Assembly: GCA_015680685.1 (NCBI GenBank)
Contig: MNCI01002379.1
Coordinates: 318,780 to 382,779, forward strand
Origin: Gnetum montanum
Taxonomy: Eukaryota > Plantae > Gnetophyta
DNA length: 64,000 nucleotides
Direction of reading: 5' to 3'
Positions within the stretch are counted from its first letter, which is position 1. Each line of letters opens with the position of its first letter. The position numbers and the translations under genes are program-made. Below, one piece after another: positions 1-64,000 of this stretch. The notes under the pieces were generated by a model. That model had not been told where the DNA came from. It worked only from the letters and a program-made list of their open reading frames with translations, and ran no database searches.

Positions 1-3000
1 AGGTGTAATAGTCTCTTCACTCCCTAGCCTTACACATCATTAAGTCCATCTAAAGCTTATACTCAACAACCTCTCTAGTAATGGAAACCTTGCCATGGAT
101 CACATTCTAGTATTGTGCCCATTCAATCTCTTTAGATTGCAAGAAACTCTAGTTGGCCACTTTTGCCTCCATAAATTCCTTGTGATCTTTCAGATCTCTA
201 TTCGCATTAACTAGCTTTTTGTTTTCTCTTTCCAACACTACAACTCATTCCCATAGGAACTCATTAGAACGTTGGATTTCCCACAAAGTTTTAACACTTG
301 AAAATGCACATTTAGTGGCACTTTCATACAACTTTTGTGGAACATTCTCCACATCTAATGGTAAGTTGGGTAAGGCATCGATCTCAATGGGGCCATTAGG
401 ATCCCATCTAAGCTTAGGCACTAAAAACAACACAAAAATATTTATGAAAAAATAATAAGTAACCAAATAACTAAGAAACAATGAACAACAAAATAGCTAA
501 AACTATAAAACTATATAAAAAAGAACTAGCTAAAAGTGAAAGAAAAGCTAAATTCCTACCAACATCGGAAGCAACCTATTGCAATTAATCAATTATACCC
601 TTAGTCATCCCCCACATGAATTTCCTATTATTAGAGTGTCTACCTATGGCTTCATGTGAAACATGGAGGTTGAGGTAATGGGTTGAGGTTCAGCAACTAT
701 GGCAAGCATAACAATCAATGATTAAAACCAAGCTTAAACTAAAACAACAAAAGAACTCAAACATATGAAACAAGAGGCATACATATCTAAAGCACCATCT
801 TGGATGATGACAAGGGGTTCACCTAGCTATGAGGGATCAAATATAGTGTCAAACTCATCCAATGGGACATTAGATAACCCCTAATCCTCATGGCATTGTA
901 TCAACTCCTCCTCTAGGAATTTTTTTCTCTACCTCCACTACTGCTTCTTTAGGCCGCCAACTCTTGTTGCTTACCTATAAGAACAACAAGAAAAAAATGT
1001 AATATAACTTAGCATATCTTACCTAAAATAAAATAATAATGTAGCCTTATACCATAGAACATAAATGAAAAATAACTAAACATAAAAAAAATAAAACATA
1101 CTTGTAACCATGTAACATTCTTGGTTGATTCTAATAATGAATCTACTCTTGGAGGGTTGCTTAATCATTGGTGCTACTTCCTCAACCATAGGCCTTTTCA
1201 GTTTCACTCTAGCTACACCTTCAACTTCAGCCTGCAATGTCTTAGTCCTTTCAACATTTCCATGCTCAACCTAGGGCTCAATCTCCATGCTATTATGGGA
1301 AGCACAATGCCTATCACTAAGCCCCTTATTGGTAATAAATAGTGACTCCTCGATGTCCTCTAGTTGTTCCTAAGACTACATGGTGGAATAAACATGCTTC
1401 ACCCAAGGCTTGGAGAGTTGGGATGGATCTTGGCTTTTGCATTTTTCATCCTTTTTTGCCACCAAGAACTCCATGAACCTCCTTAGATATGCTACAAAAA
1501 ATGCATAATGCATGTGATATTTCATCATGAGGTTGTTCCAGAGTTTAACAATCTCCCCACATAACCCAGAAGCCAAATGAGTAGGCTTGTTAAATTGAGC
1601 ATCCTCCAAAATGACCTTCTTCATAGTCCATGCATGTTTAATGCACATGATCTTTCCTTGTTATAACAACTTGGAGAATTCCTGTGAGAAAAACAAGGAA
1701 TATGCCTCTCTAGTCTCTTCAACCTTGAATTGGTTAAGAGACAATCTTTTGTGGCCACAAAAAGTATCCAACTAGTCTTCCACCTCTTCTCAATTATCTA
1801 CATATTTAACTACTTTGGTGATGATCTTTAGGCCTTCATGAGGAATGTCAAAGAGATCATTGAAGATGGACTCATTGATGACCAAGGTAACAAACACACC
1901 ATGAACCCAGGTAATGAACCTCTTCACTCCTTTATCAAAGGAGTCGATGATCTTCACCATCTCTGGTGTAGGGATGGTTAGGCTAGGGGCCATGAAGAGA
2001 TCAAGAAAACCTGCATTAGTGATGTTTTCTAAGATGTACTTGGATGCCCTACTAGCCAACCACTACTATGTCAAATCCACCTCATCATACTTGAGATTAA
2101 GAGTGTCCTCAAAGCATCCTAAAATGACCAAAGTGACAGTGTAGGAGGTGGCAATCCCTACAATACAAAAAGAGGTCAATTAGCATAGGCATAAGCGCAT
2201 CATGTAAAACAAAAATATAACAAGTATAATTAATTAAAACAAAATTTATAGCCATGCCAATAAAACTATTAGGCACTTAAATTCTAAGTAACCTATAACT
2301 ATGTAACGATGAAGATGTTGACAAAAAAACAAAAAATTTAAATTTATTCTTACCTTTCTTGCTAGAAGAAGGTAGTGTGAGGGCCTCAATAGGTATGTAA
2401 GCAAGATCTGATTTGTCCCACCAACCATGAATTATCCCATTGGCCACATACCTTTTGTAGGCATTGGAATAATGTGTGTTCTACCTACCTGAGTTACCTT
2501 TGAGTTGCTCCACCACTATGAGCCTCAATATGGAACTTTTGGCAAAGGCTCCCAACATCATTTGAGCCAAGAACAGGAGTTAGTCACTTTTGATGAAGCC
2601 TTTTTCATCCACCATGTATTGCATATATACCAATTCAAGTAAAGAAAACTTTTAAAGAAATATAGTCTTAAAAAATAATAAATAGAATAGCCAACAAAGG
2701 ACAAACTTAAAATCATGCTTACCCTTCCATGTGGTAGATAGTATCGAGAGGGTTCTAAAACAACATGTAGATGTAGTGACTAATTAATAGTGTGTTGTTG
2801 GCATTATACAAGTTGAACTTTGGCATGTCCCAAATCTTGGACAGGTTACGAGTGCCTCTTGTACATGTACCATCAAGCACCTCAGCCTCTACATGTGTTT
2901 TAGGATCATCTTCAAGGAACTTGATAATCAAGCTAGAGGACTTGGGCAATAGGGTTTCAACAATACTAGCCACCATGTAAGATGCTAAGTGTGACCATAC

Positions 3001-5011
3001 CATCATACTAAAATTTTTTTGTAGGAAGGCTAGGAACTCCTTCATCCTTAGTCTAAACCATAGCAAGACACACTTAAATACCATGTGCATAGGTGGGATG
3101 TTGGACCCTAGGGTGTGAATATAATAAAGAAATCCCACCAGCTCAATAGCCACTAAGATGGGTTTGAGAAAGGCATTACACACAACAACAAAAATTGTCA
3201 AAACCATAAATAACTATAACTAAATATGAGAAAATGATAAATAACCAAAATAATTACAACTTCAAAATCAAAATTTTCATGTAAACCCATAACAAACAAA
3301 TCCATAGTTTCAACACTTAGAACCAAAACCAAAACTAGGAATAACTTTCATGAAAAATCAAATACAACCAAGTAACCTACTAACAACTAATGGCAATTTT
3401 CAAGATAAGACACATAAAAATTTGTGGAAATTTTTATGTAGAAACATCAAAAACATGAAAACTAGCTTGTACCTACTACAATATTCCCAAAACACTAATT
3501 TAAATTTTACAAAATTTTACTAGAAATCCTAATTAACGTTGAAATTGCCCTTAGTAAAAACTCTAAGACAAGTAGTTAAAATTTTTTAGAAAAGTTCAAA
3601 TGATTGTAAAAAACTAGAACACAACATGTAAGAAAATTTATAAACCTTTGAACATAATTATAAAAATACAAAAACTATACCAACACTACCTATACAAATA
3701 GGGTGATTTGTAGTTTTTCACAACCAAAACTACAACTGTACAAGGTTGTCTACACTAGAATGAAAATAACATATTAGGACTAAAAAAGGTTTTCTAAGTC
3801 TGGGGCTATGTGGGCACAAAATTCAACAAAATTAGACATCCATGCTAAATTTTTAGGCTTGGGAAAAATTTAAAACACAACCTAAGGCCTTAACAAAATT
3901 CAATAAAAATTGTGCAACACAAAACTAAGAAAAATGGCTATGGTAATCCATTGATTAAACATATTAAAAACTTTTTAACTTAGAAAAAACAACTTTCAAG
4001 CCCTCCCTAACACCTCAGAGCATCCCCAAGAACATGGGACATTGGCTAGAAAAATATTTCAAAGTGCTAATGTTGCCCATCTTCATAGGGGTAAAACCAT
4101 GAAAACTAAAAACCTTAGTTTGCACCAATCTACGAAAAAATTTACCGAAAATTAATCATACATCCAAATTCCATGATTCCATAGCCATTGGAATTGTTAA
4201 AAAATAACTAAAAATAAAAAACTAGAAAACACAAAAATTCCTATATGTTTTTTCAAAAATAAAATAAAATTGCAAAAGTAACATGAATAAAACCATAAAA
4301 GCCACAATTCCACTTTGCACGAGTTTAAGAAAAAATTCACCAAACATTAACCACACTGAAATTCAATAATTCCATTTGAAATGTTAAACAATAAACTAAA
4401 AAGTTAAAACTTGAAAACTAGAAAATTCTTAACCATTTTAACATGAAAAAACATACCAAAGTGACATGAAAAATGGCTAAAAAATGAAAACCCATTATAC
4501 ACTGGATTATGGAAAAATTAGTAGAAAATCAACTGTAGGTCATAATTTAGCAGTTCAAAAGCTAGTTCAACCATTATACATAGTAGTACAACCCCATGTC
4601 CATAAACATTAAAAAATTCTCACTATTTGCATACAAAAAAAATACAAATTTGGTGTCACTTTTTTGCCCAAAACTGTAGAAAAATGCATAGAAAAGTTGA
4701 AACAAATTTTTAATTCAATATACACCAATTTCACAATCATAGAAACACCTAAAACACATAAACATAGCCTATATCTAACATAGGAAGTTTGAAAAATTCA
4801 GTTATAACCAACACACAAACCCACACAACCAAAAATGCCTAGGATTCCAATGAAACTTTGGATGAAATGGCTAAGGATTTTTCTACCTGGGAGTCATGGT
4901 AGTAGAGCCTTTACCAATCAATGGCTATGGAAGCTAGGAGAGGCTTTCTATAGTAATGTTAACCTCCTCTAAGGCTAGATTCTTACTGGTTGTAGCCCTC
5001 CTCTTTGACAT
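1..5011 (-). pseudogene. Antisense accessory gene of element A (FCP1/NIF-like domain + plant-transposon domain + coiled coil), multi-exon, 3' end beyond window start
   Basis: ORF pieces 2755-3207 (ILVAIELVGFL...WFRLRMKEFLAFLQKNFSMMVWSH...YNANNTLL), 1790-2059 (GFLDLF...VHGVFVTL...DLFDIPHEG), 1376-1648 and 245-481 align by eye to the B/C/E copies; putative exon 1 is 5011-4887 ending CAG|GTAGAA. Confidence 0.75.
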
Positions 5012-5814
5012 CTTGAACAAGTAGCACCAAAACTGGCAAAGCCTTCACACTTCTAGAGCCTCCTGTAGCAACTACACCTACTCCTTAAGGTAGAAAGACT
5101 AGACTATGCTGGGAACAAGTTTCATGGAGGCAAGAAAAGGATCAAAACTCTAGTGCTATGCATTGAAGCCTGAAAGTGATGAAAGAGTTATAATTTATGT
5201 AAAATTATAGTTTGGAAAACACTCCCAAACTTATGTGCCTACCTTTAAAATCCTGATTTACCCAAAACATTCATCAAAGTCCCATTGAACTCAATGATCA
5301 TAATTAGAAAGTGGGACTACGTTGGGTGAGTGGGAGATTAACTCATGAAAAAAATCAAATTTAAGATGGGCCCCACTAAGTGCCTCTACAACAAGCTAAT
5401 GGAAATCCTAAAACACTTGGGTTTTCAGTTTCTCCATTATGACTATGCTAGGGTTTAAGCATTCATAAACCTTGAAGTGGATTCCAAACCCCAAATACTA
5501 CCAAAACCCACCTCACAACCATCCATACATATCATGAAATGTATCCCTAAAATGGGAAACTAGGTATTGATATTGATGGAGATTGAACACCAAGGAAGGC
5601 CCAAACTCACACCAAAAACTACCATTTTTGGCAACTACACTAACTAGAAACTTGACTACATTGGCTAGCATAGTTTCAAGTGTGATAATATCTTTCACCA
5701 AGTACCAAACCTTGGCCAAAACCTCTAGCAGATTTAAAACTTTGCAAGACTAGTCAAAAAGCATCAAAAATCATTTCTCTTACATGGACTTCACTAGGGG
5801 AGATATCAACTATG

Positions 5815-7721
5815 TTTTTTTTTTTTTTGAGAGAATGTTCGGGAGTGTATTACTGACAGAAAGGTACATGACTATACAAGTACAAGTACAAGTGGGGGTG
5901 GCCCACCCCGAAAGGGGGTGGGGGGGGAGCCCCGGGCCCCACATAGGACAGTGAAAAACCATGCCGATCCCCACACGGCAGCCGAAAAACCTCGAAGTCG
6001 TACAGACACTCAAAAAGACCCCCCCCCCCCAACATGGGGGGGGGGCGCACCCTCAGCACAAAGGCAAGCGCAAAAAACACACCGGGGGGGGGGGGGCCAA
6101 CCCCCCCCCCATGAGGAACCCAACAAGGAAGGGGCGGGAACAAGGGAGAGAGGGGAAGAGCTAGGGGTGGGTCGGCAGCTGGTGGCAGGCACACCGAGGC
6201 AACTCCAACTCATGGAGCATGTCCAGGGTGGCCCAATGATCCTCTGTGTCGATGAAGTTCGCGACCTGCTGGAACCCCTGCAGAAGAGCCTCGCGCCTAC
6301 ACCGATCCGGCGACGAATCCCCCGCATCTGGGTGGAGTCTAGCGGACGTACGCCGGATGTGCCTTCTGAGCTCCCCCCAGGGGCTCTCACAACTAATACC
6401 AAGGACGGTATATGGGCAGCGCCCCCCCTAAGCCATTGGCGAGTGCTGTGCTGATGCGCCCGGTCGAGCTGCCGCTGCCGCTGCAGCTCCTCCTCCTGTA
6501 GACACTCCTGCTCCTCCCGGGCCGCCGCCTCCTGGGCCTGCCGGTCCGCCTCCTCCTGCCGCAGCTCATCCCTGATCCGGTCCTGGAGCTCATCCATGAG
6601 CTGGGCGAGCAGGGTCTCCATCGCAAGCGTATGCTTCCTGTTCAGTTGCAGCGCCTACTCCTGGAGCTGGGTTTCATGGTCGGCCCGCCACTTGGCCAGG
6701 GCCTCAGCCCACCGAGCCTCCGAAGACCATTGTTCGGCCTCCCTGGCAGCAGCAACCTCCCGCTGAAGCTGCGCCTCCCAGCGCGGGGGGACGCTGGGGG
6801 GGGCGGGTGAGAGGGTAGGGTTGTGGTGGGAGCGGCGGCCCCAGGAGAGGTGGAGAGTAGCCAGCTGCCGAGGAGAAGAGGAAGGAGGGGAGCAGGAGGA
6901 GAAACAGGGGGAGGGGCAACGCGACGCCCCCTAGCGGGAGCAGAAGATGGGCCCGGTGCCCCCTGCTCCCCCGCCCCCTGCCACAGGGCCAAGATAAGCC
7001 CCGACCGGCGACCCCACCGCTGGAGGCGGAGGGCCTCAAGGAAGAAGCGCGGCAGGTTAACCCGGATGCCCTCCTGCAAGCACCGCAGGAAGGTGAAATG
7101 CAACCCCTGGAGCTTGGACACGTTTCTCGACTGCACAAAGAAGCGCTCAACTAAGACGGCCGCATGAGCCCAAAGACATGGGAGGGAAGTCCGAGGGACC
7201 TGACGGCTCTGCATTCTCGGGGAAAGGCCCTTGAAAAAGACTGCCAAGTTATGGAGGCCACGGGAGGTTGGCAAGATGATCTCCCCAGCGGCCGGGATCC
7301 CCAGGTAGTTAGCCAAAGCAGCCTCTGTTAGGCGAATAACTCGGCCATGGAAAAAGGTTTGATCACCGCGCCAGTTGGTAAAGAAGGAAATGTCAGACAG
7401 GTCAGGGTCCCCGACCAACCGCGGCAGCAGCGCGTCCCACCCGCAATGGCACACCATCCGCCACAGCTCCTCATCCACCTGGAAGTTCACGCAGCCAGGC
7501 TCGTACGTCGGCGTCTGCCCCATCGCGGCCACCGTCTCACACCAAGCCCGGCGCGTCTGCTGGATAAGTTGCTGGGGGGAGGGGGTAGCCGCCTGAGAGA
7601 ACACGGTGCAGTTCCGCGCCTTCCAGGAAAGCCAAAGTAAAAGTGCCGCCCAAGAATCGCCGTCGAATCGTCGCGGAGGGGGTCTTCTGCATGCGCGCCA
7701 AGTGGCGCACATGCAGGGGCA
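5815..7721 (-). mobile_element. Young GC-rich L1-like LINE 3' fragment with poly(A) tail; 5' end lost in assembly gap 7722-7785
   Basis: T14 at 5815-5828 is a poly(A) on minus; abrupt high-GC, CpG-rich island; WLSWKARNCTVF matches the WxIWKxRNxxVF motif at the C-terminus of plant L1 ORF2. Confidence 0.7.
6440..7721 (-). pseudogene. LINE ORF2 C-terminus continuing into a plant-transposon-like domain, Pro-rich linker and coiled coil (about one frameshift and one stop)
   Basis: ORF 6642-7811 (GWDALL...FFHGRVIRLTEAALANYLGIP...EGIRVNLPRFF) and ORF 6010-6621 (METLLAQLMDELQDRIRDELRQEE...). Confidence 0.55.
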
Positions 7722-8136
7722 NNNNNNNNNNNNNNNNNNNNNNNNNNNNNNNNNNNNNNNNNNNNNNNNNNNNNNNNNNNNNNNNTCTTCAGGAGGGTAT
7801 TTATGGGCCAAAAGGGCACGTGGCTCGATGTATCCCTAGTGTATTTGAGCAAGAAATAATGACTACAAGTTAAAAATAGCCTCCAAGATAACACACCTTG
7901 AACCCTAGAGTCTTTAGTAACCCTAAAACCTAGGTAAACCAAGCAAAAATGGAAAATTTCCTACTCCCATCTTCAAAGTACACTAGTCAGTGTAGTTGGG
8001 AGAATATAGATCAATAAAAGCCAAAAATAACCTTCAAATTGACATATATTAACCTTAAAAATCCTTCAAAACCTTCAGGGACCTTGCACTGGCAAACTAT
8101 AAGACAAAAGCAAGCCAAATCCCTTTTTCACATTGG

Positions 8137-8927
8137 GACTATGCTGGCCAATGTAGTCCCAACATAGTTCCACTTCCAAAACACCAAAATGGATTACCAA
8201 TATGTCAAATAAACTTTTAAAAGCATCATATCTACTCCAAAACCCTACTAGACACTTCAAAGACTCCTAAACCCTGCAAACCAAGTTAAAAATCAACAAA
8301 AACTTAGCCTGCACCCCTCAACTATGTTGGGACTACATTCGCCAATGTACTCCAAGGGTGCAGGATTAGTTTAGAACTAAATGACCATCAAAATTAACCA
8401 TCTTAGACCTAAAACCCTATTTTTAAATACTAATGATCTAAGAATGTAAAAACCTAGTCGATCAACCATGAAATTTCATCAAAATTTCAATTTCATCTTG
8501 TGACCATGCTAGACTAGGCTTGGACTATGCTAGTTAGCATAGTGCCAATGTAGTTATGATCCTAGGATGATTTCACTAGTGATTTGACACTCTAGACAAC
8601 CTAGAACCTAATTTGGAAACCAAAAATCTTGTTTGGCCTTATCCATTTGTAAATTCACTTTGTTTTGACCCTAAAAATGTCAAGTGTCCCTCATCTACAT
8701 TGAGCGAAGCTCAACTATGCTAGCTAGCATAGTCTAAATTGGAAATGATCATCTCAAAACTCAAAGAACCTCTAGAATCAATCATCTTAAGCCAAAACCC
8801 TAAGTAGAGACACTAGTAACCTTGGGAACCAAAGAACCTAGTCAATTGACTGCAAAAACCCATTGGAAGCCAAGATTCACATCTTGCTATGCTGGAATAA
8901 GCCATGACTATGCTAGCCAACATAGTC
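8137..8927. repeat. Array of degenerate 22-bp palindromes (inferred GACTACGCTGGCCAGCGTAGTC) at about 192-bp period in the element A spacer
   Basis: Copies start at about 8137, 8331, 8523, 8713 and 8906 (e.g. gactatgctagccaacatagtc); more at about 5654, 9598 and 9790. Confidence 0.8.
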
Positions 8928-8936
8928 TTAGATAGT

Positions 8937-9564
8937 TGAAACACCACAAAAATCTTAAGTGTTGTGCCAGCGTCTACGCCCAGCGTTCACGCCCAGCGTT
9001 CACGCCCGGCGTCTACGCCCAGCATTCACGCCCAGCGTCTACGCCCAGCATTCACGCCCAGCGTTCACGCCCAGCGTCTACGCCCAGCTCAGTGTACACG
9101 CCCAGGTACGGCAGGGGCACGCTCGACGACAGGATTTCCAATAGCAACATGAAGATGACACCAGAGAGCAAGGATTGAAGCAAGTGGACATACGTCGGTC
9201 TCTACACCCGGCGTTTACGCCCAGCGTGTACGCCCAGCATACACGCCAGCTTGTGAAATGTTCACTTAGCATATGCGCCTAGCGTGTGCGCCCAGCGTGT
9301 ACGCCCAGCGTACACGCCGGCTTGTAAATGTTTACGCTCAGCGTGCACGCCCAGCATGTACGCCCAGCGTGTACACGCCAGCTTGTAATGTATACGCCCA
9401 GCGTATATCGAGTTTCTAAATTGTAACGCCCGGTCTGTACGCCACCTGTCTCCCCATCCGCTTTTCCCGGTAACCCTACCCCTATAAATAGCCCGATTTT
9501 CCGCATTTACCAGGTCTACGGAAATTTACCAGAGCCGACCCAGAGTAATTACGCTGCTGAAACC
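8937..9564 (+). mobile_element. 5' part of a young, CpG-intact LTR of a related family, cut by an assembly join (n at 9565)
   Basis: Starts TGAAACACCAC like the B/C LTRs; 13-bp tandem CGCCCAGCGTYYA; TATAAATA at 9483-9490. Confidence 0.7.
8965..9405 (+). repeat. Two blocks of 13-bp tandem repeats (CGCCCAGCGTNNA)
   Basis: Directly visible at about 8965-9105 and 9200-9405. Confidence 0.9.
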
Positions 9565-10370
9565 NTGAAATCCACTTTTCCCATGCATCTACATTGGGAT
9601 TATGCTAGTCAACATAGTCACTAGTAATTGCATCATTAATAGCTTCCCAATGATAAAACAGATGTCAAAATTCATCAATCTTCAATCCTAGTCCACTACG
9701 ATAGCCATATAGATCATTAGGACCCTAGAATTGGTCATAACAAACTTGGAAAATCATCTACTGATACTAACTATGTTGGGGCTTATCCCAACTACACTGG
9801 CTAGCATAGTCCTAGCTAGGCCCAACATAATCACAATAAAAGATCTCAATTTTGACTTCAAACAACCTCCAAATGACCTCACCAAGTGCCCAAACTCACT
9901 TGTCAGCCCTATAGACCTATACCATGGTTCACTAAGGCTTAAAATTGGCAAAATCTAATCCTAGTTGACCAATACTGACTATGTTTTACCATATGTTTCC
10001 TACCTTGATTGGTTTAGCCTTGTTTCACTATGTTTTGGCTTGATTTGACCTTTTTATGCATTGTTCTTTGGCCCCATGATGTCATTTGACTTCATTTTTG
10101 GTCATTGGAGCTTCACGTGATCCCATTCCACTAAGTGTTCTTATCATTTAGATTTTATTTGACCTTATGTAGCCTTAGTTGCATATTATTTTTCTTCACC
10201 TACCTCTTGTAGCCTTTGTAACTTTCTTTGCACCTTGTTTGAAAATGAAATAACATGTTTTGGTTTATTCATGCATAGTTGCTAGAGTATTTTATCTCAT
10301 TTTGGCATTATTTACTCATATTACCTAGGTGCCACTTCATGCGCTTATGGTTGATTGGCAATATTGGAGT

Positions 10371-13300
10371 ATGAACATCTGGAAGAAAATTAGTTTACCA
10401 TTGAACCTATGTGGACCTCATGTTCATGTTGAATGATATATTGAACTTAATTACCTAGATCTTGATCCTAAGAGTTATTCAACCACATAGCCTCAATAGA
10501 GAAACCTCTATAATGGCCTAAAAACCTAGTCAAAATCCCAAACCTTGAGGTTGGCAACATTACCAAGGATTTTCTAATTAAGGTTCCTATCATGACACAT
10601 AGTGTTGAGGAGAAAACACTAAAATTAAGTTCCTCATTCAAACCTTAGCAGGCTTAAAACATCACCAAGGTCATCCAGGAATATAATAAGACCTTTTCCT
10701 AGTCATATGAAGATATGCCAAGTCTTGACCCATACCTAGTGCAACATAACATCATACTTGATCCTATTATTAGACCAATTAAGCAAAAATTTTGTAAGAT
10801 TAGGCCAAATTTAGCCCTAGTAGTTTGCAATGAAACCATGAAATTATACCAAGCTAGTTTCCCTTTGCCTAGTGTTAACCAACTTATCGATATTATGGCT
10901 TTGCTATCCTTCATGGATGGGTTCTCTAGATTAACCTAGAACATCAACTTCATGCAACCTTCATGACCCCATGGAGAACCTTTTGTTACACCATGATACC
11001 TTTTGGCCTTAAGAATGTAGGAGCAACCTACCAAAGAGAAATGACATACATCTTTAGTGATTATATTCTAGGATTGCTCAATGATCATGTAGACAATATA
11101 GCCATTAAGTCCAAAATGACCAAAAATCCTGCACATGACCTTGACCTTGTGCTTAAACAATTTCTCAAGTATGAGCTTAGGATTAACCATTTAGCATCAA
11201 AATTGGTAAGATGCTTGGATTTGTAGTATATGAAGTAAGAATACGTGTTGATCCTAACAAGGCTAAGGCCATATCCAACTTAGCAACATCAATCAACCAT
11301 AAGAAGCTTTGAGGACTACAAGGTAGATTACAATTTATCTATAGGTTCATCACCAGGCTTACAGATAAGTTATAACCCATGCAACACTTTCTTAAGAAAG
11401 GAGCTTAATATCTATGGATGACTCAATGTCAAAAAAAAAACCTTTGAAAACATTATGCAAGATTTGGTACAACTACCCACAGTCTATCCACTGCAAAAGG
11501 ATAAACCTTTCTACATCTACCTTGCTATCTTTGACTTGTCTATTGCCTCTCTACTCTATCTGAAATGAGATGACAAAGCAAAGTTACATGTATACTAATT
11601 AAGCCATGCATTGATTGCCTATGATACTTGATACACCGAAGTGGAGAAGTATTGTCTAGCCCTAGTATTCTCACTAAAGAAGGGATGACACTACCTCTTT
11701 AGGAGCTAGGTCAATGTCATCTATAAAGATAACAAACTTAGAGCCATCACAACTAATATCTACGAAAGTAGTCGTATAGCCCCCTGGAAAGCCATAACAA
11801 TTGAATTTGACCTACATTACATCTCTCAAGACTCAATGAAAGGTCAAGTTATAGCCACACAACTTACTGTTTCATTAGTAGAAGACCATGAAGCCATTGA
11901 GCCTGAATTTCTAGATCAACATTGCAACAATGATAGCAAAGTACATGAGCGCTATGAGGCAATTATGCACATTGATGGCACTTCAACCACCCATGGGACT
12001 AGTGTTGCTGCCATAATAATATTCCTATCTAATAAAATCCAACCCTTGACTTATCATTTCAAATTCCCATGTACCAACAACATGGCAAAGGTTGAAGGAT
12101 TGATCAAGGGGATGATGTTAGCTCATGACCTAGGAATCAAATGTCTAATGGTCAAAGGTGATTTTCCACTTGTGGTTAACTAAGTAACCAAGATTTATGT
12201 CTACAAAGACAAACATTTACAACCTTACTATGATGTAGGAAACAAACTAATATAATAGTTTATAGACATTAGTATCCATCATGTACCCTAAATTGAGAAC
12301 ATGCTAGCTAATGCCATTACAACAACATTAGCCCTCAGTGTGATGCTCAATATGTTTAGAAAATTACATTCCTTAATCATGAATTGTGTTATTCCCATCA
12401 TGAAAAACACTAAGGAAAACATTGTAGCCTCCATTAGTATTTCCCCTCAAAGGAAATGGTATGACAATATCAAGTTTTACCTTATGCATGGTGAATCTTC
12501 ACAATGCCTAACTACTTTTCAAAAGGATGTTTTATATAAACTATTAAAGTAATATATCATCATAGGTAATAATACTTTATGTCGATGGTCCTATGATGGC
12601 ATGTTGTTAGTGTGCTTGGTCAAAATCGAAGCTAGCACAATCCTTAAGCAAGTTCATGAGGGTATATGTGGAGGACATATAGGACCTTGAGCCATGGCTG
12701 CTAAGATTAGACAATTAGACTATTACTAGCCCTATATGAAAAATGATTTCCTGTAGAAGATCAAGACTTGTGACACTTTTCAACGACACAGTAACCTAAT
12801 ACATTGGCTACCGAGTTATATACTACTTAGATAACTTAGCCATTTCAAAAATTTTGGTTAGATATCATTGGACCTAAAATGCCTAAGTCTTTCACGAGGC
12901 ATAACTTCATCACCATTGTAATAGAATACTTCACAAAAAGAGTTAAAGTTATTCCCCTAAGGAAGACAATGTCTCAACAATTCTATAGATTTATACTCGA
13001 CAATATAGTAGCCCATTTTGGCATACCTATGATCATAGTCACAAATAATGAACCATAATTTACCAACTAGGAAATGAAAAACTTTTCTCATGACCTAGGC
13101 ATTAAACATTTCTTTGATTACTGTACTACCCCAAAGCTAATGGACAAGCTAAAGATAGCAACAAGGCCATCGTAAACTTGGTTAAAAAGATGTTGAATAA
13201 CAACAAAAGTAAGTGGCATGAGCAAATTTTCCATGCACTTTGGGCCTATCAAACAACCTATCAAATTGAAATTGGTGTAACTCCATATAGCATAGTTTAT

Positions 13301-13600
13301 GGATTCGAAGCAATTTTACCTCTTGAATTGTAGGTTCCATCACTAAGAGTGGTTCTATCAGACTTCCTCAATGATGAACAAAGTAAGGAGCTACGTACCA
13401 TGGACCTAGACTCAATGGAGAAGCAAAAAGTGCAAACCTTTGCTCACATTGAGCAATACCAAGAGAGGTAGAAACAACAGCACCACCATGACCTGAACAA
13501 ATGAAAGATAAAGAAGGGAGACCTAGTTTTCAAGGCTATTTATGAGTATGTAAACAAGTTCTCAACCAGCTATGAAGGGGCTTTCTTGATCCCTCCTACC
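10371..13600 (+). pseudogene. pol: pol of element A (RT, RNase H, archaeal-type RNase H, integrase), heavily degenerate
   Basis: LLSFMDGFS, TPWRTFCYTMIPFGLKNVGATYQR, HIDGTS...FPCTNNMA, integrase zinc-finger and core remnants; many stops and frameshifts. Confidence 0.9.
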
Positions 13601-13759
13601 TTAAATGACAATGGTAACCTATGTTTTACACATGCATTATGACTAGTTAATATCTTCCTTGTCATGTTCCACCATCAAGTCCATTGAATGTAACACATCT
13701 CATTCAATGGAAAAAACAAATCAAACCTAGCCTTGAAAATGAAATCCAATGAAGGTTTC

Positions 13760-15985
13760 TAAAACACCATAAAGTTTGGGACTCTCATGATTCAATAGTC
13801 TCGGAATGTGGGCAAGGCTCCCTGCAAGCATCATGTCATGTTGGACCATGAAGACAATGCCCTCCATAGCACAGTCAATGTGGCATCCAACAACAAGGCC
13901 AGTTTGCATGAAAGAGGCACTGGGGTTAAACCATACAGTCTGGCAAGTTTTCTACATCCAAGGCTAAGNGTTAAACCATACAGTCTGGCAAGTTTTCTAC
14001 ATCCAAGGCTAAGAGGCTTGCTAAACTCTCCAACCCACCCAACTTGGTACTTGACCTTTCTGACGGTCTACCCAGGGATCATGCTAGGAGTTGTTGAAAG
14101 TGCTTAGGATGAATGAAAGAGTTTGGCAAGTTTTCTAACTACGATACCTGCTATGCTACACTACGCTGCACAATGTAGTAGGCCTTGGGGAGACTGATTA
14201 CACTCAAAGGATGCATATTGAAAACAACTTAGACTTCTAGGACATCTGCCCCACTTCATTCTTGATGCATGAGCAATATGACACAACAAAAAGGTGGCAA
14301 ATTTTGTCAATGTATCCTCTTCATTTGTGTGCTATGTTGTGTTACACTACGTAGCAAGAGTACACTCTAACAATACTCTTACTCAAATGGCTTTGATGGA
14401 GTAAGCACATTTGCCCTTGCTTCAACCATCAAACAGGTTTGATCTGTTGACATGCCGACTGACATCTTGTGACCAAACGTTTACAAGATTGAGTCAGAAT
14501 CCAAGCCAAACTAGGTGCTACGCTACATAGCGTAGCACAGTGTAGCAAGGACAAGATGTACAAAGGCCCTCTGCCAAGTGGTTTTAGTAGGAGGATTGCA
14601 CTTGGTCACACTTAGGCCTCCAATATTGACTATCCCACTTTGCCCTTAGGTTCCAAGAAAAGGTTTTAGACAAAGCATTTCAAATCATACAAGGATGCAT
14701 GTCACATTGGCCGCTACATTGTGTTACGCTGCATAGTGTAGCATAGCATAGTTGGGACACAACCTAAAAAAACATCCAAAGGATGAACTCAACAAGTCTT
14801 AGGACCTTTCAGCATGAAAGACAGGGTTGTAGTTGCTTGCTTGGCTAGGCCTCATACAAGTATTTTTAGCTTTTAGGCAAGATTTCTTCCAAGACCGGTG
14901 ACTATCCTACATAGTGTAACACAGCATAGCATGCGAGTGTTAACATTACACCAATACATTGGGTAACGTAAACAACGTAACTTTCATGTGGGAGCCCCAA
15001 GAGACCATCAATTAGCTTCAAAACGTATTGATAGTGGTTACTTTCATCTTGGCATCTCTTCGACAGACAAAATCAACAAGTTTGCTTTGTTTTGCACACC
15101 CCCAACTATCTTCCAAAGTTGTCCCTACACTTGATCCTACTCGTAAGAGTAGGGAAGACGTAGTCCTAGAGCATAGGCTCCATTTTGTATTCATTGTTGG
15201 CATGTTTCCTTGTAACAAACATGGTAGTTCACTAGACTTTGGCACATGCAACATGAACAGTATGGTCACAGCGTAGCAATCTTCACACCCAGCATTACAC
15301 AGTAGCACGTCATAGTCACATTTGCACTTTGTGGGACCTAGGATACATGGCATCCAAACAACATTTTTCTCCTACTCCTAACTATATAAATACCCTAGTG
15401 AACAACGTCCAAGGGATTGGGAGGTCTTGGAGAATTCAATTAGCTTTTGCCATTATTGGATTTGGCAATTACTTCTCTGGCACTTGGCTCTTTGGTTAAC
15501 ATCTTGGCATTTTGGCTTTCTAGAGACTACCTTTGGCAAGGAGACTGGCAAGCATAAGGTTCCTGTTAGCAAGCTATTGACATCAATTCAAGGAGCTATG
15601 ACCATACTACTTCGTTGCAAGCTATGCCTATTCACACTACCTATTTGTTGTACATGTCAAGTCAAGCAAAGATCAAGTTCCCCGATCTTGGGGTGGTGCA
15701 CTTTCTTGCCTAAGTCTGCTTCATTTTATTCTATTATTTTCATGTTTTGCATCATCCTTAATCAATTTACATTTTCTGCCCATCTCTTAACGTGCGTATA
15801 ACATCTTTAAAACCAATGTTTACGGAAGGTTATTGTACACCGATTAAGTCCATGTCAGATTGACTAGACCGTTTAGGGCACCCCACTTCTATTTACCCTA
15901 GCAAGGCCCTCACATAGATTCAAGGTTAGGTTGTATGCCTGGTGACCTCTCGGTGGTCTAGCCACCAACATTTTCGATTGTTATA
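13760..15985 (+). repeat. 5' LTR of element C (about 2.2 kb; right end approximate)
   Basis: First ~700 bp align with 51237-51914; TATAAATA at 15385-15392; followed by PBS. Confidence 0.85.
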
Positions 15986-15990
15986 TTTTT

Positions 15991-16007
15991 TGGCACTACA
16001 AGGAGGG
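15991..16007 (+). promoter_or_regulatory. Primer-binding site of element C (tRNA-Asn type, degenerate)
   Basis: TGGCACTACAAGGAGGG resembles TGGCGCTAGAAGGAGGG, the complement of the plant tRNA-Asn 3' end. Confidence 0.75.
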
Positions 16008-16430
16008 CCCTTTTTCCCCTTTTGTGAATCATGAGTAATCTTGCACACTATCTGTACCCCGTCACCTACTAGCATAGATGTGACACCCTTGTGGTAATCT
16101 ACGCACCGTGTGGTGTAGACTAGTCACAACGATGATTCCTCTAGGACCCAGTAGGATGAAAGCCTCTAACCAATTACTTACCTTACCATGTTTACTTTGT
16201 TTATTGCCCCAAACTGCCTACACCTCATGCAATGTAGCAAACCTTCTAGTGTAACACTCCTGCTTAGCATAGTAGGCGTAACTCCCTAGTGCCACTTTTA
16301 TTTTCTCTCTTTTACAGTTTCCACCTTACGACAAAATATGATTTCTATAATCATTGTCACCACCACCTCAAACATGGAGGTTCACTACTTAGTCCAAAAA
16401 ATGATAGGTCCTAAGCGACTGTCGAGTCCA

Positions 16431-16709
16431 ATGCTGGCACCACATCAATCCCTTAGACTACAACACCTATTACCCAAGCACTTGGCCCAAGACATAGAGT
16501 GATATGATTTCCTCCACGCAAAGGTCCAGGAGCATCTACCCTTGAACCACTAGGAAATCGTGGACAAATGTAGCTTCGAGTTCCTCCACCAAAATGGAAG
16601 GGAGTTCATCCCTACTCCTGATGTCATCATCCCATTGACCGAAGCATATCAATGGATCCTAGACTAGTTGATACGAGTCAGTAGGTTCAGGGAATAGGAC
16701 ACAACATCT
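16431..16709 (+). pseudogene. gag: N-terminal part of element C gag, interrupted by element B
   Basis: Manual translation (..QSLRLQ..YDFLHAKVQEHLP..IIPL..) matches the B gag N-terminus (ORF 32704-32949 KSLRLQ..YDFICVKIQANLP..IIPL). Confidence 0.75.
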
Positions 16710-18298
16710 TGTACTAACCAAAATAATTAGCGTAAGGTTGGAAGGAAAAAAAACAAACACCGAAAGATCATCAGGAAAACACAACTGACCTTGCCTTCGC
16801 TTGAGGGCAAGCTGGAAAAGGAAACGAAGGTAGAGTGCCTTGGATGGTCTGCACACAAATCAACCAAGGACTTCCCTGAGCATAAACTATGGCTTGCGCT
16901 GGGGTTATCACAACTAATGATGTACGAAACATATACAAAAATGTATGAAATGAAAACAAAGTGTATACAGAACAATATTGTAAACAAAATGTAAACTGAA
17001 TGTAAAATAGAGTAAACAATATAATGGTTGGAAAAATGAACTATACTGTATTGCTTAGAAAGGATGTGAACCGGTCAAAGTGTAGTTGCATGTGTGGATG
17101 GCAAGTCAAGCACCTACGTCTGAGCATTCAAATTTGCTGGTTACTACTTCCTAGGTTGTCAACCTTCAAAATTTCCAACCCCATTTATGTGAATCAATAG
17201 GGTATTTATAGGGTTCAGCTGGGCTCAGGCATAGAACTCATGGATAGAATCAATAGCTGAGATATGAGAAGAAAATGGATCGAGTGACACGTGTTTGATG
17301 GACAGCTGTTTGTGAGTTGGACGTGTGTGGGAAAGCTACATTTTTGACCAGGTGCATTATATCTTATAGCAGTTATTAGCTTACTCAAGCTAGCTTACGC
17401 TCATGGAAGCACATACAATTTAGAGCGTAAGAGCTTGACAAGCCCATAAGTGATGAAAATTTGCAATGGAAATGATAATGCACAACAAGAGAATTTGACT
17501 CTGGCTTGCTTGAATCTTCTTAATCTCTGAATTGACTACTACAGGATGTCAATCTGAGTGGCTTTGTGGGTATTTGAGGCATCTTTGCTTGACCAGGACT
17601 TCTAGCGTGAGTTGATTTTATCTTGGTGTGTTCTCAGCATGCTCATGTTGCACTCACACTACACTCACGCTGCCAAAGTGACCATAGCATGAGTGAGCTA
17701 AACTGACACATTTTGCACCAAATTTTGAACTTTGAAGCCTATTTATGCTATTGTCTAAATGTGGTTGACCTTGAGAGATATGCAACTCAAAAATTAATCT
17801 TGATGTGTCTTTTTTTAGATCATTTTGGGTAGCTCATGTTGGACTCACGCTGCCAGCATGAGTGCTACATGACCACAGCGTGAGCTACAAAAACTTGCAA
17901 TTTTGGACTAAAAACTAGAATTTTGGAGGCCAGGACTTGAACTTGTCAGCAATGAACCCTGAGGATGACTTGCACCTTGGAATCAAATCATTTTAACTCA
18001 GTTTTTAGGCTCTCAAAGTTTCTCATACTGCACTCATCTTAACAACATGACCTCAGCGTGAGTAATAGCATGAGTGTAAAAATGTGAACAATTTGTCTTG
18101 GAATTTGAATTCCCAAATGCTAAAATTGGGAGGAACATTTTTGACTTGATTTTGAAGTTGTTGGAGTTGCTCACGCTGAGGGTAACATAGCTTGACAGCA
18201 TGAGTTCTATGTCTTAGTCAAATTTTACCTCTTGAATGCTCGAAAGGACTTGAGTCATTTTTGTTTCAAAGTGTTAGGCCAAAATTAGTGGTGTTTCA
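16710..18298 (-). repeat. 3' LTR of element B
   Basis: Aligns with 33338-34968; TATAAATA on minus at 17203-17210. Confidence 0.93.
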
Positions 18299-18311
18299 TT
18301 GGCCCCTCTTT
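18299..18311 (-). promoter_or_regulatory. Polypurine tract of element B
   Basis: AAAGAGGGGCCAA immediately before LTR start TGAAACACC on minus. Confidence 0.85.
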
Positions 18312-19466
18312 GTTGACGTCTAGAGGAATCCACTTGAGAGTGTCAACAAAGAAGTGCAAAACACCATGAACAACCAAGTACCAAACATTATCCATCAGCC
18401 CTTGACTGGACATCATTGCACCATGTTCAAAAGTATGTGGGATTGGGAAAGTGTAGTTCAAGATGTAGGGGGATTGGTTGTATCCGGGGAATCAGCAGTT
18501 AATCAAGGGTTATAATTGTTGTTGGAATTGTGGGAGAGGAATGCTCTCATGTGAATGAGCCATATTTTTGGTCTTTTTCAATGGCTAGTATTTAGCAGAC
18601 TCGGAACCAAGACATAGGAAGTACATTCTTAGGAGAAACGGGACTCTTGTAGAGTTTTTACGGGGACCCATTGTAAATAGCCAAAGCCACGCACTGATGT
18701 GCAAAATGATTGTTTAAGACACAAGTGTAACTATCTTTTCAAAAAAATTTCCTTCTTACTTGGGGCTTGTATGAGAAGAGCCAATGGTCTTTGGTCTATG
18801 ATGTTGACAAGGTCATGAAGAACTTTTCTGTGCATTTTGCTCTTTTTGTTTGTTTGTTTCTTATTTTCTTTTGTTTCTATTTTCTTTTCTATTTTTTTTG
18901 TCTTTTTGAAAGAGATTACTTTCAGTGCTGTGCTCGTGCTCATGCATTTGCATTTTGTATCATGTACTATGTACTATGTTTTGCATTGCAACTGCTTAAA
19001 GAATCATAGTGTTCAATAGTATATCAAGAGCTTTTGGGTGAGTAGAATGTATCAAGGGGGTGTAATTGAATAGGATGAGAGAAACATGATAGGGAATAGG
19101 GAATGTATGGGGAATGTACTTATGAGCATATTGATTAACCCAGTTGTGGGCATTAGGAAGAATATGATACTTTGTCATCATGATGAAGTGCATCTATGCA
19201 CAAACACCTTCAGTGCATCATCCTAAAAACACAACTCCAAGAAGACAAGAAAACCACAAATGAATCAGTTAACTAAGCACTTCAAACATGAAAAAAACCA
19301 AGGATATGGAGCCACCATGTGCAATTTCAAAGCAAACAGAATCATGAGCAGCATCAGCTTCATCAAGGTCCATGAGATGAATTATGCAGCAAGTTTTTGT
19401 GGAATAGATACAACCAATTGCAGCAATAGATCTTTTCAAGTATTGCATGGTCATTGATGATGTCAC

Positions 19467-19855
19467 CAGTTTATAGTCGTAGAAGACTGTTATGGATTAG
19501 TTTTATGTCATAACCCTTTAGACGGTGCTAGTTTAGCGTCGTAGCAAACTATGAAAAGGTAAACCAGTTTATAGTCTTAGTGGACTCTGCATACTAGCTT
19601 TACATCATGGCAAACAAATGTGGTAGTTTAGTGTCATACCATATAGAGCTCTGTGGTGTCGATTTATTGTCATAATGCCAAGACACTCTGTAGTGCTAGT
19701 TTCAAGTCATAGACCTAGGACTATTCTATGGTATTAGTTTTAGGTCGTGATGCTAGGACCATTCTGTGGTATCAATTTTAGGTCATGATGCCCAGACCAT
19801 TCTGTGGTATCAGTTTTAGGTCATGATTCTAGGACCAATACGTACCTTAGTTTGA
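19467..19855. repeat. Degenerate tandem repeat (about 30-40 bp, TAGTTTTAGGTCRT core) just downstream of the B integrase
   Basis: e.g. ttttaggtcatgatgcccagaccattctgtggtatcag repeated. Confidence 0.8.
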
Positions 19856-22800
19856 TCAGACATAGTACCATTTTAGGTACAGGTGATTTGTAGGATTAGC
19901 AAATTCATTTCTGTCCATGTCAGCAAGTTTGAATGCTCCATTATTGTACACCTTGATGACCAAGTAAGGCCCTTCCTAGTTAGCTAAGAATTTATCTGGA
20001 TGTTCATGGATGGCCTTAAGGACTAAGTCTCCTTCTTTTATTAGGTGTTTATGCAGATCATGTTTATGTCACTACCGTTGTTGTTTTTGGTACCACTCGA
20101 TCTAATTGAGCGGTCACACACATTCTCCTCCACTGAGTCAAGGTTAACAATGCACATCTCATTGCTTTGGCTTTCATCGAGAAGGCCTAAGAGAGCTATT
20201 CGCAATGAGGGAACCTGTAACTCCAATGGTAAAACAGCTTCAGATCTGTACACAAGACTATATGGAGTTTTACCTGTAGACGTTCAATGTGTCATTCTGT
20301 ATGCCCAAAATGCGTAGACTAATTATTCGTGCCATCGTTTCTTGCTTTGATTTAACATCTTTTTGAGTACTATTATGATAGTTTTGTTTATAGCCTCTAC
20401 TTGGCCATTGCTCTGTGGGTAGTAAGGTGACGAGAATGCACGTTTAATACCCAGGCTTTCATAGAAGCTTTTAGTATCTGCACTGTTGAACTGTAGCCCA
20501 TTGTCAGTAACGATGGTCATTAGAACACCAAAATGGATCACAATATTTTCTATTATGAAATTGCAGATGTGTTTAGAAGTGATCTTCCTAAGGGGAATAG
20601 CTTCTACCCATTTTGTGAAGTATTCAGTTTCAGTGATAATGAAGCTACATCCTACGGAGGATGATGGCGTTATTGGTCCAATTAAGTCTAATCCCCATCT
20701 TTGGAATGGTCATCTGATTTGTGTTGTGTGAAATTCATTTGGTAGCACATGTATTAGGTTACCATGCCTTTTGCAAATGTCACATGTCCTGACCTTAGAG
20801 AAGCAATAATACTCCATGTGTGGCCAGTAGTAGCCCAACCACCTAATCTTTTTTGCCATTAATCTGGGTGCTATGTGCCCTCCATAAAGTCCTTCATGGA
20901 CTTGTTCTACAATTGTTTAACCGTCGGTGCTACTAATGCACATCAACAGAATGCCTTCATAGGATTTGCGACACAAGGTGTCTCCTATTAATGCATATTT
21001 CCGAGACCATTTTCGCACAACGTATTTTTGAGTATTTTTCAAATTTTGTGGAGGTTTGCCTCGTAGAAGGTACTCTTTTATGTCATCGTACCATTCTATT
21101 GCGTGTGTTGTGCTAACGGATGCTATAGGCATTTCATTGAGAGTGTTTGTTATAGGATCGGCATAATTTGTTATAGAGCTAGGCAAAGCATGGAACATTT
21201 CAGGTGTCATGTTTAGGGCTAGTGTAGCAAGTGCATTTGCAATGGTTTTTTTGCTTCTAGGGACATGCTGTATATCCACATCTATTAACTGCTTCAGTAG
21301 ATGTTTGGTCAAGTCACAATATGATTGAAAATGGAGAGCTTTGCATGCGTAAATTTTTGTAACTTGATTAATGACTAACTATGAATCGCCTTGAATTACA
21401 AGACATGCGATCCTTGAAGTCAATGCTACTTGGAGACCTCTAAGAAGACCTTCATATTCCACCACGTTATTGGTATAGGGAAAGTTTAATCGATAGGAAA
21501 AAGGTTGGATTTCTCCGAAGGGGTATGTTAAAATGGCTGCAGCACTTCCTCCTCGGGAAGTTGAAGCTCCATCAAAATAAAGGATTTCCTCATAGTTATC
21601 AAGCACGGTGTCTATACTATTAACATTCTCATTGGGGAATTCAGGATTAATCATTGCTTGATCGTGTGTTGGTGAGACGGTTAATTGTGTAACTATTTCT
21701 TAACCTTTTGTGGAAGATTGATCAACATTGTGCAAGTTAAACTCTATGATCATTGCTTTCCACCTAGCTATCCTAATCGACTCATAGATGTTGTTAGTGA
21801 TGGCGTGAAGTACATTATTCTTGCAGATGATGTAAATTTGATTGTGGAAGAGATAATGCCACCATTTCTTCAAGGAGAAGAAGAGGGAAAGGCATGATTT
21901 CTCTACATCATTTTATCGTTGTTCATAGGCAATTAAAGTGTGACTTAGGTAATATATAGGGATCTCGACTCCATCTTCACGTTTTTAACAAAGCATAGAT
22001 GCAATGGAAGAATCAGAAGTTGTAAGGTAGATGTAGAAAGGTTTATCACTATGTGGGGGATAAACAGTCAACAATTGAGCCAACTCTTGCTTTATGTGCT
22101 CGAACACTTTTTGGCATTGTTGAGTCCATTGGAAATGCACATTCTTTCATAGTAAGTGTTGCATGGGTCTCAACTTATCCGTCAGTCTTTCGATAAAGCA
22201 TCTAATGAACTGCAATCTACCTTGGAGACCACATAGTTCAGTAAGGTTTTTTGGTGGTTGCATATTAGTTATTACCTTAACTTTATCAGGGTCCACTCGT
22301 ATCCCTGTTCCAGAGACTACGAAGCCAAGAATTTTTCCCCTTTTAACACCAAAGACACACTTGTTTAGGTTGAGCCTGAGGTCATATTTAATACAATGTT
22401 TAAGCACTAGGTCTAGATCTTTTGCATGTTGTTCGGTTNTTGAGGTCATATTTAAGACAATGTTTAAGCACTAGGTCTAGATCTTTTGCATGTTGTTCGG
22501 TTGTTTTAGATTTAACCACGATATCGTCAATGTAATCATTGCACAAATTGAGCATGTAATCACTAAATATATATGTCATTGCTCGTTGATATGTAGCTCT
22601 TGCATTTTTAAGGCCAAATGACATCATCGTATAGTAGACTATGCCCCAAGTTTTCATAAAAGTTGTTCTAAGTTGATGTTCTAGATTGATTCTTATTTGG
22701 TTGTATCCTGAAAATCCATCCATAAAGGATAATAGCGCATGTCCAATAGTTGTATCAATAAGTTGATCGATGCTAGGTAGTGGGAAGTCATCCTTTATAG

Positions 22801-23395
22801 TGGTTGTGTTGAGATCACGAAAGTCAATGCATATGCATATACTACCGTTCTTCTAAGGAACTACTACAATATTTGATACCTAGTCAAAATAGTCAATGAC
22901 TCAGATGAAACCTGCTTGGTAGAGCTTTATGATTTCAGTGCAGACTACCAACGCCACCTCAGGTCTAACCTTTCATGCTTTTTGCTTCACCGGTTTAATT
23001 TTTTCATCAAAAATGATGTTGTGTTGGATGATTTGGGGGTCTAATCCTAGCATGTCTGTATATGACCATGCAAATGTTTTTATATTGTCTTTCAGTACTT
23101 GAGTGATGTTGTTGACAAGTTGTGAGTCTAGTAGGGCACTTAATTTCAATGTTCTGGATTCACCATTAGATGTGTCAATGGGGACTTCAACAAGGGGACC
23201 TTCAGTGATATTATCAGCCTCTAGATCTAACGTCTTAGTCACATTTATAGGCCATTCCAATGTTTCTTGAGTGGAAGCTATTAAATTAGTATAAGTGGAT
23301 GGGTCTAGATCCAAGGATTCTAGATTGATCACTCTTTTTACCTCCTTGTATGGTCCACTGAGAGATAACGTTGAAAGGATATTTTTGGTGGTCAT
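19856..23395 (-). pseudogene. pol: pol of element B (RT-RH-aRH-INT)
   Basis: MDGFSGYNQI, YIDDIVVKS, LYFDGAS...TNNVVEYEGL...GDS (aRH), TDNGLQF...YYPQSNGQVEA (INT). Confidence 0.95.
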
Positions 23396-24039
23396 ATGCT
23401 TACTCCTGCCAATTTAATCCAGGAGCGAAGTAAGTGACACTTGCTTGATGAAGGAGTTGTTAAATGTAAATGGGCATTAGGTAATTAATTTATGTACTAA
23501 CGAAATTGCAGAATGTAGTAGTTGTCATGACCATTTTAGGTCGTACCAAGCCATTAATATTCATGTTAACTTGTCATCTTGAATGAGTGTATGCAGCATT
23601 TTTTATTTTAAAATTTTTGTACGAAAAATTAGTTTATGAGGCTTTAAAATTTTATGGATTTTTAAATTTTTATATATGTATGTATATTTTTTTCGTGTTG
23701 ATTTTAACTTTTCATCCCTTCCTTTACATAATAATAACTTTTTTTGGCCTCATCTTGAGAGGCTGGAATAGTGAGAAATACTAGGCCAACATAAAATAAA
23801 GATAACATAAATGAAAATAAAATTTAAACATGGTAAAATTAAAATAAGAGAAAATAAAATAGACTAAATTAAATTGGGAATGAATATTTAGGGTTTAAAA
23901 GGGGATTTTGAAGTGAAGAAAGGGGGCTTTTTGCTAGCGTGAGTTCCTGGAAGCTTGGACTGCAATGTGAGCTAGAGAGTGTAGTGTGAGCTACAACGTC
24001 AATGTTAGTGTGAGTTGTAGTGTGAGCTAAAGGGCAACC

Positions 24040-27000
24040 ATGAAGGGCAAAGAAAAGGAAAGATGAGGAAAAGGGAAGAGGCAACCAAATCTGGTGTTCA
24101 TGGAGGAGAGTGAGGAGCTACTCCAACGTCTCCCCCAAGCTCGGAGTCCAGCATGGGATGGAGCTATGCATAGGTAGATTTGTTTCCTCTTGTTTTTCTT
24201 ATTCCTAGCATTTGTAAACAACATTAGCTAGGGTAGAATTTCTAGGATTTGAGGCTTGTTGTTCTTAATTTTCATGGCATCAGTGTGAGTGCCTAGGGCA
24301 TTGTAGGATGAGTTGGATTTCTTTGCATTTTTATGCACTGGGGTGAACACATCATGAGTGATAGGGATATCTTGGCAGTGTGAGTTTTTAAAGCTCCTTG
24401 TGAAACGTGAGCTGTAGGGCTTCTTGGCAGCATGAGTTTTAGGGCTCTTAGGTAGCGTGACTACCAGGGTTTTTGGGTAGTGTGACTGCTATGGGGAGGC
24501 TTAGCATGAGTGCAAGCAGGGAGGGCCTATTTTTTTTTTGGCAGCGTGAGCTACGTTATAGGTGGAAGGTTTCCAGCATGACCACCAGGGTCTTGGGTAG
24601 TGTGAGCTGCAGCTTCCCTAGGCAATGTGAGTTGCAAGGTTCTCTAGGTAGAGTGAGCTACAGGGTTCTCAACATGAGCTGGAATGTAGGGAAACCAGTG
24701 TGAGTACTGTGGGAGACAGGTAGTGTGAGTTTGCTAGAACAGGCCCTAGTGTGAGTTGCTAGGAATAGGCCCCAGCGTGAGTATCTAGGCCCCACCTTTG
24801 ATAAGACATGAAAATGTAAATTGTTTGCTAAAATGTATATTATTTTCTAGTTTTTATTTCTACATAGTTTACTGTTATCTTGGGATAGAAAATTTTAATG
24901 TGTTTCTATGCTTTTCTGAGTTTATGTTGAATCTACAAGTGTTCATGTTTTCACACTTGTGTGTTTATTTTACATTGCCTGCAATAAACTAGATTTCCAT
25001 GTACCCCGACGAGCGTTAAGTACACTAAATAAATATTGGTGTCCTTGTCTCATGGGGTGGATCTGTGTAATTAAATGTTATTTATGTGTTTAGTTTATGT
25101 GATTTCATACTAATGTTAGCACTTAGACTCTTTACTTACCTAATGTCTTGGCTGTATGTAGGGGACCTAAATCTTCTCTCCTTGTGGTTGAGCTCATTGG
25201 TGTACTTGCTTGGTTTGGTCCCTTTGGCTCAAACATACCTCCCTATGACATGTGCATCGGGCCCCATGTGATATGGTTCCGTCCTGGTGTTGGTTCATTT
25301 TTTTCATTCATCCTGCAAAATTTCAGTGTGGTTATATGGTCACACTTAAGTGAATAGTTAGCTTGTGATATCATTGAAACTATGTTACCCGAGTCTACAC
25401 AAGAAATGCTTGCCTTTATTAGTGATATAGATGAGGGTCTATTTCTAGTTGAGGGAGGCCCCCCCAAGGGTCCTAGATCTACTCGTCCCTTGACTCATGT
25501 ATAGGAGCTGCCTACTTGTGTTTATTACAATAGCAGCAACACACTTTTCTTAGCCTTTCGTGTGCACACTCTATTCCAGAACCTACCTGGGATAGTATAT
25601 AGAGTGGAAAGGTATGCTCTCTTGTGCCTTGCTTAAATTTTGAATTTTTTTAAATTTTATATCATTGTCTATACATTGATATTCTTTTTCTATGTAGGCC
25701 TCGTTTTTATGAGAATGGGATGCACAATGATGATGGTGGGCTTGCCTTAGCACGCACAATGTTAGAGACATTCATGGTGGGCCCCATTCTTCATGTCACG
25801 ATACTGGACCAGACAAAAGTGGCTATTTTTGACTACCATCGACGGTATTCAAGAGCCTTTGAGCATTGCCAAGTTCATGGTTGGTTACATGAGGATTGGT
25901 CTTCTAATGGGCCAATTTTCTTTAAAAGAATTGATCCTGCACCTACCCTGCCTACACCATTTACAAATGGTAAATGACCACTCTAGACTCCATTTTCTTT
26001 TTTATTGCATTGTTGTGTACTATGTTTTTTAACCTTTTGCTCTATGTTTCTTTTTTTTTATAGTAGCTACCCTTTCCAATGAAGTTACCATTATAACAGG
26101 GTGTACTGAGGCCACCCTTTTTATGAAATATAGGGAGGTAGAGAAATCACAACAATGGTTGTAAAAGAAAGCTTTTGATTTGATCATCAGTCACCTTACC
26201 TAGGCAGGTTTGATGGACTTGTTCACAGCTTTGACTCCTAGTGTTCCAGCGACTGAGATGATCATCATTGTTGATTCTTGAGATGATGATGCTTCCCATT
26301 TTACCACATGGGTTCGAGGAGTCAAGGTATCTTTCCACCTAACCACTGAGTTCCTTTCTGATATTTTTGGCATTCCCATGGATGGTGCTAGAGTGACCAT
26401 AGATAAAGCAACTAAAGAAGGCTAGGTCATAAGAGAGCTTGAGGAGTGGTTAGGCTTGTCTCGGGGTCCTAAGGGCTTTGCCATGCGAGATGATACCTTA
26501 TCAATGGCGATAAACTTCCTGTATCCTCTCTTCTGGGCGTGGCCATTCCCCAAATCTCTTTCTCAAGGAAGAAACCTTGGGGTTGAGTCTACTCATGTCA
26601 TACGTGTAGTGCTAGAGATGAGAATGCATTATAACTAGGCATAGTTTCTTGGGTTTGGCCTTTGTGGGGAGATTTCCAAATTATGTTCAAACATCAACAC
26701 CAAATCCCATTTCACATTTGCTTTCTTCATAGGGTACCTACGTAGATTTGCTGAGTTTTTAGTAGTTTATGATGCCAACCGTTATATTTTGAGGGATCGT
26801 TCACAGTAGTCCCACCCTTGGATTCATCATTTGTTTAGCACCACTAGATCTTGGGACCCACTCAAAGGCATCAACGAATCGGTATCTATCACTACTAGGG
26901 GTGCAGCTAGTCATTCCCATCATTCCCATGATAGCTTGGGATTGGAATCACCTATACTACACACATCGATTAAAGGGGCTGAATGACTGATTCATGAAAT

Positions 27001-28876
27001 AGTTGGGAAGTCCAAGGCAAAGGTGAAGAGAAATGAATGCCCAAGGGAGTCTGCTCTAGACATGAGACCACAAAGAGCGAAGAAGATCCAGTTTGTACTG
27101 CCAATGCAAGGTAAGTATTTTATTTTGTTGTTATATATTTGCTTTTTGTTTTTTTTGGCTTATATGTTATTAAACATTCATGTGTGCTATGTCATACTAA
27201 CTCTAAGATTCTGATGTTATTCAAGGAAAAGTCCTGAGAGGGAGAGAGAAGCTTTGGCCCTAATGGTTGATCCTGAAGTGGTTGTCACGAGGTCAGAGGA
27301 AGAGGCAAAAGAAGGGGAAGAAATAATTGAGGAACCTCCTACCCCTCAAGAGGAGGATGTGACAAGCATCATGGGATCAAAGCTTGTGGAGGCTTTGTAT
27401 GCATTTAGGCATTCAAGTGATGAAAGATGTGTCTTTGATGGTTTCTTTGATGGATCTTTGCAACTTGGTGATCTGCCTAAGCTAACCAAAAAACGGCTTT
27501 TTGGTATGTTCCTTTTAGCTTAATCCATATTTTTGTATCTTTTAAATTTTATGAGTTTTTTTATTATTATCTTGATTCTCTTCAGCATCAGAAATAGATG
27601 CTAAGATTTCTGAGGCACATACATCCCAGGTAGAGGTATCAAGATCACAAGTCCCGATTGAGGTGACCTCCCCTACTTGTCCCACATCAACTAACCAACT
27701 AAGGCCATGGCCTAAGATGCCTAGTAAAATGGACTTTATCATAGGCATCGTTAATGATGTGGTCGCTCACCTACAATAGACTCATCCAAATCTAGGTATA
27801 CGTATTTTACGTATTATGCTAAGTGTTTAGGTTTGTTGCATTTCTTTGCATTTATTTTTTTTATTATAGCTGATTCATGTGTGCGATGCTTACACCTACA
27901 AGAACCAAGCTCTAGTGGGATCCTTCTAAGGCTACCCATATTGATGCCCTCCCTGAATTACCTGAGAATATTGAGAAAGTCCCTAAAAATGTGTACGATG
28001 CAGTTTCTGGTTACGTTGTACAGAACGCTAAGTCACTTTGGACTTGTAGGCATTCAGTTGAGTATCTATGGAACGAGGTACACTCATCGAAGGAAGCACT
28101 AGCAAAGGAGAGAGAGGAGAAGAGGGATCTCCAATCCCGTTATGATTTTGCTATAACTAGGTTGTCTGGTGATAGCACCTAGTGCACATTTGAAATCACC
28201 TACGCACATTATTGGATAGCTTTGAATAGCAAAGTGTAGGCTACACGGTATTTAGCTGAGCAAAGGGCATAGATGGATTTGTTAAATAGGAAATTTCACG
28301 ATTGGAAATCCTTTGCTACTAAAGTACGCAAATGGGGCCAAGATCAAAAGGATCACAAGAATCAGTAAAAGAAATGGTTAAAGGATGAGTCAGTTGAACA
28401 TTGCCAAATGGAGATGTTTATTGCTGGGTTATGCTTACATCTTGCTTACAATAAATTTGTCTAATGCACCGAGGTGGAGGGATCTCCTGAGAGAACCATG
28501 AACACCACCTTCAGGGAGGTTTCAACAAGCATGTTCTCTCTTGAATGCCCTACCTTGACTTCGGTGGACAAGGGCAAAACCTTGGCTAGTATTGATCTTG
28601 GCCTAGAGGAGGATTGGGCAAATGTGCCCAAGGAAGAGATTCTACGGCGTTTGGAGGTTAGCTTAAGGCCTTCCTCATTTATTTTTGTATTTTTTTAGTG
28701 TTTTACATTGTTAGTGTTATTTTTTTTCCTAGTTTTGCATTCATGAGTTACTTTATTACTCTTACCTATATTTTTGTTTTTTGGCTCTGTTATAGAAACA
28801 TGTTAATGATGGAGCTGGCCCTAGTGGAGCAAGACCAGATGATGAAGAGGATCTTGGGGACCAACCCCCTTCATGA
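24040..28876 (+). pseudogene. Antisense multi-exon accessory gene of element B
   Basis: Exon 1 24040-24173 (AG|GTAGAT) joins in frame to exon 2 at 25162 (TAG|G GGA CCT AAA); downstream ORF pieces are collinear with the E copy; stop TGA 28874-28876. Confidence 0.82.
24300..24790 (+). repeat. Dense CAGCGTGAG-derived direct repeats in intron 1 of the B accessory gene
   Basis: Many gcagcgtgag/tagtgtgag/cagcatgag copies about every 25-30 bp. Confidence 0.8.
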
Positions 28877-29494
28877 ACTTACTGTTAATCGAGCTTTAGC
28901 TATTAAATGTTTTGGATTTTTGGATGTTTAATGGAAATTTATGATGGACAAATGTAATAACATGGATCTAATCATGGCATAATGTGTTGGAATTTTATTA
29001 CCATATTGATGTATCATTTTTTTTGTTTTATGTGTTTTCTCTTTTTATTTATTTTCTCAAGTATTATCTGTGAACATATGTATGTAGCTAAATGTAAAAT
29101 GAGGGAACAAAACAGAAATACAATATTTGTAAAAGAGGAAAGTAATGAGAAGGCATGAATTGAAATTGTAACTTGTAATTTATAAATGAACATTAAATGT
29201 AACGTAACAAGAGTTTGTGGATTTGTACAAGCTGAGCTCTAATTTAAAGCCTTTTCGAGTTGTGCACATTAGTTTAAAGTCATGATGGATTGTCATATTC
29301 ATGTTAAAGGAAGAGGTTTTACTAGTTTTAATCCATAGTGGGCCAAAAGCAGTAATAGTTTTAGGGAGCTTTAGAATAAACCGGTCATTTCTAACTGTGG
29401 CTAGTTTAACATCATTGTAGACGTTCGCTGCTAGTTTAACATCGTATCAGATAGTTGGTAGTTTAACATCATTTTAGATGCATGGTAATTCTCC

Positions 29495-32400
29495 TTAATT
29501 ATTGAGTTGCCTTCTAATCCTTCATAATTTGACGTGAGGGGTTGGGCACGTAGCTATGATCTTATATTCACCTTCTCCTTCACTAAAGATATCGAAAGGT
29601 AATTCCGACTAAGAAACATCAATGGGAATGGCTCCTATGTTTGTGTTGTGTGGTGCTTCCTCAGTTTTAGTAGGACCATGAGTTAACATTTGGTTCATGT
29701 CTTGAAGTATGCTCATGGTTCTTTTTCTAGACTCATAAAACTCAATTTTTGAGCCTTGATTCGTTCCTAAGTGTGAGGAAGTAAGTGACATTATTGTATC
29801 CCCATGTATGATGATCTCATCGCCCTCGTAAGGTAGGTGGATATCTTGATGGATTGGTGAGGATACAGCTCCAAGTTGAGCTAGCCAAGGACATCCTAAA
29901 ATCAAATTGAACCTTGGCATTTCATCAACCACTATGAATTCAGCTGATGTGGGGAATTGGTCCCCTGCTATGAAATCCAAGGTAACCATACCTTTCACTA
30001 CGACATGGGAACCACTAAAGGATTTCAAGAAAGAAGTTGTCGTGGGCTGTATTTGTTCAGTAAGTTCTAGTTTTTCGATGACAAGAAAGGGTATTACGTT
30101 TGTCACCATGCCATCATTGACATGCACCCTATGTATCTTGAAATAATCGACTTGTATCATTATGAACATAGGGGCTGTAGTAACTTCCCCCATCTTCTCA
30201 TCTCATTTAATGTTATTAGTATGAAACTCTAGGGATGTGGTCTTTGACTCTTGCGATTGTGGGGACAATACCACATAAATGGATGGCTCATCTATGGGAA
30301 GGTCCTCACTAACAGGGATCGAAGTCAACATACGCACAAGTGCTTCTCAATGTACAGTTGAAGTCATTACTAGATCATATAGGCTTAAAGAAGTATTCTT
30401 TTGTTTCAAAGCCTGTGTGACTTGGGTCAATGCACTAGCTAGATCTTTACCATTTGGAACACCCTTATGTATGGAGACTTGGTCCATTTGACCTAGCATT
30501 CGTATTTATTGTGGAGGAATTTTTGTGTTGGTAATTAAGGACNCGGGTTGTGTGTCAGGGTGTTTTGGCACCTAGATCACAAAGGGAGTGGGCCGGTTTT
30601 TCAATGGTATGGTTGTCGTTGCAATAGAATGAGGTACGTGGATGATGAATGGCTTTTGTGATACAAGGGATGTGCGTATGATGAAAGGAGTTTGGGGAGA
30701 TGTTGGGGTAGGTGTATTTTCTGATGGCCTATGAATCACAAAATATTTTTGTGGGACGTCTTGTCCATTCTCCACATGGATAGTATTAATCACATATGGT
30801 GCATCATTGGTATTGAAAGGATCCTTGTAGTCCCCCATGGGTTGGTTTTAGGGTCTTACTAGGTTTTCCTCATCAAATACTATTTCCCCCTATCAATCAT
30901 GCGCTGGATATCCTATTTTAAGGTGAAACAATAGTCAGTTCCATGCCCACACCATTGGTGATATTCACAAAACCTATCCAACCTAAAGCCTCTTGGAATG
31001 GGGGGTTCATCAGCTATCTCTAAGGTTGGGTTCTTAGCTAACTCATAGAATCGATCATGTTTTTGAGACATTGCAAGAGACATTTGTTTATGTTTGATTA
31101 ATCCGGCCTTTAAAAGTTGATCAAGAAATTGTGAAGGATTCATAGTCAAGGGTGTATATTGGGTAGGATCCTTTCATTCAAATGTACGAGTGTGACCCAT
31201 GTTGGTATTTCTATTTGATGAGGATTTGGGTGTAGGCACTAGTTTTTTTCTTTCATGACCAATTGGTGCAACAACTTGTTTTCCTTTTTGTCCTGGATGG
31301 TTAGTTTGGGTTGTCTCTGCCACCGCTACTACTATCGTTTTGGATTTATCTTTATCTTTCCTCATATGTTGGCTCCTAAAGGCCAAGTAGGCTAGATTGT
31401 TACTTGTTTGCACTACCTCTTCTATCTTCTTAATTTTCACAAATGCTTGACTTAAGGTACAGGCATTCAAATAATAAAGTTTCAATTTAATAAAGTCATT
31501 CACAGGCATTTTAAGGATGGTAAGTAGATATGTCTCAGAAATGGGCTTGTGAAGTTCACTCAAGGCTATACTCCACCTCTGGATAAATTTCTACACTAGC
31601 TCTAATGGCACTTGTTTAATCTAAATCAAGCTATCTAGTGTGGCTTCAGGCTTTAAATAATATTTAAAACGGGTGACAAACTAGTGCAACAAATCTTCTG
31701 GAGAAGATATGGAGCTACGGGGTAAAGCTCAGTACCAGTCTAATGCTTTTCCCATTAAGGACATAGAAAACACACGTAGAATTACATGAGGCCATGCTTG
31801 AAGCAATAGAAATTTAGTTCGAAATGTTACTAAATGGGCATTTGGATCTCTCTCTCCATTGTACTTGGTTAGCTGGGGTAATGAGACTTCCTTTGGCAAG
31901 GTAGTGGAACTGAGGGGTTGATTGGATCATCTTGGTAGAAGTCCAATACCTTAATTTCCTCAGTGTTCACAGTTTTAAGGTGCTTTAACTCCTCAATTAA
32001 TGAGTGCATCATTTTTTTTGTGTCTGCCAAATCTTGGGCGGTAGGTAGATCGGTTAATTGAGTGGGTTGTGACTGATAGTAATTCAATTGTTGTATCATT
32101 TGCAGAAAGGTAGACTATTGGATTTTCGATTATTGTGGTGGAGTGACATTCAGAGATGGGACCACTAGGTGTGGTACACTATGGTGAGTGGACTGGTGCT
32201 ACTAAACAACTGGTTGAACCCACTGCCCAAGCACAATTTGCGATGTAACACCCTGAACGTGTTGGGCTAAGGTAATTAATGATGCTCCATGGATTTGCAC
32301 TTTTGGTATGTAATGGATGCATGTAGATGCTGGTATGACAGATGACATCCCAATTACCTGAGGGTGGATAATTGAACCTACATTAGTTTGGGAGGGAGTT

Positions 32401-32949
32401 TTTGTGACTGTACTTGCGGAGGTATGATGGAAATGGACATATCAAATTGAATGCTAATCCTAGAGAAGATGGGGATGGAAGTGGGCACTTCTTGTAGAAA
32501 GGCCAGTGGTTGAGCATTCGCAAATAAAGGTGGAAGTACGTCTCTTCTAGGAAAGGTTGGAATAATGAGTTTGTATGGGCATGGGGACTAACAGTATGGT
32601 ATGAATCTCCATGCTCAGATTAGGCTACAAATTCATCTTCCTAATCTCCACCCTGAGTCTCTATCGGAGGTGGTTGTAAGGCTTAAATTCTTGCCATAAG
32701 GAGCTAGGATATGAGTCGATGATGGTGTTTGGAAAGAGGGATTATATTAAATACTGATGGAGTGAACTCAAGACCCCCTTTGTAAATAAGTTCATAGCCT
32801 TGCTTCACTTCTCTCTCTACAAGATCGATAGGCAAGTTGGCTTGGATCTTGACACAGATGAAGTCATACTGTTCTAGTGTGAGAGTTTCATAAGTAGGGT
32901 CTTTGCCCTGTAGCCTGAGTGATTTGCGCATAGGGCCTTGGGGGTTCAT
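29495..32949 (-). pseudogene. gag: gag-protease of element B, ending at its own stop
   Basis: Gag core, FCEYHQWCGHGTDYC knuckle, protease (IHRVHVNDG...NLILGCPWL); ends RIRRQLNN*. Confidence 0.88.
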
Positions 32950-33084
32950 CTATTCAATAATGGTTATGGGTTCCATAGCAGTCACAGGGTTCGAGGTTTC
33001 AGCTCCAAAGTCAGAAATCGACATCGTCACTAGGTTGATTTGGGAGGACTCCATACTGCACGTGAATAAACTAGGCTAGAAGAG

Positions 33085-33185
33085 TTGAGTGTGAGTAGCT
33101 ACAACATGAGTACCTAGAGTGTGAGTAGCTGCAGCGTGAGTACCTACAACGTGATTAGCTGCAACGTGAGTACCTACAACATGAG
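33085..33185. repeat. 15-bp tandem (CAGCGTGAGTAGCTG-like) in the 5' UTR of B
   Basis: gcagcgtgagtacctacaacgtgattagctgcaacgtgagtacc. Confidence 0.85.
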
Positions 33186-33312
33186 GTATCTGGGGATAGG
33201 GTGGGTAAGTCAAGCTGGCGTGTGTAAGCTAGCTGGACAAGATGGGCTTTAGTCTTAGCACTTTGTTTGGATAGGTAACGTGATCAATGTTTTGATGGAT
33301 AGTAAACAAGTC

Positions 33313-33331
33313 AGCCCTCCTTCTAGCATCA
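33313..33331 (-). promoter_or_regulatory. Primer-binding site of element B (tRNA-Asn type)
   Basis: Plus-strand agccctccttctagcatca resembles the tRNA-Asn 3' end ...CCCTCCTTCTAGCGCCA; 6 nt from the LTR. Confidence 0.8.
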
Positions 33332-33337
33332 ATTTAC

Positions 33338-34968
33338 TGCACTGACCGAAATCATTGATGTAACGGTAGAAGGGAAAAAAAACATCGACAGATCGTCAAA
33401 CAGACACAGTTGACTCTACCTTTGCTTGAGGACAAACTGGAAAAGGAAACAAAGGTAGAGTTCCTTGGATGGTCTGCACACAAATCAACCAAGGACTTCC
33501 CCTAGCGTAAACTATGGCTTGCACTGCAGTTATCACAACTAATGATGTAGGAATTTGTAAACAGAAATGTAAAAAATGCAAACAGAGTGTATACAGAATA
33601 GTATTGCAAACAAAACATAAACTGAATGTCAAATAGAGTAAACAATATATTGGTTAGAAAGGATGTGCACCGCTCAAAGCATAGTTGCATGTGTGGATGG
33701 AAAGTCAAGCGCCAAGCCCCAGGATGATGTGTTTCAGAAGTGCTTGAATGCTAGGAATTACGTGTGTCTGAGCATCCAAAGTTGCTGGTTACTACTTCCT
33801 AGGCCATCAACCTTCAAAATTTCCAACCCTGTTTATGTGAATTGATAGGGTATTTATAGGGTTTAGCTAGGCTTAGACATAGAATTCATGGATGGAATCA
33901 ACGGTCGAGAGATGAGAAGAAAATGAATTGAGTGACACATGTCTGATGGATAGCTGTGTAAGTGTTGGATGTGTGTGGGCAAGCTACGTTTTTCACCAGG
34001 TGCATTGTATCTTATAGCATGTGTTGGCTTACTCAAGCTAGCTTACGCTCATAGAAGCACATACAATTTAAAGCGTAAGAGCTTGACAAGCCCATAAGTG
34101 ATGAAAATTTGCAATGAAAATGATAATGCACAACAAGAGAATTTGACTCTAGCTCACTTGAATCTTCTTGATCTTTGAATTGACTGCTACAGGATGTCAA
34201 TTTGAGTGGCTTTGTGGCTCTTTGAGGTGTCTTTTCCTGACTAGGACTTCCAGCATGAGTTGATTTTATCTTGGCATGTCCTTAGCATGCTCACACTACA
34301 CTCACGCTACACTCATGCTACACTCACGCTGCCAGTGTGACCTTAGCATGACCTTAGCATGAGTGAGCCAAAATGACACATTTTGCACCAAATTTTGAAC
34401 TCTAAAGCCTGTTTTTGCTATTGTCTGACTATGTTGACCTTGAGAGTGATCTACAAGTCAAAAATTGAGCTTCATGCATCTTTTTTTAGACCATTTTGGG
34501 TAGCTCAAACTGGACTCATGCTACTAGCATGAGTGTAGTGTGACCACAGCGTGAGCTATAAAACTTGTAATTTTGGACTGAAAATTGGAATTCTGGAGGC
34601 TGGGACTTGAACATGTTAGCAATCAACCCTAAGGATGACTTGCACCTTGGAATCAAATCATTTTAACTCAATTTCTAGGCTCTCAGAGTTGCTCACATTG
34701 CACTCATGCTACTAGCATGACCTCAACATGAGTAACAGCATGAGTGTGAAAATGTGAACAATTTGTCTCAAAATTTGAATTCCTGAATGCTGAAACTAGC
34801 AGGACCATTTTTGACTTGATTTTGAAGCTTATGGAGTTGCTCACGCTAAGGGTAAGGTAGCTTGACAGCATGAGTTCTGTGTCTTAGTCAAATTTTACCT
34901 CCCGAATGCTTGAAAGAACTTAAGTCATTCTTGTTTCAAAGTGTTAGGCCAAAAGTAGTGGTGTTTCA
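33338..34968 (-). repeat. 5' LTR of element B (1631 bp)
   Basis: Aligns with 16710-18298; TATAAATA on minus at 33851-33858; flanked by PBS and TSD. Confidence 0.93.
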
Positions 34969-34973
34969 CATCT

Positions 34974-37900
34974 CATTACAATGAAGCATTTTAGGATGGA
35001 TAGGAAGACCTGGACTCCCACTCCGAAAGTGGTGGCCAGACCTATGCTATAGTTATCCCTTCCACCATTGTCTTTTGGTCGAACCTGCTCTTTTCATCTA
35101 CCCCCTTCATGGTTACCACAACCCCACCACAACCTACACCTTTGTCAGCCATGGGTAGCCATCTCATACATTCAACATACCAGAAAGTGGACCCTTTAAC
35201 TTCTTTCCCAGTCACCCTTCCTTCTTAGTCTACCTTGACATTATACCCAACATCAGTCACAACTACACTGCCATACATCCACACTCTTCCCATGTCACAG
35301 TCGCATGCAAACTTCATCTCTAGCCCCTCGTCTGTGCCTATTCCACCACTAGGAGCAGACCCAGCCTCAACCATGCGGTGGGCACCAACTACTTCTTTCC
35401 CTACTGCGCAACCTTCTCTAATATAGCACTACATGCAACCCTATGCACACTAGCTTCTGCACATAGTATAGTCGAACACAGGGTTGTGGGCTACCCTGCC
35501 AATAGGTCAAGTTACCAACCCCACAGTGCCACCAGTGACTGCAGCCCCAACAGCACCACCCACTGGGTGGTGGACTACTTAGGCAACACCATTTGTAGGA
35601 GTAGCCCCAACAACACCCCCAATGGGCTAGACCGCTGCCCTTACAATGCCACCAATGATGCCTGATCAGGAAAGCTTGCAATCATTTGCAATGTTCCCAT
35701 GTCTAGATCAAGCTTTTCAACTTATCTAGACCCTCACTAAGGAAATTAAATGCCTCAAAGCTATTGGTTCTGACACGATACAGGTCATGGATTTTTACCA
35801 TGATGACCCCATCAACTCATCCATCCCCATGCTTACGTTGCCTCCTGGGGTGCCACTTCCTCAAATCAAAAAATACAATAGGGAGGGCGATCCCAATTCA
35901 CATTTGATAACATTTAGATCTAAATCTCTACTATTGCAACAACAGCCACACACCATCATCCATGTCTTTTCCATGTCTCTAATAGGCAAAGCTCTAGACT
36001 GGTACCAAGTGCTCCCACATGCCTCCATCTCAATCTTGGAGGAGCTGTTGAGTCAGTTCGTGACCTACTTCAAGTATAACTTGAAACCAAAGGTCACACT
36101 AGACTGACTAATGAGTGTCAAACAGGACCCACTAGAATTTGTACAAAGGTTCATATAGCAGTGGAGCACCACCTTAAACGAGATACGTGAGCCGATCATT
36201 AAGGCTCACATATTAGCCATTTTCAAGGGAGTAGTAAATGACTTCATCAAGTCTAAGCTCTATTACCTAGCTCTACGTTCCCTTAGCCAAGCCTTTGCTC
36301 AAACCAAGAGCATTTAGGATGCAACTGAGGCTAGAAAATACCTAGCTTATGTCATGTACAAAAACGTACACCTTAAGAAAGACAAAGAGAAGGGCAATAA
36401 TGCAATAGCCATAGTGGCTGTTGTGGCCAACAAGGCCAAGCCTGACAATAGCAACAACAAAAAGGCAGCCACATAACCTGCTAACACCACATCTAGCTCA
36501 AGTAACACCAGTCAACCCTTAACATTAGCACCTAAGGCATCAACCTAGCCTAAGCCCAACTTCAAGTGCAAGGATCGCTCCAAATACACCCCTTTACCCA
36601 TTAAGCCTTTAGAACTTCTAAAGTAACTATTGGGAGCTAGGTATATATAACATAAATGGATATCGGAGGAAGCGATTAAACATCATCAATGCTACTGAGA
36701 ACTTCTTAGGGACCCCTCCATGGCCACGCCCAATGAGCTGCCAATTCCTAAGAACTTCAGGGTGGAACGGTTCTGTGATTACCATCAACTATGTGGTCAT
36801 GATACGGACTACTTTTAGCATTGAAAGAAAATATCCAATGCATGATCGATCAGGGCAAGTTGTTCTTGGACAAAATTAGCCCTGTTCGCCCTAAAAACTA
36901 GTCAATGCACATTTACAAGGACCTCCTGAATGCTAACAATGTAGGGTACATAATCAATGTTATTGGCATTGACAGCAACCCAGAACCACCACAGCAACCA
37001 TTCATGGTGTGTGTGCCTCACCATAACGTAGCAACCCCAACAACAACAAAAATCACATCACAACAATCGTTCATCCTCAAAGTTTCCTCTTAGACATCCA
37101 CCCCTACGCCCTTTGTGCTCAAAGTTGCACCATCGCATGCACCAGCACCACAGGCACCATTCGTCATTAAGGTGCCAAAACATTCAAGCACCTCTACTAC
37201 ACAAAGCCAAGCAACGAAAATGGCACCATAGCCTCCCCATTCAAAAAATGGGAAGAGGGTTGGGCAAACAAGATGGCCAAAGAATGCACCACCTTAGGTC
37301 CCTCCAAGCCTACTCCCTTGTCTTCAATGCCCGTGGCCCCATCATCATCAACAACCCATAATAATGCCACGCAGGCACAATCATCACCATCCCACCAGAG
37401 AAAGCATAGTCCTCAACTTGAAACTGCCCCTCCTTGGGAGATTCATCTCCTAGGATGAATGGAGGAGGAAATAGGTAACAAACAACAAGATAGCAAACAA
37501 GATCTTCTCAATGCCCTCACCCAAGTTAAATAGGCTTTGAAATAGAAAAGTACAACTCTGAGCCTATATGACTTGGTAATGACTTCCACCGTGCACCATG
37601 AGGCCATGGTTCACATGTTACCATCCATACCAGTTGACAAAAACATGCCAGTAGAGGAGAAAGAAATCCACATTGTCATGCTTCCCTCTACAGTTGAGGA
37701 ACCATGGCTAGCTCAGTTGACATTTCATGATAAGTCCATTAAGGATGACCCTAAAAATGGTTAGGTGACAACAATTTCCATGTTCATCATAATTCAAGTT
37801 GACCAATACAAGATCCAAAGGGTACACGTTGATACAAATGTCATTCCATTCCCCATAGTGGATAAACTAGGTTTGGTTGATCAAATCAAGCCCATGGCAA

Positions 37901-38403
37901 CCTCTTGCCTAAAATTGTTCAACGGAGTGTGGGTACTAGTAAAGGGAACTATCCACATCAACTTTGTGGTAGGGGAATAGTTCCCTACAAGTGCAATGTT
38001 CATCATGGTAGAAGAAATTCCTAGGTTCAACTTGATCTTGCAAATGTTATGGTTAGTCCAATTAAGAGTTTTCTCTTCACCCATACATCAAGAGATCCAC
38101 TTACCTTATGCGGGCAGGGAAGTGATGATCTACGGTGACGAAGTGGCTACCCAAGCAATAAACAACGTTGACATAGAGTAGGGCTCAAAGGTAGTAATCT
38201 CTAAAAACAAAGCATCTATTCTTAATGAAATTACTTGTTTGACTAATGAGCTGGCCAAAAATGCTGACTCAGACAAAGAAACTACATGGGCCAAGTTGCC
38301 TTCCCAGGAAGTAGACAATGCCATAAAAGAGTACCGTAACAAAGCCCCTTGGCCATATGCTTCACCTAGCCCACAATGGGTTAGAAAGAAACTACATAAT
38401 TAG
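34974..38403 (+). pseudogene. gag: Remainder of element C gag and protease
   Basis: KYNREGDPNSHL...GKALDWYQ, FCDYHQLCGHDTDY, IQRVHVD, FNLILQMLWL; ends WVRKKLHN*. Confidence 0.88.
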
Positions 38404-38679
38404 AGATTATCTCTGATTCAGATCCATAAACACTTGCCTTTGTTATCTCCTTTCGCCCTAATCTTAGCATTACATTTATTGTTTACATTATGTTCACTTT
38501 CGACACCACGTTTATAGTTGGCACCATGCTCATTTCTTTTGGCATTATAATCATTGTTTACATTATTTCAATTCTTTGCATCATGTCCATTGTTTACATT
38601 TGCATTGTGTCTACTATCTACATTTTTTCCACCATTTACATTATAGCTATTGATTGCATTAATCCCATTGCAGTGGCCC

Positions 38680-38860
38680 GAGATGGCCTTAAACTACCAT
38701 TTTGGCCTGCTAAGGCCTAAAAATGGCCACTCCATTTCTCCAAACAAAATAAAAAAAATATTTTATCATTAATCAATGGTCCAAATGGCCTTAAACTATT
38801 GTTGTGGCCGAAAATGGCCTTAAATTATTGTTGCAGCTTGAAATGGCCTAAAACTAAAAC
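38680..38860. repeat. Short ATGGCCTTAAACTA repeats after the C protease
   Basis: Four to five copies visible. Confidence 0.7.
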
Positions 38861-39030
38861 GAGAAGCTCCCAAGGGGCTTAAAAGGAAAAAGAATAAAAA
38901 ATAAATATAACACATTAACCAAAATGAAACAAATTCCTTCACATTATATCCTTCATTCAATGTCAATCAATAATGTTTACAAAAATTTTTTAAAACTCAA
39001 AGACAAGAATAAAAGTTTTGCTCTACTACA

Positions 39031-42000
39031 CTATGAGTCTTTGCTTGCACCACCATTCCCTATTTCACTGGGTCTTGTGTCTTCATTCAAATCCTGCATA
39101 ACAAAGAAAATAAAATAATGAATTAAAGTTACAAAAAAGGCTTTTATAAAATAAACTACAACACAACAAAAGTGACTAACCTAAGATGGCCCCACATCCA
39201 TTTCGAGGGGTATTCGATCCATGTTGGTCCCAAGACGTCGCAAGATCTCCTCCTCAGTGAGGTTGGCCCAATTCCCTTCCCTTAGATCATTGCTTGTTGT
39301 AACTTTCCCTTTTTTCATAGTTGTCCATCTTGGTGGTTATGGGGAAAAGGTGGCGGTGGTGGTCTCCCTAGTGGGAAGGGTTATTTCCCTTTTAGGAGAT
39401 TCACTGATAGTCACCTATGGCATGAACTTATCATAAGCACCAGAAGCACCAATGATATTAAGGAATAGCGTAAGGGTCTGCGACTTAACAGCAACATCCT
39501 AGTACTACTTACAATCGGTGGCACATTCCATTTTATACATATGTTTATGATTCTTTTGTGCCTATCCCCATTTGTAAACCTTCATGCTATAATCTTTCCA
39601 GTCTTGGTTCTTCTATGCTAGAAGGTCCATCTACATGTGATGTTGGATGATCTCGCATGTGGCTTCATTTTTGCTTCACACAGCTATCCAATATCTTGCA
39701 TAGTCGATAACGACGATATGCCAACTACCATCACGAGTGTCACGGGCCAACAGAAACTCATTTCTGGAATGGAGATCCTCCACCTTAGCAATTAGGTTGG
39801 TCTTTTCTTTCTCAAGCTTCTGTACCCTCTTCCAGAGGTCCTTGTTCATGCACCTACACTCCCATAAGGAGTGTGCTAAGTACAACGCACATTTACTCGT
39901 TTCATCATAAATGTGATAAGGTACCTTAGTTACCTCTGGCAAAATTTTAGGGACAACTTCAACATCAACCTCTTGCTTAGGGTCCACCTTGAGATGAGAG
40001 GTTGCCAACCACAATGGAAGAGCATTAGTCATAGTGACATAGCGAAATTGCAATGTAGAAATCCTAGCATAGAAAATTTAACATACCAATCTTCAAATCA
40101 ATTTGCCTTAGACGATTGATCATGTCATCGACCATCCCTTCATAAAAGTGAATTTGTCGGGGGTCTCAGTCCAAGGTCGGACATGGATGGAAGAAGAAGG
40201 GCCAAGGGCATCAATAGTGGTGTCTACTGCACAATAAAACATATTAGCCATTGTGTAAATGATAGTGTAAAGCTCCTACCCAGCAAACCCTCAGGGGTGA
40301 TAGCGGGACGATTTCCCATCGACACACTATCAAACAAGTATTCAAACTCACCAACATCAAATTGAAGCCCCTCTCTTTCCAACTGATCTAGCAGTGTAGC
40401 AGAATCCTCAACACTCATGTGTCCCTCGAGCACTAAACCACATTTGGTGAAAGGATCATCGGTAGGGCCCTCTTCCTCTATGGCAGGAACCTCTTCTTCT
40501 ATGGCCAGGGCCTCTTCATCCTCTTCAACAAGTGCTCCTATTCCAAGGGCTAGAGCCTCTTCCTCTTCTTCTTCCTCTTCTGCTGATAAAACATAATTGT
40601 AGTAAGAAAGGTATTACAACTTGAAATAGGTGCTACGTTGTGCAACGCTACCTAGTGTAGCATAGTGTAGCAAGCACTACGCTAACAAAATAGTGAAGCA
40701 CACTTACCAAATGGGGGTTGCACTCTACGAACTTTGATTTATAGCTTTTTTCCCCTCCCTTTATTCGGATGGGAGTTTCTTCTGTAGGGCGAGACTTTTT
40801 ACACTGTAGCCTAGTTTTTATAGTTTCTACAATCAGGCGTTCCTCCCTTAAGAAATTACCTATGTTGATGGGAGGTGCCTCTCCAGCAGTATCCTAACCA
40901 TAAAAGGTATGCCCCACCCAATCCCTTGTCATTATCGAAAATGATTTCTTGATAGCTTCCGGGGGATCTTGGGATTGGGTGGTGTGGAAGACCTAGTAAA
41001 TCCATGGCTTTGATATTTGGTTACGATCTTGCAATACCCAGACATCATTTTCATGAACCACCAAGAACTCTGCAAAGCATCGTAGGCAAGCTATGAAAAA
41101 GGCATAGTGCACATAGAAATGGGACTCAAGCTGCTTGCGAAGCTTGACCATCTTAGTGCACAAGCCTTCTAAAAAGTACCTAGCCTAATTGTAATGGGTC
41201 CCTTCCTCCATGACCTTCCTCATTATCCAAACTTGCTCCACTCCAAGGATTTTCCCTTGAGAGAGTAGCTTGGGGAAAGCATGGACATGGAAGACAAGGT
41301 AAATCATTTTGGCCACCGCTAGCTTAACCTTGTGGATGTAAATCTCCTTTTAGTCCTTGCTCATCCCTAGCCATTCCTCAATGTCCCATTGATGATTTGC
41401 ATCTTTCCTAGATTATTTTCCTATAGAGAGACCATCAGAAGAGATACCGAAAAGGTCTACAAATAGTTGATCATTAATTTCAAACACCACCCGCACATTA
41501 TGAAAACATGTGCAGAAGTGGTCAGCCTTCTCATGGAAGGAATTAGCTAGGGAAGGCATTTCTACAACCGGGACACTTGGACTTACAACCAAAAATAAAT
41601 CCATGAGCCCAGCCTCCTAAATGTTGTGAACTAGGGTGGCTAGGGCCCCATTGCAGAGCCAACGCTGAGTCTCCTCCACCTCCTAGTACTTGAAGAAGAG
41701 GTTGGTCTCGTCACATCCAAAGGTAATCACCATGACCTCTTGGGATTCTCTCTCCATTGTAATAGTTAGAAAAATACCAAAAAAAGGTAACAAAAATGAA
41801 AGCACATCATCACTTGAGTACATAATGACAAATTCATTGCCTGACATACCAAGTTTAAATGGCTTAAAAAATGGTGGAAGTTCCACTAGCATGTCTTCAA
41901 CCAATAAGTAGACGACGGGATGCCCATTCGCTATCCAACCAGCCAACTTCCTTACATTTCTCATAGAATTTGGAATACTTGGTTGGATAGGTTTTAAAAT

Positions 42001-43752
42001 CAAGCCCATGTTGTCCTATAATGCCAACACGCATATTCCTGGTAGAGGAGAACTCTTGCAGGGCCGTTTGGGCCAACGCCAAGGCATCCGTGTCACCGTG
42101 AAGACCATTCTTGTCAATATAAAACCTAGACACATAAGAATAATGTAAGCCCTTTTGACTAGAGCAAGGCAAATCATACAACATGTTTAAAACATCTTCA
42201 CAGGTTTCACCTGTTAGCATAATAAATGGTTCTAGGTGGGTTTTGAAAATAGGTGCCCATGTGACGGGTGACGTACAACGTATTGTATAGATGGTAGGAT
42301 TTGTATTCAAGAATTTCCCATATCCAACTTAGGTGCCTCAAGCCCCTTGGACATTGGTCTGAGCCTCCTGCCCCTTCACCCTGGGCAACAATGTTTCTTT
42401 AAGTACAATCATTATCTCAGCTAATAAGTGTGACCACACAATCACACTAAAATGATGGAGGAGGAACTCTAGGAACTCCTGTGCACCCTCGTGAAACCAG
42501 ATTGCTTGCTCCCTTACCCGCACATGGGGTGGGGGGCATTAGCTACAAGTTCGCTAAGGTAGCATAGGACTCCTACCACCTCAAGGATGATCAGGACGAG
42601 CTTCAATATGATCCTACATGACAAAGCGCCAAACGTTAGCATTATGTCCAAGTGATGATTACTGATATAGCGTAGCATGATCATCTATTTGCATATAGCA
42701 TAGTGTGACCCTCTATTTATGTATAGCATAGCATGACCCCCCTTGTTTACATGTAGTGTAGCGTTATCCTCTAGTTACATTGCATACAGGATAGCAAAAT
42801 TTCATGTGTAGTATAGCATAGCAGTTAAGCCCTGTGTAGTGTAACAATAGTGGGTACACCCCACAGTGTGATAGTTACATGTTACACAACACAAAGTAAT
42901 AAATATACCTAATATAGCACAATGTAATAGTTACACTTTCACATAAGGGTGATGGCTACGTTACATGCAGCGTAGCAAGACGAATGCACTGCATGCAACA
43001 TAGTAAATGAACAAGCACAAGTAGACATGTAAGAATGTAACAAGCAGAACACTGCAACAGGTGTCACAACATAGCAAATCTGGCAGTATAGTAAATTTAA
43101 CAGCATAGCAACGTTACAAGTTTACTACCATAGCAATGTGACAAACTACCAACATAATGGCTTAAGGGCCTCACAACATAGTAGCATAGCATAACAACAA
43201 CAATGTTATAGTCTAACCACATAGATGAAAAGGAATTGATAGTGCCCCCATCATCCCAACCCTACCCTACCTCATGAAATAGCTCGCCCTACACTATGCA
43301 AAACATGTGTCATGCTGCCGCAAAACTTTGCAAAGAAACAAACCCCTCTAAGGGTGGTATGCTATGCCAAGCATGCAATACACTGCCCAGAACTGCCCAA
43401 ACCCCTATGATAACATAGTCACCATTCCTAACAATGGCAACCAGAGCAGGACTACATGCAGCTGTAGCGTACCACCTGTATAGCCACTGCAACCAAGTGG
43501 CGACAACCATGGCGTAACAGCCAAAATGGCAACAAAAATAGTGACAATATTTGCAAAAATAACAACAATAATGGCAATGGTAATCTAACCACGTGCATCA
43601 CATAATGGAAACAAGGGTAGCATAACAACTTACCGAGCTGACAGAGCCTCTTGTCACACCTCAATGCATGCCTTGGATAGGCATCCCAGAGTGTCCCTCA
43701 CCTTGTTCACCTTGGCCAGTCCCCGATGCTTGTGTTTGCCTTTACACACCAT
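39031..43752 (-). pseudogene. Antisense multi-exon accessory gene of element C
   Basis: Exon 1 43752-43634 (MVCKGKHK...CG|GTAAGT); exon 2 LKLVLIILEVVGVL...WFHEGAQEFLEFLLHHFSVIVWSH; coiled coil LWKRVQKLEKEK; NWANLTEEEILRRL. Confidence 0.8.
42660..43200. repeat. Dense CAGCGTAGCA-derived repeats in intron 1 of the C accessory gene
   Basis: Many tagcgtagca/tagcatagca/cagcgtagca copies. Confidence 0.75.
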
Positions 43753-43883
43753 TACCTCATCCACAAATCACTAGTACCAGCTGCTACGCTATGCTTGTTA
43801 TGCTCTCTCTTTAGTTGACTGCACTACTCTCTAAGTGTGAGCTTTAACAAGGAAAATGACAAGTTTACCAAGGGTTAATCCCA

Positions 43884-43891
43884 TATTTATA
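43884..43891 (-). promoter_or_regulatory. Candidate TATA box of the C accessory gene
   Basis: GGCTATAAATA on minus, about 130 bp upstream of the ATG at 43752. Confidence 0.55.
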
Positions 43892-44059
43892 GCCAAAGCA
43901 GTAAAATACTTGTCACTTTCACATTCCAGGTAATGCGGGACACTACTACAGCATAGCACTGCTAGTGCAGTCCCACCACAAGGTAACACATCGGCAGCAT
44001 AGTAAGTGGGCCCACCAAAATGTTTACTCTACATTTACAAATTTTAAATACCATAGTTC

Positions 44060-44410
44060 GCAAAGACCTTAAACTAGTAATGTTAACCTACAATATAGCC
44101 TAGTAACAGTCTACAAAAACCTTAAACTAGCAAACTTAACCTATAGTGTGGTCCATATGACGATCCGCAAAGACCTTAAACTAGCAATTTTAACCCACAA
44201 TACAGTACCACCACAGTCCACAAAGACCTTAAACTAATAACGTTAACCTATGATACATCCCAATGATGGTCCACCATGACCTTAAACTAGCAATTTTAAC
44301 ATTAGTTTCACATTTTAAGCCCAATTACGGTCTGCCATGACATTCATTTTACATTTTAAGACCAAACTATTACATTATTAGGGTCCACAAAGACCTTAAA
44401 CTAGCAATTA
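44060..44410. repeat. About 52-bp tandem repeat (AAAGACCTTAAACTAGCAA...) upstream of the C RT
   Basis: At least six copies of gaccttaaacta. Confidence 0.85.
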
Positions 44411-44517
44411 TCTTATGTTGCATCATTGATTTACATATTTCTTTTACATGTTATTGCTTCAAATAAGTATTACTTGACTTGGTTTATTTTCTTGTTGTAA
44501 CAAGTCCACCTGAAAAA

Positions 44518-47500
44518 ATGGCTATGCATGGTGATCTTTGTTCACCTTTGACCTTAACAGGTCCCTATGGAAAGTTTACAAGGTGCTTGTGTCAAGAATT
44601 GGTAGACTTTGAATCATCCTCTCACAACATCGTAGCATGCATGGAAACATCCCTAGACTGGCCCAAACATTTGGTCCAAGCCTTAGACTTAGAGGCTGGG
44701 GATGTAACTGAGGACCCTCTCACTGAAATCCCCGTAACTACCACCAGAGGTGAAGCAAAAACCCTAAAAGTTAGCTCTTTGTTACATCCATAGGTACACC
44801 AAAACATCTCAAGAGTTCTCCATGATAATGTTAAAGTGTTTGCATGGTCAGATGATTACATGCTAGGCTTTGACCCACGACTCATACAGCACAACATTAT
44901 CCTAGATCCACGTGTCAAAGTAGTTAAGAAAAAAGCTCGTAAAATCAAACCAAAGATTGCACTAGTTGTACGCAATGAAATCACCAAGCTTTATCAAGCT
45001 AGTTTCATTCTGGGTGGTCGATTACTCGAAATGGGTATCGAACATTATTGTAGTTTCTAAGAAAATAGGAGGTATATGAAATTGTATAGACTTTTGAGAC
45101 TTGAACAAAGTAATGCTTAAGGATGACTTCCCATTACCAAGTATCAATCAACTTATAGACACTATGGTTGTTGAAGCCTTACTGTCATTCATGGATGGGT
45201 TCTCAGGCTATAACCAGATTTGTATAAACCTGAAGCATTAGTTCTCAACCACTTTCATGACCTGTTGGGGAACCTTTTATTATGCAATGATCCCCTTTGG
45301 ACTCAATAATGCTGGATAAACCTACCAACGAGTGATGACATACATTTTTAGTGACTACCTTTTGGAGAGATTGAATGATTACATCGATGATATAGCAGTC
45401 AAGTCTAAGGAAGCTATTGAAAATCCTAATGATCTTAATATAGTCCTCTAATGTTGTCAAAGGCATGACCTACACCTCAACCCTAAGAAATGTGTTTTCA
45501 AAGTTAAAATCAGACACATGCTATGTTTTGTAGTATCGAAAATAGGAATATGAGTGGACCTCGATAAAGTGAGGGCCATCATCAACTTAGCACTGCCTAC
45601 AAACCTTAAAGAGCTACATGGGTTGCAAGGCAGAGTACAACTTATCAAAAGGTTTATCACAAGGTTGATGGACAAGCTACACCCCATGCAACACCTACTC
45701 AAAAAGGGGATCAACTTTGAGTGGACAGATCAATGTCAACAAGCCTTTGATAACCTAAAGAAAGAGCTTTTGCATATCCCAACTATTTACCCACCACAGA
45801 GGGATAAGCCTTTCTATATCTACCTTGCCACTTCAGACATATCTATTGCTACGTTGCTATGTCAAAAAAGAGATGACAGGTCTAAAATCTCGATCTACTA
45901 CTTAAGCCATGCATTAATAGCTTATGAGGGAAAATACAATGAAGTAGAAAAATATTGTCTCACCCAAGTGTTTTCACTAAAAAATTAGAGACATTACCTA
46001 TTTTGTAGCAAAGTCAACATCATATGCAAGAGCAACATACTTTGGGTTATCACAACAAACTTGTACGAGAGTAGTAGGATAGCCCGATGGAAAGCTATAA
46101 TGGTGGAATTCAATTTACATTATGTAGCTCAATCATCAACAAAGGGTCAAGCAATAGCCACACAGCTTACAACTTCACCCGTTGATGATTGGACAATAAT
46201 AGAACCCAAATTCCTTGATGAACACATCAATAGCCTAAGCCCTATGCCATCTGATTTCGAAGCAACTTTACATTTTCAACCACACAAGGTGAAAGCACTG
46301 TCATACTTATTACGTTTCCCTCTGAGGAAATTCAACCCTTTGCATATCACTTTATGTTCCTTTGTATGAACAATGTAGTTGAGTATGAAGGACTCCTGAG
46401 GATCCTCTTAGTAGCCTAAGAGCTAAAGATCCAACATTTGGCAGTTCAAGGCGACTCACAATTAGTTGTTAACTAGATCACTGAAGTCTATGCTTGCAAG
46501 GCTTTGCATTTGCAACCTTATTGTGATCTAGCTAAGAGTTTACTAAAACAGTTTACAATGTTAGACGTTCAACATGTGCCTCATAACAAGAACACCATAG
46601 CCGATGCACTAGCCATGTTAGCATTGAATGTGCCATCGCCCATGTTTGTAACTTTCCTTGCTTCGATAATAGAATGCATAGATCATATTCCTCAAGTGGT
46701 GCAGATCGCATCTGTCATTGCGAAAGATATCCAAGAATGGTATGCCAACTTTAAAGATTACCTTTAACATGGCAAACCCCCACATGGCTTGACATCCACT
46801 CAAAAGGATGCAATCTGAAAACGAGCCTAGCAATATGTCCTCATAGGAGATAACACCTTATGCAAACACTCCTTTGATGGGATATTGCTAACTTGCATTG
46901 TTGGGGAAGAAGCATAGAAAATTGTTAACAAAGTCCATGAGGAACTATGTGGAGGACACATAGCCCCTAGGGCTATGGAAGCAAAACTCAGATGCCTATG
47001 GTACTACTAGCCTTACATCGAATAAGATTTCCTTGCCAGAGTTAGTACATGTGATGTATGTCAACGCCATGCAAATCTCATACATGTGTCACCTACTACG
47101 TTACATCCTACATAGATCACGTGGCCATTCCAATGATGGGGACTGGACATCATAGGACCCATCATGCCTAAGTCTTCCACAGGTCATAGCTTTATCATCA
47201 CTACAACTAAATATTTCACAAAATGGGTGAAGCTATTCCCCTAAGGAAGACTACATCTCATCAGGCTTGCCACTTTATCTTGGATAACATAGTAATAAGA
47301 TTTGGTCTTCCCATAACTATTGTAACAAACAATGGGCCATAATTTAGTAGCATGGAAACCAAAACCTTTTGTGACATCCTTAGCATCAAGCACTCCTTTT
47401 CATCATCATACTACCCACAAGCAAATGGTCAAGAAGAGGCAACAAACAAATCCATCATCAACCTACTCAAAAAGATGCTCAGTAGTAGTAAGAGGCTATG

Positions 47501-47900
47501 GCATGAGCAAATCCTCTACGTGTTGTGGGCTTACTGTACGACATGCCAAATAGCTACAGGTAAGATCCTATATAGTCTTATTTATGGATTTGAAGCAGTG
47601 TTACCTCTTGAATTGTACGTTCCATCACTTAGAATGATCCTTTCAAACATTTTGGAAAAGGCTTAGAACAACAAGTCAAGGGTCATCGATCTTGACTTTG
47701 TAGAGGAGGAGTGTGCTGAACACTTGATCGCATCGAACGGTACTAAGACAAGCAATGACAAAAGCACCACTATAATATACATCAATGTCCAATCAAGAAG
47801 GGGGACCTAGTCCTCAAGGCTATTCATGAGTATGTAAAAAAATTCTCAGCCAACTGGGAAGGCCCTTTCATAGTCATGAAAGCCTATGAGAACGAGGCGT
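44518..47900 (+). pseudogene. pol: pol of element C (RT-RH-aRH-INT), end in gap 47902-48110
   Basis: MDGFSGYNQ, YIDD, KPFYIYLATSD, YYPQANGQEEA, WEGPF. Confidence 0.93.
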
Positions 47901-48826
47901 TNNNNNNNNNNNNNNNNNNNNNNNNNNNNNNNNNNNNNNNNNNNNNNNNNNNNNNNNNNNNNNNNNNNNNNNNNNNNNNNNNNNNNNNNNNNNNNNNNNN
48001 NNNNNNNNNNNNNNNNNNNNNNNNNNNNNNNNNNNNNNNNNNNNNNNNNNNNNNNNNNNNNNNNNNNNNNNNNNNNNNNNNNNNNNNNNNNNNNNNNNNN
48101 NNNNNNNNNNACCCTATGAACAAGTGAGCATGCACACTCTTAATATCCCTAGACAACATGGGATGGGACATTGCAATTCCAGAATGTAGTTCACATTGCT
48201 AAGAAAAAACTCTCTAGAACACATGCAACATCACCACCCTTGGCATCTTGCTGATCTTCCGGAGATATCATTTAGCATCTTACTAACCTTTTGGAGCTAC
48301 TGCTACCATAGCCACTCATCCTAGCAGTACCTCTTACTGTCAGTACCTGCTGCTAGAGTCCTAGCACTATTTTGGCTTAGCCACAAGTATGCCACCCTTC
48401 AGCCCTCACCATTTTCTGAGCCACAAGGATGTTCAACTGTTAGGCCTTTCACCTTGCAACTAGACTACATGATGCTTGCATTAGGTAAGGAATCCTAAGC
48501 ATCTGCATCATCACTACTTCTAGTCTCTTCAATGCCACCCTTCCCAGCCTACCATGGCTAAGATCTGTGTTGGCCTTCCTTCTTTGGACTTCGCACACCT
48601 CAGCAACAATATTTTCCATTCCAGTGGTGTCTAAAGCAAGCAGGACTTCACTCCCACTTCACTTTATGGTTTTTTTTCTAGTTTTCTCTCTGTTATATTT
48701 GTAGGATACAAGCCAAGATGGCATCGTTCAGAGATGCGTTTCACCAAGAAAGCCAATGCACTACATTGCTTCAAAGTCTTCACTTCAATTAACCTCGTTG
48801 CTTAAGAGTACATGTCCTATTCTCCT

Positions 48827-50548
48827 TGTACTGACCGAAATATTCAGTGTAAGGCTAGAAGGGAAAAAAAACAAACATCGAAAGATTGTCAGATAAACAC
48901 AACTGACCCTGCCTTTGCATGAGGGCACATTGGAAAGAAAAATAAAGGCAGAGTTCCTTGGATGGTCTACACGCAAATCAACCAAGGACTTCCCTGAACA
49001 TAAGCTACAGCTTGCGCTGGGGTTATCATAACTGATGTTCGGAATGCAAATAGTAATGTACAAAATGCAAAAAGCACATATACAGAAATATATTGTAGAG
49101 AAAGCATAAACTAAATTTAAAATAAGTAAACAATATAATAGAAGGAAAAATGGACTGTATTGTATTGCTTAGAATGAATGTGCACTGGTCAAAGTGTAGT
49201 TACATGTGTGTGGATGGCAAATCAAGCACAAAGCCATAGGGTGATATGCTTGTAAGTGCTTGGATGCTAGGAGTCAGGTGTGCTTGAGTGTCCAAAAGTT
49301 GCTAGTCAGTGTTTCCTAAGCCGTCAACCTTCAAAATTGCCAACCTTGTTTACGTGAATTGACAAGGTATTTATAGGGTTTAGCTAAGCTCGGGTGCAAA
49401 ACTCATGGATGGAATCAATGGCTAAGAGATGAGAGGAAAATAGATCATGTGACATGTGTGCAATGGACAGTTGTATGTGAGTTGGACACGCACGAGCAAG
49501 CTACGTTTTTGACTAGATCCACCATATCTTACAGCATGTGTTTGGCTTACACAAGCTAACTTACACTTATGGAAGTAGATGCAATATTGGAGCATAAGAG
49601 CTTGACGAGATCACAAATGATGAAAATTTACAATAAAAATGATAATGTACAACAAGATAGATCAGCTCCATCTCACTTGAAACTTGTCAATCCTTGAATT
49701 GTTGCAGGATGTCGATTCGAGTGGTTTTGTGGCTATTTGAGGCATCTCTATTTAACCAGTACTTCTAGCATGAGTGGATTTTGTCTTGGCATGTTCTTAG
49801 CATGAGTTTGTTGTGCTTTCGACTGAGCGTGATCAGTACTCATGCTACACTCACGTTGCTAGCATGAGTGAGCCAAAAATGACATATTTCACACTAAGTT
49901 TTGATTTTTGAAGCATGTTTCCTAAGTATAGAAATTTCTTAACTATGGTTGACCTTAAGAGTGATTTGAAATCAAAAATTAAGCTTGATGTGTCTTGATT
50001 TAAGCCACTTTTGATAGCTCACGCTAGACTCATGTTGCCAGTGTGAGTGCAACATGACCACAACGTGAGCTGCAAAAACTTGCAATTTTGGACCTGAAAT
50101 CTAGAATTCTGGAGACTGGAACTTGAATTTGTCAATAATGAACCCTGAGGACAACTTGCACCTTGGAATTCAAATCATTTCAACTCAATTTTAAGATTTT
50201 CAAAATTGGTCACGCTATACTCACGGTGCCAACGTGACCTCAGCGTGAGTTAGAAAATTTATGCCATTTGACCCTAAATTTGAATTCCTAAATGCTGATA
50301 CTTGAATTGGACACAACAGTGACCCTTAAGAATGACTTGCACCCTCAGATTGAACCACCTTTAACTTAGTTTTGAGGATTTGGAGTTGCTCACGTTGAGG
50401 GCAAGCTAGCTTGACAATGTGAGAAAGCTGGCTTGAGCAAGCTGAGCATGAGTTCCATGCCTTAGTAAAATTTTTACTTCCCAAAAGCTAAAAAAGGCTC
50501 TAGGTTGTTTTCATTTTGAAGTGTTAGGCCGAAATTGGTGGTTTTTCA
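48827..50548 (-). mobile_element. Solo LTR of the B family in the 3' UTR of element C
   Basis: TG...CA, full-length alignment to the B LTRs, TSD CTCCT/CTCCC, no adjacent PBS or PPT. Confidence 0.9.
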
Positions 50549-51223
50549 CTCCCTTTTAGCCAGTTTAACCTCCATCCCTTATATTTGCAACTTTTTCATA
50601 TTCTTTTACAAGCTTTCCTAACACACAGAGCCCCTTCACATGCCCAACCGCCAAGTGCATGGTGGATGTAATGCAACTCATCCCATGGGAAGCACCTGTA
50701 GGTAGATCAAAGCCCCACATGGATGTAACACAATTTATCCCAAGGAGGAAACACCTATCCTGCAACAACAACAAGGTTGTCTGCAAGTGAACGTGGGTGT
50801 ACAGCAAAGGAAAAAGCACAAAAAATGCAAAAAGAGCAAAAAATCTCAAAAAAAAAGGTTCCTAAAAAATGGCATAGTAACTACTTTACACTTTCTTTGG
50901 CCATAAATCAACCATCTCTAAGCACTCCGATGAGAGGTCAAAGGCCAACAAAGAAAAACACCCATGCGCACTAACTCCCTCACAAGCACTCCAACGAGGG
51001 ATCATGCTATGGCGATAGTTTTCCAAGGCATCACACTTTTTCTTCCCTAAACCTATTTCCTTAATTCCATCATTTACCCCCATACCCTACATCACTCTCT
51101 TAGTACTCTCAAATGTAGAAAAGTGTCATGAGTGGGCACTAAAGAGCGATGTTGGTGTCTAGTTCTTCATGGTGTTTCATATTCTTTGTCGACGTCTCTC
51201 GGGAAAATCCTCCAGACGTCAAC

Positions 51224-51236
51224 AAAGAGGGGCCAC
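51224..51236 (+). promoter_or_regulatory. Polypurine tract of element C
   Basis: AAAGAGGGGCCAC directly before TGAAACACC. Confidence 0.85.
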
Positions 51237-51914
51237 TGAAACACCATAAATTTCAGGACTCTCATGATTCAATAGTCCCAAAATGTGGGCAAGGATCCCC
51301 ACAAGCATCATGTCATGCTAGACCATGAATATAATTCCCTCTGCAACACAGTCAACATGGCATCCAACCACAAGGCCAGTTTGCATGAAAGGGGTACTAG
51401 GGGTAAACTGTACAGTCTGGTAAGTTTTCTCTCTCTAGGTCTGATAGGCTTGTTAAACTCTCTAGCTTGCCCAACTTGGCACTTGACCCAGCTAATGGTC
51501 TACCTAGGGACCATGCTAGGAGTTGCTGAAAGTGCTCAGGATGAACGAAACAGCTCGGCAAGTTCTCTAACTATGAGACTTGCTATGCTACACTACGTTG
51601 AACAGTGTAGTAGGCCTCAAGGAGACTAATTACACTGAAAGAATGTGGATTGAAAACAACTCAATCTTCTAGGACATTTTCCCCACTTCATTCTTGATGC
51701 ATGAGCAATATGACACAGCAAAAAGGTGGCAAATTTCATCAGTGTATCCTCTTCATTTTAGTGCTATGCTATGTTACGCTCCACAACAGGAGTACACTCT
51801 AACAATACTCCTACTTAGATGGCACTGATGGAGTAAGTACATTTTCCCACGCTTCAACCATCAAACCAATTTTTGCTGACACACCGACTAACATCCCGTG
51901 ACCAAACGTTTGCA
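51237..51914 (+). repeat. Truncated 3' LTR of element C
   Basis: Aligns with 13760-~14485, then switches abruptly to the RT of element E. Confidence 0.9.
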
Positions 51915-52980
51915 TGTTAGTTATTTCCTTAACCTTATTAGGGTCTACCCATATCCCCATTCCAAAGACTACGAAGCCAACATTTTTCCCATTTTGACAC
52001 CAAAGAGACACTTCTTTTGATTGAGTCTAAGGTTATACTTGAGACAATGTTTAAGCACTTGGTCTAGATCTTTAGCATGTTGTTCGATTGTTTTAGATTT
52101 AACTATGATATCATGAACATAATCATTGAGCAAATTGAGCATGTAATCACTAAATATATATGTCATTGCTCTTTGATATGTAGCGCTTGCATTTTTAAGA
52201 TCAAACGACATCATCATATAACAAAATGTGCCCCAAGGTGTTATAAAGGTTTTTCTGAGTCGATGTTTTGGATTGATTCTTATGATTGTATCCCGAGAAT
52301 CCATCCATAAAGGATAATAGTGCATGCCCAGCAGTTGTGTCAATGAGTTTATCAATGCTGGATAGCGGGAAGTCATTCTTTATAGTGGCTACATTGAGAT
52401 CACAGAAGTCAATGCATATGCGTATGCTACTGTTCTTCTTAGGAACTACAACAATTTTTGATACCCAGTCGGAATAGTCAATAGCTCGGATGAAACCAGC
52501 TTGGTAGAGCTTTGTGATTTTAGCACGGACTGCTAACACTACTTTAGGATTAACCTTTTGGTCCTTTTGCTTCACTGGTTTGATCTTTTCATTGAGAATG
52601 ATGTTGTGTTGGACGATTTGAGGGTTTAATCTTGGCATGTCAGTATATCACCACACGAATGTTTTTCTATTGTCTTTTAGTACCCAAATGATGTCACTGA
52701 CAAGTTGTGAGTCCAATAGGGCACTTAATTTCAATGTTCTATTTTCACCCTTGAATGTAGTAACAGGGACTTCAACAAGAGGATCTTCAATGATATTATC
52801 AGCCTCTAGATCTAATTTTTTAGCCATATTTTTAGGCCAATCCAACGTTTCCTGAGTGGAGGCTATTAAATTAGTATAAGTGCATGGATCTAGATCCAAG
52901 GATTTGAAATTGATTATTCTTTTTATCTCCCCATTTGGTCCACTAAGAGACAATGCTAAAAGGATATTCTTCGTGGCCAT
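51910..52980 (-). pseudogene. pol: N-terminal RT part of element E pol
   Basis: RICIDFCDLN, LLSFMDGFSGYN, TPWGTFCY, YVHDIIVKS. Confidence 0.93.
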
Positions 52981-53684
52981 GTACTTGCTCTTGCCAATTT
53001 AAATTAGGAGCAAAGTGAGTGACATTCCCTTGACGAAGGATTTACTAAATNCAGGAGCAAAGTGAGTGACATTCCCATGACGAAGGATTTACTAAATGTA
53101 AACAAGCATAGGGTAATTAAACTATGTACTGATGAAATCATGGAACGTAGCGATATTCATGGTAGTTTTAGGCTGTACCAGGCCATATGGTAGTTTTAGG
53201 TCATACCGGGCTGGTAATGTTCATGTCAATTTGTCATTTTGGATGAGTGTATAGGGCATTGTTAATTTTTTGCGAACTATAACTTTAAAGGATTTTAAAA
53301 TCTTATGGATTTTTATACGTGTCATTATGTATTCTCATATGTCTACATATGCATATTTTTTTCGTTGGTTTTAACCTTTCTCCCCTCCTTTATATAATTC
53401 TTCCTTTATTTCTAATATTTTGGCCTCGTCTCCGGAGGCTAGAATAATGAGGAATACTAGGTGTGTATGCAATAAAGATGACATAAATAATAACATGAAC
53501 ATAGTAAATTGAATGAATAAAAATAAAACTAAAAATAAATTAAATTAAGGGTGAAGATGTGGGTTAAAAAGGGATTTTGAAGTGAAGAAGGGCATCATTT
53601 GTGCTAGTGTGAGTTCTTGAACATTTGGACTGCAGTGTGAGCATCAATGTCAGCGTCAGCATCAGTGTGAGCTACAGGATAACC

Positions 53685-56600
53685 ATGAAGGGCAAAGGGA
53701 AAGCAAGTTTAGGCAAAGGAAAGAGGCAAGTAAATCTGGCATTCATGGAGGAGAGTGAAGAGCTACTCCAGCATCTCCCCCAAGCCAGGATTCCAGTATG
53801 GGATGGAACTCTATGCAGGTTCATTTCTCCTCTTTTTCTATTCAACATTTTATGTGCGTCGTTAGTAAGTGTAGCATGAGCTAGCCGTATTTTGATGACT
53901 TGCTATGTTTCTAGTATGATTTCTAGTATGATTTCGATTTTTCTATTGGATTTGCTACGTTTTCTCTCCACGTTTTCAGGGATCAGGGTTTATACTTGGA
54001 TTCATGACTTGCTGTGTTTTTGGTTCTTGTCTTTGGGGCATCATCATGAGTAATCTAGGGCATGAGTGTGAGTGAAGGGCGAGTTGAGTGCCCATCGTGA
54101 GCTAGGGCATGAGTGCCTGCTCAGCGTGAGTTCGTGCGTGAGTGTGTGTCTAATGTAAGTTGAAGCTAGGGTAATTCCCAGCGTGAGTTGAGGCAAATGT
54201 AGCATGAGCTAAGTGCCCAATGTGTGTTGGTGTGATGCTAAATGCCCAGGGTGAGCTGTAGTGTTAACTGCCTAGGCAATCCAACTATTTTCTTTCTGTG
54301 GTAGCTATTCTCTACCCCATGGTGGAAGTAAATACAGGTATGAGGGATCATCCAAAAGCGATGCTATAAGGGCTATAGGAAGGGGGGAACCACACGGTGA
54401 ATAGCACTTATGGACAGTCCCTATTAATACTACTAGCAAAGATAGCCCTTAGTTAGTTCGTGTAGCATCATGTGATCTATGCTTCCTTGCCCCCCAAGTG
54501 TATCTATCGTGCAGTCCACTCTTGTATCCTTTGGTAATGTGAGATTAATGCCCATATTTTTCTGTTCTTCGCACTCACTTTTTGAGCTAACATATATTGC
54601 AAGAAGAGTCATACTACAGTCTCTGTCGTGCTCTCATGGGCCCCTTCTATTGCTCCTAAATGGAGTCAGATCTCCAATAGCTTGGTGCAACTTACTTGAG
54701 ATAACCACAAATAAAAAAGCAATTTGGTTGAATGCACTACTCCATCTCTCAAATGCTAGTTTCTCTATGATCCCCCCTATAGGGCTAGGGAACCCTAGAT
54801 TCATATAGTAACGGGTCATCTCACTCACCCTCAGTTATAGGGGCTCACACAAATCGTTCCACTCATTTGTTCTAGGTACTCTTTCATGAGCCAAACTAGG
54901 GCATGAATGACTTGCAATGCAAGGCATAAGCTAATTGCCCAACGTGAGTTGGGGCAAACTTAGCATGAGTGTAGTTCCCAACATGAGTGGATGCTAGGAT
55001 AGTTCCCAACGTAAGCTGCCAAGGATGTCCAACGTAAGTGGATGCTAGGGTAGTTTCTTACGTAAGTTGCCAAGGATGCTAGCATGAGCTAAAACTTGAA
55101 GATGTGAATTGTTTGCTGGGATGTTCATTACTTGCTAGTTTTATGTCTATACCATTTATTATTTTCCTAAGATTGACAATTTAAACATTTTTTCAATGAG
55201 TGTTCATGTTCTATACTTGTGTGTTGATTTATTGTGAAATGGATTTCAATGTACCCTAGTGAGTGTCAAATACACTAAATAGATATCGATGTCCTTGTCT
55301 CATGCAGTGAATCTCTATATTAGATATTTTTGTATGTTTGGTTTATGTAGTGATGAATTATTTTGAGGAGTTGGACCTTTTCTTACCTATGATTTTGGCT
55401 ACATGCAGGGGGCTTAAACCTTCCCTTCTCGTGGTTGAGCTCATTGGTGTACTTGCTTGGTTTGGCCCTTTTGGACCAAGAATACCTCCGTATGATATGC
55501 ATATTGGACCTCATGTGATATGGTTCTACCCTAATTTTGGTGCATTCTTATCGTTCATTTTACAAAATTTCATCGTAATTATATGGTCTCATTTAAGTGA
55601 GCAGTTGGCACATGATATCATTGAAACCATGTTGCCGGGATCTACACAAGACATGTTTGCCTTCATTACTGACATAGATGAAGGATTTTTTACAGTTGAG
55701 GGAGGCCCTAGATCTACCCATCCCTTGAATCGTGTGTGGGAGCTACCTACTTGTAGTCATTATATCAACAACAATACACTTTTTCTATCCTTCCACGTGC
55801 ACACTCTATTCCAGAACCCACCTAGAATAGAGTGGATAGGTATGCTTTTTGTGCTTTGCTTAAATTTTGATTCCTTTAAAATTATATCGTTGTCTATGCA
55901 TAAATATCCATTTTCTATGTAGGCCTCGTTTTGATGAAAATGGGATGCATGATGATGACGGTGGGCTTGCCTTAGTGTGCACAGCATTGGAGGCATTCCT
56001 AATGGACCCATTCTTCATGCTCAAAGGCCCTTGAAAATTACCTATGCTTTGAGGGCCTTTGAGCACTACCAAGTTCATGGTTGGTTACATGAGGATTGGT
56101 CTTCTAATGGGCCAATTTTTCCTCAAAGCATTAATCCTACACCTAATGTTCCTATGCCATTTACTGATGGTAAATGATCACATCCTAGACACCATTTTCC
56201 CTTTTGTTGCATCATCATGTACTATGTTTCTAACATTTAGCTCTATGTTTCTCCTACAGCAACCATCTCTTCTAATCAAGTTACCATTATAACAAGTGGA
56301 GTAGTCACAACAATGGTTGTAGAAGAAAGCTCCTGAGTTGATCATCAGCCACTTTACCAGGGTAGGTCTGATGGACTTGTTCATTGCTTTGACTCCTAAT
56401 GTTCTGGTAATTGAGATGATCACCATTGTTGATTCTTTCAGTGATGATGCTTCCCATTTTCCTACACAAGTTTGAGGAGTCAAGGTATCTTTCCACCTGA
56501 CCACTGAGTTCCTTTCTGATCTTTTTGGCATGTCCATGGATGGTGCCAGGGTGGCCATAGATAAAGAAACTATAGAAGGCCAGGTCATAAAAGAGCTTGA

Positions 56601-59064
56601 AGAGAGGTTAGGGGTGTCTCGGTGTCCTAAAGGTTTTGGTATGCGAGATGACATTTGATTAATGGAGATGAACTTCTTGTACTCCCTTTTTCAGGAACGG
56701 GCATTTCCTAAATCTCTCTCTCAAGGAAGAAACCTTGGGATCGAGTCTGCACATGTCATACGTGTAGTCTTAGAGATGGGCATGCATTACAACTGGGCAT
56801 AGTTTCTTGGATCTGGCTTTCGTGGAGAGATTGCTAGATTATGGTCAAACATGAATGCCAAATCCCACTTCACATTTTCTTTCTTTTCGGGGTACCTACG
56901 TAGGTTTGCTAAGTTCCTAGTAGTTTATGGTGATAGCCATTATATATTGAGGGATCGTTCACAGTTGTCCTGCCCCTAGCTTTGTCATTTGTTTAGCACC
57001 ACTAGATCTCAAGACCCACCTAAACACATCGACAAATTAGTGTCTGTTACTACTGGGGGTGCAGCTAGTCGTTCCCATCATTCCCATGATAGCTTGGGAT
57101 TGGAACCGGTTGTACTACATACATCTATTAAAGGGGCTAAACATCTGATCCGTGAGACCGTTCGAAGATCTAAGGCAAAGGTGAAGAGAAATGAATGCCC
57201 AAGAAAGCCTGCCCCATAGGTGAGACCACCAAGAGGGAAGAGGATCCACTTAATACTACCAATGGAGGGTAAATATTTTATTTTATTGTTATATATTTAC
57301 ATTTTTTTCTTGTGTTTTGGTTTATATGTTATTAAACTTACATATATGCTATGTCATACTAATTCTAGGATTTTGGTGTTATTCAAAGGAAAGTCCTGAG
57401 AGGGAGAGAGAGGTCATGGCCCCGATGGTTGAACCAGAAGTGGTCATCACAGGGCCATAGGAAGAAGAAAAAGAAGAGGAATAAGTAATCAAGGAACCTT
57501 CTACCTCGCAAGAGGAATAAGTGACAAGCAACGTGGGGATGAAGCTTGCAGAGGCTTTGGATGCACTTAGGCATTCAAGTGATGAAAGAGGTGTCTTCGA
57601 TGGTTTCTTCAATGGATCTTTGCAACTTGGTGATCCACCCAAGCTAACCAGCAAAGGGCTTTTTGGTATGTTCCTTTTAGCTCAATCCATGTTTTTTTAC
57701 CTTTTACCTTTTATGAGTTATTTTTTATTATTATCTTGATTCTCCTTACCATCAAAGGTAGACGCTGAGATTTTTGAGGCACATACATCCTAGGCAGAGG
57801 TGTCAGGATCACAAGTTCCGATTGAGGTGACCTCCCCTACTTGTCCCACATCAACTGACCAACTACGTCCATGGCCTAAGATGCCTAGTAAAATGGACTT
57901 TGTCACATGTATCGTTAATGATGTGGTTGCTTGCCTACAACAAGCTCATCTAGATCTAGGTATATGTCTGTTACGTATTATGCTAAGTGTCTAGGTTTAT
58001 TGTGTTTCTTTGCTTTCATTGTTGATTATAGATGATTCATATGTGCGATACTTACACCTGTAGGTGCCAAGCTCCAATGGGATCCTTCTGAGGTAACTCA
58101 TATTTATGCCCTCCCTAAATTGTTAGGGAATATTGAGTAAGTCCCTAGAAATGTGTACGATGCATATTCTGGTTATGTCGTACAGAATGCTAAGTCGCTT
58201 TGGACTTGTAGGCATTTAGTTGAATATCTATGGGACAAGGTGCACTCATTGAAGGAAGCACTAGCAAAGGAGAGAGAGGAGAAGAGAGATCTCCAATCCC
58301 GTTATGATTTTGTTGCTACAAGGATTTCTGGTGATAGCACCTGGTGCACATCTGAAATCACCTATGTGCGTTACTAGACAATTTTGAATAGCAAAGTGTA
58401 GGTGACATGGGATTTAGCAAAACAAAGGGCACAGATGGATTTTTTGAATAGCAAATGTCACAATTGGAAATCCTTTGCTGATAAAGTACGGAAGTGGGGT
58501 CAACACCAAAAAAATCACAAGCATCAGTACAAGAAATGATTAAGGACGAGTCAATTGAACATCGCTGAATGGAAATGTTCATTGATGGGCTAGGCTTGCG
58601 TTTTGCTTACGATAGGTTTGTCGAGTGCACCGAGGTGGAGGGATCTCCCAAGAGAACCATTACTACCACTTTCAGGGAGGCTTTGACAAGCATGTTCTCT
58701 CTTGAGTGCCCTACCTGGACTTTGGTGGACAAGGGTAAAACCTTGGCTGGTATCGATCTTGGCTTGGAGGAGGATTGGGCAAATGTGGCCAAGGAGGAGA
58801 TTCTATGGCATTTGGAGGTCAGCTTAAGGCCTTCCTCACTTATGAGTGTTTTATCATGGCACTTATTTTTGTATGGTTTTATTAATTTTATTGTTAGTGT
58901 TACTGTTTTTCTTGGTTTTTCATTCATGATTTGCTTTGTTACTCTTACATGTTTTTTTGTTTTTTTTTTTTGCTCTAGTATAGGGACATGTTAATGATGG
59001 AGCTGGCCCCAGTGGAGCGAGAGTGGGTGATGAAGAGGATCTTGGGGACCAGCCCCCTCCATGA
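53685..59064 (+). pseudogene. Antisense accessory gene of element E; about 8 exons (53685-53818, 55409-55839, 55923-56169, 56260-57268, ~57389-57665, ~57758-57959, 58063-58816, 58984-59064)
   Basis: GT-AG bounded AT/T-rich introns at the same positions as in B; the exon1-exon2 join is in frame; later boundaries approximate. Confidence 0.82.
54281..54890. other. Unidentified ~600-bp segment in intron 1 of the E accessory gene
   Basis: Absent from the B intron and lacks the surrounding CAGCGTGAG repeats; boundaries uncertain. Confidence 0.4.
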
Positions 59065-59584
59065 GCTTATTGTTAATCAGGATTTTACTATTAAATGTTC
59101 AGATTTTTGGATGTTTAATGGAGATATATGATGGACAGATGTAATGACATGGATCTAATTATGGCATAATGTGTTGGAATTTTGTCACCATATTGACATT
59201 CAGTATTCTTTATTTTTACATGTTTTCTCTTTTTTATTTGTTTTCTCAAGTATTATCGTGATCATATGCGTCTAATGAATGTAAAATGAGAGAATAAAAC
59301 ATGAATAAAATATTTGTAAAAAAGGAAAGTAATGAGAAGGCATGAATCGAAATTATAACTTGTAACTTGTAAATGGAAATTTAATGTAACATAACAAGAG
59401 TTCATGAATTTGTAACTTGTTGGCTCTATTTTAAAGCAATTTCGGGCCATGTGCATCAGTTTAAAGTAATGATGGACTATCACATCTATGTTAACAAAAG
59501 AAGGATTGCCAGTTTTAGGCCATAGTGGGCTAAAAGAAATAACAATTAGGGAGCTTTAAAAGGAACCAGCCATTTCTGACTGTG

Positions 59585-59705
59585 GCTAGTTTAACGTCAT
59601 TGCGTACGTTCGTTGGCAGTTTAACATCGTACCAAACGACTGGTAGTTTAACGTCATTTTGGACAGTTGGTAATTTAACGTCATTCTGGACAAATGGTAA
59701 TTCGT
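59585..59705. repeat. 23-31 bp tandem (TAGTTTAACGTC) right after the gag-PR stop; equivalent at 29398-29480 in B
   Basis: Four copies visible. Confidence 0.8.
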
Positions 59706-59706
59706 C

Positions 59707-62700
59707 CTAATTAATGAGTTTCTTATTAATCCTTCGTAGCTTGATGTGAGGGGTAGGCCATGTAGGCACAATCTTATACTCACCTTCCCCTTCACTAGTG
59801 ACGTCAAAGGGTAGCTCCGACCAAGAGACATCAGTAGGAATGGCTCCTATGTCTGTGTTGTACGGTGCTTCCTTAGTTTTAGTAGGATCATGAGTTATCA
59901 TTGGGTTCATATCTTGAAGTATACCCATGGTTTCTTATTTAAGATCAGAGAATTCAATTTCTAGCCCTTGCTCCATTTCAAAGTGCGAGGAAGTAAGTGA
60001 TTCTGTTGTGTCCCCATGTATGATGATCTCACCACCCTCATAAGGTAGATGGATCTCTTGATGGATCAGTGAAGATACAGCTCTAAGTTGAGCTAGCCAA
60101 GGATGTCCTAGAATTAGATTACACCCTGGCATTTCATCGACCACTATGAATTCAGACGATGTGGGGAATTCGTCCCCTGCTATAAAATCCAAGGTAACCA
60201 TGCCTTTCACTACGACACGAGAACCACTGAAGGATTTTAAGAATGAAGTCGTTGTGGGCTGTATTTGCTCTGTGAGCCCCAGTTTCTCGATGACAGGGAA
60301 GGGTATTACATTCGTTGCCGTGTCGTCATCGACATGCACCCTACATATCTTGAAATGGTTAACTTATATTTTTATGAACATAAGGGCTGTAGTAACCTCT
60401 CCCATTTTCTCATCTCGCTTGATGTCATTAGTTCGAAACTCTAGGGATGTGGTTCTTGGTTCTTAAGGTTGTGGGAACAATACTGCATAAATGAATGGCT
60501 CATCTGCAAGAAGGTCCTCACTAACAAGAATTGAAGTTAACATACGCACAAAAGCCTCTTGATGTATAGTTGAAGTCATTACCAAATCATACAGTCTTAA
60601 GGAAGTATTCTTTTGTTTCAAAGCCTATGTTACTTGGGTCAATGCACTCACTAGATCTTTACCATTTGGGGCACTTTTTTCTGTGAAGACTTGGTCCATT
60701 TGACCTAGCATTCGTATCTCTCATGGATGGATTTTTGCATTAGCAACTGGGGATGTTGAGTTTGGGACCCTAGGAGTACTAATATTCTTGTCCTAGTGAC
60801 TTGTGCTAGGCTCACTAGTGGACGGACTCATAGGAATAGCATTTAACGTATGGGATTTGGTGGTCCTACTTCATACACACAACATTCCTTCTCTAGGCAC
60901 TCTTGTGTCAACTTGTCAGCAAGATGCTCTCACAGGGGACTCAGGGGAATGGTAGGGGTTGCACATCAGGGTGTTCCGACACCCAAATCACAAAGGGAAT
61001 GGGCCAGGTTTTTGATGGTGTGGTTGCTACTGCAACAAAAGGGGGTATGCGGATGATGAATGGTTTTTGTGGCATAGGGAACATGTGTATGAAGAAAGGA
61101 GTTTGAGGAGGTGTTGAGGTAGGTGTATTTTCATAGGGCTTGCAGATTACAAAAGGTTTTCACGAGACGTCCTATCCGTTCTCCACATGGATAGTGTTAA
61201 TCACATATGGTGCATCATTAGTATTGAGAGGGTCTTTATAGACTCCCATGGGTTGGTTTTGGGGCCTTACTGGGTTTTCCTAGTCAAATACTATTTCACC
61301 CCTATCGATCATGCATTATATGTCCTATTTTAAGATGAAGCAATAGTCAGTTCCATGCCCACACCGTTGGTTATATTCACAAAACCTATCTAACATAAAG
61401 CCTCTTGGAATGAGGGGCTCATTAGCTGTTGCTAAAGTTGGGTTCTTGGCCAACTCACAGAATCGATCATGTTTTTGGGACGCCATAGGGAATATTTGTT
61501 TATGTTTGATTAGCCTGGCCTTTAGAAGTTTATCTACAATTGTGAAGGTTTCACAGGCAAGGATGTATACTCGGTTGGATCCTTTCATTTGAATGTACTA
61601 GTGTGACTTGCGTTGATGTTTTTATTTGAGGAGGACTCGAGTCTAGGCATAGGTCAAGTTCTTTCATGGCTGATTGGAGTGGCGAGCTATTTTCCTCTTT
61701 GTCTTGGATGACTAGTTTGGGCCATCTCTACCACCTCTACTACCATTTTTTTGGATTTATCCTTATCTTTCCTCATATGTTGGCTCCTAAAAGTTGAGTA
61801 AGCTAGGTCATTGCTTGTTTATGTCGCCTCTTCTATGTTCTTAATTTGTACGAATGCTTGGCTCAATGTATGGACACTCAAATAATAAAGCTTCAATTTA
61901 ATAAAGTCATTCATGAATGCTTTAAGGATGGTAAGCATATATGTTTCAGGGATGGGACCGTGAAGTTTATTGAGAGCTGCACTCCACCTTTGGATAAATT
62001 TTTGCACTGGTTCTAACGGTGCTTTTTTGATCTGAATCAAGCTATCCAATTTGGCTTCAGACTTTAGATTATATTTAAAATAGGTAATGAACTGATGTAA
62101 CAAATCTTCTAGGGAGGATATGGAGTTACAGGGTAAAGCTCAGTACCAGTCTAGGGCTTTTCCCGTTAGGGACATAGAAAATACACGTAGAACTACATGA
62201 GGCTAGGCTTGAAGCAATAGACACTCTAGATGAAATGTTACTAGATGGGCACTTGGATCTCTCTCTCCATTGTACTTGGTTAGTTGAGTCAGTGAGATTC
62301 CCTTCGGAAAGGTTAATGGTAGGACTGAATGGTGGATTGGGTCGTTTTGATAGAAGTCTAGCACCTTGATTTCCTCAATGTTTGTAGTTTTAAGGCACTT
62401 TAACTCCTCAATTAATGAGTGCATCATTTTTTTTGTGTCTACCCATTCTTGGGTAGTAGGCAGACCAGTGGGTTGAATGGATTGTGATTAGTAGTAATTC
62501 GACTGTTGTATTATTTGTGGAAAGGGGGACTGTTGGATCACCGGTTATGGTGGAGCAACATTTAGAGATGAGACTGTAAGGTGTGGTATGTTGTAGTGAG
62601 TAAATTAGTGTTGCTGAATAGCTGGTGGAACCCACTGCCTAGCCACAAGTTGTGAGGTGACACCCTGAATGTGTTGGGTTGAAGTAATCAATGGTGCTCC

Positions 62701-63390
62701 ATGGGCTTGCACTTGTGGTATGTAATGGGTGGACATGGAAACTGGTATAACTGATGGCATCCCAATTATTTGAGGTTGGAAGGTTGATCCTACATTAGCT
62801 TGAGGAGGAGGTTGTCAGGGCTACATTTGCGAAGGTATGATGAAAGTGGACGTATCAAATTAACTATTGGGCATGGAGAAGGTGTGAATGGAAGTGGGTA
62901 CTTCTTGTCAGGAAACTGGTGCTCGAGTGTTTGTAGATGAAGGCAGAAGCATAGTTTCTTCTAGAAAAGGCTGGAATAATGGGTTTGTATGGGCATGGGG
63001 ACTGATGGTATCGTATGAATCTCCATGTTCAGATTGGGCTACAAAGTCATCTACCTCATCTCCACTCTAAGGTTCTATCAGAGGTGGCTGTAAAGCTTGA
63101 CTCCTTGCCATAAGAAGTTGAGATATAAGTTAGTGATGGTGTTCAGAAATGGGGATTATATAAAATGCCAAGGAAGTGAACTCATGACCTCCTTTGTAAA
63201 TAAGTTCATAGTTTCGTTTCGCTTCTCTCTCTACACGATCGATAGGCAGGTTAGCCTGAATTTTCACATAGATGAAGTTATATTGTTCAGGTGTGAGAGT
63301 TGCATAAGTAGGGTCTTTGCCTTGTAGCCTAAGTGACTAGCACATAGGACCTTGAGAGTTTATCTATTCGATAATATTTATGGATTCCAT
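59707..63390 (-). pseudogene. gag: gag-protease of element E
   Basis: KYNGERDPSAHL, FCEYNQRCGHGTDYC, HVDDD...NLILGHPWL; ends RRINKKLIN*. Confidence 0.9.
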
Positions 63391-63519
63391 AGCAGTCACA
63401 GGGTTCAAAGATTTAGCCCCAAAGTTAGAGATTGGCAATGTCACTATGTTGATCTGGGAAGATTCCATAGTGAACGTGAATAAACTGGGCTAGATGAGTT
63501 AAGCGTGTGTAAGCTAGGT

Positions 63520-63990
63520 GGTCAAGTTAGCATGAGTAACTGACAACATTAGCAAGCTGACAGCATGAGTAACTGACAGTGTGAGTAACTGATAGCATAA
63601 GCAGCTGACAGTGTTAGTAAGATGATAGCATGAGCAAGCTGACAGCATGAGTAACTGACAACATTAGCAAGCTGATAGCGTGAGTAACTGATAGCATAAG
63701 CAGCTTACAGTGTTAATAAGATGATAGCGTGAGCAAGCTGACAGCATGAGTAACTGACAACGTAAGCAACTGATAGTGTAAGCAGGCTGATAGCATGAGT
63801 AACTAACAGCGTAAGCAGCTGATAGCATTAGTAAGATGACAACTTAAGCAAGCTAATAGCATAAGCAATTGACAGCATTAGTAAACTAATAGCGTAAGCA
63901 GCTGACAGCGTGAGCAAGCTAATAGCGTGAGTAAGCTAATAGAATGAATAAACTAAGCTTAGCATGAGTAAGTCAAGCTAAGCATGTGTA
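63520..63990. repeat. 16-17 bp minisatellite (CTGACAGCGTGAGYAA-like) in the 5' UTR of E
   Basis: More than 20 copies such as ctgacagcatgagtaa and gctgacagcgtgagcaa. Confidence 0.92.
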
Positions 63991-64000
63991 AGCTAGCTTG

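Follow-up and report, generated by a model that had tools for sequence, protein, structure and literature searches.

The window, the whole stretch of DNA analyzed here, is 64,000 nucleotides of Gnetum montanum and carries four elements, named E1 to E4 from left to right, which by their domain order are Ogre/Retand-like Tat LTR retrotransposons. Their accessory gene is multi-exon, runs antisense to gag-pol, and fills the spacer between gag-protease and RT; its second exon encodes an FCP1/NIF-type domain, and the exon under study is the E4 copy. Exon ends in E4 were taken from GT/AG signals only, except at intron 1, and the predicted accessory protein comes to roughly 1000 codons. E4 contains:

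51900 to 52980, reverse strand: first part of the RT ORF, which opens with its own ATG near 52980 and is cut short downstream
53685 to 53818, forward strand: exon 1, with an ATG and a Lys/Arg-rich start (MKGKGKASLGKGKR), in frame with exon 2 over intron 53819-55408
55409 to 55839, forward strand: exon 2, FCP1/NIF-type pseudo-phosphatase domain by alignment (motif I Glu at 55437-55439, motif II WSH, motif III His, motif IV SF)
55923 to 56169, forward strand: predicted exon 3, with AG/GT ends, conserved between E2 and E3; by eye it extends the C-terminal helices of the NIF domain
56260 to 57268, forward strand: predicted exon 4, a domain of ~330 aa, broken by stops and a deletion
57369 to 59100, forward strand: predicted exons 5-8, an acidic linker and a coiled-coil-like stretch at 58141-58374 (by eye)
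59585 to 59684, reverse strand: AYGWYSTTAAACTA array, just after the gag-protease stop
59707 to 62500, reverse strand: gag and protease, recognized by motif and cross-copy homology, with no Pfam match; stop near 59707

Retrotransposons around the accessory gene

The other elements contribute the following coding regions:

about 10380 to 13600, forward strand: RT-RH-aRH-INT of E1, with RVT_3 at 11710-12180
16710 to 34968, reverse strand: E2, a complete 18.3-kb element with LTRs at 16710-18298 and 33338-34968, TSD CATCT, gag-protease, antisense accessory gene and RT-RH-aRH-INT
22403 to 22852, 21382 to 21699 and 20326 to 20709, reverse strand: RVT_1, RVT_3/RNase_H and rve of E2, with aRH between RH and INT
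35730 to 38400, forward strand: gag-protease of E3, by motif and cross-copy homology
44518 to 47900, forward strand: RT-RH-aRH-INT of E3, collinear

The claim that the domain is carried by an LTR element is borne out by E2, in which LTRs and TSD are both present. A TG..CA LTR pair, a 5-bp TSD and a PBS-like site were found in E2 only; its LTRs have diverged to a K2P of 0.16, and the PBS-like site, at about 33316-33332 after the 5' LTR, is presumably complementary to plant tRNA-Asn. The accessible text of PMC6317226 gives a tRNA-Asn primer for 2% of elements. No tRNA genes were found in the window.

GAG-PROT and RT are separate ORFs, with a stop after the protease and an independent RT ATG in E2 (23395), E3 (44518) and E4 (52980), preceded within a few bases by a candidate AG acceptor in E2 and E4. 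The distance from protease to RT is about 6-7 kb in these three elements (quoted below as about 6.7 kb), raising the question of how RT is expressed across such a spacer; either splicing or an internal promoter may account for it. In E1 the accessory gene stands in the same relation to RT, with gag outside the window, and its position and orientation are the same in all four elements, which represent three lineages (E1, E3 and E2/E4). This antisense placement goes beyond the original reading.

Several other features of the window are recorded here in their own right. A GC-rich (53-67%) block at 5800-7960 in the E1 spacer, with a 397-aa stop-free frame on the reverse strand (6642-7835) that has no Pfam match, is probably a separate insertion. 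A degenerate tandem array with 16-, 33- and 66-bp periods lies upstream of the E4 gag (63528-63984), and at the truncated end of E4 are a third LTR of E2 type, 74% identical (48825-50300), and a block in common with 13759-14485 (51236-52092).

The non-coding DNA also contains a 14-bp motif, AYGWYSTTAAACTA(G/C)C, whose arrays follow the gag-protease stop, precede RT and follow INT; every one has the sense of the element. Besides the E4 array above, these are:

29270 to 29472, 38683 to 38798 and 44063 to 44403, gag-pol sense: AYGWYSTTAAACTA arrays in non-coding parts
53191, 19529 and 19735, gag-pol sense: single AYGWYSTTAAACTA copies, non-coding

There are 18 matches against 0.29 expected for a pattern that was chosen after it had been seen; in an unbiased 9-mer count, TAAACTAGC is the top word common to the non-coding DNA of E3 and that of E2/E4. 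The E1 non-coding DNA inside the window has no array of the motif. The AYGWYSTTAAACTA(G/C)C arrays are a candidate cis-element common to divergent elements.

RNA reads from four runs under the same species label (2-26% of each used) were aligned to 51900-63400 at 80% likeness. They are few, and nearly all are less than 95% alike, representing related copies (80-95% identical) and not the E4 locus itself. A joint from 53795 to 55406, its length that of the predicted in-frame GT-AG splice, is present in six reads of run X16 and five of X17; a second joint, to 55435, has five reads in X17. In the two oligo-dT runs coverage of the exons is unbroken and drops almost to zero over 53820-54971, which makes up most of intron 1. 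In related copies exon 1 is spliced to exon 2. RNA depth is highest at 58428-59195. At the low depth available, none of the four listed joints spans the protease-RT spacer.

Two further observations concern the RNA. At 53746-53812 the oligo-dT runs are more than 700 reads deep, in reads that match only that part of exon 1 and continue into unlike sequence, possibly the accessory transcript of another subfamily or a non-autonomous derivative. In runs X13 and X14, over 58428-63400, the gag-protease reads share mate orientation with those at the 3' end of the accessory gene, which, depending on library strandedness, may hint at antisense RNA across gag.

The FCP1/NIF-type exon and its catalytic residues

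The E4 exon (55410-55838, forward strand) reads GLKPSLLVVELIGVL...WFYP...FLSFILQNFIVIIWSH...PLNRVWELP...YINNNTLFL...LFQNPP through 143 codons without a stop, and its limits at 55409 and 55839 are an AG acceptor and a GT donor. The sequence originally read at this position holds, except that the segment given as WF(R)P is WFYP, not WFRP, in the E4 copy. The equivalents expected elsewhere in the window were recovered by tblastn as three paralogues: 25163-25600 on the forward strand in E2 (73%), 3168-2749 on the reverse strand in E1 (34%), and 42535-42231 on the reverse strand in E3, split over two frames (E 8e-8 and 4e-6). The exons containing them are:

2722 to 3174, reverse strand: putative NIF pseudo-phosphatase exon of E1, one stop
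25162 to 25611, forward strand: putative NIF pseudo-phosphatase exon of E2, two in-frame stops
42210 to 42613, reverse strand: putative NIF pseudo-phosphatase exon of E3, two frame breaks

The E4 exon is 7 nt shorter than the copy at 25.1 kb (E2), near 55823, and its last few codons are out of frame. Exon 4 contains 6-8 stops in every copy; all four copies are therefore old, broken insertions.

Profile and database comparisons identify exon 55409-55839 and its three paralogues as homologous to a plant/algal FCP1/NIF (HAD) subfamily. The original prediction looked to Pfam NIF and to Foldseek. The Pfam profile (PF03031) matches the E1 and E2 exons at 16.1-17.3 bits (E 0.004-0.009), under its gathering score of 21.8, and does not match the E4 exon; Foldseek does return FCP-fold proteins, for the model built with host sequences described below. 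A phmmer search of 1.84 billion representatives gave nine matches at E <= 0.001, seven of them NIF proteins (E 7e-5 to 9e-4), six of which span most of the query length; those with a named source come from plants and algae. Two repeat proteins (P0001 and P0004), matched on short stretches only, make up the rest and were dropped. NIF accounts for 29 of 30 matches in the ESM Atlas (best score 0.91), and comparison of three element copies with ten host domains by hhalign yielded a probability of 98.95 (E 9.9e-18, 138 columns). When the window was searched in six frames with a profile made from 10 host NIF domains only, the four exons matched (E 8e-13, 7e-12, 3e-11 and 3e-5) and nothing else did under E 3.5, the best match in the reversed window being at E 0.9; because the profile finds just these four exons, the NIF likeness is not due to chance. 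The predicted FCP1/NIF-type HAD domain is upheld by the last four of these comparisons.

Among solved structures, the best match of an element-only profile to the PDB is UBLCP1 (E 0.03); a PDB sequence search with the E1 exon alone found no match. The fold model made from three element copies alone has a pLDDT of 40 and is unusable, and the one made with 42 host rows of 45 reaches 80 but is not independent of the alignment. With the latter model, again not independent of the alignment, Foldseek places CTDNEP1, SCP1-3, UBLCP1, Fcp1 and TIM50 within about 40-fold of each other in E-value, with a TM of up to 0.66, for UBLCP1. A quick-search tree of 76 rows, from which E3 was left out, has the three element copies on one long branch (2.49) and names no donor. 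P0013 was dropped from the alignment on being found not to be a NIF domain, and viral NIF phosphatases, which match the model at 11-18% identity, were not taken as donors. A word-indexed homologue search with the NIF exon (6 candidates) found nothing, and no related loci were found in metagenome or viral contigs.

Residues were mapped by sequence alignment against 73 distinct host domains. Motif I is ELIG, ELIG, ELVG and EVVG in the four copies: at the nucleophile, position 10, all 65 host domains with a letter there have Asp and all four copies have Glu, as originally described, and the +2 residue, Asn in 59 of 65 host domains, is Ile or Val in all four. The motif II Ser is kept (WSH in 4/4 copies). 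Motif III position 104, Lys in 73/73 host domains, has become Arg in three copies (E1, E2, E3) and His in the fourth, E4. The DD motif is missing, as had also been noted: host domains have D127 (73/73) and D128 (68/73), and the copies are all non-acidic (SF, AF, SH, TR). Position 132, Lys in 68 of 73 host domains, is T in two and M in one of the three copies compared (E1, E2 and E4). Residues kept from the core are L6, G13, F46, F54, W59, S60, L106, T123, L124 and N136. E3, read through its frame breaks, agrees in lacking the catalytic residues, so that the proposed catalytically dead state extends to four copies of four in the window.

Mg-dependent catalysis by HAD enzymes needs the motif Asp residues; by this established chemistry the domain, as aligned here, cannot be a Mg-dependent phosphatase. 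SCP1-type enzymes require DXDX(T/V), according to the accessible text of PMC4261519. Caution is due as to the activity of the donor: already in the host subfamily the +2 residue is Asn, and the second Asp of motif IV is absent from 5 of 65 complete host domains. Partly degenerate domains are present in host genes as well, the second domain of the tandem NIF proteins P0002 and P0005 being without that residue. A literature search with four Arabidopsis identifiers for this family found no title on its biochemistry.

The reading preferred here, at a probability of roughly 0.55, is that the NIF domain is the binding module, no longer catalytic, of a nuclear regulator that the element encodes. A more specific version has it reading, or acting as a decoy for, the phosphorylated CTD of RNA polymerase II and so protecting that tail from the host's CTD phosphatases. 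In favor of this, Foldseek ranks SCP1-3 and Fcp1 near the top, motif II still has its Ser and motif III a basic residue, and the D96N form of SCP1 is inactive and described as dominant negative (PMC4261519, accessible text); however, the closest sequences are those of the DxNG subfamily and UBLCP1, not SCP/FCP1/CPL, and identity to SCP1 is only 12-16% in structural alignments. This version is accordingly improbable, and the CTD part of the original proposal of a captured phospho-CTD or phosphoprotein reader or decoy is not specifically supported.

Across the four copies 30 of 130 positions are invariant, in lineages only 32-39% identical. Ser60 is one of these; Glu10, His61 and Phe134 are invariant as well and occur in no host domain (position 61 is His in 0 of 69). 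One possibility is that Glu10, Ser60, His61 and Arg104 together make up a novel active site that needs no metal: the first three are unchanged in 4/4 copies and His61 is peculiar to the elements, but every Mg-binding acid is gone and no precedent was found in the literature, making a new enzyme very unlikely.

Selection and a possible role

Between E2 and E4, dN/dS in the NIF exon is 0.17 (95% bootstrap 0.09-0.29; 137 codons, one pair); elsewhere in the same two elements, protease has 0.21, gag 0.28 and exon 4 0.37. Among frame controls, ratios of 1.36-2.04 came from the two forward shifts and from two of the three reverse frames; the remaining reverse frame, whose third positions coincide with those of the exon, gave 0.28, as expected. 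The RT value was set aside because frame breaks make it invalid, as were comparisons with E1 because synonymous sites are saturated. These ratios indicate that the dead NIF exon is under purifying selection and that the domain is apparently functional: since neither E2 nor E4 has the catalytic residues, constraint acted on the dead form, after the loss, and since post-insertion decay pushes dN/dS towards 1, the value of 0.17 is conservative.

For the preferred reading, a non-catalytic binding module, the old active-site pocket would be re-used and not merely decaying, given the invariance of Glu10, Ser60 and His61 in lineages so far apart and the change of motif III Lys to Arg in three of four copies. 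Against this, E4, the copy under study, has His there and not Arg. The HAD fold has an Asp-Lys salt bridge, which Glu10 and Arg104 could simply preserve, leaving the pocket structural. The corresponding alternative is a plain scaffold, in which the dead domain serves only as a folded spacer, or as a surface for contacts within the protein or in an oligomer, with nothing bound in the old pocket. The invariant positions lie mostly in the hydrophobic core and are common to the host, the D-to-E and K-to-R changes are conservative and could keep a buried salt bridge, and motif IV has been replaced by varied non-acidic residues; the element-specific invariants E10, H61, W38-F39, E72-T73 and F134-Q135 argue instead for a selected surface, as does a lower dN/dS in the NIF exon than in exon 4. 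On balance a scaffold seems unlikely, though less so than a CTD reader.

A chance-captured host gene fragment, decaying as a neutral passenger, might also be considered, since gymnosperm genomes are reported to hold ~400,000 captured gene fragments each (PMC13477047, accessible text) and all four copies are broken. Such a fragment would not be expected to hold one position and orientation in four elements of three lineages, to have a dN/dS of 0.17, or to be spliced in frame to an element-borne exon; this explanation is already largely refuted, and barely credible.

If the NIF domain is indeed a binding module, the following history and role can be proposed. An ancestral element would have captured a host gene of the DxNG NIF subfamily. 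Its antisense orientation would let the introns survive retrotransposition, as an intron-bearing gene would persist in a retroelement only when antisense to the genomic RNA. Its product would be a protein of ~1000 aa with a basic N-terminus, the pseudo-phosphatase, a helical domain and a coiled-coil-like end; it would be nuclear, probably oligomeric, and would bind a host protein through the NIF domain. It would then act on the element's own TAAACTAGC arrays and promote element expression, as reported or proposed for VANC-type and other accessory factors. In this way it would help the element exploit or escape gene control by the host.

This DNA-target step is weaker than the binding-module reading. 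The exon 4 domain, 34-39% identical across lineages, presumably resembles PMD or Transposase_32-type domains, as judged by eye, and any VANC/PMD analogy rests on that resemblance. No Pfam match to PMD, Transposase_28 or a related family was found in any of the four copies, nor any PDB match by profile, and a word-indexed homologue search (1005 candidates) was empty. In the fullest form of the idea, an undescribed Tat lineage would encode a trans-acting regulator of its own within the enlarged protease-RT spacer, with the captured HAD pseudo-phosphatase reading a phospho-mark of the host and a PMD/VANC-like DNA-binding domain directing the protein to the TAAACTAGC arrays. This form is doubtful; if true, it would be a retrotransposon anti-silencing system convergent with the host PMD-phosphatase module, built on an unrelated phosphatase fold.

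Comparison with known systems

The nearest relatives of the element copies are the DxNG NIF host proteins (KAG8366963.1 from Buddleja, KAM0004709.1 from Helianthus, and those of Sphagnum and Mantoniella), an uncharacterized subfamily. They have the same motif order and spacing over 138 columns at 26-34% identity, with the core kept; they also keep D10, K104 and D127, whereas the element copies keep none of these and have the domain fused into an element protein. UBLCP1 (PDB 3SHQ), SCP1-3, CTDNEP1, Fcp1 and TIM50, of HAD/FCP fold, match the host-assisted model of the element domain in Foldseek, and none is element-borne; TIM50 is a non-canonical member of this fold in cells.

Where the extra genes of plant Tat/Ogre retrotransposons come from and what they do has been called enigmatic (PMC4408406, PMC7264820; accessible text). 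The accessory gene described here has a traceable donor family and a biochemical signature, with catalysis apparently lost and the fold under selection that seems as strong as in protease, and so offers a direct way to test how retrotransposons engage the phospho-regulation of their host. The observation is real and not an artefact, and it is unusual in the domain, in its dead-but-selected state and in its position. Ogre and Retand have the order RT-RH-aRH-INT (PMC6317226) and Tat elements a protease fused to gag (PMC4408406), as far as the accessible texts go; the present elements are like Ogre/Retand in both respects, and in having a GAG-PROT/RT spacer and an antisense accessory gene with a coiled-coil-like end. 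The Ogre spacer, however, averages 274 bp and is an intron (PMC6317226, accessible text), while that found here extends over about 6.7 kb and accommodates a spliced, NIF-encoding gene. The extra ORFs of described Tat elements carry PMD, Transposase_28 or Athila ORF-1 and are located 5' of gag or 3' of pol (PMC4408406, PMC6317226, PMC7264820, PMC11963269; accessible text); the present gene differs in lying, spliced and antisense, between protease and RT, and its exon 4 has no PMD or Transposase_28 match in any copy. The literature searched, which excluded most subscription papers, had no report of a retrotransposon with a NIF/FCP1 domain or with an antisense gene between gag and pol, and the supplements of PMC6317226 that were available, possibly an incomplete set, have no NIF or phosphatase term.

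Capture of host enzyme domains has precedents. Orchid Gypsy elements have captured an active AlkB demethylase, and 15 extra domains are reported from 121 angiosperm genomes, NIF not being named in the section on extra domains (PMC9289625, accessible text). Both AlkB and the present case are host enzyme domains fixed in a large Ty3/gypsy lineage, but AlkB is active and the NIF domain is without catalytic residues. VANC is reported as derived from MAIN-like proteins (PMC13547354), PMD proteins (MAIN/MAIL1) pair with PP7-type phosphatases such as PP7L (PMC7156037), and a PMD-phosphatase module is described for MAIL3 (10.1101/2024.09.27.615353), all from the accessible parts of these sources. The likeness to the present gene lies in a captured host-like domain in a transposon accessory protein, or in a phosphatase paired with PMD in transposon control; the differences are that PP7/PP7L are PPP metallophosphatases in host genes, not HAD proteins, and that VANC belongs to DNA transposons.
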